In this document: positions 1-36,240 of the stretch, in pieces
Position numbering within the stretch: position 1 is the first letter of the stretch
Layout of the letters: each line of letters begins with the position of its first letter
Source of the DNA: a virus
DNA length: 36,240 nucleotides
IMG/VR virus record: IMGVR_UViG_3300025894_000001
Reading direction: 5' to 3' (one strand)
Position numbers and translations under genes: made by a program
The notes under the pieces: model-generated
Told to the model about the DNA's origin: nothing
Seen by the model: the letters and a program-made list of their open reading frames with translations, nothing else
The model's database searches: none

Positions 1-99
1 CGCTTTGCCGGCGGGTCAAAAAATTACCGAGGCGGGAACTGCCGGTATGACTTTGGCAAAGATCCTTGAAGCGAAACGAATCCTTGATGCAGCTGAAGT
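1..99 (+). repeat. Terminal overlap, identical to 36142..36240
   Basis: Direct comparison of the first and last lines of the sequence shows 99/99 identity. The repeat lies inside the capsid ORF. Confidence 0.95.
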
Positions 100-457
100 T
101 GAAAACGAAGATCGATTCTTTGTTCTCGGTTCGCAGCAGCTCGAAGATTTGCTAAATGTAACTGAAATAAAAAGTGCCGACTATAATTCTGTGAAAGCAT
201 TAGTAGAAGGCCAAATTGATAGTTATTTAGGCTTTAAATTTATTCGCTCCGAGCGTCTGTCAATTGCTTCCAGCAAACGGAAGTGCATTGCGTTCCAAAA
301 ATCTGGTTTAGGTCTTGGCGTAGGCAAAGACATGACAACCAAAATCGATGAGCGTCCAGACAAGAGTTACGGTTGGCAAGTTTATATGGCTTGGTCAATG
401 TGTTCGACTCGCGTTGAAGACGCACGTGTTGTGGAAGTTCAAGCCCACGAAGCTTAA
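1..457 (+). CDS. Major capsid protein, C-terminal part (continues from 35744..36240 across the junction)
   Basis: The ORF at 5..457 is in the same frame as 35744.. once position 36142 is mapped to position 1. The joined product is 284 aa. It lies after the scaffold gene and is followed by a terminator. Confidence 0.8.
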   Translation, partial: ALPAGQKITEAGTAGMTLAKILEAKRILDAAEVENEDRFFVLGSQQLEDLLNVTEIKSADYNSVKALVEGQIDSYLGFKFIRSERLSIASSKRKCIAFQKSGLGLGVGKDMTTKIDERPDKSYGWQVYMAWSMCSTRVEDARVVEVQAHEA

Positions 458-474
458 CTTCTCTCTCGGGGATT

Positions 475-497
475 GGCGGCCTTCGGGCCGCCTTTTT
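475..497 (+). terminator. Rho-independent terminator after the capsid gene
   Basis: The stem is GGCGGCC/GGCCGCC with a TTCG loop, followed by TTTTT. Confidence 0.8.
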
Positions 498-516
498 CTC
501 TTACTGATAGGAAATC

Positions 517-1131
517 ATGGCATTTTCAAAGCTATCAATTATTAATGATGCGTTGACCCTTTTGGGAACAAACCGGATTACATCTTTGGCTGACGGCAGT
601 ACGGAGTCGGCTGTAATGAATCAGATCTTTGATGGCGTTCAAGATTCGGTCGCTAGATCGTTTGCTTGGAATTGCCTGACAAATAGGACTGAGCTTGCGA
701 GGGAAGTATCGACCCCGGCTTACGGTTTTGATTTTCAATATGCGTTACCGACCGACCCCTACTGCATCCGAGTGTTGGAGATGAATGAAACCAACAACAC
801 GGATAAATGGAAAGTAGAAGGCCGAAAAATTCTCTCAAATGCTTCGACTTGTAAAATTAAGTTTATTGGTCGACCTGATTCTTTAGGTGATATTGATTCC
901 CTTTTGGCGCAAGCAATCACCGCAAGGCTTGCTGCAGATGCAGCTTACACCCTTGTTCAATCCAATAATGTCACGCAGCTCATGTGGCAGCTCTATTCTC
1001 AAAAACTCGCCGAAGCTCAATCGATTGATCAGATTGAATCCTCTCGCGATCACTTTATTTCAACGAGACTTGAAGATGCTAGATCCGGTTTAGGATCTGA
1101 CACAACACGTTTCGGAAAGGCTTGGTGGTAA
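517..1131 (+). CDS. Virion protein, likely head-tail adaptor (T7 gp11-like position)
   Basis: The 204-aa ORF lies immediately after the capsid gene and abuts the next gene. The function is assigned from position and size only. Confidence 0.5.
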   Translation: MAFSKLSIINDALTLLGTNRITSLADGSTESAVMNQIFDGVQDSVARSFAWNCLTNRTELAREVSTPAYGFDFQYALPTDPYCIRVLEMNETNNTDKWKVEGRKILSNASTCKIKFIGRPDSLGDIDSLLAQAITARLAADAAYTLVQSNNVTQLMWQLYSQKLAEAQSIDQIESSRDHFISTRLEDARSGLGSDTTRFGKAWW

Positions 1132-2820
1132 ATGGCGCGCACTAACGCGATCCAAACAAACTTTCTGAGTGGTGAGTTAAGTCCAATCCTTTTTGGCAGA
1201 GTGGACACCGACCGTTACACAAGCGGCGTGGAAACTTGCGAAAATTTTATTATCAAATTGCATGGTGGTGTTGAACGTCGAGGTGGGACGCACTACGTTG
1301 CCGCCGTAAAAGACTCAACAAAAAAAGCCAGGTTGATAAGGTTTGAATTTAATCGCGCTCAATCTTACGTTTTAGAATTCGGCGAAAGCTACATTCGATT
1401 TTTTACACAGAACGGTCAAGTCGTTTCGGGAGGCAGTGCTTATGAAATCAGTTCGCCGTACACGGAAGCGCAGCTCGACGAGATTCAAGTCGCGCAATCA
1501 GCCGACACCATGTACATCGTTCACCCCGATGTCGCGCCGCGAAAACTGGTTAGAACATCGAACACAAGTTGGGCGCTAACTGCGCCTTCTTTCACAGCTC
1601 CGAAATGGGATGCCACTGACAAGTATCCGCGATCAGTTACTTTTCATCAGCAGCGTCTTTGGTTTGGCGGTACTGAAGGAAAACCGCAAACAATCTTTGC
1701 TTCAAAGTCAGATGATTTTGAAAACTTTACGCTTGGCGTAAATGATGATGATGCACTCGAGTATCAGATCGCATCGTACAAAGTTAATACCGTCGAATGG
1801 ATGTCATCAACCGAAGTGCTACTGGTTGGAACAAGTGGCGGTGAATTTAAGGTTACTGGCGGCAATGCGCCTTTAACACCATCTAACGTTCAAGTAACTC
1901 GACAAACCTCTTATGGTGGCAAGAACATACAGCCGCGACATATCGGCTATCAAACCTTATTCGTGCAAGGCACCGGGAGATCGATTCGATCTTACGAATA
2001 TTCTTGGACAAATGATTCATATGATTCTGAAGATCTGACGTTTCTTGCAAATCACATTGGCGATGAAGGCATCAAGCAGATGGCCTATCAAATGGCACCC
2101 GATTCAATTTTGTGGTGCGTTCTTGATAACGGTGTTCTGGCAGGAATGACTTACGACAAAAACCGGAGCATTGTGGGATGGCATCGTCACACGACTGATG
2201 GCACTTTTGAATCGTTAGCGGTTATTCCGCAAAGCACCGTTGATCAGGTTTGGGTGATCTCAAAAAGAACAATCGGCGGCGTAACCAAACGCTACGTCGA
2301 ATATCTCGACCCCGACCTACACGTTGACTCAGCTTTGACCTACAGCGGTAGTGCGATCACCGGCATTACGTCAGGCGGTCTCGCGCACCTCGAAGGTAAG
2401 ACGGTAAGCATTCTGGGCGATGATGCAGTGGTGCCGAACGCAACGGTCAGCAGCGGCAACGTTTCATTCGGTGGCGCATCTGTCACAAAAGCCGATATTG
2501 GTCTTCCTTTTACTAGCACGTTAAAGACGCTCGCAGTCGAAGGTGGTAATCCTGCCGGAACAGCGCAGGGTCTACAAAAAAGATGGAATGAAATCTATGT
2601 GCGATTGCACGATTCATTTTTTCCAAAGATTAATGGGATTCGACCACCGGTCAGATCACCCGCGACAGGCATGGGAACAGCTGAACCAAAAACAACCGGC
2701 GATGTCCGGGTTAGAAATGAAGGAGTTGATTTGGACGGACAAGTGACGATTACGCAAGATCTTCCCGGCCCGACTCACTTGCTGTCGATCTTTGGCACTC
2801 TTTCAGTGAACGGAGGTTAG
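1132..2820 (+). CDS. Virion protein, likely tail tubular B / nozzle (T7 gp12-like position)
   Basis: The 562-aa ORF starts 1 nt after the previous stop. The N-terminus NFLSGELSPILFGRVDTDRY..RRGG resembles podovirus nozzle proteins as I recall them. Confidence 0.55.
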   Translation: MARTNAIQTNFLSGELSPILFGRVDTDRYTSGVETCENFIIKLHGGVERRGGTHYVAAVKDSTKKARLIRFEFNRAQSYVLEFGESYIRFFTQNGQVVSGGSAYEISSPYTEAQLDEIQVAQSADTMYIVHPDVAPRKLVRTSNTSWALTAPSFTAPKWDATDKYPRSVTFHQQRLWFGGTEGKPQTIFASKSDDFENFTLGVNDDDALEYQIASYKVNTVEWMSSTEVLLVGTSGGEFKVTGGNAPLTPSNVQVTRQTSYGGKNIQPRHIGYQTLFVQGTGRSIRSYEYSWTNDSYDSEDLTFLANHIGDEGIKQMAYQMAPDSILWCVLDNGVLAGMTYDKNRSIVGWHRHTTDGTFESLAVIPQSTVDQVWVISKRTIGGVTKRYVEYLDPDLHVDSALTYSGSAITGITSGGLAHLEGKTVSILGDDAVVPNATVSSGNVSFGGASVTKADIGLPFTSTLKTLAVEGGNPAGTAQGLQKRWNEIYVRLHDSFFPKINGIRPPVRSPATGMGTAEPKTTGDVRVRNEGVDLDGQVTITQDLPGPTHLLSIFGTLSVNGG

Positions 2821-2822
2821 GA

Positions 2823-3689
2823 ATGGCAATTGATCCGGCAACAGCTTACGTTGTCACGACTGCTGTTTCCGCTTTTTTGGGAAATTCAGCAGCCGACGAT
2901 GCAGCTGAACGTGCAATTGAAATTGGAACCGCTAACGCAGAAGATTTAAGAACAATTTCAGTCGCTAACGCTGATGAAGTTGTAAAAGTTGCCGGTCTTA
3001 ATGCCGATGCAATTCTTGCGACGGCGAGCCTTAACGCTGACAGCACATTAAAAATTGCAGAAACGAACTCTCTAGCGTTCCTGACTTCAGCTCGAGAAAA
3101 CATTGATTTAGCCGCAACTGAAAATGTTGAGGTCTTGCGGCGCCACGTTCTTCAGGAAAATGCACTTAGTGGATCGATTCGCGCAGCTGCCGGTGCAAGC
3201 GGTGTTCGTATCGGGGCCGGTTCCCCATTGGAAGTTCTTATCGATGCCGTCGAGCAGGGATATGGTGAGCGTCAATATATGGCGAACTATGCCAAGAAGC
3301 GCATTCAGATGATGGGAAATGAAAGTATTCGAAGAGCATCAATCACCATGATGGATGCCGAGGAAAGAGCAAAGGTGCTTATGGAAACTGCTTCAATGCA
3401 AGCAATGATTACTCGAGAAGAGGGCGCGTCATCAGCTCGAATAATGCTGAACGATGCGGAAGCTAACGCAAGATCAATGGAGCGTGGCGGTGCAGCTTAT
3501 GCCTCAAGCTTGCGAGCCGGCGGTACAGCGACATTGATTAATGGGTTAATGAACGCCGGAAACGCTTATCTTCAGTATGGCTCTCCGAGCGCCGCTTCGC
3601 CGACTGCTTCTTCGCCGGCCTTTATTGGGCCGACAGTTGGCACCTCCGGCGGATATACAGGCGGGTTTTCAGCGGGGTATTCGGGATAA
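2823..3689 (+). CDS. Internal virion protein (gp13/14-like slot)
   Basis: The 288-aa product is Ala-rich and helical, with a Gly/Ser-rich C-terminus. Its stop overlaps the next start as TAATG. Confidence 0.5.
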   Translation: MAIDPATAYVVTTAVSAFLGNSAADDAAERAIEIGTANAEDLRTISVANADEVVKVAGLNADAILATASLNADSTLKIAETNSLAFLTSARENIDLAATENVEVLRRHVLQENALSGSIRAAAGASGVRIGAGSPLEVLIDAVEQGYGERQYMANYAKKRIQMMGNESIRRASITMMDAEERAKVLMETASMQAMITREEGASSARIMLNDAEANARSMERGGAAYASSLRAGGTATLINGLMNAGNAYLQYGSPSAASPTASSPAFIGPTVGTSGGYTGGFSAGYSG

Positions 3690-5575
3690 TGAGAATGCCA
3701 CGTTTTCAATATTCGAGCAGTCCTTCAATGTCGGGCGCCTATTCAAGCCCGGTGTTACGAAGCGCGCCTACGTTACGCACTCCGGCATTACGAAACACAT
3801 CCAAATATTTGCGAGATCCTAGAGCCGGACAGCGCAATATGCAGCTCGAGGTTCAAGCTGAACTGGACAAAGCAAAACCATTTCAAGCTTTAGTCGCCGG
3901 GGCGGGTGAGATTGCCGAGACCTTTTTAAAGGCAGACATGAAAAGCAAGTTGACCGAAGCTGAACTCAATCTTCGGATTACGACTGAAGGATTGCTTGCC
4001 AACATGAAATCCATGCCGGTTGGTGCAGCTTCAACAACGATTGATGGCAAAACAGGCCAACCAGATACGAATTATCGTGCGGTTCACGAAACATCACTTG
4101 CAAGCTTTACCGATGAGTTTTCTCGCCACAGAGAAAAGTTATCCAAAACACTACCTCGGGCAGCAAAAGACCAATTTCTCGCCGGTACAGCTGCATATGT
4201 CGCATCAGCTGAAGCTCAAGCTCAAGCGATCAATCGAAAGCAGCACGTTGCCTATTTGCAAGGCACAGTTTTTAGTAATTTGAGAAAAGCTGAGACTCTT
4301 GCCGAAATCGATATTATTGCCGGCGGTGCTGATGCGAGATTGGTTTACGCGCAAGATGATTTATTGAAGTTAGTAGACGCTCGAAAACGCGAGTTAGCCA
4401 ATGACTACTTTGCGACCACAGTCATCGCAGAAAACACGCAGCTCGGATTAGAGAATCTTGAAAACGTTTTTGCAAATAACAATAGAGAATCTCAGCTTGA
4501 TGATGAAAACGGCGATACGATCCCAATGACAGGCGCTCAAATGAGACAGTTTGAATTTATGGGTCATTTAACCGCAGATGACAAACTTGCGTTCGACACA
4601 AAGATTCAAGCCAAGATTAAACGCTTACAGGCTGAAGACGAGCTTAGAAAAGAATCTAATAAGAACTCAATAATGGGCGAGATTTATAACAATCCTGATC
4701 CAAACGTTTACACCTCTGACGCCTTCACCGCAGCTGCCGCAAGTGGCGAAATTAATTTTGAAGATATTCCTGATCTTGATGCGATAGTTAAAGCGCAAAT
4801 TGTCGCAAGATCGCAAGCTGCTCCTGCAACCGATGTTTCTCTTCAGAATCATATTTTGGACAATATCGGTGATTTTGCTTATCGAACTGAAAGGTTGATG
4901 ACGATGCCTTTGGATCCGAATTTTGCAAAAGAGGCGCTTGAGAAAAGACGAAGATTTGATCAGGGTATTCCAGATTGGAAAGATAAGAACAACCCTGCCG
5001 GTAATAAAGGAGCAAGAGCAAACAGAATTTTCGAAAATGCGTTTTATCGCAAAGATGGTGGTTTTATGGATGCAATCTCAATCTTTTCGCCAGATAGAGT
5101 TGAGCAGCTAAACGACCGTTACTTTATCGCCGCGAAAGAGTTAGATGAGTATGCAAACAACGAGATAGATCTCGCGATGGCTGACTCGGAATACACGTTC
5201 GATGAAGCGTTCGATAACATCTATTTGAAAGCCGAGCAGTTAGCGGAAAAAGAACGTCAATATTCTCAAACCGTTAAACAAGAAAAAGGCGCATTTGATC
5301 TAGCGAAAGATGCCGGCTTCACTGGAAGCACAGGCCAATTTTCTCAATATAACACTTGGTCAAGAAACAATAATCAGTTTACTTTCGACGATGTTCTGCA
5401 AATGGATCCCGGCCCGGCTCGAACTGAAAAAGCAAAAACATTGCAAAGTTTTGGTTGGACTTTTGATGCAAAGTTTTTCGAGGAAAAGCTAGAAACTCAA
5501 ACAGCAGAGGAAAAGTTAAGCACCGTTGAAAAGATTTGGAATGCGGTGAACCCTTTTGCTCCAGAGGATGAATAG
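3689..5575 (+). CDS. Internal virion / ejection protein (gp15-like slot)
   Basis: The 628-aa product looks coiled-coil rich. The call rests on synteny between nozzle and fibre genes. Confidence 0.5.
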   Translation: MRMPRFQYSSSPSMSGAYSSPVLRSAPTLRTPALRNTSKYLRDPRAGQRNMQLEVQAELDKAKPFQALVAGAGEIAETFLKADMKSKLTEAELNLRITTEGLLANMKSMPVGAASTTIDGKTGQPDTNYRAVHETSLASFTDEFSRHREKLSKTLPRAAKDQFLAGTAAYVASAEAQAQAINRKQHVAYLQGTVFSNLRKAETLAEIDIIAGGADARLVYAQDDLLKLVDARKRELANDYFATTVIAENTQLGLENLENVFANNNRESQLDDENGDTIPMTGAQMRQFEFMGHLTADDKLAFDTKIQAKIKRLQAEDELRKESNKNSIMGEIYNNPDPNVYTSDAFTAAAASGEINFEDIPDLDAIVKAQIVARSQAAPATDVSLQNHILDNIGDFAYRTERLMTMPLDPNFAKEALEKRRRFDQGIPDWKDKNNPAGNKGARANRIFENAFYRKDGGFMDAISIFSPDRVEQLNDRYFIAAKELDEYANNEIDLAMADSEYTFDEAFDNIYLKAEQLAEKERQYSQTVKQEKGAFDLAKDAGFTGSTGQFSQYNTWSRNNNQFTFDDVLQMDPGPARTEKAKTLQSFGWTFDAKFFEEKLETQTAEEKLSTVEKIWNAVNPFAPEDE

Positions 5576-8299
5576 ATGAGTAATTGGACGCCACCAATGC
5601 TCACCGATCAGCAAATCAACGAACGGTTTGAAGCGCAAACAGAAGCTGAAAATCAATCAATGAGAGATTGGATTAACACGACCAACGACGAGAATTTCAA
5701 TACAACAGAAGATGATCTTCGCCAAAATCCACAGTGGATTCTCGCCAGTAGGGTTTTATACAACCAAAACAACGGCAAGAAGTTCTCTGGAACTGATCAA
5801 GAAGCAGCCGACTATGGCCTCGATCAAATGGGTGCATTCAATTACTCATTCTTTAATATGGATGCGCCGTGGGCTGAAGAAGATACAGTCGGTATGGTTG
5901 GCTACCTTTCAAGGATTCAAGAGTTTGATGATCGCGGCAAGCTTGCCTTCTTGCTGTTGATGAACACCTACGACGAGAAAGATGTCACTTGGGAAGGTGT
6001 CAAAAGAGGTTTTTCAAATGTTTTCCAAGATCCTACGACTTATGGCGGTATTACTACGCTCGCCAGTCTCGGCGCGAAATTTTCGGGACGGTCAGCTGTC
6101 AAAAGCGGAGTGAAGGCTTGGCTTGAACACGCAGCGCATGGCACTTTTTCCCGAACAGGCATGGCGATTGGCGCCTTTGAGGGTGGAAGCTATACCGCAG
6201 CCGATCAAGTTTATCGCGAAAGAATAGACGCAGAGCTTGGGGATCGAGAGGCTTTTAGCGATCTATCAGGGTGGCTATTGGAATCTGCACCTACAATCGT
6301 TTTGGGAACAACTATCGGCGCAGCTATCCCCGCAGCGGGAATGGCAGTCAATCGGCTTCGACCTCGACCCGATATTCCGGTTCCTGATCGACCTGATCTT
6401 ATTGTTGAGGAAGTAAACAAAAACGGCAAACTTCAACGAAATGTTCGAGTTGATGAAGCTGCATTTGATGTTGACGCAGAAAATTTTAACTTTCCTGATC
6501 TAGCACCAACTCTTGCTGACAATCACAGACTTATTGCACAAGACAGTCAGGCCCGAAATAAGAAAGGCTTTGGCGAGCAAAGCGAATTCTTCAATCCAAC
6601 ATTTGGGCATGAAGGGCGCCCGGTCTATAAGGCGATTCGAACTCAATCGCACAACCGGATTATTAACAAGGCTATCGAAAAATCTGGCGACAGCATTCCC
6701 GCTGAAGGTGAGAAAAAGGTCGCTGTCTTTTTAGGCGGCGGCAGCGGTGCCGGCAAAACAACTGGCTTTAAATCGGGAATTGAAAGCGGCGCAATCCCAG
6801 ATCGCCAATATGTGAACATCAACCCAGACGATATAAAAGAACAGCTTTCAGATTACAAGACAATCAAGCGCGAAGGAGACTATCGGGCAGCTATGCAAAC
6901 CCACGAAGAGTCTTCAGACGTTGGGGATCTTTTGCTTGAGCGCGCTGTAAATGACGGTCGAAACGTTTTGATTGACAAAACAATGGCAAATCCTGAGAAG
7001 AATTTGGCATTAATGGAGTTGTTGAGGTCAAAAGGCTACGAGATTCAGTTTATGGGGGTCTCAGTTGACGCAGGAACAGCTGCAATGCGTAACCTAGGGC
7101 GATTCTATAACTCAGGTCGCATCCCTTTCCTACAGGCAATTGGGAGGACTCATAAGGGATTTAACGCAAATACCCGAGCCTATCTTGAAGCTGCAGATCA
7201 AGGCGTCATTATGGATAATTCCGGCGGGTCTTTAGTGATTGCAGCGCGAAAAGGTGAAGACGGCTCAGTCGAAGTATGGGATCCGATGGTCTATAATATG
7301 ATCTTAGAAAGAGGTAACTTAAATGAAGAAGCAAAAACAATCCGAGAACTTCGTGGATCCTCGGTCACGAATGATAACCCCGGAGATTATGGCGAAAGCC
7401 CGCAAGGAAGTGGAAGCGGAGGAGCGCAAACGGAAGGGGCCGCCAGTGGTCTTTCTCCCGAACGACTAAGAGAGCAGCGAGCTGCTGACCTTGGTTTCAG
7501 TGATGAAACCTTCTTTCACGGATCGACTCGGGATTTCACTGAATTTAGCGATAAATTTGGCAATCCCGACAATCACTACGGTCTCGGTCATTACTTTACA
7601 ACGAGCCTCGAAGACGCATCCGACAACTACAGTGGCAGTGGCCCTGATTTAAACATCAGGCTCGAGACTGTCGCGGAAAGTGCCTTCCCCGATCTTGAAG
7701 GTAAAGACGGAATCGATGCAGCTAGAAAGCTGCTTGGCGTCGAAAATGACGGTGTTGTTTACCCAGTTAAGCTTCGCACAGATAAGGTTGTGCGCGTTGG
7801 CGATGATGATGCTTACACTCTTGATGGCGAAAGAGAAACTTTCTGGGAATTAGATCCTTCTGATCCAGATGAAGAAATCTTTGACCCATCCGGGGAGTTT
7901 ATGGATGTTCTTGAAGCAACCATCGAAGCTGCTGACCAGTGGGGCGTTCCAGATACTAATGAGCTGCAGGGAAAACTTTTAGAAGCAGCTATGGATCAGG
8001 AAGGCATGGGCGCTTCTGAGTTTGAAAAAATCTTGCGAGACCATATGGCAAACCTTGGTGCAGACGCATCCCCCGGAACAGTTGTTTCTCAGGTTTACCA
8101 TGATCTTGGATATGACGCTATAGATATGGACGCCGGCGTGTTTAAAAACATGGACGGTGTAGAAGGGCAGCGACACTTCATAATTTTTGATCCAACCAGA
8201 ATAAGATCTATCCACGCCGAGTTTGATAAAAACAAAATCGACAGCGCAAACATTTTATCGAGTGTAGATAATGGCAATCGAAAACGCAGATATTCTTAA
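5576..8299 (+). CDS. Large polyvalent virion protein with a hydrophobic N-terminal region, a zeta-toxin-like P-loop kinase segment and a possible ART-like C-terminal domain
   Basis: The Walker A motif GGGSGAGKT lies at 6734..6760. It is followed by NINPDDIK, THEESSDV, NVLIDKT, GYEIQFMGVSVD and RFYNSGRIP. The C-terminal part carries FFHGSTRDFTEF, GLGHYFTTS and HFIIFDPTRIRS. Confidence 0.6.
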   Translation: MSNWTPPMLTDQQINERFEAQTEAENQSMRDWINTTNDENFNTTEDDLRQNPQWILASRVLYNQNNGKKFSGTDQEAADYGLDQMGAFNYSFFNMDAPWAEEDTVGMVGYLSRIQEFDDRGKLAFLLLMNTYDEKDVTWEGVKRGFSNVFQDPTTYGGITTLASLGAKFSGRSAVKSGVKAWLEHAAHGTFSRTGMAIGAFEGGSYTAADQVYRERIDAELGDREAFSDLSGWLLESAPTIVLGTTIGAAIPAAGMAVNRLRPRPDIPVPDRPDLIVEEVNKNGKLQRNVRVDEAAFDVDAENFNFPDLAPTLADNHRLIAQDSQARNKKGFGEQSEFFNPTFGHEGRPVYKAIRTQSHNRIINKAIEKSGDSIPAEGEKKVAVFLGGGSGAGKTTGFKSGIESGAIPDRQYVNINPDDIKEQLSDYKTIKREGDYRAAMQTHEESSDVGDLLLERAVNDGRNVLIDKTMANPEKNLALMELLRSKGYEIQFMGVSVDAGTAAMRNLGRFYNSGRIPFLQAIGRTHKGFNANTRAYLEAADQGVIMDNSGGSLVIAARKGEDGSVEVWDPMVYNMILERGNLNEEAKTIRELRGSSVTNDNPGDYGESPQGSGSGGAQTEGAASGLSPERLREQRAADLGFSDETFFHGSTRDFTEFSDKFGNPDNHYGLGHYFTTSLEDASDNYSGSGPDLNIRLETVAESAFPDLEGKDGIDAARKLLGVENDGVVYPVKLRTDKVVRVGDDDAYTLDGERETFWELDPSDPDEEIFDPSGEFMDVLEATIEAADQWGVPDTNELQGKLLEAAMDQEGMGASEFEKILRDHMANLGADASPGTVVSQVYHDLGYDAIDMDAGVFKNMDGVEGQRHFIIFDPTRIRSIHAEFDKNKIDSANILSSVDNGNRKRRYS

Positions 8300-11200
8300 T
8301 AAAGAAATCCCGCAAACTTCCACTGAAACCCCGGCACCCGCCGGGGTTTCTGCTTCTGGGGAGCTTGAAATTGATTCTTGGATGGATCAACCCTTCGGAG
8401 ATTCAGAAGAAGATCAGGTTTTAGTCGCCGGTCTGGGAAATGTAGCTCGCGCTATTGCGCGCCCGATCACTACAGCCATTGGGATTGGCAAGGCAAATAT
8501 GGGGGATGCGGTTCCCGAAAATCTCCGATTTAAAAATTTACCCAAAACCGAAGATGACTTTTTCATCAAGGTTGATGTTAATGAAGCGATAGACCGACCG
8601 ATTCGAGTTGATGGTGAAAAGCTCGACACTCCAGAGCTACGCCAAGACAAGATTGATGAGCTTGACTCCCTTCTTAGCCAAGCAGATTACCAAGACTTTG
8701 ACACAACGAAATCTTGGCAGCTAAACCCCCAGAACATAACTTCGGCTGAAGATTTTAATAAAGCTCAAATGGCGATTGCAAAACGCTATCGCGTCGAGAT
8801 AGATAAACAGCGGCGTGGAGTCGTGACCGAAGAAGAGCAGCTCAAGCTTGCTAGGGTTTTTTCCAACGATCCTGAGTTTGCGAAAAAATTTATGACCACT
8901 GGGCCGGGAACCGCGTTATCTGCTGAAGAGCTTAAAGCTGCGCGTTTCCTTGTTTTAAAGTCTGCCGAAAATCTAAAGGCTTCTGCGACTAATTTCAGAC
9001 GCCAAGCAACCGGTGATGATTTACCAGTTGCTGAACTAGAATTTTTGCGGAACTGGAACATTCACAAAGAGTTGGTTGTGAAATGGATGGGCGCCAGAGC
9101 TGAAGCCGGTCGCTCACTTCGTGCAATCTCCGGGCAATCTATCGGAGATATGAAAGATCTATCGCAAGCGCATATCGATGAGCTGACCCGACATTATGGG
9201 AGCGCCGCTGATGTTGCGCGCCTTGCTGATCAAGTTATGGCAGCTCAAGGATTGATTGGCGTCAATAAGACGGTTGCTGCCCAGAAGTCGGGCATAAGTA
9301 AATGGGGCGCGGCAATTGCCGAGAACATGACAGGATCAATTCTATCCGGCCTTTCTACTTTCGGCGTCAATTTTTTTGGCAACGGTTTGATGATCGGTCG
9401 ACACGCCACTCATCTTGCTGTCGCAGCTCGGTTAGGGCGTTGGACAATGGGAGATGCTGCTGTTGTCGAGAAGGGTGAAGCAATGGCTTATTTAATAGGT
9501 TCATTCGCATCTTTCAATCGAGCGCGCCAAGCTTTCGTCATTGCATTAAGAACCGGCGAGCCGTATGGCGGCACCGCGAAATTTGAAGGTGCAAAAGATA
9601 AAGCAATTTCTGCAACCTCTCTGGGCTACGACCCAAAGTCGGCTGCCGGCGCAGCGATCAACGTTTATGGTCATATCGCTCGCGCACCAATGGAGAGAAT
9701 TCTCGGCCCGACAGATGCGCTATATAAAGTAACGAACGAAGGTGGTCACTGGGCGCAGCTCGCGTACCGGCAAGCTGCTAAAGACGCAAGAGCTGAAGGG
9801 TTGAGTGCTGCCGAGCAAGATGTCCGGTTGCAGCAGTATATGGCAAACCCGGATCAAGATACGTTGTTAAGGATGAAAGAATTTGGTGAATACCAGACTT
9901 TCACAAACCCCCTCGGTGAATGGGGTCGTTCAACTCAGAAAATGCTAAATCAGTTCACACTCGGAAGATTGTTAGTTCCGGTTTTTAGAACTCCTGCACA
10001 GATATTTAAAATTGGATTTCTTGAAGATACGCCGCTTGGGTTTCTTTCACAATCGGTAAGAAAAGATTTATATCCAGAGCCGGAAATCGGCAAAGCGCAA
10101 TTGAGCAGTGAGCAGATGGAAAGAATGCAAATGGCTCAGTCTCGAATGACCGTTGGAACTATGACGGTCGCAACAATCGGGGTACTCGCAGCCAATGGAT
10201 ATGTAACAGGGTCGGGGCCGAAAGAATTTGGCGCTCGGGACGCAACGCGAGAGGTTGTTCCTCCCCGCTCTTTTGTGGTGGAGCGTGATGAGTATGGGAA
10301 TCCATCCAAATATATGTCTTTTGATCGGTTAGAGCCTTTCAGCTTGCAGATTGGATTGATGGCTGACTTTTATGAAATCTTACAAGCTTCACAACACATG
10401 GATTTGGATGAATCTCAGATGGAACAAATCATGGATGTTGGAGCTGCACTCACGTTAGGCGTCTATGAGAACACGATCAACAAGACTTATATGCGGGGAA
10501 TAAATGAAGCAATCAGCGCCACTCAAGATCCCGAACGATACCTAGAACGTTGGCAAGCTTCTTTCATTAACGCGCAATTGCCGCTGTCTGGAATCCGGCG
10601 AGATATTCGCAAAATGATTGATCCGATGATGCGAACAACTGAAACACTGTTAGAGCGTTTAAAGAATCAGCTTCCCTATTTTTCAAAAGACCTTCCCGCC
10701 TTAGTAGGGATTCACGGTGAATATATTCCTTATGACCACCTCATGAATCTACCGCTAAAGACTAAAGAGGTTTCAGATGATCCAACCTTCCAAGAGTATA
10801 ACCGTCTGTTTGAATCAACTCGGATTCCCCCGGTCACAAAAGGAACTGCAATTATTGGTGGGCATAAGTTAAATGCACAGCAGAAGCATGATTTCCAAAT
10901 CATTTCAAGAAATGGAATAAAGCTCGAGCTTGATGATCAGAACAATGTTATCGGCGCTTCTTTACCGTCTTATGACCCAAACGCAAATTGGAAGGAGCGA
11001 ATAAAGCCCAAAGGTAGCGGGGTGACCTTTGCAGGAGCTATTCAAAACTTAATGATCTCGGATCAGTACAACTCACCAATGGTGACGGACTATGCGCGAG
11101 TTGAGATGATCAAGAAGATCCAAAACGGATTTGATCGAGCAGCGCGAGAGTTTTTGAAAGCAGAAAACCCAGAAATTCTAGATGCTGTTCTTTTGATTCA

Positions 11201-11312
11201 ACAAAACGAAGCTAGAAGAATGATGGGAAGAGATGCAGCAGATCAAGCTTTTGAAGATGCCGGTGTCGAAGTATTAACGCCGAAAAGTGAACAACCCCTT
11301 TTTAGAAATTAA
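8271..11312 (+). CDS. Large internal virion / DNA-ejection protein (gp16-like slot)
   Basis: The 1013-aa ORF overlaps the previous ORF by 29 nt. It has hydrophobic segments mid-protein. I recognised no lytic transglycosylase motif. Confidence 0.5.
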   Translation: MAIENADILNKEIPQTSTETPAPAGVSASGELEIDSWMDQPFGDSEEDQVLVAGLGNVARAIARPITTAIGIGKANMGDAVPENLRFKNLPKTEDDFFIKVDVNEAIDRPIRVDGEKLDTPELRQDKIDELDSLLSQADYQDFDTTKSWQLNPQNITSAEDFNKAQMAIAKRYRVEIDKQRRGVVTEEEQLKLARVFSNDPEFAKKFMTTGPGTALSAEELKAARFLVLKSAENLKASATNFRRQATGDDLPVAELEFLRNWNIHKELVVKWMGARAEAGRSLRAISGQSIGDMKDLSQAHIDELTRHYGSAADVARLADQVMAAQGLIGVNKTVAAQKSGISKWGAAIAENMTGSILSGLSTFGVNFFGNGLMIGRHATHLAVAARLGRWTMGDAAVVEKGEAMAYLIGSFASFNRARQAFVIALRTGEPYGGTAKFEGAKDKAISATSLGYDPKSAAGAAINVYGHIARAPMERILGPTDALYKVTNEGGHWAQLAYRQAAKDARAEGLSAAEQDVRLQQYMANPDQDTLLRMKEFGEYQTFTNPLGEWGRSTQKMLNQFTLGRLLVPVFRTPAQIFKIGFLEDTPLGFLSQSVRKDLYPEPEIGKAQLSSEQMERMQMAQSRMTVGTMTVATIGVLAANGYVTGSGPKEFGARDATREVVPPRSFVVERDEYGNPSKYMSFDRLEPFSLQIGLMADFYEILQASQHMDLDESQMEQIMDVGAALTLGVYENTINKTYMRGINEAISATQDPERYLERWQASFINAQLPLSGIRRDIRKMIDPMMRTTETLLERLKNQLPYFSKDLPALVGIHGEYIPYDHLMNLPLKTKEVSDDPTFQEYNRLFESTRIPPVTKGTAIIGGHKLNAQQKHDFQIISRNGIKLELDDQNNVIGASLPSYDPNANWKERIKPKGSGVTFAGAIQNLMISDQYNSPMVTDYARVEMIKKIQNGFDRAAREFLKAENPEILDAVLLIQQNEARRMMGRDAADQAFEDAGVEVLTPKSEQPLFRN

Positions 11313-11321
11313 GGCAAAAAA

Positions 11322-12962
11322 ATGACAGTTTCCACAACGACATCAAAGGTCAGTTATACAGGTAACGGCACGAACGACACGTTCGCTTATACCTTCAAGA
11401 TCTATGCTGACGGCGATCTCGAAGTCTACGTTGGCGGGGTCAAGAAAACACTCACAACGCACTATACGGTCACTAACGCCGGTACAGCTTCTGGCGGGAA
11501 TGTGGTGTTCACGACCGGCAACATCCCGGTAAACGGTGCCATCGTAGTCATTGCTCGAAGCTTGGCGCGCACCCAATCAAACGATTGGAACGATTATGAT
11601 AGGTTTCCCGCAGAAACACTCGAGGACTCTGTCGACCGGCTGACGTTTATAGAACAGGAACAGGACGAGGAAGCAGCTCGGTCGATTAAGTTCGCTTTGA
11701 CGGTAACAGATGTCGGTAACGTTGAAGTCACCGGCACAGCGGCTGAAAGGGCCAACAAGGTGTTCGGTTTTGATGCCGCCGGCAACCTGATCACCACGGT
11801 TGAGATCGGCAACTATGAAGGCAACTGGGCAGCTTCAACCGCCTATGTGACGCGCGATATTGTCAAAGACACCTCAACGGATAACATCTTCATTTGCTTA
11901 ACGTCACACACCTCAAGTGGCGCGCAACCGCTTACAACGAACACTGATTCCGCGAAGTGGGCGCTGTTGGTCGACGCAGCTTCATCTTCAACCGATGCAG
12001 CGGCAGCCGCCGCTTCAGCAACCGCAGCTGCCGGCAGTGCAACAGCCGCAGCCACTAGCGCGACTTCAGCCGCTACCAGTGCGACAACAGCGACAACGCA
12101 AGCATCTGCGGCCTCGACGAGCGCAACGGCAGCAGCATCAAGTGCATCGTCAGCTTCAACAAACGCGACCGCAACAGCTGCCGATGCAGTCAGCACTGCC
12201 GCCGATAAAGTTGCAACAAACGCTGATGCCGTTTCGACAGCTGCCGATGCTGTCTCGACCGCAGCTGACGCAGCGACCGCAACCACGCAAGCTGCAACAG
12301 CAACGACTCAAGCCGCAACAGCAACGACTCAGGCCGGTAACGCTGCGACATCTGCAACGGCGGCGGCCACGTCAGCAACCAATGCTGCAACAAGCGAGTC
12401 GAACGCTGCCACATCAAAAACCGCAGCTGAAACTGCAAAGACGGCAGCGGAAACAGCGCAAGCTGCGGCAGAGGCGGCACTCGACAATTTCGATGACATC
12501 TACCTTGGAGCGAAGTCGAGCGATCCCACGGTCGACAATGACGGCGCAGCTTTAACTGCCGGGGATCTGTATTTCAACACTTCGACAAATCGAATGCGCG
12601 TCTATGACGGTAGCAGTTGGGCAGACGTTGCGCTCGACGCTGCAACAGTCGTTGCCAAAACTTCCGCTACCGGATCAGGACAACTCCCCGCAGGAACCAC
12701 AGCACAGCGGGATGGTTCACCGTCAGCGGGGATGATTCGCTACAACTCAACGACAGCCGGGTTTGAAGGCTACGGATCAGCATGGGGCGCAATTGGTGGG
12801 GGCGCGTCAGGCGGGAACGGTGAGGCGTTTGTCTTTGAAAATGAAATTACCATCTCTGAGGATTACACCATGACGACAAATTTTAACGGCGTGAGCGCCG
12901 GGCCTCTCGTTATTTCGGGAACCATAACCATCCCTAGCGGATCAACTCTGGTAATCGTGTGA
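11322..12962 (+). CDS. Tail fibre protein with a T7 gp17-like N-terminal attachment domain
   Basis: The N-terminus reads SKVSYTGNGTNDTFAYTF..LEVYVGG..IARSL..ETLEDSVDRLTFIEQE. It is followed by an Ala/Thr/Ser heptad rod, then DLYFNTSTNRMRVYDGSSW and GMIRYNSTTAGFEGY motifs typical of fibres. Confidence 0.85.
   Translation: MTVSTTTSKVSYTGNGTNDTFAYTFKIYADGDLEVYVGGVKKTLTTHYTVTNAGTASGGNVVFTTGNIPVNGAIVVIARSLARTQSNDWNDYDRFPAETLEDSVDRLTFIEQEQDEEAARSIKFALTVTDVGNVEVTGTAAERANKVFGFDAAGNLITTVEIGNYEGNWAASTAYVTRDIVKDTSTDNIFICLTSHTSSGAQPLTTNTDSAKWALLVDAASSSTDAAAAAASATAAAGSATAAATSATSAATSATTATTQASAASTSATAAASSASSASTNATATAADAVSTAADKVATNADAVSTAADAVSTAADAATATTQAATATTQAATATTQAGNAATSATAAATSATNAATSESNAATSKTAAETAKTAAETAQAAAEAALDNFDDIYLGAKSSDPTVDNDGAALTAGDLYFNTSTNRMRVYDGSSWADVALDAATVVAKTSATGSGQLPAGTTAQRDGSPSAGMIRYNSTTAGFEGYGSAWGAIGGGASGGNGEAFVFENEITISEDYTMTTNFNGVSAGPLVISGTITIPSGSTLVIV
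11975..12480 (+). repeat. Low-complexity 21-nt (heptad) periodic repeats inside the fibre gene
   Basis: Three ATATTQA units lie at 12273..12335. AADAVST-type units lie at about 12178..12268. The long ORFs on other frames and strands in this stretch are artefacts of this composition. Confidence 0.85.
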
Positions 12963-13648
12963 TGGGATCAATAAACGTAAACGCAATAGACAAAGAATCA
13001 GGCTCAACGCTTACGTTGGGTGGGGCAGGGACAACCGTTGCAGTTCACGCATCTGCTACGACTTCTGGATTTGATAGTGGTCTTGCTTCGGTGCAAACCT
13101 TTACTTCAAGCGGAACGTGGACAAAGCCGTCTGGCATTACAAAAATAAATATAACAATAATTGGTGGGGGAGCAGGTGGAGCAGGGGCGACTAATCAATA
13201 CGGCGCAGGGTCGGGCGGAGCAGGTGGAACAGTAATTAAATATGCTCATGATGTTTCTTTAATTTCAACCGCAACAATAACAATAGGTTCTGGAGGTGTG
13301 GGAGCACTCTCTGCGGTTGGTACTGATGGGGGCAATAGCACTTACGTTGACACATCTTTGACTTTAACGGCGGGCGGAGGAGATAGCGATCAAGTTTCCC
13401 ATGGTTCTGCATCTGGTGGCGATATAAACCTTGTTGGGGAAGCCGGAGATTGTCCTCATTTTTATGGTTATAACTTAGGATCAAAAGGCGGAAGCACAAT
13501 ATTAGGTGGCGGTGGAGAAATGGCTTATTACGAATTTACCGGTCGAGATGCAGTTGGATATGGTTCCGGAGGTGGCGGGGGCGGTAGACAACAAGGAACA
13601 GGCGGTTCGGGAGCAAGCGGAATTTGCATTATTGAGGAGTACAAATAG
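12962..13648 (+). CDS. Glycine-rich distal fibre protein
   Basis: The start forms a TGATG overlap with the fibre gene stop. The protein has repeated GGxGG/GSGG blocks and an N-terminal SGSTLTLGG..TTSGF module shared with the downstream fibre genes. Confidence 0.7.
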   Translation: MGSINVNAIDKESGSTLTLGGAGTTVAVHASATTSGFDSGLASVQTFTSSGTWTKPSGITKINITIIGGGAGGAGATNQYGAGSGGAGGTVIKYAHDVSLISTATITIGSGGVGALSAVGTDGGNSTYVDTSLTLTAGGGDSDQVSHGSASGGDINLVGEAGDCPHFYGYNLGSKGGSTILGGGGEMAYYEFTGRDAVGYGSGGGGGGRQQGTGGSGASGICIIEEYK

Positions 13649-13918
13649 ATGAAATACGCAATCGTTAACTCTGGCATCGTTGACAACATCATTGAATGGG
13701 ATGGCAGTTCTGAATACAACGTAGACGGCGTTTTTATTGAAGCAGATGCTAACGCATATATCGGCGGTGTTTACGCTGACGGCGCATTTGTAGCACGACC
13801 GCCCGAACCCGAACCAGAACCAACTCAAGCAGATTTAGATCGTCAAAGTGCAAGAGATAAATTGTCCGCACTAGGTCTTTCTGACGCAGAAATTAACGCA
13901 CTGTCAGGAGGTCTGTAA
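13649..13918 (+). CDS. Small fibre-associated protein (possible assembly chaperone), paralog 1
   Basis: The 89-aa product shares IIEWDGS and PEPEPTQADL motifs with 14517..14831 and 15439..15759. It directly follows a fibre gene. Confidence 0.55.
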   Translation: MKYAIVNSGIVDNIIEWDGSSEYNVDGVFIEADANAYIGGVYADGAFVARPPEPEPEPTQADLDRQSARDKLSALGLSDAEINALSGGL

Positions 13919-14517
13919 TGTCCAGTCTACTTAAAGCAAATTCAATATCAGCCGCGACAGGAGCCACGGTCACGATCCCATCAGGCACGACTCTCGACAT
14001 TGCATCGGGTGCGACGATTGCAAACAGTGGAACTGCTTCTGGGTTTAGTAGCGGGTTTGTTTCTTATGCTCTTATTTGCGATCAGAAATCATCAGGCACT
14101 GCCGGAGGCACATTTGCAAATGCTTTGTGGCGAACCAGAGATTTGAATACAAAAATTGCTGACCCCGATGGCATTGTTTCAATTTCAAGCAATCAATTTA
14201 CTCTTGGAGCGGGTTCATATCTTATAAAGTGGTCTGCGCCCGCCGCAAGAGTTGGTAGGCATAAAGCGGCACTTTATGACGTTACAGGAACAGCGTACAT
14301 CGAATATGGAGATGCACGATGGGGTGATACTTATGACGGTGAATCTGATCCTTCGACCGGAATGGCGCGAGTAACTCCTAGCGGGTCTAATGTTTACGAA
14401 ATACGTCACCATTGTGCAACTGGGTACGCAACTTATGGGTTTGGGTTCGAGGGTGGTGCTGATACTGGTAACGTTGTCGAAAAATACACTTTCGTCGAAA
14501 TTTACAAGGAGGCGTAA
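13918..14517 (+). CDS. Receptor-binding fibre protein, paralog A
   Basis: The 199-aa product carries the NSGTASGF linker, then WRTRDLNT..NQFTLGAGSYLI..LYDVTGT. It is colinear with 14828..15436. Confidence 0.65.
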   Translation: MSSLLKANSISAATGATVTIPSGTTLDIASGATIANSGTASGFSSGFVSYALICDQKSSGTAGGTFANALWRTRDLNTKIADPDGIVSISSNQFTLGAGSYLIKWSAPAARVGRHKAALYDVTGTAYIEYGDARWGDTYDGESDPSTGMARVTPSGSNVYEIRHHCATGYATYGFGFEGGADTGNVVEKYTFVEIYKEA

Positions 14518-14831
14518 TGGACATTAGTCTTTGCATTATTCATTTAGGTCTTAACGCCAATCAATATCGATTAAGCCAGTCAAACACTCCGCATGAGATT
14601 ATTGAGTGGAGTGGTTCTGATCCGCAACCAACACAAGCAGAACTAGAAACAGCATGGTCTGAAATTGAACAAAGCGGGTATTTACAAAAAGAAGAAGATT
14701 ATTCAAGAGCAAGAGCCGAAGCATATCCATCTTGGCAAGAACAAATGGACATGATGTTTCACGATCAAACAGAAGGCTCACGCACTTGGTTAGATGCCAT
14801 TGAAGCCGTCAAGGAGGCATATCCAAAATGA
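14517..14831 (+). CDS. Small fibre-associated protein, paralog 2
   Basis: The 104-aa product contains LGLNANQYRL..IIEWSGSDPQPTQAELETAW. It is coupled to both neighbours by ATGA/TAATG overlaps. Confidence 0.55.
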   Translation: MDISLCIIHLGLNANQYRLSQSNTPHEIIEWSGSDPQPTQAELETAWSEIEQSGYLQKEEDYSRARAEAYPSWQEQMDMMFHDQTEGSRTWLDAIEAVKEAYPK

Positions 14832-15436
14832 GTGAAGTAAAAGTTGACACGATCTCCGAAAGAACTTCTGCTAATGGAGTTGTTGTTGATGGGGTCACAA
14901 TTAAGGACAGTGGGCTAACGATTCCTAGTGGTGGAACGATTACTAACAACGGTACGGCTAGTGGGTTTGGGTTATTTACAAGTTATGCAATTATTTACGA
15001 TCAAAAAACAGTAGGTACGAATGGCGGAAGTTTTACATCTGGAGCATGGAGAACAAGAGATTTAAATACTGTTCATGCTGATCCAGATTCAATAGTAACT
15101 CTTTCTGCCAATCAATTTACTTTAGGTGCGGGAACATATTGGATTGAAGCATTTTCAACTGCGGCTTATATTCAACAGCATCAACTTGCAATTTATGATG
15201 TAACTGGAACTACGCTTTATCCCGGAATAAATAATTTTAGTCAAACTGGTGGAGATCATTGGGGATCTGTAATTGTCAGTATGAGACATACTGCTTCTGC
15301 GTCTAATACTTATGAATTGCAACATAGGTGCAGAACCACAAAGACTAGCACTTCTGCGTTTGGCATTTCACATGGTGGTTACTGGTCGGATACTCCAGAC
15401 ATTTATTCCGTAGTTAAAATTTTTAAAGAGGCTTAA
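14828..15436 (+). CDS. Receptor-binding fibre protein, paralog B
   Basis: The 202-aa product contains NNGTASGF..WRTRDLNT..NQFTLGAGTYWI..IYDVTGT. It is visibly more AT-rich than paralog A. Confidence 0.65.
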   Translation: MSEVKVDTISERTSANGVVVDGVTIKDSGLTIPSGGTITNNGTASGFGLFTSYAIIYDQKTVGTNGGSFTSGAWRTRDLNTVHADPDSIVTLSANQFTLGAGTYWIEAFSTAAYIQQHQLAIYDVTGTTLYPGINNFSQTGGDHWGSVIVSMRHTASASNTYELQHRCRTTKTSTSAFGISHGGYWSDTPDIYSVVKIFKEA

Positions 15437-15438
15437 TC

Positions 15439-15759
15439 ATGGATATTAATATTTGCATTAACAGATTAGGTCTTAATGGAAACCGCTACCGACTTAATCA
15501 GTCTAATCCTCCACATTATTTTATTGAGTGGAGTGGATCAGACCCACAACCAACAGAAGCAGAACTGCAATCGGCGTGGGATTCTTATGTTGCCGAACAA
15601 CCCGCTACCCAATACCAACGTGATCGACAGGCAGAGTATCCGTCTATTGACGAATTGATCGTTGCTCTATGGGAAGGCGTGGTCGAAGAACGCATGGCAT
15701 CTGTTACTGCGTTGGAAGCGGATCGACAGGCGGTTAAAACAAAGTATCCGAAACCATGA
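15439..15759 (+). CDS. Small fibre-associated protein, paralog 3
   Basis: The 106-aa product contains LGLNGNRYRL..FIEWSGSDPQPTEAELQSAW. Confidence 0.55.
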   Translation: MDINICINRLGLNGNRYRLNQSNPPHYFIEWSGSDPQPTEAELQSAWDSYVAEQPATQYQRDRQAEYPSIDELIVALWEGVVEERMASVTALEADRQAVKTKYPKP

Positions 15760-16133
15760 TCAAAGCCTTCGCGCTGACAGCCGCCTTGATAGGCGGTTTT
15801 TTTTCGTCTGCACATTCGCAACAACCGATGCCCAAGGGTATGTATGAGTTCGCCGCTCCAATGACGTTTATGTGTGTCGACTCGTTCGTTCGGATGATGG
15901 AGATTCTTGAAAAAGATTACCGCGAAATCCCGATGGTGATTTCGCACCTCACTCCATCAATGAGCATAATTCTTTTTGTCAATCACGACTCAACCACAAG
16001 CACCGTTGTCGTAACGAAGCGCACCAAAGAAAAAGAACAGGCTTGCATAGTTTTCGGTGGTGCATCTAACGGCACTTCGTTTTCGTTAAACCCTAACCCA
16101 ACCTTTCCGGTTGAAGCGAACTTTGAAGGTTGA
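15756..16133 (+). CDS. Secreted protein of unknown function
   Basis: The start forms an ATGA overlap. The N-terminal signal-like sequence is MIKAFALTAALIGGFFSSAHS. Confidence 0.6.
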   Translation: MIKAFALTAALIGGFFSSAHSQQPMPKGMYEFAAPMTFMCVDSFVRMMEILEKDYREIPMVISHLTPSMSIILFVNHDSTTSTVVVTKRTKEKEQACIVFGGASNGTSFSLNPNPTFPVEANFEG

Positions 16134-16336
16134 CGGACATATCTGAAAAAGAAATCGGGCGGCTCATTGAAAAGGTTGAATCAACCGAAAGAATGATGCA
16201 CGAGATGACAACAAGAATGACAAATCTTGAGGCGCAACTGCATACCCAAAGAGGCTTGGGGATTGGATTGTTAATTGCAATTACCACAGTTACAGCATCT
16301 GGCGCTTCGCTTATCACGAGGTGGCTAAACGCATGA
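16130..16336 (+). CDS. Small protein with a C-terminal transmembrane segment (holin-like candidate)
   Basis: The hydrophobic stretch is GLGIGLLIAITTVTASGASLI. The TTG start is uncertain, and an ATG lies 21 codons in. Confidence 0.45.
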   Translation: MTDISEKEIGRLIEKVESTERMMHEMTTRMTNLEAQLHTQRGLGIGLLIAITTVTASGASLITRWLNA

Positions 16337-16647
16337 ATATCCCAACCTATTTAATCGGCGCAATCATTTTTCTTGTCGGTCAAACGACCGGCGCGATTTG
16401 GTGGGCGTCATCACTTTCAGCCGAAGTCGAAAGGCTCGGTGGAATACAAGGCGGTCAACACACCGCTCAGATAAACGCTCTTCAAGAAGATGCACAGAAG
16501 TGTCAGCTTGAAATTCATAACCTTCAGAAACTTGTAACAGATCAAGGCAATCTGGCAACGGCTATCAAAAGCGTTGACGTAATGGAATTTCGCCTTGAGT
16601 CAATCGAGCAGATGCTCGACAAAGTTCTTGCTACAAAAATTAGATAA
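16333..16647 (+). CDS. N-terminal transmembrane plus coiled-coil protein (lysis-associated candidate)
   Basis: The start forms an ATGA overlap with the previous stop. The TM segment is YLIGAIIFLVGQTTGAIWWA, followed by a heptad-like helical region. Confidence 0.5.
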   Translation: MNIPTYLIGAIIFLVGQTTGAIWWASSLSAEVERLGGIQGGQHTAQINALQEDAQKCQLEIHNLQKLVTDQGNLATAIKSVDVMEFRLESIEQMLDKVLATKIR

Positions 16648-16657
16648 GGAGATAAAA

Positions 16658-16762
16658 GTGCCAAAAGTTGGAAATAAGAAGTTCCCTTACACGGCAAAGG
16701 GCAAAAAAGATGCACAGTCATACGCGAGCAAAAATGCAAAAAAAGCTAAATCAAAAAAGTGA
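16658..16762 (+). CDS. 34-aa lysine-rich peptide (not in the ORF track)
   Basis: A strong AAGGAG site lies 6 nt before the GTG start. The product is VPKVGNKKFPYTAKGKKDAQSYASKNAKKAKSKK. Its stop abuts the next ATG. Confidence 0.5.
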   Translation: MPKVGNKKFPYTAKGKKDAQSYASKNAKKAKSKK

Positions 16763-16975
16763 ATGAAGATCTTTGAACACAACCACGCCAAAGGTAAATA
16801 TTGGCAGCACGCAAAAAGGGCCGGGTTTATCTCCGGCCTTTTTATTGGTAGCGGAGTAGTCGGGATAGCTCATGCCGTTTGCCCGTGGTTCCTCCCTGAG
16901 TTTCTGACTGAGGCAAACAAACGGATCTCAAAAGAGCTTGATCAAAAACTTTGTGAATGTCCGGCTGATGATTGA
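16763..16975 (+). CDS. Small membrane protein
   Basis: The 70-aa product has the hydrophobic core FISGLFIGSGVVGIAHAV. Confidence 0.55.
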   Translation: MKIFEHNHAKGKYWQHAKRAGFISGLFIGSGVVGIAHAVCPWFLPEFLTEANKRISKELDQKLCECPADD

Positions 16976-17396
16976 TCCCTATAAAGGTTTGAACGAATGG
17001 CTCAACGAGCTTGATCAAAAAACTAAAAAAGTATTCTTTATCCTTATTGTGGTTGGGTTTGTCCTAATGATTTCAGCTTGCTCGTCAATGAAAGAGATGG
17101 CGTGGACTTCGGGAGCTGCACTCGCTACCGGCGCCGCAGCTTCAGTTGTGACCGGCACCTTGCCGGCAGTCGCAGCCGGAGCTGCTGCCGGGGGTCTTAC
17201 CGCCGCGGTAATCTCTGACGCACCCAGTTCATTGCCGTCAGCTCCAGAACAGGCGACGAGCGGGTGGGGCGCACTGGCGGTGTTGTTCGCCACTAGTGGC
17301 AAATGGCTCGGGATCTGCGCGCTTGCTTTCATCGTTCTTGGTTGGTTGGTGCCTTCACCCTTCAAGCTGAATAAGCGTGACACCAAGACTGGTTGA
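16968..17396 (+). CDS. Membrane protein with a lipobox-like ISAC and a C-terminal TM segment (u-spanin or holin candidate)
   Basis: The ATG at 16968 overlaps the upstream stop. The protein contains VFFILIVVGFVLMISAC, an Ala/Gly-rich middle and WLGICALAFIVLGWLV near the C-terminus. Confidence 0.5.
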   Translation: MIDPYKGLNEWLNELDQKTKKVFFILIVVGFVLMISACSSMKEMAWTSGAALATGAAASVVTGTLPAVAAGAAAGGLTAAVISDAPSSLPSAPEQATSGWGALAVLFATSGKWLGICALAFIVLGWLVPSPFKLNKRDTKTG

Positions 17397-17610
17397 AGTT
17401 GTTTGGGAAGATATTGCCCAAGATGCGTCTTGGGCGACTGACACAGATTGCGTAACGGTCACTAGCGTCGGCTATCTGGCTGAAGACAGCGAGAAGTATC
17501 TTAAGATAGGTGGGTCAATCACAGAAGATGGAGACATTGCCGGAATTCTCGCTATGCCAAAAGGCTGCGTAATTCTAGTCAAATTTCTGTCGAGAGAATC
17601 GACGCCATAA
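17377..17610 (+). CDS. Hypothetical protein
   Basis: The 77-aa ORF has a GTG start with no clear RBS. It is the only long ORF in this stretch. Confidence 0.4.
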   Translation: MTPRLVEVVWEDIAQDASWATDTDCVTVTSVGYLAEDSEKYLKIGGSITEDGDIAGILAMPKGCVILVKFLSRESTP

Positions 17611-17620
17611 TAGGTGACCC

Positions 17621-17872
17621 ATGAACACCGAAAATTATCCTCAAACTATTTTTGAAACCCCCGGACTCTGCACAACAATAATGAAAATAAACCCGAATCC
17701 CATTCCCCCGGCGGGGCAATTCCATTCGCAGCTAATGAGCGCAAAATCGAAAGCTCAAGTAATCGACATCCTTTGCGCCCGAGGTTCTGCCGCCGGATGG
17801 TTCTCGGATATGCCTGACGGCCTATTCGAGAAACTCGATCAGATGCGTCACACCAAAGGCGAAGCTGCGTAA
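17621..17872 (+). CDS. Hypothetical protein (last gene before attP)
   Basis: The 83-aa ORF starts with ATG. Confidence 0.5.
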   Translation: MNTENYPQTIFETPGLCTTIMKINPNPIPPAGQFHSQLMSAKSKAQVIDILCARGSAAGWFSDMPDGLFEKLDQMRHTKGEAA

Positions 17873-17873
17873 A

Positions 17874-17897
17874 AGTTGTGACCAAAGTTGTGACCAA
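17874..17897 (+). repeat. Tandem 2 x AGTTGTGACCAA, putative integrase arm-type sites (P arm)
   Basis: An exact 24-nt copy lies at 18091..18114 in the same orientation, on the other side of the tRNA-like core. Confidence 0.7.
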
Positions 17898-17991
17898 AAT
17901 AGAACAACCCCAAGCAGCTCCAAGCAGCTCTAAGCAGTTGCAACTCCTAGACAGTCGCAAAAAACACTGTAATAATAGACTCCGGCAGGAA

Positions 17992-18037
17992 CTTGCCAAG
18001 GTTGGGGTCGCGAGTTCGAATCTCGTTTCCCGCTCCA
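17992..18037 (+). other. attP core: 3' portion of tRNA-Gly(GCC), from the anticodon loop to CCA
   Basis: The sequence is CTTGCCAAGGTTGGGGTCGCGAGTTCGAATCTCGTTTCCCGCTCCA. From memory it matches enterobacterial tRNA-Gly(GCC) almost exactly. There is no matching 5' half (GCGGGAA..) upstream, so this is not a full tRNA gene. Confidence 0.8.
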
Positions 18038-18090
18038 TTAAATCAATGACTTACGTCTGATCTGTATTAGTGGTTTCTGATATAGACCCC

Positions 18091-18114
18091 AGTTGTGACC
18101 AAAGTTGTGACCAA
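18091..18114 (+). repeat. Tandem 2 x AGTTGTGACCAA, putative arm-type sites (P' arm)
   Basis: It is identical to 17874..17897. Confidence 0.7.
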
Positions 18115-18123
18115 ATCAGGCAT

Positions 18124-18156
18124 AAAAAAACGGACGTTGCTTAGCAACGTCCGTTT
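18124..18156 (-). terminator. Rho-independent terminator downstream of int
   Basis: A 13-bp stem (AAACGGACGTTGC / GCAACGTCCGTTT) with a 3-nt loop is followed by a T-run on the minus strand. Confidence 0.85.
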
Positions 18157-18170
18157 CGAGGGGGGTGCTT

Positions 18171-19334
18171 CTAAGCTCTTCGAGCGGTAAGACTGACCAC
18201 GTTACTGACAGCAGCTTCAGTTCTGGTTCTGGTTTGTTCCATCTTATCCATCTCGACCCATTCGTAGTCCTCGGGAACGTCGAGATACCGGAGAGTGGTT
18301 TCAAGCTTTGAATGCCCGGCCCATTTCATTGCCAGATGGATGGCAACGCCGTTGTTGACGCAATCGCTGATGAAGGTGTGCCTCAGTCCGTGAAGCGTTC
18401 CGCTCGATTTGATTCCGGCTGCTGACTTATCCACTTTAAAGACTTTCGACCAACGATCCTCCCGCCAATCAGGTAAAAGACGATCACCGGGGAGGTTAAG
18501 GGTTAGGATCTCAAAATAGGCCGCTAGAGCGTCTGAATTGAGCGGTATCGAACGAGCTTTGCCGGTCTTGGTATCCATCCCTTCTTCGAGATCGTGATCC
18601 ACTAGCACCCTTCTTTTATGGTTAGAGCCGATTATGTCTTGCTTTCGAAGGTTGGAAAGCTCTTTGCGGCGAAGCCCGGTGTTAGCGATGAATTTCCAAA
18701 AAGCAGCGTGGGCGGGGTTTACTTTATAAAGCTTGTCTAACTCGGCGGCGGTGAAGATCTTGATCTTTTTCTTGACGGTCTTTGAATTGGATGCGATCAC
18801 CAGTTCGCCGACCGGTGAGGTCTGACAAAGATTCCATCGGTTGCCTTCCTTCTTGCCACCGGTACGAGCTGCCCGGTAAAGCGAGGCTTTGATGTCCTTC
18901 CATTCGTCTTTCACGGTTTCTGGTGAGACCACCTTTAGGCGGTCGACTTGCCAAGCGTTGAACGCGGTATTCCAAAGATCAATCGTCGCAACATCATCTG
19001 CAATGGTTAGATTGCCGAAGTAGGGAAGCGCCGTTTTGCAGTGCCGTGTAAAGTGTTCGTGACCGGCTGCGCTGTAAACTGTTGCGCGCCATGTCAGAAG
19101 CTGCGGGAGAAATTCAGAATAGGTCATCACACGTTTCGGTCGAGCTGCCGGCTCGATAACAGCAATGCCGGATTTGGCAAGCTGCTCTTTTGCTTCCCAC
19201 TCTTTGCAAACTTCTTCAGCTTGTTTCTTGGTCATGCGTGAAGCTGACCCCAAATATTTTACTCTAGGCAGAAGGTTGGTTTTGAGCCACCAGTACCCTT
19301 TGCCTTTACGCTCGTCAATATAAACACTTGCCAT
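18171..19334 (-). CDS. int: Tyrosine recombinase (phage integrase)
   Basis: The 387-aa product carries the C-terminal catalytic signature HGLRHTF..W.GH....T..YL and an upstream R in LRRKEL. It lies adjacent to attP. Confidence 0.9.
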   Translation of the reverse strand: MASVYIDERKGKGYWWLKTNLLPRVKYLGSASRMTKKQAEEVCKEWEAKEQLAKSGIAVIEPAARPKRVMTYSEFLPQLLTWRATVYSAAGHEHFTRHCKTALPYFGNLTIADDVATIDLWNTAFNAWQVDRLKVVSPETVKDEWKDIKASLYRAARTGGKKEGNRWNLCQTSPVGELVIASNSKTVKKKIKIFTAAELDKLYKVNPAHAAFWKFIANTGLRRKELSNLRKQDIIGSNHKRRVLVDHDLEEGMDTKTGKARSIPLNSDALAAYFEILTLNLPGDRLLPDWREDRWSKVFKVDKSAAGIKSSGTLHGLRHTFISDCVNNGVAIHLAMKWAGHSKLETTLRYLDVPEDYEWVEMDKMEQTRTRTEAAVSNVVSLTARRA

Positions 19335-19555
19335 TAACTTGCCTCCGGTAATTGTCTCTCAAGCATTCTGTAGGCCAATACAAGTTCCGTGTAATGTTCC
19401 CACCTATCTAGGTCATCAGCATCAGCGCCGACTCCTGAGTCTTTCAAGAATTCAAGGCTTCGCTCTTGCATCTTTATTGCGGATTCGAGAACCCACATTC
19501 CGGATTGAGCCGAATCAGCCTCAGTCACTCCCTGCTTTAATACTAAAGTTCTCAT
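19334..19555 (-). CDS. Small acidic hypothetical protein
   Basis: The junction GGAGGCAAGTTAATG precedes the start. Its stop overlaps the int start. Confidence 0.55.
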   Translation of the reverse strand: MRTLVLKQGVTEADSAQSGMWVLESAIKMQERSLEFLKDSGVGADADDLDRWEHYTELVLAYRMLERQLPEAS

Positions 19556-19740
19556 TAACTTGCCTCCATTGCTTCGAGCTTGAAAGACATTTCGAACATC
19601 CGGTCGACCGCGTCCCAAAGGATTAAGTGCAACTTATCGTTCGGGTTCTCCAAATAATTTTCGCGGTAGTCATCAATCGCTTCTTCGATCTCCGAAAGCG
19701 CCCGGAGATCAAGGTCTTTTTCGACGTTGCTTCTTTTCAT
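19555..19740 (-). CDS. Small acidic hypothetical protein
   Basis: The 61-aa product is coupled to both neighbours. Confidence 0.55.
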   Translation of the reverse strand: MKRSNVEKDLDLRALSEIEEAIDDYRENYLENPNDKLHLILWDAVDRMFEMSFKLEAMEAS

Positions 19741-20048
19741 TTTTTCTCCTCTTTTTTTAAGTTGATCGTGGTGGTTTCTAAGATGTCAATATCAATTAAG
19801 TGTCCGTCATTGTTGCCATAGTCTTCATAAAATCGGCGCTCTTTAACAATGTCGAGCTGTACCGCGTCATCTTCTGAATCTATCCAAGGGCTGCCGTCAT
19901 CTTCTTCAATAGCTTTTTCAATAAGTTTTATCTGCTTTTTGACATCGGATAATTTCTGACAAAAATCAAGGTCGATGATGTCGCCGTCTTTATTGATCCA
20001 TTCGAACTTCCATTCGGTCGCTTGCGTTTTTTTGTGTTTCATTGCCAT
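19737..20048 (-). CDS. Acidic hypothetical protein, probably translated from a leaderless mRNA
   Basis: The ATG at 20048 lies 6 nt after a TATTAT -10 element. The product is rich in D/E. Confidence 0.5.
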   Translation of the reverse strand: MAMKHKKTQATEWKFEWINKDGDIIDLDFCQKLSDVKKQIKLIEKAIEEDDGSPWIDSEDDAVQLDIVKERRFYEDYGNNDGHLIDIDILETTTINLKKEEKK

Positions 20049-20054
20049 ATCTGC

Positions 20055-20084
20055 ATAATAGGGCATTGCCCTAGTTACCGTCAA
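20055..20084 (-). promoter_or_regulatory. Leftward promoter with an embedded palindromic operator
   Basis: On the minus strand it reads TTGACG, an 18-nt spacer, then TATTAT. The spacer and -10 contain TAGGGCA-A-TGCCCTA (20059..20073). Confidence 0.6.
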
Positions 20085-20113
20085 CTATTAATTGATAGTG
20101 GTCTGACCAAAAT

Positions 20114-20344
20114 TTAGATTTGTTTTTCTCCGAGCTTTATCTTGAGCAGCTCGAGATAGCCGGGTGGCATGGTGCGGTGGGATGAGACATCGGGCGACTT
20201 GCGCCACGACTCCACGGTGCCGCGCTCGACGAGACACAGCTCGGCGATGGCCTGAGTAGTCAGGCCATGCTTCTTGATTAGACGCATCAGCGTCGAGCGA
20301 GATTTCGCGGTCATAGGCCGCAGTGTAACTTTGGACGCTGTCAT
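20114..20344 (-). CDS. HTH DNA-binding protein
   Basis: The 76-aa product contains LTTQAIAELCLVERGTVESW, a helix-turn-helix pattern. Confidence 0.6.
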   Translation of the reverse strand: MTASKVTLRPMTAKSRSTLMRLIKKHGLTTQAIAELCLVERGTVESWRKSPDVSSHRTMPPGYLELLKIKLGEKQI

Positions 20345-20347
20345 TTT

Positions 20348-20596
20348 TCAATTCACCCATTTCCAACCCGGAGCCGGGGCAAGTCCATCAAGCTCGGTCG
20401 TATCCGAAATTGTGATCTTTTTGTAGTCAGAGAGTCGAACGTCACCGAGTTCGGTTTCGTATCCGTACACCACCGCTTCAGCAAGATCCGGATCGTTATG
20501 ATCGTAATCCGTAACGTAGACCTCCCAGAAATTTTTGAGGATGATGTGTCGCACCACGTTCACGGTGCCAATTCCATTTTCACTTTCCATTTTCAT
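20348..20596 (-). CDS. Hypothetical protein
   Basis: A GAGG site lies 8 nt upstream of the ATG. The product is 82 aa. Confidence 0.6.
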   Translation of the reverse strand: MKMESENGIGTVNVVRHIILKNFWEVYVTDYDHNDPDLAEAVVYGYETELGDVRLSDYKKITISDTTELDGLAPAPGWKWVN

Positions 20597-21100
20597 TTAA
20601 GCTGCCTCGTTGGTTTCAATTTTCATCTTTTCTGCAATGCCGTCTTCGGCGAACTCTTTAGGGCGATGTTTATTTTCGGCCCTGATGATTGAGTTCATTT
20701 CTTCAATCGCATCGTTGACCGACCCGGCAAACTGTTCAGGACTTTGAAGATCGAGGTTAGTAAGGTTCGTCCAATCCTTTCGAAGCCCGGCGACTCGCGA
20801 CCGGTTACGGTCGTTCCATCGAATGTTTACTTCAAGAACTTTGTTGTCACCGGTGAAACTACTGCCAAGATGAATTTCATAAAGGTATTCGATGTCGCCG
20901 TGAATCCCACTGGTGATCTCGTAGTTTTCATCACTCGCGAAACTAACAAGAAGTTCATTCTTTGTTATCATATTTAGCTGCGCGTCGATAAGTTTTTGAG
21001 CAATGTCTTTGCCGGTCTCGGCAAGATAGCCGTCCCAATGACGGTAGAAAATTACCCGGGTTTTGCCATCTAGAATTACGATGTTTGATCTAGTACTCAT
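20597..21100 (-). CDS. Hypothetical protein
   Basis: A GAGGAA RBS precedes the start. The 167-aa product is the first gene downstream of the promoter at 21136..21171. Confidence 0.65.
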   Translation of the reverse strand: MSTRSNIVILDGKTRVIFYRHWDGYLAETGKDIAQKLIDAQLNMITKNELLVSFASDENYEITSGIHGDIEYLYEIHLGSSFTGDNKVLEVNIRWNDRNRSRVAGLRKDWTNLTNLDLQSPEQFAGSVNDAIEEMNSIIRAENKHRPKEFAEDGIAEKMKIETNEAA

Positions 21101-21135
21101 TCTGTTCCTCGGTTGTTGTTTACTGCCATGACTGC

Positions 21136-21171
21136 AGTATGGGGCTTTGCCCTACATAGGTCAATGCCCTA
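21136..21171 (-). promoter_or_regulatory. Leftward promoter with two operator copies
   Basis: On the minus strand it reads TTGACC, a 17-nt spacer, then CATACT. Operator TAGGGCATTGACCTA (21157..21171) overlaps the -35. The degenerate copy TAGGGCAAAGCCCCA (21140..21154) lies in the spacer. Confidence 0.55.
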
Positions 21172-21189
21172 TCACAACTGGTCAGACCA

Positions 21190-21363
21190 TCAAGCAGAAA
21201 GGTGCTTTTCTATAGCGGAAACTAGGTCTGTTTTGCGGTACAGCTTTTTCCCCATGAAAGGGAAAGTCGGGATGCCAAGCTTTCGGCGGTTCCTGATGAA
21301 GTGCGTGTAAGACATCCGGCAATACTCCGCAGCTTCTTTGCCGGTCAGGTAGTCATTACTCAT
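21190..21363 (-). CDS. Small HTH protein (excisionase/MerR-like)
   Basis: The 57-aa product contains YLTGKEAAEYCRMSYTHFIRN..IPTFPF. The start forms an ATGA overlap with the upstream gene. Confidence 0.5.
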   Translation of the reverse strand: MSNDYLTGKEAAEYCRMSYTHFIRNRRKLGIPTFPFMGKKLYRKTDLVSAIEKHLSA

Positions 21364-21629
21364 ACAACATAAACCGGCGTCACAAAGCGATTGGTTACCC
21401 GGCACTTGCGCTTCTGAGCTTCTTTAACCTTGCCGGATTTTTTCAATCCATTCACGCGACCTGACACTGCGTTGATTTCAAGACCGGTCAAACGGCTGAT
21501 CTCTTTAAGGGTCATGTCTTCAGTGAACATCGACTCGCCGAGACACGCGAGGATTTGATCTTCTTGTTTGAGCGTAACGCCGGCTTGTTTGATTTGGCGG
21601 TACACCACGGTGCTTGTATTTCTTGGCAT
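21360..21629 (-). CDS. Winged-helix DNA-binding protein
   Basis: An AGGAG RBS precedes the start. The product contains MTLKEISRLTGLEINAVSGRVNGLKKSGKV. Confidence 0.55.
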   Translation of the reverse strand: MPRNTSTVVYRQIKQAGVTLKQEDQILACLGESMFTEDMTLKEISRLTGLEINAVSGRVNGLKKSGKVKEAQKRKCRVTNRFVTPVYVV

Positions 21630-21639
21630 GGTTGATCTC

Positions 21640-22797
21640 CTAAAATGGGATGTCATCGTCAAAGGGAACGCCGTTGTCAGGCGGCTTGACCTCGAGGATC
21701 TCTGCGCCGGGCGTGAACGCTGCCATAGCTGTCAGGTAGTGCGTATCGTTGACGAGCTTGTCAGGGTCGAGCCACTGCAAGTCTTTTGAAGTAAAGTCGC
21801 GATCGCTCCAGTTGTTTAATTCGCAATTGGTAAAGGTTTGATCACCACCATCGAACTGATAGGTGATTCGGTTTCTTTCCTTGTCCATCTCTTTCACGGT
21901 CGCCCACGGAATCAGGTCAGGCTTGAACAAATGTTTCGGGCAACCTTTCTTCTGGTCCTTCATGCTGATCTTTTTGTTGTGGAACTCGCAGCGCCAAACA
22001 CCGAAGTCTTTTGTTTCCATTGTGTCGGGGTCGACCACTGGTGTTGAGTGCGCGCACGTTCGACAGTTTGCTTTGGCTGTTTTCTTCTCATGGCAAAGCT
22101 CGCTAAACTGACACCACTTACACTGAAAAAATTCGGGGTCTTCCGAAAGGCGGGGCGGCAGCTCGTTAGCTTTCAACAGCCTTGATGCTTTCTCGAACGC
22201 CTCGAGGAAATCTTTCTTGTTGAAGTTGGTGCGAACACTGATCATGTCTCGACCGCCGGCAGTGCAGCAGACTAGGTAATGCCGTTTGAGTTTGGTCAAT
22301 CCCATGTAGAGCTGCGCTTGGGTGTAATAAACCTTTGACCATTCTTTCAGTGCTTCTTTCTCGCCATGCTTCACGAGCAGCCGCTCGAGCTTACGCATCC
22401 GCGCATCGCCCACGCATTTGACCTCATAAACGTGCCAAGTCTTTGGCGCTTCCAGAAGTCCCAAAACAAGTCCGTCGAGGTGACCGCGCAGATGCCCGGA
22501 CAAACTCGCCACGCCCCATTGCCGTCCGTCTGGCCCGAAGGGGCGAAGGTCGACACCGGGTGTTGCTTTGAATCGTTTGTTAGTGAGATCCTCGGTTCGG
22601 TGTCCGTCATCAAACTTCATCAAGGTCGATGCCGGGTGAATCTCTTGGGACGCCCACCAAAATTGATATTGGAGCTGTCGCTCGCAACTAGATCCAAGAC
22701 CGCTACATTGAACATATCCACGCAGCTCGGTGTGATGATCTTTTTGCATCTGATCCATCACCGCCGCGATTGTCGGGTACTCGTTGACTAATGCCAT
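21640..22797 (-). CDS. Cas4/RecB-like PD-(D/E)XK exonuclease with an extra Cys/His-rich C-terminal extension and an SSB-type DDDIPF tail
   Basis: The nuclease motifs are HLDG..YEVK and QAQLY. An N-terminal Cys plus CKWCQFSELC gives C-x2-C-x5-C. A second cluster reads CRTC..C..H..C..H. The final residues FDDDIPF are encoded at 21643..21660. Confidence 0.75.
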   Translation of the reverse strand: MALVNEYPTIAAVMDQMQKDHHTELRGYVQCSGLGSSCERQLQYQFWWASQEIHPASTLMKFDDGHRTEDLTNKRFKATPGVDLRPFGPDGRQWGVASLSGHLRGHLDGLVLGLLEAPKTWHVYEVKCVGDARMRKLERLLVKHGEKEALKEWSKVYYTQAQLYMGLTKLKRHYLVCCTAGGRDMISVRTNFNKKDFLEAFEKASRLLKANELPPRLSEDPEFFQCKWCQFSELCHEKKTAKANCRTCAHSTPVVDPDTMETKDFGVWRCEFHNKKISMKDQKKGCPKHLFKPDLIPWATVKEMDKERNRITYQFDGGDQTFTNCELNNWSDRDFTSKDLQWLDPDKLVNDTHYLTAMAAFTPGAEILEVKPPDNGVPFDDDIPF

Positions 22798-22812
22798 TTT
22801 CTCTCTCGGTGA

Positions 22813-22878
22813 AAACCCCGCAGCTCACAGACCAACCATGCCTTATTTTTCACCACAAAAAATTGAGCTGCGGGGTTT
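22813..22878. repeat. Perfect 15-bp inverted repeat with a 36-nt loop
   Basis: AAACCCCGCAGCTCA (22813..22827) pairs with TGAGCTGCGGGGTTT (22864..22878). The repeat lies in the intergenic gap upstream of the nuclease gene. Confidence 0.8.
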
Positions 22879-22880
22879 CA

Positions 22881-23132
22881 TTAATTTGTCGTGGTTGAGT
22901 TGTTGGTGTTGTCGCTGTTGTCAGATTCGTCGTGCGTCCCGCACTCGGTGCCGGAGCAAACGTCAGCGGTCGATCCACCAATCTCAACGCAGCCCAACAT
23001 CATGTGAAGGCAGACAATGATCAGGCAACCCCATCCAATAAATTGCATCCAGAACCACCGATACTTTGATTCCCACTGTTCACGAGTTAAGACGTTTCGA
23101 TTGCTTGCTTCTTTTGTTTTTGTTTCAGTCAT
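22881..23132 (-). CDS. Small membrane protein with a Cys-rich and Asn/Thr/Asp-rich tail
   Basis: The TM segment is WFWMQFIGWGCLIIVCLHMMLG. The ATG overlaps the previous gene by 8 nt. Confidence 0.5.
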   Translation of the reverse strand: MTETKTKEASNRNVLTREQWESKYRWFWMQFIGWGCLIIVCLHMMLGCVEIGGSTADVCSGTECGTHDESDNSDNTNNSTTTN

Positions 23133-23247
23133 GTTGAATTTTTCCGAGCGACACTGAGCCGACATACGTGTTGTCGCCAACAGTGAGTGAGTGATGCGTT
23201 GAACAGCCGGCGAGCAGAAACACAACGAGCAGTGCGATGTGCGCCAT
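23125..23247 (-). CDS. 40-aa lipoprotein
   Basis: A GGGAGG site lies 8 nt upstream of the start. The N-terminus MAHIALLVVFLLAGCS carries a canonical lipobox. Confidence 0.6.
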   Translation of the reverse strand: MAHIALLVVFLLAGCSTHHSLTVGDNTYVGSVSLGKIQHD

Positions 23248-23290
23248 GATGATTGCCTCCCATGTGAAAAGTTTTGAAAGTCGGCTCATC

Positions 23291-23545
23291 TCAGCGGGGC
23301 AAACTTTCCATTGTTTCTTGGACTTCGAGCCAGTAGGCTCTTTTTGAAATTGCTTCGAGTTCATCGCAATAATTCTGTAAAGTTTCGATTGAGAATCCGA
23401 GGCCGGACGAGAAGTCCGACCAAAGATCCGGCGAGGGCATCCGCTCCGCGTTTTCAATCGTGTTGTCGAGCAAGCTCGCGAGTTCTTCGCGAATATCTTT
23501 GAAGACCTTGTCGGCTTCAGCGCCGAGCTTTCGTTTTTCTGTCAT
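23291..23545 (-). CDS. Hypothetical protein
   Basis: The 84-aa product runs from the ATG at 23545. A GAGG site lies upstream. Confidence 0.5.
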   Translation of the reverse strand: MTEKRKLGAEADKVFKDIREELASLLDNTIENAERMPSPDLWSDFSSGLGFSIETLQNYCDELEAISKRAYWLEVQETMESLPR

Positions 23546-23630
23546 GCCAAGCCTCGGCGATCCCGCCAACGATGGTGAGGATTCCGGCGAACCCAATGAA
23601 GTACACGAGCAAAATAAAAGCGTTGTCCAT
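23517..23630 (-). CDS. 37-aa single-pass membrane peptide (not in the ORF track)
   Basis: The GGGAGGCGTAATG junction forms a TAATG overlap with the DUF669 gene stop. The product is MDNAFILLVYFIGFAGILTIVGGIAEAWHDRKTKARR. Confidence 0.5.
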   Translation of the reverse strand: MDNAFILLVYFIGFAGILTIVGGIAEAWHDRKTKARR

Positions 23631-24091
23631 TACGCCTCCCACGGATATGGGCCTTGCGCCTGACCAGTTGCGGCGCCGTTCGCAGCTGCCGTTGGTGGTG
23701 GTGTCGACGCTCGCTCTTTCGCCATGTACCGTTTGACTTCCTTTCGGAGCTTCTTGGAGTCATCGCCGGTTTTGATCATCAGCTCATGCCCGATCAGATC
23801 GCCCGGCTCTTGAAGTCCTTGAAGGCCAACCGCGCGCGCAATGTCACTGGCGGTTCGCATCGCGATTTCTTGAACGGTCTCGCTTGGGTGCCGAAAGTTG
23901 AGGTTGCTCCAGATCTTGCGACCGGCGAGTGCGTCAGTCAGCGTAAACTCGACCGACACATATTCGTGTCCCGCTTGCGATGTTCGCCATTCCGAGCCTG
24001 AGATTTCGGCGGCGTAGGTGCCGTCAGGGATGTCGCCAAACTCGGTGTTTTCGTTTTCGGGCAGCAGTTCTGCCAATCCAATTGAACCCAT
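23630..24091 (-). CDS. DUF669-like protein (ssDNA-binding-like recombination accessory)
   Basis: The N-terminus reads GDIPDGTYAAEI..EYVSVEFTL. It lies next to a Sak4-type ATPase. The start at 24091 has an AGGA RBS. Confidence 0.6.
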   Translation of the reverse strand: MGSIGLAELLPENENTEFGDIPDGTYAAEISGSEWRTSQAGHEYVSVEFTLTDALAGRKIWSNLNFRHPSETVQEIAMRTASDIARAVGLQGLQEPGDLIGHELMIKTGDDSKKLRKEVKRYMAKERASTPPPTAAANGAATGQAQGPYPWEA

Positions 24092-24107
24092 TTTTATTTT
24101 TCCTTTG

Positions 24108-24815
24108 TTAAGCCGCTTTCTTCGCGGCGGTTTTGGTGACATTGCCTTTCACTTTGTCGGCAATGTGTTTGAGGGAGGGCTTCTCGAATGGATCGAGCTT
24201 GCCGCTGCGGTCTTTCGCGAGCCACTGACCGTCTTGCGACGATTGCAGCCAACGCTCGTGGACGCCTTCCTGATTCGGTATCACTCGAAGCGCAAGAACC
24301 AGATCAACGTAGTAGGGGAGTTGTGCAGATACCTGACGCCCCGGTGCGCCGGGGGTGTAGAGCATGGCGCCGGTCGAGTCATCTTTTTCGCGGTCGAGCT
24401 TTGCCGTGAACACGACATTGGTGGGAAGGTCACGAAAGGCTTTGATCAGTGCGATGGATTTGTTCGCCATCTCACCGTATGCCTTGCGCGGGTCTTTTGT
24501 GCCTTTAAGCTCGCTCTCGAGAATCCGCTCGCAAATCTCACTGATCGAATCCAGAGCGATCCAGTTGAACTCGCGGGGGTTTGCTTTAAGGTGTGCAAAG
24601 ACTTCGGTGATGCCTTCGAGTGAGGACACCTCAATCACGCTGACGTTTGTTGCGTCTTTGATCGACAGCAGCCCGGCTTCAGCTGAGATCAGCAGGGTCG
24701 GTTCGCCGGTGGTGCAAGTCAAACAAGTCTTGCCGGCCCCGGGGTATCCGTAGACGGTGGCTTTGATGCCTCGGTCTTTTGCAACTTCGGCGGGTGTTTT
24801 AAAATCTATCGCCAT
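24108..24815 (-). CDS. Sak4-type (AAA_24) RecA-like ATPase
   Basis: The Walker A motif is YGYPGAGKT. Overall length and the later WIALDS motif fit phage Sak4-like proteins. Confidence 0.75.
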   Translation of the reverse strand: MAIDFKTPAEVAKDRGIKATVYGYPGAGKTCLTCTTGEPTLLISAEAGLLSIKDATNVSVIEVSSLEGITEVFAHLKANPREFNWIALDSISEICERILESELKGTKDPRKAYGEMANKSIALIKAFRDLPTNVVFTAKLDREKDDSTGAMLYTPGAPGRQVSAQLPYYVDLVLALRVIPNQEGVHERWLQSSQDGQWLAKDRSGKLDPFEKPSLKHIADKVKGNVTKTAAKKAA

Positions 24816-24830
24816 TTCATTTCTCGGTTG

Positions 24831-24857
24831 TTTATAGGTTAGCCTATTCTAGTGCAA
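24831..24857 (-). promoter_or_regulatory. Putative early-left promoter with an ATAGG-N4-CCTAT operator
   Basis: On the minus strand it reads TTGCAC, 15 nt, then TATAAA, which is a short spacer. Operator ATAGGCTAACCTAT (24834..24847) lies between them. A related site, TAGGCAAACCTT, lies at 24869..24880. Confidence 0.4.
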
Positions 24858-24893
24858 CCTATGAAAAATAGGCAAACCTTCTTTAATAGGCAC

Positions 24894-24916
24894 AAAAAAC
24901 CGGCCCAAAGGCCGGT
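24894..24916 (-). terminator. Terminator after the repressor gene
   Basis: The stem is ACCGGCC/GGCCGGT with a 4-nt loop, followed by a T-run on the minus strand. Confidence 0.75.
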
Positions 24917-24939
24917 TTCTAATAGGTCAGGCTAGGGCG

Positions 24940-25293
24940 TCAGCTGCCGTTTCCGACCTTATCAAGCTCGGCAACCAAGCGCCTTGCATCCTCATTTGTG
25001 TTGCGGAAAGTGTCGATCAGGTCTTGTACTTCGATCCGTTGGGCGGGGGTCAGTCCCGACAATTGATCGGTGTCACTTGAGGTGCGTTGCACACCCTCGA
25101 ACAACCAAGACTCGGTCGTTTCCAAAACTTCTGCGAGCTTCTTTGAGTTTTCCCTCGAGATCGATTTGATCTCACCGGACTCCCAATGCTGCGCGGTGGG
25201 TTGTGACACGCCACAACGTTTTGCAAGCTCTGTTTTTGTCAGACCCAAAGCAAGTCGTTTTTCTTTGAGCCGCTCATGCCAAGTGGCGCTCAT
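24940..25293 (-). CDS. Short XRE/cI-like repressor without a peptidase domain
   Basis: The HTH reads LGLTKTELAKRCGVSQPTAQHWESG. The product is 117 aa if it starts at the ATG at 25293. Alternative starts at 25332 and 25368 are possible. Confidence 0.75.
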   Translation of the reverse strand: MSATWHERLKEKRLALGLTKTELAKRCGVSQPTAQHWESGEIKSISRENSKKLAEVLETTESWLFEGVQRTSSDTDQLSGLTPAQRIEVQDLIDTFRNTNEDARRLVAELDKVGNGS

Positions 25294-25407
25294 GTCGCAC
25301 CCCCGGTCATGCAGCTGTATAACTTGTCCCATCTTCTTGTACTCGATTTTGTGTTCATTTTTTCTCACGGTTTTTTTATAGCCGGAATTCCGAAACGGCT
25401 TTGTTGT

Positions 25408-25884
25408 TTACCCTGACTGCGAAAGCGTCCACCAATGTGGCGCGCCAAATCGGTCAAAAGTTTCATCAGAATATTCGTGCTGTTGCACGAGCATCTTAAG
25501 TTCGAGTGCCGCAAGCGGCGTCCATCCTTTCAATGCGCGAAGTTGCCAACAGCGTGACCATTGCAAATTAAAAAGTTGTGCGCGGTTTGTTTCTACTTGA
25601 AGTGCCGGTTGTGATTTTTCTAAACCAAAGAAAATTTCTTTCTGTTCGCGCTCGGTACGATGTCCAGCCCATCCGCTTTCAATATCCTCAGTCGTTGCGC
25701 GACCGACGGCGGTGGTGTTGCCTTTGGAACATCCAAGCGGAGCGGAGGGAGGGCAATGGATGTGGTGCCAAAATTCGGGCGGGAAAACCCCGCGTTTTTT
25801 GACGTGCCAATTTTTTTTGCTGATTGAAAGACCGGAAATTGTGAGGTAAATATTTTTCAGCGGTTTTTTGGTTAATTTATTCAT
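25408..25884 (-). CDS. Unknown 158-aa protein encoded between cro and the repressor gene
   Basis: The ORF is on the repressor strand, upstream of it. I recognised no family. It has a His/Cys patch, WHHIHCPPSAPLGC. An alternative ATG lies at 25926. Confidence 0.55.
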   Translation of the reverse strand: MNKLTKKPLKNIYLTISGLSISKKNWHVKKRGVFPPEFWHHIHCPPSAPLGCSKGNTTAVGRATTEDIESGWAGHRTEREQKEIFFGLEKSQPALQVETNRAQLFNLQWSRCWQLRALKGWTPLAALELKMLVQQHEYSDETFDRFGAPHWWTLSQSG

Positions 25885-25885
25885 G

Positions 25886-25960
25886 TAGGCAAGCCTAACA
25901 CATAATAGGTAAATGTTTGCAAACATTATTCAACTTGCATTTAGAAATAGGGTCGCCTAT
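25886..25960. promoter_or_regulatory. Operator cluster of the immunity switch
   Basis: The cluster contains TAGGCAAGCCTA (25886..25897), the perfect 16-bp palindrome AATGTTTGCAAACATT (25912..25927) and ATAGGGTCGCCTAT (25947..25960). Confidence 0.6.
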
Positions 25961-25963
25961 TAT
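25935..25963 (+). promoter_or_regulatory. Putative PR-like promoter for cro
   Basis: It reads TTGCAT, a 17-nt spacer, then TATTAT. An operator lies in the spacer. The cro ATG is only 7 nt after the -10. Confidence 0.6.
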
Positions 25964-25970
25964 CCGGCCT

Positions 25971-26162
25971 ATGAACGTGATCAAGACCGAAACCCCGAGC
26001 GCATCCGAAATCATTGATCGGATTGGTGGCACAGCTGCTGTTGCGGAGCTTTGCGAAGTCAAATCGCCGTCCGTCAGTGAATGGCGGCACAAGGGGATTC
26101 CAAAGGCCAGATTGCAGTTTTTGCGCCTTGCACGACCTGATGTCTTCAGAACAAACGCCTGA
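25971..26162 (+). CDS. Cro/YdaS-like HTH protein
   Basis: The 63-aa product contains GGTAAVAELCEVKSPSVSEWRHKGIPKARL. It is divergent from the repressor gene. Confidence 0.7.
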   Translation: MNVIKTETPSASEIIDRIGGTAAVAELCEVKSPSVSEWRHKGIPKARLQFLRLARPDVFRTNA

Positions 26163-26193
26163 CCGGGGCGCAAGCCGGTTACTCCTCCCTTTA

Positions 26194-26219
26194 CCCGCCC
26201 TTCGGGGCGGGATTTTTTT
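26194..26219 (+). terminator. Rho-independent terminator directly after cro
   Basis: The stem is CCCGCCC/GGGCGGG with a TTCG loop, then A and T7. Confidence 0.75.
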
Positions 26220-26229
26220 GGATAAATAA

Positions 26230-26655
26230 ATGCAACAGAAAATTGAAATGCTGTTGAGTCGACTCGAAGGCGTTCGCGGAAGCAAAGGCCGGTATCAGGC
26301 GAAATGCCCGGCACATGAAGACCGGCTGCCGTCCCTTGCAATCACCGAAGCCGGCGACAAGGTGCTGATCCATTGCTTTGCCGGCTGCTCACCCCTTGAG
26401 ATTCTTGAATCAGTCGGCCTTGAGATTGGCGATTTGTTCGAGGGCAGTCTCAAAAACGGAAACGGTCATCACCAAACCATCAACTGGCACAACAGGGTGA
26501 AGCGAGCGCGCTACGCGCTGTCGTTAATTGCTGTTTATGCCGGACAGATCGAAGAGAATTGGGACGCACTCGCAAACGAGCTTTCACTCGATGAGTCTGA
26601 TCAGGCGATGTTTTGGGGTGCTTTCCAAGACGTTCGGCGGTTGCTTGATGGGTAA
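26230..26655 (+). CDS. CHC2-like zinc-finger protein (primase N-terminal-domain-like)
   Basis: The motif CPAHEDRLPSLAI..LIHCFAGC parallels the DnaG motif CPFH.EKTPSF..CFGCG. I saw no TOPRIM or catalytic motifs in its 141 aa. Confidence 0.6.
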   Translation: MQQKIEMLLSRLEGVRGSKGRYQAKCPAHEDRLPSLAITEAGDKVLIHCFAGCSPLEILESVGLEIGDLFEGSLKNGNGHHQTINWHNRVKRARYALSLIAVYAGQIEENWDALANELSLDESDQAMFWGAFQDVRRLLDG

Positions 26656-27880
26656 GCTCGAACAGCACTCCAAGGAGTTGAAGGAGTATTACGACGGCCT
26701 AGTTGATGAGGATGTTGACGCCTTCAAGCCGCCGTTCCGAATTAAGGACTGGGGGATTGAGCGGTATGAGGGCGCCGCGCCCGACATCCAGTGGCTGATC
26801 AAGGACGTTTTACCGCAGTCAACGGCTTGCCTGATGGCCTCAATGGGCGGGGTAGGGAAGTCTTATTTGATCCTCGACATGGCAATCGCCATCGCAACCG
26901 ATCAAACCATGATCAATCGTTACGCACTCGGCGGTCAGGTCGTCGACTCCGGCGCCGTTGTGGTAGTGACTGCGGAAGACTCACGCACCGCCGTTCACCG
27001 CCGGATCGATCAGATCCTTTCCCCGAAAGGTCGAGCTGCCGTCAAAAAGAATTTCCACATGATCCCGCTGCCTGACGCCGGCGGTCATATCACCTTCATC
27101 CGTAATCAAGGCGGTCAATATGTGATGACCGACGAATGGTTGTGGTTCTGCCAAGAAGTCAAAAAGATCCGCAACCTTAAGTTCGTCGCGCTCGACCCGC
27201 TGCAGGTGTTTGTTCAAGCCGACATCACCGCTGACCCGGCAGCTGCACAGGTCTGGTGGTCAGCGGTATCAGCTTTATGCGCCGAGACCGGCGCGTGTGT
27301 GATGGCAGCTCACCACATGAGGAAAGACGGTGGGATGCAGATTGAGACACTCTTACAGGCTCGCGAAGCGATCCGGGGCACGACCGGCTTAGTCGACGGT
27401 GCGCGGTGGGTGTACGCACTATGGATGGCAACAACCGAGGAACGCGAAGCTGCGGAACACGCACTCAAAGACGAGACCCTCGGCCCGATGTCCATGATCA
27501 AGGGCGGCGTGTGTAAATCCAACGAGTTTGGTAATGATTCCATCACCGTCTATATCCGGGAGCAAACAGGGCTGTTGAGAGACCGCACCGCCGAGGTCAA
27601 TAGCTGTTTGATCGAGCGAACCAAGCTCGATATTGACCAAATCCGCGAAACATTCACAGAAATCGCGCGCCGGTGGGACATTGAGTCGCCGTTCAGCTCG
27701 CACCCGGCGGGAAAGGACAGGTATTTGGGTAACTGGTTGCGGGATTCGTTTGATCTCGACCGCAAAGCTGCCAAGAAATATGTCGATTTGTGGGTCAAGA
27801 ATCGCAACGTGGTTCAGGAACCCCACCCGAATATTCGCCGGGCGATGGGGCTTCGCCGGAGGGAGACACCAGATGTGTGA
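26648..27880 (+). CDS. RepA/AAA_25-type replicative helicase-like ATPase
   Basis: The ATG overlaps the upstream stop by 8 nt. The Walker A motif is GGVGKS, followed by VVVVTAEDS and ALDPL. Confidence 0.7.
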   Translation: MGKLEQHSKELKEYYDGLVDEDVDAFKPPFRIKDWGIERYEGAAPDIQWLIKDVLPQSTACLMASMGGVGKSYLILDMAIAIATDQTMINRYALGGQVVDSGAVVVVTAEDSRTAVHRRIDQILSPKGRAAVKKNFHMIPLPDAGGHITFIRNQGGQYVMTDEWLWFCQEVKKIRNLKFVALDPLQVFVQADITADPAAAQVWWSAVSALCAETGACVMAAHHMRKDGGMQIETLLQAREAIRGTTGLVDGARWVYALWMATTEEREAAEHALKDETLGPMSMIKGGVCKSNEFGNDSITVYIREQTGLLRDRTAEVNSCLIERTKLDIDQIRETFTEIARRWDIESPFSSHPAGKDRYLGNWLRDSFDLDRKAAKKYVDLWVKNRNVVQEPHPNIRRAMGLRRRETPDV

Positions 27881-27892
27881 AGTAACATTTTT

Positions 27893-28007
27893 CTACTTCA
27901 CATTTACTTCCCGCTACTTCACCGGCGGAGGTCGGGAGGAGGAAGTAGATACTAAGTATCTACTTCCCCCCCCACCCCCCAATGCCCTTATAGGCTACTT
28001 CCCCCCC
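27893..28007 (+). repeat. Iteron-like array, hairpin and poly-C tracts (candidate origin)
   Basis: (C/T)TACTTC starts at 27893, 27904, 27914, 27960 and 27995, with an inverted copy at 27941. A 12-bp perfect hairpin spans 27941..27967. Runs of C8-A-C6 and C7 are also present. Confidence 0.6.
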
Positions 28008-28017
28008 TTGTTCCCAA

Positions 28018-28467
28018 ATGCCGTTTGATTCGCGGTCAAAGGATGAGCGTGGGAATGTGTATCACTCGTTGGAAGTGATCGCGGAAGCCGAGAGCGAGGG
28101 GAAGGGGGCGCGGTGGATCTGCCGTTGTGACTGCGGTTCGTTGGTCACGGTTCGCGCAGCGCAGCTGCGGCGTGGTGATAGGAAGGATTGCGGATGCGGG
28201 TTGTCGAGTGTTAAGAAGTTTAAGAATGCACTCGTCGATATTGGCGATCCTCCCTGCGATAAAGGTTGTTTGTATCGGCAACGCTGTTTGGAAGATGAGA
28301 TGGCGTGTCAGCAGTTTAGATCGTGGTATGAGTGGGGCGGTGACATTCAGCCCTTTCCAGAAACCTTCAGACCAACCAAAGCCATGTTTAAAGCAATTTA
28401 TGAGCAAGATAAACAGCCGAACAAAAGGCGCAAACGGCGAACGAGAAGTGGCGAAGATCCTTCGTGA
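28018..28467 (+). CDS. Cys-rich (zinc-ribbon-like) hypothetical protein with a basic tail
   Basis: The product contains WICRCDCGSLVTV..DCGCG and a C-terminal KRRKRRTR. Confidence 0.55.
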   Translation: MPFDSRSKDERGNVYHSLEVIAEAESEGKGARWICRCDCGSLVTVRAAQLRRGDRKDCGCGLSSVKKFKNALVDIGDPPCDKGCLYRQRCLEDEMACQQFRSWYEWGGDIQPFPETFRPTKAMFKAIYEQDKQPNKRRKRRTRSGEDPS

Positions 28468-28792
28468 AGAGCTTGGGATAGATGTTCAACGCAACTGGGC
28501 CGAGCAAGCAGCTCGCGGTGGAGCTGACATATTGATACCGGGATGGGCGATTGAGGTCAAGAGATGTAAAAAGGCCATGATAAGCAACTGGTGGACTCAG
28601 GCGGCGATTCAGGCTCAGTACTCTAGTAGACACCCCTTGTTGGTCTATCGCCTTGACAGGGGCAAATGGAGGGCTGTGATGAGCATTCGGCATTTGATAC
28701 CTAATGGCTGTCACCATCAGCTTGAGATGAATTTTGACTGTTGGTGTCAGTTTTATCGCAACTGGAGAGTTGAGAATCGTGCTGAGTCTTGA
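28400..28792 (+). CDS. PD-(D/E)XK Holliday-junction-resolvase-like endonuclease
   Basis: The motif order is GEREV..GGADI..IEVK. The start at 28400 overlaps the upstream ORF by 68 nt. Confidence 0.6.
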   Translation: MSKINSRTKGANGEREVAKILREELGIDVQRNWAEQAARGGADILIPGWAIEVKRCKKAMISNWWTQAAIQAQYSSRHPLLVYRLDRGKWRAVMSIRHLIPNGCHHQLEMNFDCWCQFYRNWRVENRAES

Positions 28793-29240
28793 GAGCTTTA
28801 AGCTCTTAAATCCGAAGGTCTCGAGATTCACGCTCGGGACAGGCGGTGAGCCTGAGTTGACGTTTCAGGAGGTCAGCGACTGTTTAGCTCAAATGAGCTT
28901 AGAAGCTGCAGCTTGGGGGAGGCTTTGTTATGCCAAACAGCGGGAGTATTCAGTCGTGGTTTTGGATTACCTGAGAAGGGAGGTCACGAAGGAAGTTCGG
29001 ACAGACAAACACGGCTTGCCGGACTATTGGCTAACGTTGATCGATATTGCGGTCTGGATGAGCTTTCACGATGTTACCTTGACAAATCGCATCAAAGCAA
29101 AAGCAGTGAAACGAAAACGATGGACGAAAAACAATGAGATACATTTAACGAAATGCCTATTTTTATTGGATCAATTGGACTTTGAGCTACGAGCTGCGAT
29201 CTCTCATTGGAACAAGCAGAGAAGTGTTCAAGACATTTGA
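28779..29240 (+). CDS. Hypothetical protein
   Basis: The ORF frame is open from 28734. The GTG at 28779 follows a GGAGAG site. The start is uncertain. Confidence 0.45.
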   Translation: MLSLESFKLLNPKVSRFTLGTGGEPELTFQEVSDCLAQMSLEAAAWGRLCYAKQREYSVVVLDYLRREVTKEVRTDKHGLPDYWLTLIDIAVWMSFHDVTLTNRIKAKAVKRKRWTKNNEIHLTKCLFLLDQLDFELRAAISHWNKQRSVQDI

Positions 29241-29279
29241 GCTGTGATGTAGAATTACAATCTCACGGAGTTTATGCAA

Positions 29280-29302
29280 GGTCGCCAACGGCGGCCTTTT
29301 TT
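29280..29302 (+). terminator. Rho-independent terminator
   Basis: The stem is GGTCGCC/GGCGGCC with one G-T pair, followed by T6. Confidence 0.65.
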
Positions 29303-29373
29303 GTTGTCAGCATCCAAGCGAAACCCTAACCAAATTCAATTTTACCAAGGTCGTTCTGAGTAATTGCAGACGC

Positions 29374-29398
29374 AAAAAAAAAGAGGGCCGAAGCCCTC
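29374..29398 (-). terminator. Rho-independent terminator of the leftward two-gene cassette
   Basis: The stem is GAGGGC/GCCCTC with a 4-nt loop, followed by T9 on the minus strand. Confidence 0.75.
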
Positions 29399-29425
29399 CT
29401 GAGAAGTTTGTTTTTAAGTCCTAAT

Positions 29426-29710
29426 CTATTGCGGTTGCCGCTTAAAGCCCCAGAGGTAATCCCATCCCGAGCGGGTCAGTTCGACCTCGTGGAAGTTGTA
29501 GTTGATCCGACCAGTGGCTGGATCGAGCCAACCCCAAGACTCTGGGCGGACATACCGAATCAGTCCGCGAGTCAGCATCGACTTGAGCACCGCGGGGTGA
29601 TGGCCTCCGCACTTGATCCCCACCTGCAACTTGGCGCTCGTGCGGTCTCGGCGGTGGCGCATGGCGACCTCGGAGATGAGGACGGTTTGGTTAAAGGTTA
29701 GGTTTGGCAT
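29426..29710 (-). CDS. Hypothetical protein (cassette gene 2)
   Basis: The 94-aa ORF starts with ATG and is followed by a terminator. Confidence 0.55.
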   Translation of the reverse strand: MPNLTFNQTVLISEVAMRHRRDRTSAKLQVGIKCGGHHPAVLKSMLTRGLIRYVRPESWGWLDPATGRINYNFHEVELTRSGWDYLWGFKRQPQ

Positions 29711-29730
29711 GGTGCCTCCGGTTGGTTGGG

Positions 29731-29940
29731 TTAGATTTTGTTTCTGTATTTTCTGGTGATTAGGTTTCTGATCTGGTAGTCATCGTCCTCGATGTGTCCG
29801 AGGTTGCTATGGTTGATCACAATCTGCTTAACCATTTCCGCTTCAGCCTTTGTTCCAAATGCGCTGACCAGATAAAAGGCTGCTTCGCTATGGTAGTTCT
29901 GGTCGATCATGTCGTTGTATTGTGTTGCGTTGAATGTCAT
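29731..29940 (-). CDS. Hypothetical protein (cassette gene 1)
   Basis: The 69-aa ORF starts with ATG and lies downstream of the promoter at 29973..30001. Confidence 0.55.
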   Translation of the reverse strand: MTFNATQYNDMIDQNYHSEAAFYLVSAFGTKAEAEMVKQIVINHSNLGHIEDDDYQIRNLITRKYRNKI

Positions 29941-29972
29941 TTTCTTTTCCGTGGTCTGTTTAACTGTTTCTA

Positions 29973-30001
29973 ACTGTAGGGCAATGTCCTAGCTATGTCA
30001 A
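29973..30001 (-). promoter_or_regulatory. Leftward promoter with an embedded operator
   Basis: On the minus strand it reads TTGACA, a 17-nt spacer, then TACAGT. The spacer and -10 contain TAGGACATTGCCCTA (29977..29991). Confidence 0.6.
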
Positions 30002-30020
30002 GAACTATTTTCAAAAAAAT

Positions 30021-30482
30021 ATGACTGAATCAAAAAAAGATAAAACTTCTAACTACAATGCGAAGCGAGCTGATGGTCAGTCACGCTTTCAGGCCGGCAA
30101 TCCCGGCAGACCGAAAGGAAGTAAGAACAAGCTATCGTTTCAAGCTGCCGAACGAATGGAGGATCTCGGCCTTGATCCGCTTCAAGGTTACGTGGATCTA
30201 TTGATGAAGGCGAGAGCCGATGGCAATCTAGCTGTCGAAGAGCGCGCACTGTCTCGGCTGATGCAGTTCCGTTGGGCCGGCCTTCATCACTCAATGGTGA
30301 CCAACGTTGACCAAGAAGATCTGGAAGTTAGCGTGACCAAATTCGATATGCCGGATGCGTTGGGAAAAGGCGGCATCGGGAACGACGGATCTTCGAGTTT
30401 TGATGATGGGCAGCTCGCCGATGGTGTCGAAATCGAATCATTTAGCCCACAACTCGTCGCGTCCAACAACAAAAAGTCATAG
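30021..30482 (+). CDS. terS: Small terminase subunit candidate
   Basis: The N-terminal FQAGNPGRPKGSKN motif is typical of DUF5681-type small terminases. It lies upstream of terL. Confidence 0.6.
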   Translation: MTESKKDKTSNYNAKRADGQSRFQAGNPGRPKGSKNKLSFQAAERMEDLGLDPLQGYVDLLMKARADGNLAVEERALSRLMQFRWAGLHHSMVTNVDQEDLEVSVTKFDMPDALGKGGIGNDGSSSFDDGQLADGVEIESFSPQLVASNNKKS

Positions 30483-30542
30483 AAAACAGGACGTTATCAG
30501 CGTCGACACGACCTAGTCAGGGTTGTGCGCCTTAAAAAACGT

Positions 30543-30589
30543 GGGGGGGAGGGGTCTCTCGCGCGTCAAAAAACGACCCCCCACCCCCC
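30543..30589. repeat. G-run/C-run imperfect inverted repeat in the terS-terL gap
   Basis: GGGGGGGAGGGGTC pairs imperfectly with GACCCCCCACCCCCC. Each arm is preceded by AAAAAACG. The 13-mer CCCCCCACCCCCC also occurs at 27968..27980. Confidence 0.7.
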
Positions 30590-30656
30590 GAAACGTGACC
30601 GCCCCATCATATGTATTGGGAGTCACACAAAAATATTTTCAAATTCCCGAGTTTGA

Positions 30657-31943
30657 ATGTCAAAAATACAAATTCCCTACAAATATAGTCCTAGGGATTA
30701 CCAAATACCGATCTTTGCGGCGCTTGATAACGATTACAGAAGAGCTTGTTTAGTCTGGCATCGGCGAGCCGGCAAAGACCTAACGCTGTGGAACCTCACA
30801 ATCAAGAAAGCTCTTGAGCGTAAAGGTACTTACTTTTACAGCCTACCAACGTACAACCAAGCCAAGAAGGTCATTTGGTCAGGCATGAGCAATGAGGGGG
30901 TGCGGTTTCTCGACCACATCCCCAACGAGATCACGCGCAGCCTCAACAACACCGAGATGCGTGTCACCCTCGGCAACGGCAGCATCATTCAGTTAGTCGG
31001 CACCGACAACATCGACAGCATCGTCGGAACCAACCCGGTTGGCGTGGTCTTCTCGGAGTACAGTCTGCAAAACCCAAAAGCTTGGGAGCTGATCAGACCG
31101 ATCCTAGCCCTCAACGAAGGGTGGGCTGTTTTCAACTACACCCCGCGTGGCAGAAACCACGGTTGGCGGCTGTTCACGATGGCTGAAAAAAACCCCGACT
31201 GGTTTGTTCAAAAGCTATCGGTCGAGGACACTAACCTCCTTGATGACGAAGCGATCCAACGCGAACGCGACGAAGGAATGCCCGAGGAGCTAATCCAGTC
31301 TGAATATTTCTGCAGTTGGGACGCAGCTCTGCCGGGCGCCTACTACCGCGATCAGCTCGACAAAGCTCGCGCCATGAACCGCATCAAGCCGGTTCCGCAC
31401 CGCGCCGGTTTTCCGGTCTACACCGGGTGGGACATCGGCATTGGCGACAGCACCGCGATCTGGTTTATGCAAGTGGTCGATCAAGAAATTCATGTCATCG
31501 ACTACGAACAACACGCCGGCGAAGCGTTGCCGTTCTATGTCAACCTGATCAAAGAGAAGGGTTACACATACGGCGAACACTTTGCGCCACATGACATCGC
31601 AGCTCGCGATTTCAGCAGTGGCAAGACCCGCATCGAGATGGCGCGGGATCTAGGGTTGTTTTTTACGGTAGTCCGAAAAGCGCCGGTCGATGACGGCATC
31701 AACTGCGTCCGGGCAATGTTCAACCGACTCGTCTTCGACGAGGAGCAGTGCGGTCACGGCATCGATTGTCTCGCGGCCTACCGCAAAGACTTTGACGAAA
31801 GAAACCAAACGTGGAAGCCCAAACCAGTCCATGACTGGTCATCCCACGCAGCTGACGCGATGCGTACGTTCTGCATGGGTTGGGATGAAATGGGTCACAT
31901 TCAACAGCACCGACCAACTCGGGTGGTGCGAGCAATAGCGTAG
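30657..31943 (+). CDS. terL: Large terminase subunit
   Basis: The 428-aa product has a Walker-A-like WHRRAGKD, then VVFSE, with a nuclease-half D-rich motif later. It lies before the portal gene. Confidence 0.85.
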   Translation: MSKIQIPYKYSPRDYQIPIFAALDNDYRRACLVWHRRAGKDLTLWNLTIKKALERKGTYFYSLPTYNQAKKVIWSGMSNEGVRFLDHIPNEITRSLNNTEMRVTLGNGSIIQLVGTDNIDSIVGTNPVGVVFSEYSLQNPKAWELIRPILALNEGWAVFNYTPRGRNHGWRLFTMAEKNPDWFVQKLSVEDTNLLDDEAIQRERDEGMPEELIQSEYFCSWDAALPGAYYRDQLDKARAMNRIKPVPHRAGFPVYTGWDIGIGDSTAIWFMQVVDQEIHVIDYEQHAGEALPFYVNLIKEKGYTYGEHFAPHDIAARDFSSGKTRIEMARDLGLFFTVVRKAPVDDGINCVRAMFNRLVFDEEQCGHGIDCLAAYRKDFDERNQTWKPKPVHDWSSHAADAMRTFCMGWDEMGHIQQHRPTRVVRAIA

Positions 31944-31949
31944 AGAAAT

Positions 31950-32810
31950 ATGGCAAAAACTTACGATCAGTGGAGTTCAAGAGCGAGACAGCTTGGTTGG
32001 TCTCCCGAAAGCTATTCGATGGCGGCTTATCAAGGCACCTCGCACTATCAGGCAACCAAGAATCAGCCTCAAAGCACCTCTCGAGCGAAGTCAGTTTCCT
32101 CCGCGCTACCTGACGATAAGCCAACAAGTTCGAGCGTTTACACCACTAAAGGCGAACTCTACGACTCAAGACGCAGCGGAAAGATATTCGGCAGCAACCC
32201 AAACAAATCCTACGAAGGAACCGGCGCTATATCTGGCGGTACGGTCGGCGGCAATTCAGTCAGTGATCGAAACAGGGTCAGCATCTACATGACCAAGCGC
32301 GGTTCGAGAGGTATTCAAGGGCCGGGCGGTGAAATTTTTTATGAGACAAGCCCCGGCTCTTTAAATTTTAGATCTGTTGCAGGGAGTGACGGCGGCGGCT
32401 TTGTCACCATTGAGGATTTTGGCGCCCAAAAAGCTGAAGCCGCAGCAGCAGCTGCAGCCGCTTCGACCGGTAGCGGTGGATCCGGCGGTAGTGGCAGCCG
32501 CAGCAGCGGTAGTAGTAGCGGCACCCGAAGCTATGCTCCGGCGTCAGGTGGATCCACCTCAAGTGCTGCTGTAAACGATGCAATCGAGGAAACAGAAACC
32601 GCAGTTGCGACTGCACAAGCAGACGTTTCGACCGTCGCGAAAAGTCCGTGGCCCGACGCGCCACCCGAAGTTCAAACTTATGATCAATATCTTGCTTGGA
32701 GAAGGGCGCAATCGGCTAAAACCGGATTTCAAAGCACTGTCCAAACCGGCTCGACTGGCCTCAATGATGACGAAATGAACTCGGGTGTTCTAGTGACCGA
32801 GCTATCGTAA
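31950..32810 (+). CDS. Low-complexity Ser/Gly/Ala-rich protein of unknown function
   Basis: The 286-aa ORF lies between terL and the portal gene. Its stop overlaps the portal start. Confidence 0.55.
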   Translation: MAKTYDQWSSRARQLGWSPESYSMAAYQGTSHYQATKNQPQSTSRAKSVSSALPDDKPTSSSVYTTKGELYDSRRSGKIFGSNPNKSYEGTGAISGGTVGGNSVSDRNRVSIYMTKRGSRGIQGPGGEIFYETSPGSLNFRSVAGSDGGGFVTIEDFGAQKAEAAAAAAAASTGSGGSGGSGSRSSGSSSGTRSYAPASGGSTSSAAVNDAIEETETAVATAQADVSTVAKSPWPDAPPEVQTYDQYLAWRRAQSAKTGFQSTVQTGSTGLNDDEMNSGVLVTELS

Positions 32811-34489
32811 TGGCAGCTTATGGCAAAAAAGGGATCTCACCGGAACCCGAACAAATCATCCGGCGCTGTAAAGAATTAAAGTCAGGTCGCGAGAACTGGG
32901 AAAACATCTGGGATGAGGTCGGGCATTTTGTCCTACCCACTAAAGCTGATTTCCTTACGGAGCGAACTCGCGGCGATAAACGCGACGAGGATATTTATGA
33001 CTCCACGGCGATCAGCTCTAACCAAACCCTTGCGTCCGGTCTCCACGGCGCGCTAACAGCGCCTAGCGGTCGTTGGTTTTCAATTCGCTACCGTGACGAT
33101 CAGTTAAATGACGATGACGCTGCGATTGAGTGGCTTGAAGACTCGGTTGATCGAATCTATAAAAGCCTAGAAGAATCTAATTTCAATTCTGAAGTCAACG
33201 AGCTGTACCTTGACCTTTGTTGTTTTGGCACCGCCGCGATGAAGGTTGAAACTAATAAGGTTGAAAACCAAGATTCATTAAATTTTCGCACTGTTCATTT
33301 GAGTGAAGTTGCAATTTCCGAAAACGTTGATGGTGTGGTTGATACTATCTACCGCACTTTAAAGTTCTCAGCGCGTCAAGCAAGGCAGCTTTTCCCTGAT
33401 GAAAATCTAGGCGAAACAATTGAAAGAGCGTTAGAAAATAAACCCGACAAAGAGTTTGAGTTTATTCACGCCGTCTATCCACGCGAAGGCGTTGAGCCAG
33501 TTGACATGGCGCCGGGTAAAGATCGACCGTGGGCGTCGTGTTGGGTTCAAGTTCACGATAAAAAATTAATTCGCGAAGACGGCTACTACGAGTGTCCGTG
33601 GATGGTGCCTCGATGGTCTAAGCTTTCCGGCGATGTTTACGGATTCAGCCCTGCAATGATGGCGCGAGCCGACATTCGCACCCTAAACGCTGCCAAGTTG
33701 TTCGAGCTGCGCGCATGGGAAAAGAATATCGATCCTCCGACGTTAGCCGCATACAACGGCATCATCGGCGATCTTCGACTCGACCCCGGCGGTTTAACTT
33801 ACGTCCGTGACATCAACGGTGTCCGACCGATGCAGAACGGCACCCAGTGGAATGTGACGCAGATCAAGTCTGCTGAACTCATCACAAATATTCGCCGGGC
33901 TTTCTTTAATGATCAGCTTCAACTGAGTGAAGGCCCGAACATGACCGCAACCGAAGTCCGGGCGCGCATGGAGCTGATGCAACAGATCCTCGGGCCGGTC
34001 GTGGGCCGACTCCAGAGCGAATTCCTAAACCCGCTGATTCAGCGCGTGTTTATGGTGATGTTCCGAGCCGGCGCATTTGCCGAGCCTCCCGCGTCATTAC
34101 TCGAAGGCGGTAACAAGCTTGATGTCGAATATGTCTCGCCGTTAGCGCGAGCGCAAAAGATGGATGAAGTGTTCGCCGTGGAACGTTGGATGGGTCAGTT
34201 AGCTCAAGTGATGCAGATTGATCCTACGGTAATGGACGTTGTTGATTTTTCCAAGATGGGAAGAATGCTTGCCAAACGTCTTGGCGTTCCGGGTGAAGTC
34301 ATGCGCTCCGAAGAAGAAATGGAGCAGCTGAAGATGGAACGCGAACAAGCAGCCGCGCAGCAGCAACAGATGATGCAGCAGCAGATGGGTCTTGATCAAG
34401 CCGGACAAGCTGCACAAGTTGCCGGTGCAGTAGATCAAGTTAATCCTGACACGATGGCGGGTGTTGTCGCCGGTGTGACCGGTCAATGA
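32810..34489 (+). CDS. Portal protein (podovirus head-to-tail connector type)
   Basis: The call rests on its 559-aa size, its position and a Gln-rich C-terminal tail. Confidence 0.8.
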   Translation: MAAYGKKGISPEPEQIIRRCKELKSGRENWENIWDEVGHFVLPTKADFLTERTRGDKRDEDIYDSTAISSNQTLASGLHGALTAPSGRWFSIRYRDDQLNDDDAAIEWLEDSVDRIYKSLEESNFNSEVNELYLDLCCFGTAAMKVETNKVENQDSLNFRTVHLSEVAISENVDGVVDTIYRTLKFSARQARQLFPDENLGETIERALENKPDKEFEFIHAVYPREGVEPVDMAPGKDRPWASCWVQVHDKKLIREDGYYECPWMVPRWSKLSGDVYGFSPAMMARADIRTLNAAKLFELRAWEKNIDPPTLAAYNGIIGDLRLDPGGLTYVRDINGVRPMQNGTQWNVTQIKSAELITNIRRAFFNDQLQLSEGPNMTATEVRARMELMQQILGPVVGRLQSEFLNPLIQRVFMVMFRAGAFAEPPASLLEGGNKLDVEYVSPLARAQKMDEVFAVERWMGQLAQVMQIDPTVMDVVDFSKMGRMLAKRLGVPGEVMRSEEEMEQLKMEREQAAAQQQQMMQQQMGLDQAGQAAQVAGAVDQVNPDTMAGVVAGVTGQ

Positions 34490-34686
34490 TCCCAGTCGAT
34501 ACATTAGAAAAAAAATGGCGCAAGATCATCGATTCGCCTGATGGTGAGTTAGTGATGGAAGCGTTATTCGAGTTGTACGTTTTGCGTACCTCTCACACCC
34601 CCGGAGATCCGTACCAAACTGCCTTCCACGAAGGGCAGAGGGATGCGATCAATTTCTTAATCAACTTAGCCCGAAAGGATAACTAA
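34486..34686 (+). CDS. Bbp19-like small protein
   Basis: The 66-aa product contains DGELVMEALFEL..DPYQTAFHEGQRDAINFLINL. It is coupled to the portal gene. Confidence 0.55.
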   Translation: MIPVDTLEKKWRKIIDSPDGELVMEALFELYVLRTSHTPGDPYQTAFHEGQRDAINFLINLARKDN

Positions 34687-34687
34687 T

Positions 34688-35602
34688 ATGAGCGAAGAAA
34701 GCGTTCTAACTCAAGAAGCAGCACCAGTTGAAAACACTAGCAGTGGCACTTGGCGCGAATCACTACCAGAAGATTTGCGCGAGTCTGGATCACTTAAAGA
34801 TATTCCTGACGTAAACACCCTTGCGAAAGCATATTCCGATGCACAGTCATATATAGGCCGCAGCATTCGGATACCCGGCGAAGATGCCGGCGAGGACGTT
34901 TGGAGCGACTTTAATCAGAAGCTTACTAATGTTCCCGGCGTTGCAAGAATTCCGTCTGAGGATTCTGAGGCAGAAGATTGGTCGGCCTTTTATAACCGAA
35001 TGGGTCGCCCAGAGTCAGCTGACGCATATTCAATCACTCGACCCGAAGGCGCTGAAGCAAGCGAAGCTGAAGGTGCGTTGTTGGCAAAGCTGCATGAGAT
35101 TGGCCTCAACAACAGTCAAGCCAATAATTTAGTGAACTGGATGAATGACGGTGTCACGACTGCCACCCATGAACGAAACAATTCAATGAACGCTTCATTG
35201 TCTTCTTTGAAAGACGATTGGGGTCAGGCGTTCGATTCCAAGCTGCAAGATGCGAAATCTGCGATTGGTCATTTCGGTGGTGAAGAACTGCTGCAAGAGA
35301 TTAACGGCAGTGGATTGGGCAACAACGTAAAACTAATCAAAGCTTTTGCTGAAATCGGTCGAGGCTTCTCTGAGGATCCTGCAATGTCTGTTGGTGGAAA
35401 ACAAAATGCGGGTATGACGCCCACAGAAGCCAAAGAACAGATCGATGAGATCTTAGGCAACGCAGCGCATCCTTATAACGATCTTGACAATCCTGCACAT
35501 GATGCAGCGGTGGACAAAGTTCAAAAACTTTATCAGGCAGCTTACTTGTCTGATGATGACGCCGAGCCAGATATTTTTGAAAGAAAGCTCGGTCTCGGGT
35601 AG
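34688..35602 (+). CDS. Scaffolding protein
   Basis: The 304-aa product is acidic and helical, and lies between the portal and capsid genes. Confidence 0.7.
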   Translation: MSEESVLTQEAAPVENTSSGTWRESLPEDLRESGSLKDIPDVNTLAKAYSDAQSYIGRSIRIPGEDAGEDVWSDFNQKLTNVPGVARIPSEDSEAEDWSAFYNRMGRPESADAYSITRPEGAEASEAEGALLAKLHEIGLNNSQANNLVNWMNDGVTTATHERNNSMNASLSSLKDDWGQAFDSKLQDAKSAIGHFGGEELLQEINGSGLGNNVKLIKAFAEIGRGFSEDPAMSVGGKQNAGMTPTEAKEQIDEILGNAAHPYNDLDNPAHDAAVDKVQKLYQAAYLSDDDAEPDIFERKLGLG

Positions 35603-35697
35603 CGCGACAGCGTCCGAAACCCGGTGACCGGGTAGGTCATCCCTGACGAGGGCAAACGTAGACGAGTCCGAAAGGGTAGCTCCTCGAAAAAAAGTCA

Positions 35698-35719
35698 GCC
35701 GGCATTTGCCGGTTTTTTT
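35698..35719 (+). terminator. Hairpin plus T7 between the scaffold and capsid genes
   Basis: The stem is CCGGC/GCCGG with an ATTT loop, with an A-run before it and a T-run after it. Confidence 0.6.
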
Positions 35720-35743
35720 ATTTCTTTTTTAGAGGATTACATC

Positions 35744-36240
35744 ATGGCCTACTCAGGCAACAAGTGGTATGCACAACAGTATCAAGATGCTGTTATGCAA
35801 CTTGCACAACAGCAAGGTTCAAAAATGCGTCCCATCGTTTTCACGAAAACGGTTGATTCGGAAAAAGTGAATTTTGAGCGACTCGGTGAAACCGCCGCAG
35901 TAGCCAAAACAACTCGCTACACCGATACTCCGAACGTGGAAATGGTTCACTCACGAAGAGTCGCGACTTTGTCCGACTACCACTGGGCGACCATGCACGA
36001 TTGGACGGATGGAGTTCGGATGTTGGTTGATCCGAAAGGCGCGTATACGAAAGCCGGCGCATGGGCAATGGGTCGAGCAATCGACGATTTGGTCATTACG
36101 GCAGCTCTTGGTAACGCGACCGATGACGCGGGATCTTCTGTCGCTTTGCCGGCGGGTCAAAAAATTACCGAGGCGGGAACTGCCGGTATGACTTTGGCAA
36201 AGATCCTTGAAGCGAAACGAATCCTTGATGCAGCTGAAGT
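35744..36240 (+). CDS. Major capsid protein, N-terminal part (runs off the window and continues at 1..457)
   Basis: The ATG is preceded by AGAGGA. The frame is open to the end of the window and is in frame with 5..457 after circular mapping. Confidence 0.8.
   Translation, partial: MAYSGNKWYAQQYQDAVMQLAQQQGSKMRPIVFTKTVDSEKVNFERLGETAAVAKTTRYTDTPNVEMVHSRRVATLSDYHWATMHDWTDGVRMLVDPKGAYTKAGAWAMGRAIDDLVITAALGNATDDAGSSVALPAGQKITEAGTAGMTLAKILEAKRILDAAE
36142..36240 (+). repeat. Terminal overlap, identical to 1..99
   Basis: Direct comparison shows exact identity. Confidence 0.95.

What the first reader, a model, noticed from the sequence alone, without database searches (positions are those of the whole stretch)
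5576..8299. A protein in the ejected-protein slot carries a zeta-toxin-like kinase and a possible ADP-ribosyltransferase-like domain
The 907-aa ORF sits where T7-type phages encode internal core proteins that are ejected with the DNA.

Its central part (about 6590..7260) has, in order, GGGSGAGKT, NINPDDIK, THEESSDV, NVLIDKT, GYEIQFMGVSVD and RFYNSGRIP. This order matches Walker A, the substrate Asp and the GR motif of zeta/PezT-type kinases, which phosphorylate UDP-GlcNAc.

The C-terminal part (about 7480..8240) has FFHGST, GHYFTTS and HFIIFDPTRIRS. These resemble the H-Y-[E/D/Q] ART domains reported in phage polyvalent proteins. The third catalytic position is ambiguous here.

A hydrophobic segment (about 6270..6350) precedes both regions. 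A toxin-type enzyme delivered at injection could act in host takeover, cell-wall remodelling or counter-defence.
Basis: partly seen in the sequence, partly recalled or inferred. Interest (0 to 1): 0.8.

Follow-up and report, generated by a model that had tools for sequence, protein, structure and literature searches.

The report
Phage ejection protein carrying two enzymes
A temperate T7-like phage has split its largest DNA-ejection protein in two and attached a toxin-type kinase and an ADP-ribosyltransferase to the front half, so these enzymes are probably injected into the host with the DNA; this extends a known phage strategy to a new carrier protein.

Summary
ORF 5576..8299 (907 aa) is real and every quoted motif is at the stated place.

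- **Kinase.** Residues 375-552 are a Zeta_toxin-family P-loop kinase (Pfam E 1.3e-28) with the Walker A Lys394 and catalytic Asp418 intact.
- **ART.** Residues 641-890 are an insert-bearing ART-PolyVal domain with the triad H648-Y673-D872. This settles the third catalytic position.
- **Carrier.** Residues 1-260 are an all-alpha domain plus a Gly-zipper hydrophobic segment. This domain is the N-terminus of LUZ100-gp47-type (T7 gp16-slot) ejection proteins. The next ORF (8271..11312) matches the rest of that family, so the gp16 equivalent is split here and the cargo hangs on the N-fragment.
- **Variable cargo.** Relatives in the same slot carry no ART, another C-terminus, DUF7178, PBECR5, RelA/SpoT, GNAT or SLT.

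The UDP-GlcNAc reading is not supported. Two zeta-toxin residues that contact UNAG are missing. The domain is equally distant from Pnkp1, AvrRxo1, PezT and zeta, and its motifs (NPD, H-x-ESS, IDK) are AvrRxo1-like; AvrRxo1 is an NAD 3'-kinase.

Zeta-like kinases and H-Y-D ARTs in injected "polyvalent proteins" were described in 2017, so this is a new variant of a known kind. Packaging and both activities remain untested.

The parts
5576..8299 (+). 907-aa ORF: N-fragment of a split gp16-slot ejection protein carrying two enzymatic cargo domains
   Evidence: The identical protein (P0001) was seen on 76 metagenome contigs, always in the same gene order.
5576..6355 (+). Carrier (N) domain, aa 1-260. 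It has an all-alpha core (aa about 10-195) and is absent from Pfam and PHROGs.
   Evidence: 39% identity to LUZ100 gp47 aa 57-219, E 6e-29. 416 cluster representatives match at E<=1e-3; in 144 of the 150 listed the domain begins within the first 200 residues (the other six within the first 230), and protein lengths range from 93 to 1742 aa. Matches positions 45-304 of a profile of 45 gp47-like proteins, E 1e-65. AlphaFold pLDDT is above 85 for aa 1-150 and 72, 64, 90 and 87 in the four blocks to aa 190. No PDB fold match.
6293..6349 (+). Gly-zipper hydrophobic segment TIVLGTTIGAAIPAAGMAV (aa 240-258), a candidate membrane-inserting helix
   Evidence: Highest hydropathy window in the protein, 1.67. 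G244 and G248 are conserved in at least 90% of 122 family members. Low-confidence region in the model.
6698..7231 (+). Zeta_toxin-family P-loop kinase domain (aa 375-552). Key residues: Walker A K394 (motif at nt 6734-6760), catalytic Asp418 (nt 6827-6829), lid arginines R505, R509 and R515.
   Evidence: Pfam PF06414 E 1.3e-28. Aligned to PezT D66 and zeta D67 and to AvrRxo1 D193. These residues are invariant in the 7 carrier-linked zeta domains.
7358..7495 (+). Gly/Ser-rich flexible linker (aa 595-640)
   Evidence: Composition G9 S7 A5 in 46 aa. The closest homologue (P0002, on L009) ends immediately before this linker.
7496..8245 (+). ART-PolyVal ADP-ribosyltransferase domain (aa 641-890) with an about 190-aa largely helical insert. 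Triad: H648 (nt 7517-7519), Y673 (nt 7592-7594), D872 (nt 8189-8191).
   Evidence: Pfam PF18760, 32.1 bits against a cut-off of 31.2 when scanned alone. 33% identity, E 4e-22, to the ART-PolyVal domain of the Myxococcus phage Mx1 polyvalent protein, which matches the Pfam profile over positions 5-137 of 140. A profile search recovered 262 proteins; most of the 120 listed carry PF18760. H and Y are invariant and D is at least 90% conserved. The fold model is weak (pLDDT 58), and the ART-like toxin MbcT is the second Foldseek hit.
8271..11312 (+). 1013-aa ORF: C-fragment of the split gp16-slot ejection protein. It overlaps the target ORF by 29 nt in another frame.
   Evidence: Matches phrog_6651 'internal virion protein', E 1.7e-23. 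Matches positions 514-714, 797-1050 and 1166-1216 of the gp47-like profile, E 7e-18. The start 'MAI...ETPAPAG' is conserved in L009, where the two genes are separated by a 111-nt gap.
2823..5575 (+). Two further ORFs of the ejection-protein slot (288 aa and 628 aa), presumed gp13/14- and gp15-slot proteins
   Evidence: Assigned by synteny only. No Pfam or PHROG hit. 71% and 54% identical to the L009 counterparts.

Best explanation
The 907-aa protein is a virion-packaged effector carrier, that is, a polyvalent protein built on the ejectosome of a temperate podophage with a T7-type structural module.

**Shown**
- The ancestral gp16-slot ejection protein (LUZ100 gp47 type) has been split.
- Its N-terminal about 260 aa are kept as a carrier: an all-alpha domain plus a Gly-zipper hydrophobic helix.
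- A Zeta_toxin-family kinase with AvrRxo1-like motifs follows. After a Gly/Ser linker comes an H-Y-D ART-PolyVal ADP-ribosyltransferase.
- The rest of gp16 is encoded by the next gene.
- The catalytic residues of both enzymes are intact.
- The cargo position is exchangeable among relatives.

**Inferred**
- The carrier domain places a few copies of the protein in the internal core of the capsid.
- At infection the protein is threaded out with the other ejection proteins.
- The hydrophobic segment helps it reach or cross the inner membrane, and the two enzymes refold in the cytoplasm, where ATP and NAD+ are available.
- There the ART ADP-ribosylates host targets, as T4 Alt does.
- The kinase phosphorylates a nucleotide-type small molecule. 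NAD+ or a related adenine nucleotide is the most likely acceptor and UDP-GlcNAc is less likely.
- Together they would bias the first minutes of infection through host takeover or pre-emptive counter-defence.
For: **Domains**
- Pfam Zeta_toxin E 1.3e-28. The C-terminus scanned alone scores above the ART-PolyVal cut-off.
- The C-terminus is 33% identical to the Mx1 ART-PolyVal domain, which matches nearly the whole Pfam profile.
- The family alignment gives H648, Y673 and D872. This matches the H-Y-D configuration published for polyvalent-protein ARTs (PMC5512222).

**Kinase core**
- K394, D418, R505, R509 and R515 are invariant in the carrier-linked zeta domains.
- They align to the catalytic residues of PezT, zeta and AvrRxo1.

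**Carrier and slot**
- The gene order is capsid, tail tubular A, tail tubular B, 288 aa, 628 aa, 907 aa, 1013 aa, tail fibre.
- The N-domain is homologous to the LUZ100 gp47 N-terminus.
- The gp47-like profile is covered at positions 45-304 by the 907-aa ORF and at 514-1216 by the 1013-aa ORF.
- One family member has an SLT domain ahead of the N-domain, as T7 gp16 has a lytic transglycosylase first.

**Cargo modularity**
- The 64%-identical homologue stops before the linker and ART.
- The 44%-identical homologue has an unrelated C-terminus.
- P0152 carries the N-domain plus an ART in the same slot of another phage.
- A Pfam census of 68 carrier proteins found ART-PolyVal in 8, Zeta_toxin in 7, DUF7178 in 7, PBECR5 in 2, RelA_SpoT in 2, and LPD3, SLT and GNAT in 1 each.

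**Precedent**
- T7 gp14, gp15 and gp16 are ejected, and the gp16 N-terminal enzyme works after ejection (PMC8954989).
- T4 Alt is an injected ART, and zeta-like kinases fused to MuF have been described (PMC5512222).
Against: - There is no proteomic or structural evidence that this protein or LUZ100 gp47 is in virions. The LUZ100 authors assigned gp46 and gp47 by synteny alone.
- The carrier family shows no significant sequence or fold match to solved ejection proteins. hhalign against T7 gp16 gives only 6.7% probability.
- The ART model has low confidence (pLDDT 58). Only about 40 residues align directly to the Pfam profile.
- The kinase substrate is unresolved: Pnkp1, AvrRxo1, PezT and zeta score equally.
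- The topology is unknown. In T7 the N-part of gp16 stays periplasmic, where neither ATP nor NAD+ is available.
- No immunity or antitoxin gene is adjacent.
Confidence: 0.6

Rival explanations
1. The kinase is a PezT/zeta-type UDP-GlcNAc 3'-kinase. It poisons MurA and weakens the cell wall to aid DNA entry or later lysis.
For: PezT and zeta are the only UDP-sugar kinases hit, and both are significant. D418 aligns with the catalytic base D67/D66. E100 and E116 are replaced conservatively by D451 and D467. The idea is published for zeta-like domains in polyvalent proteins (PMC5512222).
Against: The UNAG contacts R120 (UDP phosphates) and T128 (uracil) (PMC3062530) align to A471 and L479. The NPD, H-x-ESS and IDK motifs match AvrRxo1, which lacks the UNAG motif and does not phosphorylate UNAG (PMC5087710). 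NCBIfam scores AvrRxo1 above PezT, 30.8 against 21.4 bits. Draining a peptidoglycan precursor acts over many minutes and cannot help an ejection that takes seconds to minutes.
Confidence: 0.15
2. The kinase is a polynucleotide 5'-kinase of the Pnkp1 / T4 Pnk type, delivered to repair tRNA or RNA cut by host anticodon nucleases. On this reading the ART is an independent effector.
For: The best PDB profile hit is Pnkp1, E 1.1e-7, and the alignment runs through the lid 'R..R...G(R/K).P'. phrog_505 'polynucleotide kinase' scores 6e-9. The motif NINPDDIK resembles the T4 Pnk motif NINRDDYR; that T4 sequence is from my own memory and was not checked here.
Against: Pfam Zeta_toxin (1e-28) far outscores AAA_33, the Pfam family that I take (from my own knowledge, not checked here) to hold Pnk-type kinases (4e-8). 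No phosphatase or ligase partner domain is present. The Pnkp1 score is only 3 bits above AvrRxo1 and PezT.
Confidence: 0.12
3. The protein is not packaged. It is a late-expressed cytoplasmic toxin that acts in the producing cell, for example to shut down metabolism or help lysis. Its position among virion genes is then incidental.
For: There are no virion data. Both enzymes need cytoplasmic substrates. No processing peptidase domain is present in the protein.
Against: The N-domain is the conserved N-terminus of the gp16-slot protein family. The gene is translationally coupled on both sides to core-protein genes. The same carrier bears other polyvalent-type cargo in the same slot in other phages.
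Confidence: 0.08
4. The enzyme-like domains are inactive structural filler (pseudoenzymes) in the capsid core.
For: Inactive cargo domains exist in other carriers, for example the inactive PBECR domain in Mu MuF (PMC5512222). The ART carries a large insert.
Against: Every catalytic residue that could be checked is present and conserved among relatives.
Confidence: 0.04
5. The 907-aa and 1013-aa ORFs are one gene, joined by a programmed frameshift or split by a sequencing error. The cargo would then be an internal insertion in one giant gp16.
For: The two ORFs overlap by 29 nt in different frames.
Against: In L009 the genes are separated by an in-frame stop and a 111-nt spacer. The start of the second ORF, MAI...ETPAPAG, is conserved. 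The identical arrangement occurs on all six independently assembled contigs examined. Other split pairs exist.
Confidence: 0.02

Closest known systems
Polyvalent proteins of phages and conjugative elements (Iyer, Burroughs, Anand, de Souza, Aravind 2017, PMC5512222)
   Same: Several unrelated enzymatic domains sit in one polypeptide encoded among virion genes and are predicted to be injected with the DNA. The H-Y-D ART (Pfam ART-PolyVal) and the zeta-toxin-like kinase are both on that paper's list of cargo domains. The other cargo found here on the same carrier (PBECR5, RelA/SpoT, GNAT, LPD3) is also from that repertoire.
   Different: The carriers described there are MuF, portal, the N4 virion RNA polymerase and DarA/B. 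The words gp16, internal virion and T7-like do not occur in the text. Here the carrier is the N-fragment of a split gp16-slot ejection protein. No metallopeptidase (MPTase) domain is present. Zeta plus ART on this carrier was seen only in this protein among the 150 listed cluster representatives.
T7 gp16 (internal virion protein D)
   Same: It holds the same slot (after tail tubular B and two or three core proteins, before the tail fibre), is ejected, and carries an enzyme at its N-terminal end that works after ejection (PMC8954989). One member of the carrier family has SLT followed by the N-domain.
   Different: Homology is not significant (hhalign 6.7%; no PDB hit). T7 gp16 is one 1318-aa chain with a periplasmic lytic transglycosylase. 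Here the protein is split and the cargo needs cytoplasmic co-substrates.
LUZ100 gp47 and relatives (temperate T7-like phages)
   Same: There is true homology of the N-domain (39% identity, E 6e-29), and the following ORF is homologous to the remainder. Both phages are temperate podophages with an integrase.
   Different: gp47 is unsplit (1210 aa) and has no Pfam-detectable cargo.
AvrRxo1 (XopAJ), a Xanthomonas type III effector of the zeta-toxin family
   Same: Shared features are the P-loop, the NPD catalytic Asp (D193 = D418), the VH-x-ESS and (I/V)DK motifs and an upstream helix. Both are enzymes injected into a target cell.
   Different: The NCBIfam score is only 30.8 bits against a cut-off of 300. 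The delivery machine differs. NAD 3'-kinase activity is not tested here.
PezT / zeta toxins (type II TA UDP-GlcNAc 3'-kinases)
   Same: Same Pfam family. The Walker A motif and the catalytic Asp are conserved.
   Different: The UNAG contacts R120 and T128 are not conserved. There is no epsilon/PezA antitoxin gene. The domain is part of a structural-gene fusion.
T4 Alt and MuF-fused polymorphic toxins of temperate phages (Jamet et al. 2017; cited from my own knowledge)
   Same: Capsid-packaged enzymes or toxins are delivered with the DNA. The C-terminal toxin cassettes on a conserved N-terminal head-protein domain are variable.
   Different: Alt is an R-S-E ART in a myovirus head. MuF toxins usually have an adjacent immunity gene, and none is seen here.

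Membership tests
Pfam Zeta_toxin (PF06414) P-loop kinase family | Profile match above the gathering score | tested here: met
   100.2 bits against a cut-off of 22.3, E 1.3e-28, aa 375-552 = profile positions 11-191 of 199
Pfam Zeta_toxin (PF06414) P-loop kinase family | Walker A GxxxxGK[ST] and the catalytic Asp (zeta D67, PezT D66, AvrRxo1 D193) | tested here: met
   GGGSGAGKT with K394. D418 aligns to D67, D66 and D193. Both are invariant in 7 relatives.
PezT/zeta UDP-GlcNAc 3'-kinases (type II TA toxins) | UNAG-binding residues (zeta E100, R120, T128) | tested here: not met
   E100 aligns to D451, which is a conservative change. R120 aligns to A471 and T128 to L479 (residue roles from PMC3062530).
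PezT/zeta UDP-GlcNAc 3'-kinases (type II TA toxins) | NCBIfam PezT equivalog score | tested here: not met
   21.4 bits against a cut-off of 470
PezT/zeta UDP-GlcNAc 3'-kinases (type II TA toxins) | Adjacent epsilon/PezA-type antitoxin gene | tested here: not met
   The flanking genes are large core-protein genes that abut or overlap the ORF.
AvrRxo1/XopAJ subfamily (NAD 3'-kinase) | NCBIfam subfamily score | tested here: not met
   30.8 bits against a cut-off of 300. It is nevertheless the best NCBIfam hit.
AvrRxo1/XopAJ subfamily (NAD 3'-kinase) | Phosphorylation of NAD/NAAD at the adenosine 3'-OH | not testable with these tools
   Only motif sharing is seen (NPD, VH-x-ESS, (I/V)DK).
Pfam ART-PolyVal (PF18760), Tox-ART-HYD2 clade | Profile match above the gathering score | tested here: inconclusive
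   27.7 bits in the full protein, below the cut-off of 31.2. 32.1 bits for the isolated C-terminus, but only profile positions 8-45 align. Transitive support comes from the Mx1 domain (E 4e-22) and from 262 profile hits, most of whose 120 listed members carry PF18760.
Pfam ART-PolyVal (PF18760), Tox-ART-HYD2 clade | H (strand 1), Y (strand 2), D (strand 5) active site | tested here: met
   H648, Y673 and D872. H and Y are invariant and D is at least 90% conserved in 84 sequences. The definition is from PMC5512222.
Pfam ART-PolyVal (PF18760), Tox-ART-HYD2 clade | ART fold | tested here: inconclusive
   The AlphaFold model has pLDDT 58. Foldseek places the ART-like toxin MbcT second, at E 0.16 and probability 0.72.
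T7-type ejection (internal core) proteins, gp16 slot | Gene position between tail tubular B and the tail fibre, alongside the other core genes | tested here: met
   The same order is seen in LUZ100, L009, L013 and L018.
T7-type ejection (internal core) proteins, gp16 slot | Sequence or fold homology to T7 gp16 or another solved ejection protein | tested here: inconclusive
   The PDB profile search found nothing. Foldseek found nothing against the PDB. hhalign against T7 gp16 gives 6.7% probability, with a motif-level match to gp16 aa 332-417. The 1013-aa partner matches phrog_6651 'internal virion protein'.
T7-type ejection (internal core) proteins, gp16 slot | Presence in the virion core and ejection into the host | not testable with these tools
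   This needs virion mass spectrometry or cryo-EM.
Polyvalent proteins (Iyer et al. 2017) | Two or more domains of disparate biochemical activity in one polypeptide, encoded among virion or late genes | tested here: met
   Kinase plus ART plus a structural carrier domain within the structural module

The most novel reading that the evidence does not exclude
The N-terminal fragment of the gp16-slot protein may be a general, previously unrecognised delivery platform of temperate T7-like podophages, used to inject exchangeable effector cassettes through the ejectosome. In this phage the two cassettes would form one NAD-centred warhead. An AvrRxo1-like 3'-kinase would act on NAD+ or on NAD-derived immune signals such as ADP-ribose-based second messengers. 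An ART would consume NAD+. Both would be delivered before any phage gene is expressed, to disarm NAD-dependent defence systems.
Probability: 0.12. Interest if true: 0.85.

Novelty: new variant of a known kind. Interest (0 to 1): 0.55.

Why it matters
Ejection proteins of T7-type podophages are usually viewed as conduit builders whose only enzyme is a cell-wall hydrolase. This locus suggests the ejectosome also serves as a protein-injection device for cytoplasmic effectors.

The cargo position behaves like a swappable cassette, as in polymorphic toxins. It holds a zeta-like kinase, ART, DUF7178, PBECR5, RelA/SpoT, GNAT or SLT in different phages.

The locus gives a compact, genetically tractable case of about 36 kb, with natural minus-ART and different-C-terminus relatives. 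It can be used to test three things:
- whether pre-made enzymes shape the first minutes of infection or the lysis-lysogeny choice;
- what an AvrRxo1-like kinase does inside bacteria;
- which host molecules ART-PolyVal domains modify, since none has been characterised biochemically as far as the searched literature shows.

Tried and rejected
- **DNA search.** Megablast of the gene against 50,697 phage genomes found nothing.
- **Word-indexed search.** A search with the ART region alone found nothing. It had to be repeated with a 5-sequence profile.
- **PDB profile searches.** The carrier family (A1) and the ART family (A4) gave no hit.
- **Carrier fold searches.** The carrier model gave no hit in the PDB (best E 1.3). 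It gave only one unnamed 1168-aa viral protein in BFVD, at E 0.011.
- **Cyanophage A4 hit.** Foldseek of the weak ART model put a cyanophage A4 pre-ejectosome chain first (9k3a_B, E 1e-4). I checked A-4L gp26-gp29 with Pfam and found no ART, only M23 in gp28. I treat that hit as unexplained and not as evidence.
- **P0003 C-terminus.** It looks ART-like by eye (FHFT...SFT...FMFN). hhalign against the ART family gives 0.4% probability, so I do not call it an ART.
- **P0085.** A regex hit for an ART triad in the 1742-aa P0085 was not confirmed by Pfam.
- **Recent acquisition.** Base composition (GC and GC3) shows no sign that the ART cassette was acquired recently.


Full report
**1. Observation**

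The window holds an uninterrupted ORF at 5576..8299 (+) of 907 codons. Its ATG follows the stop codon of the upstream 628-aa ORF directly and is preceded by GAGGA.
- Walker A GGGSGAGKT, aa 387-395
- NINPDDIK, aa 414-421
- THEESSDV, aa 442-449
- NVLIDKT, aa 463-469
- GYEIQFMGVSVD, aa 487-498
- RFYNSGRIP, aa 509-517
- FFHGST, aa 646-651
- GHYFTTS, aa 671-677
- HFIIFDPTRIRS, aa 867-878

The hydrophobic stretch at aa 232-261 contains the most hydrophobic 19-residue window of the protein (1.67 at aa 240-258).

**2. Context**

The window is a circular assembly with a 99-nt exact terminal overlap, giving a unit length of 36,141 bp and 49% G+C. Its gene order is:
- major capsid protein
- tail tubular A
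- tail tubular B
- 288-aa ORF
- 628-aa ORF
- the 907-aa ORF
- 1013-aa ORF (phrog_6651, 'internal virion protein')
- tail fibre

Elsewhere it encodes a T7-type portal, a large terminase subunit, an integrase, a Cas4-like exonuclease, a Sak4-like annealing protein and a primase/helicase. This is a temperate podophage with a T7-type structural module.

The identical protein was seen on 76 metagenome contigs, and the gene order is the same on all six contigs examined. One 92.7-kb contig diverges from the phage sequence exactly after a tRNA 3' fragment next to the integrase gene and runs into DNA carrying a tRNA-Cys. That contig is therefore an integrated prophage.

**3. The kinase domain**

Pfam Zeta_toxin matches aa 375-552 at E 1.3e-28, and AAA_33 matches at 4e-8. 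Direct alignment to PezT and zeta places K394 on K46 and D418 on the catalytic base D67/D66. D451 falls on E100, D467 on E116 and T469 on T118.

Six further proteins carry both the N-domain and a zeta domain. Across these seven sequences K394, D418, K421, H443, E445, S446, R505, R509 and R515 are invariant. The phosphotransfer core is therefore intact.

The substrate is another matter. In zeta toxin, R120 binds the UDP phosphates and T128 binds the uracil (PMC3062530). These positions align to A471 and L479 here. A profile of the seven domains scores four structures almost equally:
- Pnkp1 (a polynucleotide kinase), 34.3 bits
- AvrRxo1, 31.2 bits
- PezT, 30.8 bits
- zeta, 30.8 bits

NCBIfam ranks AvrRxo1/XopAJ (30.8 bits) above PezT (21.4 bits), though both are far below their cut-offs. 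In the AvrRxo1 alignment four features are shared that PezT and zeta lack:
- 'NPD', with D418 on AvrRxo1 D193. Counting from the ΔN88 construct gives 105 + 88 = 193.
- 'VH-x-ESS'
- '(I/V)DK'
- an upstream helix

AvrRxo1 phosphorylates NAD and NAAD at the adenosine 3'-OH and lacks the UNAG motif (PMC5087710). I conclude that the domain is a Zeta_toxin-family kinase. Its acceptor is unknown. A nucleotide of the NAD type is the best guess and UDP-GlcNAc is the less likely one.

**4. The ART domain**

In the whole protein ART-PolyVal scores 27.7 bits, below the cut-off of 31.2. Scanned alone, the C-terminal 278 aa score 32.1 bits, but only profile positions 8-45 align. The reason is a large insert.

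tblastn finds 33% and 29% identity over about 240 aa to the polyvalent proteins of Myxococcus phage Mx1 and Tunturiibacter phage Tunturi_5 (E 4e-22 and 5e-21). The matched Mx1 segment hits ART-PolyVal over profile positions 5-137 of 140, spread across 248 residues.

A five-sequence profile recovered 262 proteins at E<=1e-3, and most of the 120 listed carry PF18760. In an 84-sequence alignment H648, G649, S650, Y673 and F674 are invariant, and D872 is at least 90% conserved. Tunturi_5 has Q at the third position.

This is the H-Y-D configuration (strands 1, 2 and 5) that Iyer et al. described for ARTs of polyvalent proteins (PMC5512222).

The AlphaFold model built on that alignment is poor (pLDDT 58). 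Foldseek gives the ART-like NAD+ phosphorylase toxin MbcT only as a weak second hit. The first hit is a cyanophage A4 pre-ejectosome chain that I could not interpret. The ART call therefore rests on sequence and not on fold.

**5. The carrier domain and the split gp16**

Residues 46-225 are 39% identical (E 6e-29) to aa 57-219 of LUZ100 gp47, the 1210-aa protein in the gp16 slot of that temperate T7-like phage. An exhaustive HMMER search with aa 1-330 found 416 cluster representatives at E<=1e-3. In 144 of the 150 listed hits the domain begins within the first 200 residues, and in the other six within the first 230. Protein lengths run from 93 to 1742 aa.

I built a profile from 45 members of 1100-1450 aa. 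It matches LUZ100 gp47 end to end. It matches the 907-aa ORF at profile positions 45-304 (E 1e-65). It matches the following 1013-aa ORF at positions 514-714, 797-1050 and 1166-1216 (E 7e-18). The two ORFs together therefore equal one gp47-like protein, split after the N-domain, with the cargo appended to the N-fragment.

They are separate genes and not a frameshifted fusion:
- The close relative on a Rhodospirillaceae-binned contig (L009) has a stop codon and a 111-nt spacer between them.
- The second ORF begins with the same 'MAI...ETPAPAG' in both genomes.

The N-domain is confidently predicted as all-alpha (pLDDT above 85 for aa 1-150, and 72, 64, 90 and 87 in the four blocks to aa 190). 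It is followed by a low-confidence region containing the Gly-zipper segment, whose G244 and G248 are nearly invariant. It has no Pfam or PHROG model. It has no PDB or BFVD fold match worth the name.

Against T7 gp16 the family profile gives only a weak hhalign match (6.7% probability). The match covers gp16 aa 332-417 and shares DPxxY, KGxK, EGA, LRQ, AGG and a Gly-rich hydrophobic run. One family member has an SLT domain ahead of the N-domain, the T7 gp16 order.

The LUZ100 authors themselves assigned gp46 and gp47 by synteny only (PMC10134795). Ejection-protein status is therefore well supported by position and family, but it is not demonstrated.

**6. Cargo is exchangeable**

- The 64%-identical homologue (P0002, on L009) ends at the residue equivalent to about 594, just before the Gly/Ser linker, and so lacks the ART.
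- The 44%-identical homologue (P0003) keeps the carrier and kinase. It ends in an unrelated domain of about 170 aa with no Pfam hit and no hhalign similarity to ARTs.
- Among 68 carrier proteins of 330-1010 aa, Pfam finds ART-PolyVal in 8, Zeta_toxin in 7, DUF7178 in 7, PBECR5 in 2, RelA_SpoT in 2, and LPD3, SLT and GNAT in 1 each.
- Seven of the ten nearest carrier relatives scanned carry DUF7178 where this protein has the kinase.
- P0152 (carrier plus ART) and P0008 (carrier plus kinase) lie in the same slot of other phage contigs.
- Among the 150 listed representatives, only this protein combines the kinase with an ART.
- Its ART is closer to those of Mx1 and Tunturi_5 (33% and 32% in that alignment) than to ARTs on the same carrier (20% and 26%). 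This suggests the cassette was acquired laterally.

**7. Mechanism**

What is shown:
- the architecture
- intact catalytic residues
- the split
- the slot
- the modularity of the cargo

What is inferred:
- The carrier places the protein in the capsid core.
- The protein is ejected with the 288-, 628- and 1013-aa proteins.
- The hydrophobic segment engages the inner membrane.
- The kinase and ART refold in the cytoplasm and act on a nucleotide-type metabolite and on host macromolecules, respectively.

Precedents are T7 gp16, whose N-terminal transglycosylase works after ejection (PMC8954989), and T4 Alt, N4 vRNAP-ART fusions and MuF fusions (PMC5512222).

The main uncertainty is topology. The N-part of T7 gp16 stays in the periplasm, where ATP and NAD+ are absent. 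The cargo must therefore reach the cytoplasm for this model to hold.

**8. Comparison with what is known, and novelty**

The idea that phages inject multi-enzyme 'polyvalent' proteins was published in 2017, as were both cargo families. That paper names MuF, portal, N4 vRNAP and Dar proteins as carriers. It does not mention T7-type internal virion proteins.

Literature searches for zeta toxin or ADP-ribosyltransferase together with 'internal virion protein' found nothing relevant. The finding is therefore a new variant of a known kind. It has three new elements:
- a new carrier, the N-fragment of a split gp16-slot protein, which no curated family covers
- a new domain combination
- a kinase that looks AvrRxo1-like rather than PezT-like

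**9. Verdict**

Interest is 0.55.

Noticed in passing
window 1-99 and 36142-36240: There is an exact 99-nt terminal overlap. The window is a circularly closed assembly of a 36,141-bp phage genome (49% G+C). One metagenome contig of 72.6 kb is almost exactly twice this length and may be a concatemer.
   Followed up: partly
window 18003-18042, next to the integrase gene 18171-19334 (-); L004 22427-22724: A tRNA 3'-end fragment (GGTCGCGAGTTCGAATCTCGTTTCCCGCTCCA) sits beside the integrase gene. A 92.7-kb metagenome contig is identical to the phage up to window position 18042, then diverges into DNA carrying a tRNA-Cys. This marks attP and an integrated prophage. The host was not identified. The nearest genome hit is a contig binned to a Rhodospirillaceae MAG.
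   Followed up: partly
window 13918-14831 and 14828-15759: A gene pair is tandemly duplicated. The 199-aa and 202-aa proteins (phrog_24210, tail fibre) are 44% identical. The 104-aa and 106-aa XkdW-like proteins are 47% identical. They may be alternative receptor-binding tips with their chaperones.
   Followed up: partly
P0003 aa about 665-817 (L013 1062-3515): The 44%-identical homologue replaces the ART with an unrelated domain of about 170 aa (FHFTDS...GDAVSFTH...LFMFNTD). It has no Pfam hit and 0.4% hhalign probability against ART-PolyVal, so it is an unassigned cargo domain.
   Followed up: partly
model of window aa 630-907 against PDB 9k3a_B: The best Foldseek hit of the low-confidence ART model is a 1071-residue chain of the cyanophage A4 pre-ejectosome (E 1e-4, probability 1.0, TM 0.36). 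A-4L gp26-gp29 show no ART by Pfam. According to the paper, gp28 has an unassigned alpha+beta domain. The meaning of this hit is unknown.
   Followed up: partly
window 34688-35602: The 304-aa ORF in the scaffold position matches a PHROG annotated as protease (phrog_458, E 2e-19) as well as phrog_3742. If it is a prohead protease, it could process the Gly/Ser linker of the 907-aa protein.
   Followed up: no
whole window, non-structural half (about 16000-30500): No ORF long enough for a T7-type RNA polymerase or a family-A DNA polymerase was seen; the largest is the 450-aa primase/helicase. The phage therefore has a T7-type structural module but not the Autographiviridae hallmark polymerase, unlike LUZ100.
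   Followed up: no
P0006, P0010, P0012, P0013, P0018, P0023, P0033 (carrier-family proteins): DUF7178 is the most common cargo on the closest carrier relatives, at the position where this phage has the kinase. Its function is unknown.
   Followed up: no

Follow-up and report, generated by a model that had tools for sequence, protein, structure and literature searches.

Several described regulators resemble parts of the locus studied here. The restriction-modification (R-M) controller proteins, or C proteins, such as C.Esp1396I, C.AhdI and C.BclI, are XRE dimers of about 75 aa that have two adjacent palindromes at their own promoter and regulate themselves in a concentration-dependent manner. 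The lambdoid CI and Cro proteins, dimers with an XRE-type HTH, have palindromic operators over the -35 and -10 of early promoters. Among the dual-function excisionase-regulators are P2 Cox and P4 Vis. A further one is the Apl protein of phage 186, a small DNA-binding protein, linked to int, that controls promoters affecting the integrase (PMC7498355), and in KplE1 the intS gene is under the control of IntS/TorI (PMC2951348). Recombination directionality factors (RDF) typically have as their sites direct repeats in att that are spaced by one helical turn (PMC7498355). In anti-CRISPR-associated (Aca) operons the core promoter contains an inverted repeat, and often there is a second one (PMC9410906). 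Aca proteins have been predicted or shown to control neighbouring operons, one of them with a Mom homologue, and the control of several operons by one Aca regulator was described in 2026 (PMC13551039).

The window analysed here is a stretch of 36,240 nucleotides of viral DNA (IMG/VR record IMGVR_UViG_3300025894_000001). A scan of the whole window, with shuffles as a control, reproduced the positions and mismatch counts of a 15-bp palindrome, TAGGGCA-N-TGCCCTA (TAGGGCANTGCCCTA), that had been noted by eye. Four copies have at most two mismatches, for 0.04 expected: O_int (20059..20073, TAGGGCATTGCCCTA, perfect), O2 (21157..21171, TAGGTCAATGCCCTA, one mismatch), O1 (21140..21154, TGGGGCTTTGCCCTA, two mismatches), and O3 (29977..29991, TAGGGCAATGTCCTA, one mismatch). 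None of 100 shuffles gave four sites, and a scan of the window with three mismatches added zero sites. The half-site TAGGGCA occurs five times in the window, each time within these palindromes. With a symmetrised weight matrix, the four sites score 19.7-25.5 bits and the next-best position of the window 7.6; the matrix was derived from the four sites themselves, and therefore only the gap between the scores is informative.

Each copy falls within one of three minus-strand sigma-70-like promoters, which an independent mechanical scan returned exactly as they were written in the original prediction and which remain predicted promoters: P_int (20055..20084; TTGACG-18-TATTAT, 10/12 consensus matches), P_mid (21136..21164; TTGACC-17-CATACT), and P3 (29973..30001; TTGACA-17-TACAGT, 10/12 matches). 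Inspection of the sequence gave the same arrangement of sites and promoters as had been described. O_int and O3 occupy the 3' part of the spacers of P_int and P3 and run on into the -10, whose first two bases belong to the palindrome. At P_mid, the better copy (O2) contains the -35 hexamer and the weaker one (O1) lies in the spacer, overlapping the -10, with the two centres 17 bp apart.

The units behind these promoters are all on the minus strand. The P_int operon (18171..20048) encodes three small acidic proteins (pI 4.4-4.7) of 103 aa (19737..20048), 61 aa (19555..19740) and about 73-94 aa (19334..19618), followed by the tyrosine integrase (18171..19334). Its ORFs overlap or abut, which refines the int-proximal unit proposed earlier in that the integrase gene itself belongs to it. 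The predicted start of P_int, at about 20048, coincides with the first gene's ATG, which would allow a leaderless mRNA; the starts predicted for P_mid and P3 are near 21129 and 29966. The P_mid operon consists of tightly packed, abutting ORFs: a 167-aa cargo gene (20597..21100; pI 5.0), an 82-aa acidic cargo gene (20348..20596; pI 4.4), and a gene for a 76-aa XRE-type HTH protein (20114..20344), which we call HTH-76. The P3 cassette (29426..29940) includes a 69-aa gene (29731..29940) and a basic 94-aa gene (29426..29710), is closed by a terminator-like hairpin (29381..29400), and sits beside the terminase genes, 9 kb from the other units. The cargo proteins are mostly small and acidic. Comparison of the cargo of the window with Pfam, PHROGs, NCBIfam, and PDB sequences gave nothing usable and no match to known anti-defence proteins; the AF2 model of the 167-aa protein (pLDDT 68) had no fold match, and the genomic contexts of its homologues were uninformative. 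In a comparison with Rfam, no family reached the gathering score in the window, and the conserved leader of the relatives matched none.

HTH-76 is the candidate autorepressor. It matches phrog_7950, annotated as 'transcriptional repressor' (E = 2e-7), and has a pI of 10.3. The AF2 model has four helices (pLDDT 79), and a fold search with it gave C proteins as top matches, together with Aca10 and Aca1, at TM 0.6-0.7; the similarity to Aca1 and Aca10 is no better than that to C proteins. The best match of the family profile among PDB sequences is Aca3 (9vt3), a weak one (E about 1e-3, 22 bits) in which the alignment reaches beyond the HTH, with W-x11-MP aligned. Matches of the same profile to TAL effectors were discarded as repeat artefacts. 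A tblastn search of deposited phage genomes with HTH-76 found no match, and we found no annotated member of the family. Variation within the family is concentrated in the recognition helix and the following loop, the protein being conserved elsewhere. We propose, with a probability of about 0.65, that the palindromes are operators for a dimer of HTH-76 that represses its own operon, P_int, and P3; the dimeric state is suggested by the palindromic form of the sites.

This proposal draws on the comparison with related phages, mostly represented by short contigs of a few kb. The palindrome and its position in the promoter are kept in relatives of about 70% DNA identity, despite differences in the genes downstream, and the position is kept in both leftward promoters of L021/L031/L034, L053, and L061. 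At the position orthologous to O_int, L021/L031/L034 and L061 have a perfect copy and L053 has the variant TGGGGCATTGCCCCA; the promoters themselves are TTGCAT-17-TATACT in L021 and TTGACT-17-TATACT in L061. O2 has the same position and register in L031, L034, and L053. Among near-identical strains, differences in the P_mid region occur only just outside both 15-mers. The P_mid equivalents have a tandem pair of palindromes in six of nine groups of related phages and one clear palindrome in the other three. The gene order, with cargo first and the HTH gene last, is the same in all relatives. The cargo itself changes: L021 is missing the 167-aa gene and retains the 82-aa one, and both L021 and L053 have a single unrelated small gene in place of the three small genes of P_int.

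Across the nine groups, the recognition helix of the HTH protein co-varies with the palindrome of the promoter of its own operon. Group A, which includes the window, has the helix ERGTVESWRK and TAGGGCA-N-TGCCCTA. In group A' the helix is ELGTVQCWRK and the palindrome TGGGGCA-N-TGCCCCA, with both arms changed symmetrically, and in group B, at three independent loci, they are SHGTVRKWRQ and TACCC-N5-GGGTA. Group C has TGTACA-N-TGTACA, group D TGCACA-N-TGTGCA, and group E ATAGTAT-N3-ATACTAT, and in groups F, G, and H, too, the promoter of the HTH operon carries a palindrome specific to the group. The group-by-group cross-scan matrix of operators is essentially diagonal, with the motifs of each group read from the same loci that were used for testing them; the independent tests are the within-group replicates only, i.e., A (window, L021, L061), B (L035, L036, L051), C (three loci), and D (three loci). 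In the predicted code, helix positions 41 and 45 recognise base 2 of the half-site, and the L061 homologue retains R41 and E45 along with the class-A operator. Together, conservation and co-variation support the original prediction of a dimeric-repressor operator common to the three promoters.

The distant P3 cassette had also been assigned to this regulon, and here a relative is informative. In L051, the gene that comes first after the class-B operator promoter encodes a homologue of the 94-aa protein (77% identity). The 94-aa gene thus lies behind the operator type that matches the resident HTH protein, class A in the window and class B in L051, which independently ties the P3 cassette to the putative regulon. 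The cargo of L051 also includes a Mom-family protein (28.9 bits for a cut-off of 27.1). P3 itself is known from near-identical contigs only, and O3 is identical in two of them (L048 and L049). An exact-pattern scan of viral contigs gave 28 loci, of which those related to the window are L008 (the same phage) and L021 only, the remainder being chance matches. No deposited phage matched in a near-identity search with the region 18-31 kb or in a tblastn search with the 94-aa protein. One 'solo' homologue (L054), in which TAGGGCAA adjoins a class-A-like protein, was rejected as support: the two copies are direct repeats with a 12-bp period, identical to the attP arm sites of the L021 type. Finally, a scan of genome contigs with the family profile found one 2.6-kb contig from a Verrucomicrobiaceae MAG (L052), with a rearranged context and no usable operator. 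This contig gives a weak hint on the host.

The palindromes could have other binders. Another phage protein might bind them, namely HTH_17 (21190..21405), wHTH (21360..21662), or some regulator whose gene lies beyond the short contigs of the relatives. The first two genes were candidates from the start, beside HTH-76; they lie just upstream of P_mid in an order conserved in all relatives, HTH_17 also varies between groups, and since most loci of relatives span only a few kb a co-varying binder could be encoded elsewhere. Yet the window, of group A, has the same wHTH recognition segment, LTLKEISRLTGLEINAVSGRVNG, as the group-B loci L051 and L035, despite their different operators. HTH_17, for its part, is not the same in the window as in L021, nor in L051 as in L035/L036, but the operator is constant within each group. 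Neither gene is inside the operon controlled by the tandem sites. This explanation is therefore unlikely, and of the three small HTH proteins we retain HTH-76, whose helix tracks the operator, and disfavour the other two. We find it very unlikely that the palindrome is bound by a host transcription factor or by the arm-binding domain of the integrase, even if arm sites of the L021 type have the 8-mer TTGCCCTA in common with the operator. The window and L021 have a common operator but different arm repeats (GTTGTGACCAAA and TTGCCCTACAAA, respectively) and integrases that are only 50% identical, the arm repeats and operators of other groups are unrelated, and among close relatives the operator varies in step with the phage protein. 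The CI-like immunity repressor (24940..25368) matches phrog_7950, as does HTH-76, and its ATAGG-N4-CCTAT operators have the same outer TAGG/CCTA as the TAGGGCA sites. That it also binds the latter is nevertheless highly improbable. Their half-sites are 3 bp further apart, and conservation extends to the inner GCA-N-TGC, in contrast to the free centre of the N4 sites. The immunity region has perfect ATAGG-N4-CCTAT sites at 24834 and 25947, with degenerate neighbours, and no TAGGGCA palindrome; conversely, none of the three promoters has a site of the CI type, and the immunity regions of L056, L057, and L059 have no copy of the P_mid operator motif. In the window, 3.7-5 kb separate the TAGGGCA sites from the immunity region, and they are not in the divergent promoter region flanking the repressor gene. 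Different motifs in separate locations thus bear out the separation of the two regulons that was initially proposed.

It is also quite unlikely that HTH-76 is mainly the excisionase (RDF) of the adjacent integrase, with the palindromes reflecting recombination control or a side activity like that of 186 Apl, P2 Cox, or P4 Vis. A small basic DNA-binding protein beside int fits such a role: the HTH gene abuts or overlaps the start of int in most relatives, the classic position of an excisionase, and the pairing persists with a different type of integrase in L058. In the window, three genes and P_int stand between the HTH-76 gene and int, and a separate excisionase-type gene, HTH_17, is present. 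The TAGGGCA sites are not direct repeats in attP or attR but promoter palindromes, lying 1.9 kb or more from attP and in one case 12 kb away; attP (17874-18115) has neither palindrome nor half-site, and the region 17600-18200 has no TAGGGCA half-site. The L021 lineage is an exception because its attP arm repeats (TTGCCCTACAAA) contain TGCCCTA, the operator half-site; beyond L021 and L054, we found no general match between the arm repeats of each phage and its own operator. The roles of excisionase and operator-binding protein are, in any case, not mutually exclusive. Least probable of all is that the palindrome acts as an RNA hairpin, for processing, stability, or termination, in leftward read-through transcripts. 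The claim that such a palindrome cannot form a useful hairpin needs correcting for the perfect copy, which can fold on paper with a 6-bp stem and a 3-nt loop (-9.2 kcal/mol, z = -1.6), and in L063 a related sequence, CCGGGGCATTGCCCCGG, is followed by a T-run and looks like a terminator. The mismatches of the other copies are non-compensatory and these copies do not fold (z = -0.2 and -1.4), and therefore the conclusion that the palindrome is not a hairpin element stands. Moreover, none of the copies has a T-run after it, the copies keep a fixed register with the -35 and -10, and O3 is outside any evident leftward transcript.

The reading as operators of HTH-76 brings the locus close to the Aca systems. 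Like these, it has a small HTH protein encoded last in a predicted operon of variable small genes, downstream of the genes that it would control. It has near-consensus promoters with an inverted repeat in the core, often with a second one beside it, and all nine groups of relatives are comparable in this. Further likenesses are the recurrence of the motif before other accessory operons, the Mom-family gene among the cargo of L051, the predicted fold near Aca1 and Aca10, and the marginal sequence match to Aca3. Unlike in Aca systems, the integrase gene is in the putative regulon, the synteny of the HTH gene with int extends across the family, and one cassette is not adjacent but 9 kb off, next to the terminase genes. 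The C proteins, the top structural matches of the HTH-76 model, have in common with it the small XRE fold, the probable dimer, and the tandem palindromes, but their sequence identity with HTH-76 is 15-20%, the C-box sequences are unrelated, and no R-M domains were found in the scanned regions 19334-22797 and 29426-29940. All the sites here overlap the core promoter, unlike those of C proteins, which suggests pure repression and not activation followed by repression. Apl, Cox, and Vis bind arrays of direct repeats plus att; the sites described here are promoter palindromes, with none in attP. As for lambdoid CI and Cro, the CI/Cro region of this phage is separate, and the TAGGGCA system concerns accessory genes and int, not the lysis-lysogeny switch.

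In the circuit that we propose, each operator overlaps the -10 of a strong predicted promoter, and the additional P_mid copy the -35, so a bound dimer would exclude RNA polymerase. At P_mid, HTH-76 would act on its own operon by negative autoregulation through two adjacent sites; it would also repress P_int, and with it the three small acidic proteins and the integrase, as well as P3 and its two-gene cassette. Entry or induction would lead to a burst of expression, shut down as HTH-76 accumulates, and a lysogen would hold a low, self-limited level of the protein. By analogy, this behaviour would be like that of Aca repressors and of R-M controller proteins.

We regard this phage as temperate and marine, and the circuit as a real but fairly ordinary kind of phage control, distinctive in having the integrase within the putative regulon and the promoter-operator module copied to three places. 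What began as a motif found by eye is now a testable circuit, for which the regulator gene and three target promoters are named and a specificity code is predicted. Autorepressors, palindromes in core promoters, and the control of several operons by one regulator are already established, so the gain is incremental; to have the integrase under Aca-like, self-limiting control would add modestly to what is known of how temperate phages time the synthesis of Int. The HTH family has no annotated member or match in deposited phages, and the operators therefore mark accessory cassettes of marine phages that homology searches cannot classify. More tentatively, the int-linked 76-aa HTH proteins may be an undescribed Aca-like family, having nine or more operator specificities, of uncultured marine temperate phages. 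Accessory and possibly anti-defence cassettes would then be tagged by a portable promoter-operator-leader module that also gates the integrase. If this were true, the window would show such a module copied to three places, including beside the terminase genes, counter-defence and the capacity to integrate would be coupled through one self-limiting burst after entry, and the operator would be a search handle for new anti-defence genes.

The palindrome TAGGGCA-N-TGCCCTA (TAGGGCANTGCCCTA) occurs in the window at 20059 (no mismatches), 21157 (one), 21140 (two) and 29977 (one), where 0.04 sites are expected, which bears out the recurrence claimed in the original prediction. Relaxing the search to three mismatches added no copy, and all five TAGGGCA heptamers of the window lie within these sites. 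The genome-wide motif scan proposed at the time gave no sites beyond the four, the weight-matrix score dropping from 19.7 to 7.6 bits past the fourth. A promoter scan, run independently of the motif, returned all three minus-strand promoters in or beside which the copies had been placed: P_int, in front of small acidic genes and the integrase (TTGACG-18-TATTAT, 20055..20084), P_mid (TTGACC-17-CATACT, 21136..21164) and P3, in front of a two-gene cassette at 29426..29940 (TTGACA-17-TACAGT, 29973..30001). Read along the transcribed strand, the -10 of each promoter begins with the final two bases of a palindrome; P_mid has a second copy, its centre 17 bp further upstream, within which the -35 lies. 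The geometry is as described originally, with spacer/-10 overlap at 20059 and 29977 and -35 overlap at the middle promoter. The reading of the palindrome as a dimeric-repressor site uniting three units in one regulon is supported, and we can name the likely regulator: HTH-76, a 76-aa XRE-type helix-turn-helix (HTH) protein encoded at 20114..20344 (minus strand).

We grouped the homologues of HTH-76 by recognition helix and then inspected the promoter of each operon. Every helix group has its own palindrome in the promoter of the HTH operon. Group A (helix ERGTVESWRK) has TAGGGCA-N-TGCCCTA; group A' (L053, helix ELGTVQCWRK) has TGGGGCA-N-TGCCCCA at P_mid and P_int, i.e., the group A site with a symmetric A-to-G/T-to-C change in both arms. 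Group B (L035, L036, L051; helix SHGTVRKWRQ) has a tandem TACCC-N5-GGGTA pair 18 bp apart, group C (L032, L041, L044) a TGTACA-N-TGTACA pair, group D (L039, L040, L056) TGCACA-N-TGTGCA with a neighbouring copy, group E (L046, L047) ATAGTAT-N3-ATACTAT, group F (L057) an ATAGCA-N5-TGCTAT pair, group G (L059) TAGCATA-N-TATGCTA and group H (L058) GTACACA-N-TGTGTAC. When every motif was scanned against every locus, the matrix was essentially diagonal; the motifs were derived from the same loci as scored, so that only within-group replicates are independent tests, and most of the relatives are short contigs, which leaves room for an unseen co-varying regulator. HTH-76 is strongly conserved except in the recognition helix and the following loop. 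In the related contig L061, three helix positions are not those of the window, but R41 and E45 are retained, and so is the operator; in L053 both residues are changed, and the operator is changed too. These sequence comparisons support HTH-76 as the predicted, likely binder of the operators.

Other binders were considered. The immunity region carries perfect copies of ATAGG-N4-CCTAT at 24834 and 25947, and its CI-like repressor could be thought to act on the palindromes as well. This is unlikely: half-site spacing differs by 3 bp between the two kinds of site, the inner bases are conserved in the palindromes only, the CI sites leaving them free, and the palindrome is absent from every immunity region examined. 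The separation of the two regulons made at the outset is upheld. The neighbouring wHTH protein (21360..21662) is disfavoured because its recognition segment is the same in groups A and B, whose operators differ, and HTH_17 (21190..21405) because it varies within each of these groups although the operator does not. Among close relatives, one would not expect a host factor to track the helix of a phage protein. The conserved adjacency of the HTH-76 gene to int suggested a primary role as excisionase, but the sites of recombination directionality factors (RDFs) are typically direct repeats within att (PMC7498355), and the attP of the window has none of the operator motifs. An RNA-hairpin role was set aside, the mismatches in the copies not being compensatory.

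Annotation of HTH-76 itself is sparse: Pfam gave only a sub-threshold HTH_23 match, PHROGs gave phrog_7950 "transcriptional repressor" (E = 2e-7), and none of the 195 database homologues has a name beyond "hypothetical". Its AF2 model (pLDDT 79) shows four helices; residues 30-48 form the HTH and residues 61-70 a C-terminal helix. The top Foldseek matches (TM 0.6-0.7) are the restriction-modification controllers C.Esp1396I, C.BclI and C.AhdI, the anti-CRISPR-associated (Aca) proteins Aca10 and Aca1, and HipB; a viral structure library returned generic XRE regulators. Once TAL-effector matches (repeat artefacts) and one uncharacterised Listeria regulator were set aside, the best sequence match among solved structures was Aca3 (E ~1e-3), in an alignment extending past the HTH, which we take as a lead rather than as family membership.

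The arrangement is conserved in relatives. In three contigs with ~70% DNA identity to the window (L021, L031, L034), a copy with one mismatch still covers the -35 of the promoter that follows the HTH_17 gene, and a perfect copy lies in the spacer/-10 of a promoter that follows the small HTH gene. Behind these promoters the genes are unlike those of the window: there is no 167-aa gene, and the one before int is an unrelated Zn-finger gene. L061, whose HTH protein is 78% identical to HTH-76, has a perfect palindrome in TTGACT-17-TATACT, likewise directly after the HTH gene. Near-identical strains differ in the P_mid region only by substitutions immediately outside the two 15-mers; P3 was found in near-identical contigs only. 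Gene order in all recovered relatives is Cas4-like exonuclease, (wHTH), HTH_17, promoter, variable cargo, 76-aa HTH, int.

The window is the genome of a temperate phage or a prophage. Its rightward late genes occupy 1-17.6 kb and 30.0 kb onward, and a long early operon runs leftward from ~24.85 kb down to the tyrosine integrase (18171..19334, minus strand), which adjoins an attP-like region. The CI-like gene (24940..25368, minus strand) and a Cro-like gene (25917..26162, plus strand) mark the immunity region; an unassigned 158-172-aa ORF (25408..25926) lies between the divergent promoter and the CI-like gene. ATAGG-N4-CCTAT operators are grouped at the leftward early promoter (24834, 24849, 24868; region 24830-24935), with others at 25885 and 25947 between the divergent genes (region 25880-25965), and a terminator-like hairpin (~24900-24921) lies 3' of the CI-like gene. 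Late genes 13918-14517 and 14828-15436 (199 and 202 aa) are diverged tandem paralogues (66-74% DNA identity, 14008-14220 versus 14930-15139 and 14498-14657 versus 15417-15579). No similar genome was found among deposited phages; the near-identical and related contigs come from marine metagenomes. The only match among 185,579 species genomes is L052 (JAAESJ010000544.1), a contig of 2.6 kb from a Verrucomicrobiaceae MAG bin; homologues at greater distance carry names from Gammaproteobacteria or "Proteobacteria" MAGs.

The attP-like region (17874-18115) has tandem direct repeats GTTGTGACCAAA twice at 17874-17898 and again at 18091-18115, flanking a 3' tRNA fragment (~17999-18040); ARAGORN found no complete tRNA. 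The repeats are probably arm-type sites for the integrase, on either side of a core derived from a tRNA. The arm repeats of the L021 lineage (TTGCCCTACAAA; L021 3217-3245, 3421-3445) contain the operator half-site TGCCCTA, which could reflect chance, Int autoregulation or an RDF role of the HTH protein in that lineage; arm repeats and operators showed no relation in the remaining groups. The L021 repeats are also present after a solo homologue of HTH-76 in bacterial chromosomal surroundings (L054 2787-2810). In L063 (700-725), the HTH gene follows int and ends with a terminator-like CCGGGGCATTGCCCCGG and a T-run, the stem being the class-A' palindrome sequence, with arm repeats TTAGGGGGACA twice after it. 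A second palindrome, TGGTC-N-GACCA, resembles the arm repeat of the window (TGACCAAA). Its only two perfect copies within the window (20099-20109, 21179-21189; 0.83 expected at up to one mismatch) lie just 3' of the HTH-76 and HTH_17 stop codons, 27 nt upstream of the P_int operator and 7 nt upstream of the 21157 copy. In L021 it stands 24 nt upstream of the operator (1633-1643), and L061 has a one-mismatch copy ~26 nt upstream (~577-587); L053 and P3 lack it.

After the -10, the promoters share N6 and then ATGG (window 20040-20060, 21100-21135; L061 630-667), and the leader ATGGCAGTAAACAACAAC of the window's P_mid is found again behind P_int of L061, which suggests a portable promoter-operator-leader module. 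At P_int of the window, transcription is predicted to start on the ATG at 20048, which has no Shine-Dalgarno before it, so that the mRNA from which the first gene is translated may be leaderless. Relatives in groups B, D, E and G have a conserved ~150-nt leader between operator promoter and first gene (L051 3850-4000; L056 9760-9905; L039 1290-1440; L046 4040-4215; L059 8775-8925), with 74% mean identity across groups. Its fold has several hairpins, a long one of which immediately precedes the ribosome-binding site, and six pairs show compensatory changes; an Rfam search matched no family. Like the Aca-bound 5' UTR motifs of PMC13551039, this leader may act in translational control.

With their resemblance to strong housekeeping promoters and no CI-type sites, P_mid, P_int and P3 would be expected to be active without any phage activator. 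HTH-76, made from P_mid and by read-through from the early leftward promoter, would occupy the sites at all three and block RNA polymerase, yielding a self-limiting pulse of cargo proteins, HTH-76 and integrase, and low, autoregulated expression in lysogens. Apart from a basic 94-aa protein, the cargo of the window consists of small, mostly acidic proteins (pI 4.4-5.8); Pfam, PHROGs, NCBIfam and PDB sequence searches gave none of the cargo proteins a function, and the AF2 model of the 167-aa protein had no fold match. In L051, the order behind the operator promoter is 94-aa homologue, Mom-family protein, HTH, int. The Mom-family protein (4343-4969, behind a class-B operator promoter; PF25680, 28.9 bits versus a cut-off of 27.1) belongs to a DNA-modification, anti-restriction type. 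The 94-aa gene of the window lies in the separate P3 cassette, yet with the window's own operator type, which is the strongest argument for counting P3 in the regulon.

The proposed mechanism matches published Aca systems in logic and layout: there, the core promoter holds an inverted repeat, often accompanied by a second, and scrambling the repeat relieves repression (PMC9410906). A 2026 report (PMC13551039) describes neighbouring operons, one of them carrying a Mom homologue, under the control of a single Aca. The palindrome and HTH-76 are supported as an Aca-like or C-protein-like autorepressor circuit, a known kind, made mildly unusual by the integrase within the regulon and by a promoter-operator module copied within the genome.

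Follow-up and report, generated by a model that had tools for sequence, protein, structure and literature searches.

A Cas4-like nuclease in a phage Sak4/DUF669 module ends in a conserved SSB-type C-terminal tip, probably a docking tag

In bacteria, enzymes of replication, repair, and recombination reach single-stranded DNA (ssDNA) through the tails of SSB proteins, which serve as their hub. The E. coli SSB-Ct peptide is WMDFDDDIPF (PMC6393309), with DDDIPF as its tip (PMC5872125), and the compatibility of an annealase with the host SSB tail already guides the choice of recombineering systems (ETfinder, PMC13490951; Redβ–SSB, PMC6393309). A non-SSB phage replication protein with a comparable ending has a precedent in T7: the helicase-primase gp4 has an acidic tail resembling that of the phage SSB gp2.5, and in one modelling study the tail of gp2.5 was overlaid on a T7 polymerase-bound peptide that mimics the gp4 tail (PMC12339929).

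Several phage recombination modules provide the closest points of comparison. In λ Exo–Redβ and in RecE–RecT, a 5′-end-resecting PD-(D/E)XK nuclease is encoded beside an annealase. λ Exo touches Redβ through a folded helix, and the Redβ surface for Exo overlaps the surface for the SSB tip (PMC6393309). Phage HK620 encodes an AAA_24 Sak4 together with a DUF669 SSB, whose flexible tail recruits Sak4 through its C-terminal hexapeptide; that module is paired with Abc2, a RecBCD hijacker, and not with a Cas4-like nuclease (PMC5928155). On the nuclease side, the Fe–S enzymes of the Cas4/RecB family (SSO0001, 4IC1; AddB, Dna2, Exo5, and MGME1) combine a PD-(D/E)XK core bearing D...ExK and QxxxY with cluster ligands consisting of one N-terminal and three C-terminal cysteines (C-x2-C-x5-C).

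The window analyzed here is a 36,240-nt stretch of DNA (IMG/VR record IMGVR_UViG_3300025894_000001), and all features described lie on its minus strand. Its 385-aa nuclease gene (21640..22797; ATG start, TAG stop at 21640–21642) belongs to a marine temperate phage and is surrounded by genes for Sak4, DUF669, a repressor, and an integrase. PHROG 1990 ("Cas4-domain exonuclease") matches aa 8–298 over profile positions 16–290 of 290 (E 4.8e-63). The core (aa 1–240; 22078..22797) has the same catalytic motifs and cluster ligands as the Cas4/RecB family: D108, E125, K127, Q160xxxY164, and C38 together with the triad C226-KW-C229-QFSEL-C235 (22093–22122). Every element of the Cas4-type N-terminal layout proposed by the first-pass annotation, from an early Cys and D108...E125-V-K127 to Q160xxxY164 and CKWCQFSELC, is present. 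Across an alignment of 118 nuclease sequences, D108, E125, K127, C226, C229, and C235 are invariant, and conservation is 90% or higher at C38, Q160, and Y164; the early Cys is accordingly C38, as C31 is not conserved.

Fold comparison placed this core. Searching the PDB with an AF2 model of the nuclease (pLDDT 93.3), Foldseek returned SSO0001 Cas4 as the top match (4ic1; E 7.9e-7) and λ exonuclease as the second (E 1.6e-6), with TM-scores of at most 0.35 on query length; the second 4-Cys domain, the C-terminal domain, and the SSB-type tail were aligned by none of the PDB matches. A PDB sequence search gave no match, leaving the assignment of the core to the fold search alone, and Pfam returned no nuclease family at E ≤ 1. 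Cas4 HMMs match aa 144–236 weakly: TIGR00372 scores 16.9 bits, far short of its cut-off of 65, and the PADLOC Cas4 models get no further than E about 1e-3. These sub-cut-off scores, with no adjacent cas1/cas2 or CRISPR array, rule out a CRISPR-associated Cas4 proper. By its sequence, the protein is a member of the Cas4-like PD-(D/E)XK family, with a predicted Fe–S cluster and predicted exonuclease activity. It differs from Cas4 in having no CRISPR association and in carrying an extra invariant 4-Cys domain, a C-terminal domain, and the SSB-type tail.

The second 4-Cys domain (aa 241–298; 21904..22077) contains C245, C248, C270, C286, and H289 and falls within the PHROG 1990 match. The first-pass annotation had listed a CRTC and two C..H pairs here; all three are present (C245-RT-C248, C270-EF-H273, and C286-PK-H289), but the conserved site consists of the four cysteines, which are invariant in the 118 homologues. 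H289 shows at least 90% conservation throughout the family, and H273 is conserved within the subclade alone. This second Cys site is a family-wide constant, unconnected with the presence of the tail. The domain has homologues in a family of small stand-alone proteins (hhalign probability 93.7%, E 1.9e-7). It is followed by a small β/α C-terminal domain (aa 299–360; 21718..21903) with NxIxY, F-N, and FTSKDLQ motifs, modelled as strands 299–305, 310–315, and 321–324 and helices within 337–359 (pLDDT 98 dropping to 87). In the subclade, F322, N324, S337, D339, and L340 do not vary; Y313 is conserved at 90% or more over the whole family.

Beyond the folded part, a flexible linker (aa 361–378, FTPGAEILEVKPPDNGVP; 21664..21717) leads to the tip FDDDIPF (aa 379–385; 21643..21663), so that the protein ends ...GVPFDDDIPF. 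In homologues the linker varies in length and sequence and is often Lys-rich. That a Cas4-like nuclease ends in an SSB-type tip, with acidic residues and IPF at its extreme C terminus, had been noticed in the first-pass annotation, and the ending is real; its seven codons span 21643–21663, however, and the range 21643–21660 given there for FDDDIPF encodes DDDIPF. The AF2 model shows aa 361–385 as coil with pLDDT of about 73–65, which fits a short linear motif on a tether.

The likeness to bacterial SSB is confined to this ending: the last seven residues are those of the E. coli SSB-Ct peptide, they occupy the same C-terminal position, and a disordered segment precedes them. The carrier, in contrast, is a nuclease and not an OB-fold tetramer, with presumably one tip per monomer and a linker of ~25 residues; the SSB linker is much longer. 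We rejected the possibility that the protein is itself an SSB, as its folded part is a nuclease and no OB fold precedes the tail. A phmmer search over 136 loci related to the window, with the OB domain of E. coli SSB as query, found no match; these loci had been retrieved with the subclade profile of the nuclease.

The tip is conserved where the linker is not. Despite the variable linker, 30 of the 32 subclade members (41–76% identity) have the tip, and conservation at D381 and P384 is 90% or higher. It also recurs well outside the subclade: tips are present on 72 of 227 unique family members, scattered over lineages, and parsimony on the family requires at least 18 gains or losses from a tipless root. 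The tip-bearing distant lineages come from loci in metagenome-assembled genomes (MAGs) assigned to several phyla (labels include Synergistaceae, Lentisphaeria, Proteobacteria, and Methylobacillus), with variants such as EEEEIPF, ESEIPF, RVDDIPF, EEELPF, and IDNEIPF; in one nuclease (locus L031), the tip is added directly after the usual ...FPGAKVM end. The concern that the tail might be a nonconserved chance ending is answered by its conservation in the subclade and its recurrence in distant lineages. Strong conservation and recurrent gain both argue that the tip is no chance or neutral ending, and since relatives keep or reinvent it, it is probably a docking tag, an unusual feature for a nuclease.

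The form of the tip bears on its receptor. Tips follow the near-universal bacterial consensus acidic-[IVL]-P-F irrespective of the labelled host phylum. Counting against the host-docking reading given below, they do not visibly track phylum-specific SSB tips: Actinobacteria SSBs end in PPF, and -VPF or -IPF endings occur in loci labelled Actinobacteria, although MAG labels are unreliable. In about a third of the subclade, moreover, the tip departs from a strictly C-terminal PF (LNDDLPSWM, LDDPLPKWL, and FDDPMPNLK), and some relatives have an internal F[IV]DD[IL]PWD. Since the known SSB-Ct pockets rely on the carboxylate of the terminal Phe, such tips may have a receptor that tolerates or requires something else.

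Constraint from an overlapping gene probably does not account for the conserved tail. The downstream gene (phrog_1123, function unknown, E 1.4e-12; 21360..21629, 89 aa) likely starts at ATG 21629, which lies 3′ of the nuclease stop codon and 11 nt past it; an independent gene call gives the same start, and the TAGGAG Shine–Dalgarno sequence before it overlaps the stop codon. The tail-coding DNA is probably not common to the next gene. Because this start follows the stop, and because the tail is kept in relatives with different neighbours, we rejected overlap as the cause of tail conservation.

Upstream, the nuclease is preceded by a DUF669 phage SSB-like protein (23630..24091; PF05037, E 1e-8; phrog_6015/378, "single strand DNA binding protein") and by a Sak4-like core-only RecA-type annealase (AAA_24; 24108..24815; phrog_124, E 3.3e-52; PF13479, E 1.2e-24). 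The DUF669 protein is 153 aa long from the start of the independent gene call, and its longest ORF extends to 24142. The order sak4–duf669–nuclease, on one strand in the window, recurs in many related loci and in the cultured phages H40/1 and 1.005.O; most related loci have a Sak4, and it is well conserved (41–50% identity). The arrangement resembles λ and RecET in setting a nuclease beside an annealase, but the annealase here is RecA-like Sak4 and not Rad52-like, and the nuclease bears an SSB-type tip where λ Exo uses a folded helix. Relative to HK620, which has the same Sak4 and DUF669 gene pair, the tip is on another carrier: there the SSB ends in NDYPPF, whereas here it is the nuclease that bears the canonical acidic tip, and DUF669 ends in PYPWEA. 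As noted in the first pass, the neighbouring DUF669 protein has no acidic IPF tail; its ending ...GPYPWEA is a variant of a PPW tip, PPW[AK]xK, that is conserved in the DUF669 family.

Host clues are sparse. The phage has no tRNA and no att clue, a megablast search against deposited phages found no match, and there is no close cultured relative; contigs with an identical nuclease protein are in phage configuration, not integrated. The portal resembles Pelagibacter podophage portals, and the GC content of 46–52% is at odds with that of Pelagibacter. That the tip matches the SSB tip of the host itself is an assumption.

The tip is not restricted to the nuclease. Within the 136 related loci, a strict tip occurs on 31/126 nucleases versus 31/7020 other ORFs, and the latter come nearly all from one other family. 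A small 4-Cys protein (phrog_23504, 65 aa) bears the tip in related loci: no locus has it on both this protein and the nuclease, 26 have it on the nuclease only, 34 on the small protein only, and 20 on neither. Exclusivity holds after collapse at 70% identity (0/19/22/17; Fisher P about 1e-5) and in helicase-containing clusters (0/6 versus 20/32; P = 0.007), with both statistics ignoring phylogenetic dependence and drawing on loci retrieved with a subclade profile. In the hhalign alignment, the small protein's terminal IP lies opposite the nuclease's internal L-I-P(296–297); the small protein's ending could in part be left over from the fold, and the case for exclusivity is weaker for it. Where neither protein has the tip, it can, rarely, be found on an SF2 helicase (L011 and L036), on Sak4 (L016), or on DUF669 (L056, L076, and L089). 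Overall, 41 of 56 fully covered modules contain a tip-bearing ORF, nearly always one; no tip was found among the listed module proteins of Pseudoalteromonas phage H40/1 and Vibrio phage 1.005.O. Its presence on alternative carriers in relatives marks the tip as a feature of the module, and "tethering the resection/annealing machinery" is probably a better description than "targeting the nuclease."

The reading we favor starts from what is shown: the domain architecture, a tip that is conserved and recurrent, the disorder predicted for it, and its one-carrier-per-module distribution. The first-pass annotation had likewise suggested docking onto host SSB partners or SSB-tail-binding pockets. Within a phage recombination module built on Sak4 and DUF669, the gene product would be the nuclease that resects ends, composed of a Cas4-like Fe–S core, a 4-Cys metal domain, a small C-terminal domain, and a ~25-residue linker ending in FDDDIPF. 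The tip would be a portable short linear motif, a copy of the bacterial SSB tip acting as a tether, and it probably binds a pocket like those that recognize SSB tails, into which the terminal Pro-Phe-COO− and the preceding acidic residues would insert. Phage ssDNA would be coated by the phage's own DUF669 SSB, whose PPW tip is unlike the host's; the likeliest role of the nuclease tip would therefore be to link the phage resection/annealing machinery to host SSB-docking proteins, namely helicases and restart or replisome factors such as RecQ, PriA, and χ. The partner is most likely such a host SSB-interactome protein, and possibly Sak4. Taken whole, an SSB-tail mimic tethering the phage machinery to a host protein is the best reading, and we advance it tentatively. 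T7 differs in copying its own SSB tail for its own polymerase; here, a bacterial SSB tip would be copied, and the carrier is a nuclease.

Docking on the phage's own Sak4 is, in our estimate, unlikely but the strongest competitor. The nuclease would load Sak4 onto the 3′ ssDNA of its own making, after which the DUF669 tail would take over, making this by analogy a Sak4 counterpart of the λ Exo–Redβ hand-off. HK620 Sak4 indeed needs the last six residues of its DUF669 SSB: this NDYPPF end, likened by the authors to DDDIPF, is required for Sak4 stimulation and for binding of SSB-coated ssDNA (PMC5928155). For λ, the SSB-Ct peptide binds the Redβ CTD in an F177-dependent manner at a site overlapping that for Exo (PMC6393309). 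The wide occurrence and conservation of Sak4 in related loci could likewise explain a uniform tip. A single pocket for both endings is not obvious, however, because the DUF669 tip is PPW plus basic residues and nonterminal, whereas the nuclease tip is an acidic terminal IPF of the bacterial consensus; this difference argues for a receptor other than the reader of the DUF669 tail. The Sak4 of locus L016 itself bears the tip, which would be odd for a receptor.

It is improbable that the acidic tail serves as a DNA mimic, folding back on the nuclease groove or filling the OB fold of DUF669 or host SSB and so gating activity until ssDNA displaces it, as has been proposed for E. coli SSB, T7 gp2.5, and T4 gp32. 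The nuclease tip is acidic and on a flexible linker, an SSB tail has been reported to bind its own DNA-binding site weakly (cited in PMC5928155), and the gp2.5 tail occupies its DNA groove in models (PMC12339929). The AF2 model nonetheless leaves the tail undocked on the nuclease, with pLDDT down to 65 at the tip; autoinhibition in cis would leave the tip on a separate small protein, helicase, Sak4, or DUF669 unexplained; and conservation of the Pro-Phe pair and of the Phe upstream suggests recognition by a specific pocket and not by charge alone. Another C-terminal function, or none, is very improbable. Short hydrophobic C-terminal peptides act as clamp-binding motifs or degrons in other proteins, and L, M, or K takes the place of the final F in some tip variants; yet all seven residues match the SSB tip. 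A sliding-clamp motif has a QL[SD]LF-like consensus with Gln at its start, and we rejected it because the tip has neither; a neutral ending is excluded by the conservation and recurrent gain described above.

If an SSB-tail mimic that tethers the phage machinery is correct, a phage enzyme would carry the hub's docking peptide and pose as SSB rather than bind SSB; a literature search found no report of such SSB-tail mimicry by nucleases or other non-SSB proteins. The tip would then be a simple sequence mark predicting the partner and host dependence of Sak4-type modules, it would explain the function of the uncharacterised small phage family phrog_23504, and adding or swapping a 7-residue tip would become a design rule for portable recombineering tools. 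The family also draws attention to the invariant second 4-Cys domain, itself uncharacterised and found again in the phrog_23504 protein.

A broader generalization, which we regard as doubtful, is that grafting an SSB tip is a modular phage strategy, with exactly one host-type tip (acidic-[IV]PF) per resection/annealing module. Phages with a noncanonical SSB (DUF669, PPW) would regain a link to the host SSB interactome through a Cas4-like nuclease, the 65-aa 4-Cys adaptor, an SF2 helicase, Sak4, or DUF669; the tip would hop between these carriers over evolution and set the usable host factors, and hence the hosts. Canonical FDDDIPF ends are also found on non-SSB phage proteins that include phrog_16 SF2 helicases, one of which (in locus L196) occurs alongside a PPW-tipped DUF669.

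The Cas4-like nuclease is encoded on the minus strand (21640–22797; 385 residues, ATG start, TAG stop) and terminates in the seven-residue tip FDDDIPF (minus strand, 21643–21663), its translated C-terminus reading ...KPPDNGVPFDDDIPF. Every motif listed in the first-pass annotation was found in the translation. In PHROGs, residues 8–298 matched essentially the entire profile of family 1990 ("Cas4-domain exonuclease"; E 4.8e-63), and we place the protein in this phage Cas4-like exonuclease family; Pfam returned no nuclease match, and a sequence search of the PDB gave no match. A CRISPR Cas4 identity was rejected; curated Cas4 models fell far below their cut-offs (TIGR00372, 16.9 bits against a cut-off of 65; PADLOC Cas4 models, E about 1e-3).

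An AlphaFold2 model of the nuclease built from 118 sequences was confident (mean pLDDT 93.3, pTM 0.89). Its top structural matches in the PDB were the Cas4 protein SSO0001 (4ic1), lambda exonuclease, and LHK-Exo, followed by MGME1, type I-C Cas4, Exo5, Dna2, and AdnAB. Across the 118 aligned homologues, there is no variation at the catalytic residues D108, E125, and K127 or at the Cas4-type ligands C226, C229, and C235; conservation at C38 is at least 90%. A further cysteine set—C245, C248, C270, and C286—is likewise invariant, and H289 nearly so. The second metal-binding cluster proposed earlier is therefore real but, rather than being peculiar to this protein, is a fixed feature throughout the family. 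In the model, residues 299–360 form a small beta/alpha domain with conserved motifs of its own, and residues ~361–385 are modeled as coil, with pLDDT dropping from 73 to 65. Conservation and model together divide the nuclease into four parts: core, 4-Cys domain, small C-terminal domain, and a flexible linker carrying the tip.

The tip itself is, judged from homologous sequences, more than a chance ending. The motif is terminal in 30 of the 32 closest nucleases (41–76% identity), a subclade in which conservation at D381 and P384 reaches at least 90% while the preceding linker differs in length and sequence. The majority ending is [PL]-F-[DN]-D-x-[IL]-P-F; about one-third of the subclade carries a variant with one to three added residues (LNDDLPSWM, LDDPLPKWL, FDDPMPNLK). 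With a strict definition (terminal [ILVM]P[FWY] preceded by at least two acidic residues), the tip occurs on 31 of 126 nucleases vs. 31 of 7,020 other ORFs in 136 related loci retrieved from genome and viral collections with the subclade profile.

Recurrence extends beyond the subclade. Tips occur on 72 of 227 unique nucleases, and parsimony on a UPGMA tree of these sequences gives at least 18 gains or losses from a tipless root. Distant family members end in EEEEIPF, EEEAIPF, EADLPF, ESEIPF, RVDDIPF, EEELPF, or IDNEIPF; their source MAGs are labeled Synergistaceae, Lentisphaeria, Proteobacteria, and Methylobacillus, a taxonomy that is unreliable for phage contigs. At locus L031, the tip is added onto an ordinary family ending (...FPGAKVM-EVRVDDIPF), and the nucleases of L084 and L001 end in tandem duplicated tips (..DDPIPFDDPIPF and ..DDGIPFDDEIPF), which may confer higher avidity. 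In homologues P0069, P0073, P0103, and P0105 and the nucleases of L116 and L119, an internal F[IV]DD[IL]PWD followed by ~12 mostly acidic residues replaces the terminal tip. On the homologue comparisons the nuclease tail is a conserved functional motif, which lends partial support to the SSB-partner docking proposed earlier.

The next gene probably places no constraint on the DNA encoding the tail. The longest downstream ORF begins at a TTG at 21662 and overlaps the tail codons, but the most likely start is the ATG at 21629, past the stop codon and behind a TAGGAG Shine–Dalgarno; an independent gene call agrees with this start and gives a nonoverlapping product of 89 aa. The TAGGAG overlaps the nuclease stop codon, an arrangement that suggests translational coupling of the two genes.

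The neighboring DUF669 SSB-like protein (23630–24091, minus strand; PF05037) had been described as lacking a comparable tail. An acidic IPF tail is indeed absent, but the protein has a tail of another kind: its last residues are ...GPYPWEA (23630–23650), and its relatives in the related loci (L001–L136) carry a conserved near-C-terminal PPW with basic residues after it, e.g., APPWAKK. This PPW tip differs from the acidic IPF tip of the nuclease in both charge and position. It is comparable to the tail of the HK620 DUF669 protein, a demonstrated SSB whose last six residues, NDYPPF, are required for Sak4 binding to SSB-coated ssDNA and for stimulation, and were likened by the authors to DDDIPF (PMC5928155).

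Nearly all of the 31 tip-bearing nonnuclease ORFs in the related loci belong to one family of 63–76 residues, phrog_23504 (e.g., L003:10611–10811, L018:10917–11111, and L098:3464–3682, plus about 30 other related loci), which has no Pfam match and is listed in PHROGs as of unknown function; the window contains no member. Its members open with an N-terminal helix, continue with C-x2-C ... C ... (G)C-x2-W, and finish in an acidic [IV]PF sequence (e.g., EFDGVPF, EYDEIPF, YFDDIPF); the gene usually lies directly after an SF2 helicase gene, itself after the nuclease. Profile–profile alignment (hhalign) matches its four cysteines to the nuclease's second 4-Cys domain (probability 93.7%, E 1.9e-7), so that these proteins look like free-standing copies of that domain plus the tip. 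The same alignment sets the terminal I-P opposite the internal L-I-P of the nuclease (296–297), and the ending may therefore be of structural origin.

Tip-bearing nucleases and phrog_23504 are mutually exclusive. Among all loci with sufficient downstream DNA, none has both, 26 have only the nuclease tip, 34 only the small protein, and 20 neither; collapsing at 70% identity gives 0, 19, 22, and 17 (Fisher P about 1e-5), and helicase-containing clusters give 0, 6, 20, and 12 (P = 0.007), statistics that ignore phylogenetic dependence and cover the loci found by the subclade profile. Where neither carrier is present, the tip can occur on the SF2 helicase (phrog_16; L011:3350–5053, ...YEEVPF; L036:9151–10818, ...DDTVPF), on Sak4 (L016, ...TTDDIPY), or on DUF669 (L056, ...DEDTPF; L076, ...NDDVPW; L089, ...TDDLPW). 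At L076, the nuclease belongs to the tip-bearing subclade and has lost its tip, and DUF669 carries one instead. Among modules with coverage on both sides, 41 of 56 have a tip-bearing ORF, almost always exactly one; the same tip apparently relocates between module subunits.

A scan of viral contigs found at least 120 ORFs ending in FDDDIPF. Among the matches listed, at least 56 are canonical SSBs, accompanied by other SSB families; the non-SSB proteins include several families without known function as well as SF2 helicases (phrog_16). A helicase of this kind, the 577-aa ORF at L196, adjoins a PPW-tipped DUF669 protein; the phrog_16 helicase of L224 also has an SSB-type tip. FDDDIPF further ends non-SSB phage proteins at L151, L154, L239, L156, L180, L184, and L232, including a 291-aa protein (phrog_16442), 73–75-aa helical proteins (phrog_1811), phrog_3284, phrog_862, and two with no PHROG match.

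We infer that the tip docks into the kind of pocket that reads SSB tails. As its partner we tentatively favor host SSB-interactome proteins, at slightly less than even odds, because the tip fits a near-universal bacterial consensus regardless of labeled host and is unlike the DUF669 tip of its own module. A phage with ssDNA coated by a foreign SSB could, through the tip, recruit host helicases or restart/replisome factors. A plausible but less likely partner is the phage's own Sak4: HK620 Sak4 reads an SSB-type hexapeptide (PMC5928155) and the surfaces of lambda Redβ for the SSB tip (Kd about 11 μM, lost with F177A) and for the exonuclease overlap (PMC6393309).

An auto-inhibitory tail acting as a DNA mimic is improbable, as it leaves both the trans carriers and the conserved Pro-Phe unaccounted for, and clamp binding, a degron, or no function are together more remote still. 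Docking onto a classical SSB-Ct pocket itself accounts for neither the non-Phe endings nor the internal F[IV]DD[IL]PWD that certain homologues have, the latter because that pocket needs a terminal carboxylate. The docking idea is easy to test.

The module is of the same type as HK620 Sak4/DUF669 and analogous to lambda Exo–Redβ. A full-text search of the literature outside subscription journals found no report of a bacterial SSB tip on any nuclease or on this module. The closest precedent for an SSB-like tail on a non-SSB protein is T7 gp4: one modeling study placed the gp2.5 tail on T7 polymerase using as template a peptide that mimics the acidic tail of gp4 (PMC12339929). In T7, the imitated tail belongs to the phage's own SSB and the polymerase bound is likewise the phage's own, unlike the situation for the window nuclease with its bacterial SSB tip.

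The window represents the genome of a temperate phage, with a GC content of 46–52%, no tRNA found, and a portal sharing ~48% identity with its counterpart in Pelagibacter podophage EXVC032P; megablast against deposited phages gave no match. The assembly collection lists an identical nuclease in 130 blocks, the longest of the contigs reaching 72.6 kb, and one contig read is labeled marine metagenome; the phage looks like a common uncultured temperate one. The nuclease gene is part of the leftward early operon, with a CI-like repressor, a Sak4-like annealase (24108–24815; phrog_124, E 3e-52; PF13479), and DUF669 upstream, all on the minus strand, and small genes and an integrase downstream. Most related loci share the order sak4–duf669–nuclease, as do the cultured phages H40/1 and 1.005.O. 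Elsewhere in the window, 28127–28792 (plus strand) encodes a 221-aa product that could be a second phage nuclease: PHROGs annotates it as a RusA-like resolvase (phrog_244, aa 92–189), in conflict with the precomputed Pfam assignment (PF24608, PDDEXK_15) of a same-size, same-position product in identical contigs.

Follow-up and report, generated by a model that had tools for sequence, protein, structure and literature searches.

A rare, fast-swapping orphan gene family directly upstream of phage repressor genes is a candidate for a lysogen-expressed conflict function

The comparison of the immunity region of a marine temperate phage with those of its relatives indicated that an orphan ORF of 158 aa, here called X, represents a rare, fast-swapping accessory family that evidently sits beside many unrelated repressors. 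As the best explanation, it is tentatively proposed that X is the accessory first cistron of an autoregulated repressor operon and that it encodes a soluble, Trp-rich protein acting in phage-phage or phage-host conflict, to which we assign a probability of roughly 0.45. Judged from the distribution and turnover of its alleles, a lysogen-expressed conflict function appears more likely for X than the role of a dedicated partner of the repressor encoded in the window, i.e., the whole stretch of 36,240 bp analysed here. Among the options raised in the original prediction, a lysogeny-expressed exclusion or defence function would be the best-fitting one.

Organisation of the immunity region

The phage encodes a tyrosine integrase and is temperate, and an integrated copy adjoins tRNA-Cys and the ccm operon of the host. 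The host CcmF showed only ca. 60% identity to gamma- and betaproteobacterial MAGs, and the host of the prophage form appears to be gammaproteobacterium-like. No match was obtained when 16 kb of the window was compared with 50,697 GenBank phages by megablast or when the whole window was scanned against Rfam.

The features of the region are listed in Table 1. A lambda-type layout is present, in which a cro-like gene diverges from the operon on the repressor strand, the gap between them carries repeated palindromic sites, and a second cluster of operator-like sites is located at a promoter-like element of the leftward early operon, as in lambda-type regions. The cro-like protein matched phrog_8008 in PHROGs (E = 3.4e-16) as well as P22_Cro (E = 5.5e-5) and YdaS (E = 3.8e-4) in Pfam, both of the latter below the curated cut-off. 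The repressor gene, which adjoins OR in lambda-type regions, is here separated from it by the 477-bp X ORF and a gap of 75 nt. This placement had been called unusual in the original prediction, and the relatives bear this out: X-family HMM matches were obtained at 9 of the 53 loci with a cro homologue, X being inserted between cro and the repressor gene, while at least 35 phage contigs that encode a related cro have an HTH repressor gene immediately beside it in divergent orientation. The occurrence at 9 of 53 loci gives X the accessory status that is a trait of genes of the rexAB, nun and olg1 kind.

Table 1 Features of the immunity region; positions count from the first nucleotide of the window
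Feature	Position	Strand	Remarks
Sak4-like AAA_24 gene	24108-24815	-	leftward early operon
OL/PL-like control region	24816..24939	-	separates the repressor stop from the Sak4-like early-left operon
Operator-like site, left gap	24835-24846		exact
Operator-like sites, left gap	24850-24861, 24869-24880, 24923-24934		one mismatch each
Intrinsic-terminator-like hairpin	24889..24920	-	11-bp stem and U-run, 3' of the repressor gene
Short XRE/HTH_3 phage repressor gene	24940..25332	-	Pfam HTH_3, E = 1.4e-15; PHROG 'transcriptional repressor'
Small uORF, 22 aa	25290..25358	-	frame differs from that of the repressor
X, orphan ORF, 158 aa	25408-25884	-	
OR-like divergent control region	25885..25970		between X and the cro-like gene
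Operator-like sites, OR-like region	25886-25897, 25948-25959		the former abuts the X ATG
Half-sites, OR-like region	25905-25909, 25968-25972		
Gene for cro-like small HTH protein, 63 aa	25971-26162	+	first gene of the rightward early operon
Terminator-like hairpin	26194-26211		after the cro-like gene; terminator scan

Operator-like sites and transcription signals

The sequence TAGGNNNNCCTA (TAGGN4CCTA) occurs exactly three times in the 36,240 bp, at 24835, 25886 and 25948, just as had been predicted, against a chance expectation of 0.14, and three copies were reached in none of 100 shuffles. These exact sites are confined to the two regulatory gaps flanking X and the repressor gene. There are four more copies with one mismatch, three of which lie in the left-hand gap, and the near-copy noticed earlier at 24869 (TAGGCAAACCTT) is one of the four. 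The window has 40 ATAGG half-sites, and ten of them fall within two gaps of ca. 100 nt (24834-24926 and 25905-25972). The perfect 16-bp palindrome AATGTTTGCAAACATT, to which the original prediction had also drawn attention, is indeed present at 25912-25927; as a conserved operator, however, it was rejected because it is absent in L030, a relative with a repressor 86% identical to that of the window.

In the OL/PL-like region, a promoter-like element (TTGCCT-18-TAGAAT, 24875..24846) is overlapped by operator-like sites, and the promoter hexamers of this gap are kept in L030 together with the ATAG(G)N4CCTAT sites. The hairpin 3' of the repressor gene (RNA fold of -21.2 kcal/mol, z = -2.84) is kept in L030 and L007, as is the control-region layout around X and the repressor gene; being terminator-like, it would end the X-repressor transcript. 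No consensus promoter was found by a sigma-70 scan within OR or in the gap that separates X from the repressor gene, and the stretch 25333-25407 contained neither an operator-like site with up to one mismatch nor a promoter-like match, where a weak promoter could escape the scan.

Among the relatives, X and the repressor gene are 7 nt apart in L014 and 15 nt apart in L001; in the latter, X is preceded by repeated ACTTGACA sites as well as by a strong Shine-Dalgarno sequence. Since the exact operator-like sites of the window occur only at the flanks of X and its repressor gene and since these gaps are so short, the view that X is wired to the repressor operon is supported. The same gaps and the placement of the operator-like sites suggest that X and the repressor gene are co-transcribed, and X would presumably be expressed in lysogens. 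Such co-transcription is not obligatory in the whole family because X is convergent with the HTH gene in one backbone (L028 and L185) and is followed by no repressor gene in L024.

The repressor gene

Only HTH_3 was found in the window repressor with Pfam and no Peptidase_S24 domain, in agreement with the earlier statement that a LexA/S24-type domain is missing. The length of 117 aa given at the same time did not hold up as well, since the start at ATG 25332 (130 aa, MGQVIQL...) is more likely, from its conservation, than that at ATG 25293. The MGQ extension is kept as protein in four diverged relatives and shows five synonymous changes between L007 and L142. A far-upstream GTG start was ruled out by L030, in which a stop codon precedes MGQ by three codons. 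The 22-aa uORF is preceded by a GAGA/GGAG motif and ends in a TGA that overlaps ATG 25293 (ATGA). It was found in all five short-XRE relatives with a poorly conserved peptide sequence and is possibly a leader or a translational-coupling element.

X is a conserved gene of an orphan family

X has 49 homologues at 40-82% identity, and its comparison with L034, a near-identical prophage copy, revealed seven synonymous differences and one nonsynonymous difference (dN/dS of ca. 0.04). Because of these homologues and the low dN/dS, X is evidently a genuine gene under purifying selection. The original prediction had itself considered that the ORF might be non-coding and the repressor translated from a far-upstream start. 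A spurious ORF or non-coding spacer of this kind would fit with the absence of a Shine-Dalgarno sequence at the X start in the window, but it is refuted by conservation and hardly credible: besides the low dN/dS, there are ca. 60 homologues of conserved length down to ca. 20% identity, the L030 stop just upstream of MGQ closes the repressor frame, and the X and repressor ORFs are separate at every locus. The L030 allele of X does have a Shine-Dalgarno sequence (AAGGAG-6-ATG). In the window, where it is missing and where the X ATG sits 1 nt past the operator-like site at 25886-25897, X may be translated inefficiently, or it may be repressed in lysogens.

The X protein is soluble and Trp-rich (8 W), with a pI of 9.5 and no transmembrane segment. 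In alignment A2 of the family, the invariant columns are W39, T64, G71, G74, W113, R116, G120, W121 and P149, and the wider family shares no conserved His or Cys. The WHHIHCPPS patch, which had been pointed out in the original prediction, is limited to one N-terminal allele type, and a metal site in it was rejected because the patch is not conserved in the family. The alleles are assembled from alternative modules, with pI values spanning 5.3 to 10.9; distant members are strongly basic (pI of ca. 10-10.9) and rich in Trp and Arg.

The statement that X belongs to no nameable family was confirmed by searches of Pfam, PHROGs, PADLOC and NCBIfam, all of which were empty. None of the 60 family members matched Pfam at E <= 10, and no PADLOC-DB defence model matched X at E <= 1. 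No match was obtained with the X profile against PDB sequences or by tblastn against 50,697 GenBank phages, and a pattern scan of GTDB genomes found none. When 1.84 billion cluster representatives were searched exhaustively with the profile, only 20 clusters were obtained, of which P0052, P0056, P0061 and P0063 were discarded as spurious since they comprise large proteins matched repeatedly over one short profile stretch; three of these four were read and proved to be IQ-motif repeat proteins matching via 'IxxG[FW]xGHxTRxxMK'. The structure prediction and Foldseek search that had been proposed were of no help: AlphaFold2 models of X were unusable (pLDDT of 47.6 with 35 sequences and 53.1 with 60 sequences, pTM of 0.18-0.19), and Foldseek of the models against PDB and BFVD gave nothing below E = 1. 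An assignment to the ImmA/IrrE (COG2856) metalloproteases was rejected as the 60 members contain no HExxH domain, no conserved His/Glu motif and no Pfam match.

Position of X in related phages

The ca. 60 relatives of X all come from marine metagenomes. X lies directly upstream of a same-strand HTH repressor-type gene in 12 of 14 distinct contexts, and this synteny spans at least five phage backbones and holds for X homologues at ca. 20-25% identity. Six of the downstream repressors are short XRE proteins and six are cI types with HTH and Peptidase_S24 domains; the S24 domain is found next to X in L001, L004, L014, L015, L018 and L019. The idea that X is tied to the missing cleavage domain of the repressor is not supported by this even division of the distinct downstream types. 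An XRE-type HTH domain is common to all the downstream partners.

Exchange of X alleles

Between L135 and L136, the flanks show 86-100% nucleotide identity, while the X ORF shows 40-73% with breakpoints at the ORF ends. Between the window and L030, the corresponding values are 73-81% for the repressor gene and 36-50% for X. These alignments show that X alleles have evidently been exchanged as a cassette between near-identical phages.

Another lysogen-benefit or housekeeping role, such as an effect on host physiology or nucleic-acid binding for prophage maintenance or excision, would explain the variability of X as mosaicism. The basic, Trp/Arg-rich composition of distant members fits nucleic-acid binding, and the gene string in L026 and L184 is X - HTH - DUF4224 - integrase. 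This explanation is nonetheless distinctly unlikely in our view, as a divergence confined to the X ORF between nearly identical flanks exceeds background mosaicism and as the pI varies so widely among the alleles.

Cassette-like turnover is also typical of counter-defence genes. In acr-aca operons, an HTH autoregulator is preceded by a small orphan gene of variable sequence, and the promoter carries inverted repeats. X resembles this arrangement in being a small, hypervariable orphan directly ahead of an HTH gene that regulates itself, and an inverted-repeat site is likewise present at the promoter. X could accordingly be imagined as an anti-defence protein (Acr-like or similar) made at once on infection and in the prophage, with the HTH protein being Aca-like. 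We consider this very unlikely. Unlike an Aca protein, the HTH neighbour is the master repressor of the phage, or an S24 cI in other loci, and its sites are also present at the PL-like promoter; the window HTH protein is not a recognised Aca protein (Aca2_YdiL in Pfam, E = 0.09); and X is always a member of a single family, in contrast to the mixed cargo at acr loci.

X and the repressor vary independently

Identities of X and of the repressor were not correlated (Spearman 0.16, p = 0.16, 78 pairs), and mismatched pairs were found in both directions: X was 46% identical beside repressors of 95% identity and 24% identical beside repressors of 85%, and an X identity of 71% went with repressors of 19%. 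These values show X to be independent of the repressor type, and they disfavour the suggestion in the original prediction that X is a partner controlling the repressor. A HigBA-like toxin paired with an XRE antitoxin was rejected likewise: no toxin-family match was obtained in the searches, and this reading fails because the role of partner falls to the master repressor or to an S24 cI, which assorts independently of X.

The same observations bear on the main rival, according to which X is a modulator of the switch like the P1 antirepressor Coi or the corepressor Lxc, binding the repressor or its XRE-type HTH domain. X would then be made with the repressor on infection and would set the ratio of lysis to lysogeny or allow induction. 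In P1 immC, coi lies upstream of c1 in the imcA-imcB-coi-c1 operon (PMC8546580; AF234172 annotation), and X, too, precedes its repressor gene on one strand and starts beside an operator-like site. Through the site that abuts the X start, the repressor could shut X off in lysogens; moreover, the XRE-type domain is shared by all partners, and the linkage of X to a repressor gene persists to ca. 20% identity. Against this stand the lack of co-variation, with very different X alleles beside the same repressor, the mixture of S24 and non-S24 partners, and the fact that most relatives of the window phage's switch work without X. In the P1 annotation (AF234172), coi and c1 are moreover separated by a second promoter, Pc1, and by the bivalent operator Oc1ab, whereas the scan, which may miss a weak promoter, found no equivalent before the window repressor gene. 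Coi, a protein of 69 aa, bears no relationship to the 158-aa X; with an hhalign probability of 0.2%, X was rejected as a Coi homologue. Taken together, we regard a modulator as unlikely.

A candidate conflict function in the repressor operon

The preferred reading, a conflict function expressed from the repressor operon, draws on analogy with lambda rexAB, HK022 nun and Fc02 olg1, which lie in the repressor operons of their phages. The exclusion genes rexA-rexB of lambda and nun of HK022 are situated between OL and OR and are co-transcribed with cI from the autoregulated lysogenic promoter, downstream of cI. X is similarly an accessory gene in a putative repressor operon within an OL/OR-flanked immunity region, but it is promoter-proximal, shares no homology with these genes and is soluble, whereas RexB is a membrane protein. 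The closest architectural precedent is olg1 of the B3-like Pseudomonas phage Fc02: olg1 and olg2 lie upstream of repc on the same strand and, in the lysogen, are co-transcribed with it from a promoter that precedes the first ORF, and Olg1 excludes other phages (PMC9936078). Fc02 is of an unrelated, Mu-like type with overlapping genes, and no sequence relationship was found. The exclusion reading is weakened because X shows no homology to known defence or exclusion proteins in PADLOC, PHROGs, Pfam or NCBIfam and because known exclusion genes usually lie downstream of the repressor gene. The unusable models, the X start in the window with its abutting operator-like site and missing Shine-Dalgarno sequence, and the exceptions L024, L028 and L185 count against it as well.

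Based on these comparisons, it was hypothesised that the region works as described below. By its insertion between the OR-type operator-like sites and the repressor gene, X would have become the first cistron of a PRM-type lysogenic operon, which would be bounded on both sides by operator-like sites and closed by the terminator-like hairpin. X would be produced together with the repressor, both after infection and in the lysogen, and the autoregulation of the repressor would determine the dose of X. The X protein is predicted to be cytoplasmic, with a conserved core at approximately residues 50-80 and 105-125 and with swappable N-terminal, middle and C-terminal modules, and it would exclude or abort other phages or act on a variable phage or host target.

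A further formulation, which we hold to be possible if doubtful, is that X represents a new family of single-protein cytoplasmic effectors encoded promoter-proximally in the repressor operons of marine temperate phages and serving either in exclusion/Abi or as generic modulators of XRE repressors irrespective of the repressor type. The dose of X would then be locked to repressor autoregulation, and the swappable modules would set the target specificity.

Genes such as rexAB, nun and olg1, which are accessory and carried on repressor transcripts, are a classic source of prophage-encoded immunity against other phages, and to our knowledge nearly all of those described belong to enteric or Pseudomonas phages. 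The candidacy of X is founded on positional and evolutionary evidence: the family, which stems from uncultured marine temperate phages, follows an unusually strict positional rule, directly upstream of the phage's own repressor gene, across at least 12 repressor types. Together with a turnover confined to the X ORF, this rule makes X a testable candidate for an exclusion, defence or switch-modulating function, and 'first gene of the repressor operon' may serve as a rule for finding similar genes in metagenomes.

Organisation of the X-repressor region

The 158-aa ORF of no named family, here called X, was confirmed to lie between the cro-like gene and the XRE repressor gene, as the original prediction had stated, and the three repeated sites, the near-copy at 24869 and the 16-bp palindrome that it had listed were all found in the sequence. 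Only three exact copies of TAGGNNNNCCTA were present in the 36-kb window (0.14 expected by chance), and 10 of the window's 40 ATAGG half-sites were inside the two regulatory gaps.

Positions of the genes and operator-like sites in the window
Feature	Position	Strand	Size
ORF in the tail-gene block	5576-8299	+	907 aa
Tyrosine integrase gene	18171-19334		
Sak4-like AAA_24 gene	24108-24815	-	
Gap with repeated sites	between Sak4-like gene and repressor gene		
XRE/HTH_3 repressor gene	end at 24940	-	
uORF	25290-25358	-	
X	25408-25884	-	158 aa
Gap between X and cro-like gene			86 nt
cro-like gene	25971-26162	+	
CHC2 zinc-ribbon primase-like gene, then AAA_25 helicase gene	after cro-like gene		
TAGGNNNNCCTA, exact copies	24835, 25886, 25948		
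TAGGNNNNCCTA, one-mismatch copies	24850, 24869, 24923		
Palindrome	25912-25927		16 bp

The left-hand site cluster is located between the repressor stop codon and the Sak4-like start codon. It overlaps TTGCCT-18-TAGAAT, a promoter-like element of the minus strand, and a strong hairpin (-21.2 kcal/mol) with a U-run comes before it. In the stretch that separates X from the repressor gene, neither an operator-like nor a promoter-like site was found. Since the site clusters, the hairpin and the promoter-like element are placed around both genes, X and the repressor gene form one unit bordered by OR-like and OL/PL-like regions, and lambda cI likewise sits between its OR and OL/PL regions. A consensus promoter scan flagged none inside OR, and thus we infer where the PR-type and PRM-type promoters lie.

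The PL hexamers and ATAG(G)N4CCTAT sites of locus L030, whose repressor is 86% identical to that of the window, are the same as the window's; the X-abutting site TTAGGCTTGCCTTA is common to both, and the 16-bp palindrome is absent from L030. A site of the X-abutting type is also next to the ATG of X in L007 (repressor 51% identical). The cro-like protein is 79-80% identical in phages with repressors just 51% identical to the window's, and it matched the NCBIfam 'carph-isopro domain' model with an E value of 6e-8, under the curated cut-off.

The most likely start of the repressor is 25332 (130 aa), and its MGQ N-terminal extension is kept across relatives with synonymous changes. The uORF (22-27 aa across loci), preceded by a conserved GGAG/GAGA motif, is in a frame other than the repressor's; the ATG of the 'MS.TW' alternative repressor start and the TGA stop of the uORF share bases (ATGA). 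It was found in all five short-XRE relatives (window, L030, L007, L021, and L142) with a poorly conserved peptide, and could act as a leader or in translational coupling, giving two repressor isoforms.

The phage and its integrated copy

The window shows a temperate tailed phage (roughly 36-40 kb) in unintegrated, circularly permuted form. The same phage is integrated in a 92.7-kb metagenome contig (ERZ27295539 k141_593783, 92,680 bp; L034, L036 11306-20609), with the integrase at the contig end on one side (L034) and, on the other (L036), tail genes followed by tRNA-Cys (L036 13292-13365) and the host ccmABCDEFGH operon. The window's phage thus does enter lysogeny. Host CcmF was at most ca. 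60% identical to gamma- and betaproteobacterial MAG proteins. The identical protein of the 907-aa ORF in L035-L040 matched Pfam Zeta_toxin and AAA_33, with a faint ART-PolyVal match, and resembles a polyvalent virion-associated protein whose kinase domain is zeta-toxin-like.

X as an orphan family

The original prediction had considered that the ORF might be non-coding and unconserved, with a far-upstream repressor start. This is contradicted by the 49 homologues of X (40-82% identity), by the seven synonymous changes versus one nonsynonymous change between X and the integrated copy, and by the most likely repressor start. The X profile search gave 64 clusters (clustered at 90% identity), and just 20 clusters matched X when 1.84 billion cluster representatives were searched exhaustively. 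Of the 20, at least three are spurious: the profile matched four large proteins (P0052, P0056, P0061, and P0063) repeatedly over one short stretch, and the three that were read (P0052, P0056, and P0063) are IQ-motif repeat proteins matching via IxxG[FW]xGHxTR[KE]xMK, which was judged a short-motif coincidence. Every homologue came from metagenomes, and the placeable samples were coastal marine, as inferred from sample names. No homologue was found among 50,697 GenBank phages or, by pattern scan, in GTDB genomes, and X had no match in Pfam, PHROGs, PADLOC, NCBIfam, or PDB sequences. These sequence comparisons show that X is a real gene of an orphan family. Structure prediction, which had been proposed as a check, yielded AlphaFold2 models with pLDDT values of 48 and 53, and Foldseek gave no match with them.

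X is hydrophilic, with ca. 8 Trp and no transmembrane segment. The pI of its alleles ranges from 5.3 to 10.9; the WHHIHCPPS patch is restricted to one allele type, and W, G, R, T, and P residues are broadly conserved in the family. The X allele of L018 (5920-6351), which precedes an intact S24 cI gene, has an in-frame stop at codon 11; pseudogene decay, a sequencing error, or use of a downstream start could account for this.

Presence, variability and gene context of X

A cro homologue was present in 53 IMG/VR loci; only 9 of them carry an X-family gene, and at least 35 of the others have a repressor gene directly divergent from cro. Between L135 and L136, otherwise 86-100% identical, nucleotide identity falls to 40-73% exactly over the X ORF; between the window and L030, it is 73-81% for the repressor gene and 36-50% for X. 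The alleles combine alternative N-terminal, middle, and C-terminal modules in mosaic fashion, and X identity is uncorrelated with repressor identity (Spearman 0.16, p 0.16, 78 pairs). X is an accessory and hypervariable gene.

In 12 of the 14 distinct contexts, X is directly followed by a same-strand repressor-type HTH gene: a short XRE repressor in six (window, L007, L030, L142, L026/L184, and L032) and an HTH plus Peptidase_S24 cI repressor in the other six (L001, L004/L020, L014, L015, L018, and L019). The gap between the two genes is down to 7-15 nt in relatives. In L001, X is preceded by repeated sites and by a strong Shine-Dalgarno sequence; the four direct copies of ACTTGACA there (5860-5975, S24-cI backbone) probably represent operators, or overlapping -35 elements, of another immunity type. 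One exception is L024, where X is followed by a 105-aa ORF without known family and a PDDEXK gene. The other is the L028/L185 backbone, where X is convergent with an HTH gene, still within the immunity region. X of L028/L029/L185/L186 (ca. 5001-6362) has a C-terminal extension (177-185 aa) and overlaps a 154-aa PAS-like ORF (weak PAS_9 match, E 9e-4) by 16 nt, and this pair faces an HTH_3 gene convergently instead of lying upstream of it.

Role of X

Because linkage to a repressor gene of any type is strict and alleles assort freely, the placement of X suggests that what is selected is the way in which the repressor operon is expressed. For the same reasons, X as a specific protein partner of the repressor, one of the roles offered in the original prediction, is not favoured; the observation behind that prediction stands, and its interpretation was partly borne out. 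Cassette-like turnover confined to the ORF, as in X, marks genes found at conflict interfaces, and the leading candidate role for X is at such an interface. The main rival is that X would be a modulator like P1 Coi or like Lxc (PMC8546580); however, P1 has a promoter and operator between coi and c1, none was seen between X and the repressor gene, and X is unrelated to Coi. An Acr-like anti-defence protein is a third option.

Lambda rexAB and HK022 nun are among the closest precedents for such a gene in a repressor operon. Another is olg1 of Fc02, which is upstream of repc, transcribed in the lysogen, and phage-excluding (PMC9936078). X would belong to the known kind of accessory genes in repressor operons, as a variant set apart by its promoter-proximal place and its orphan, hypervariable family.
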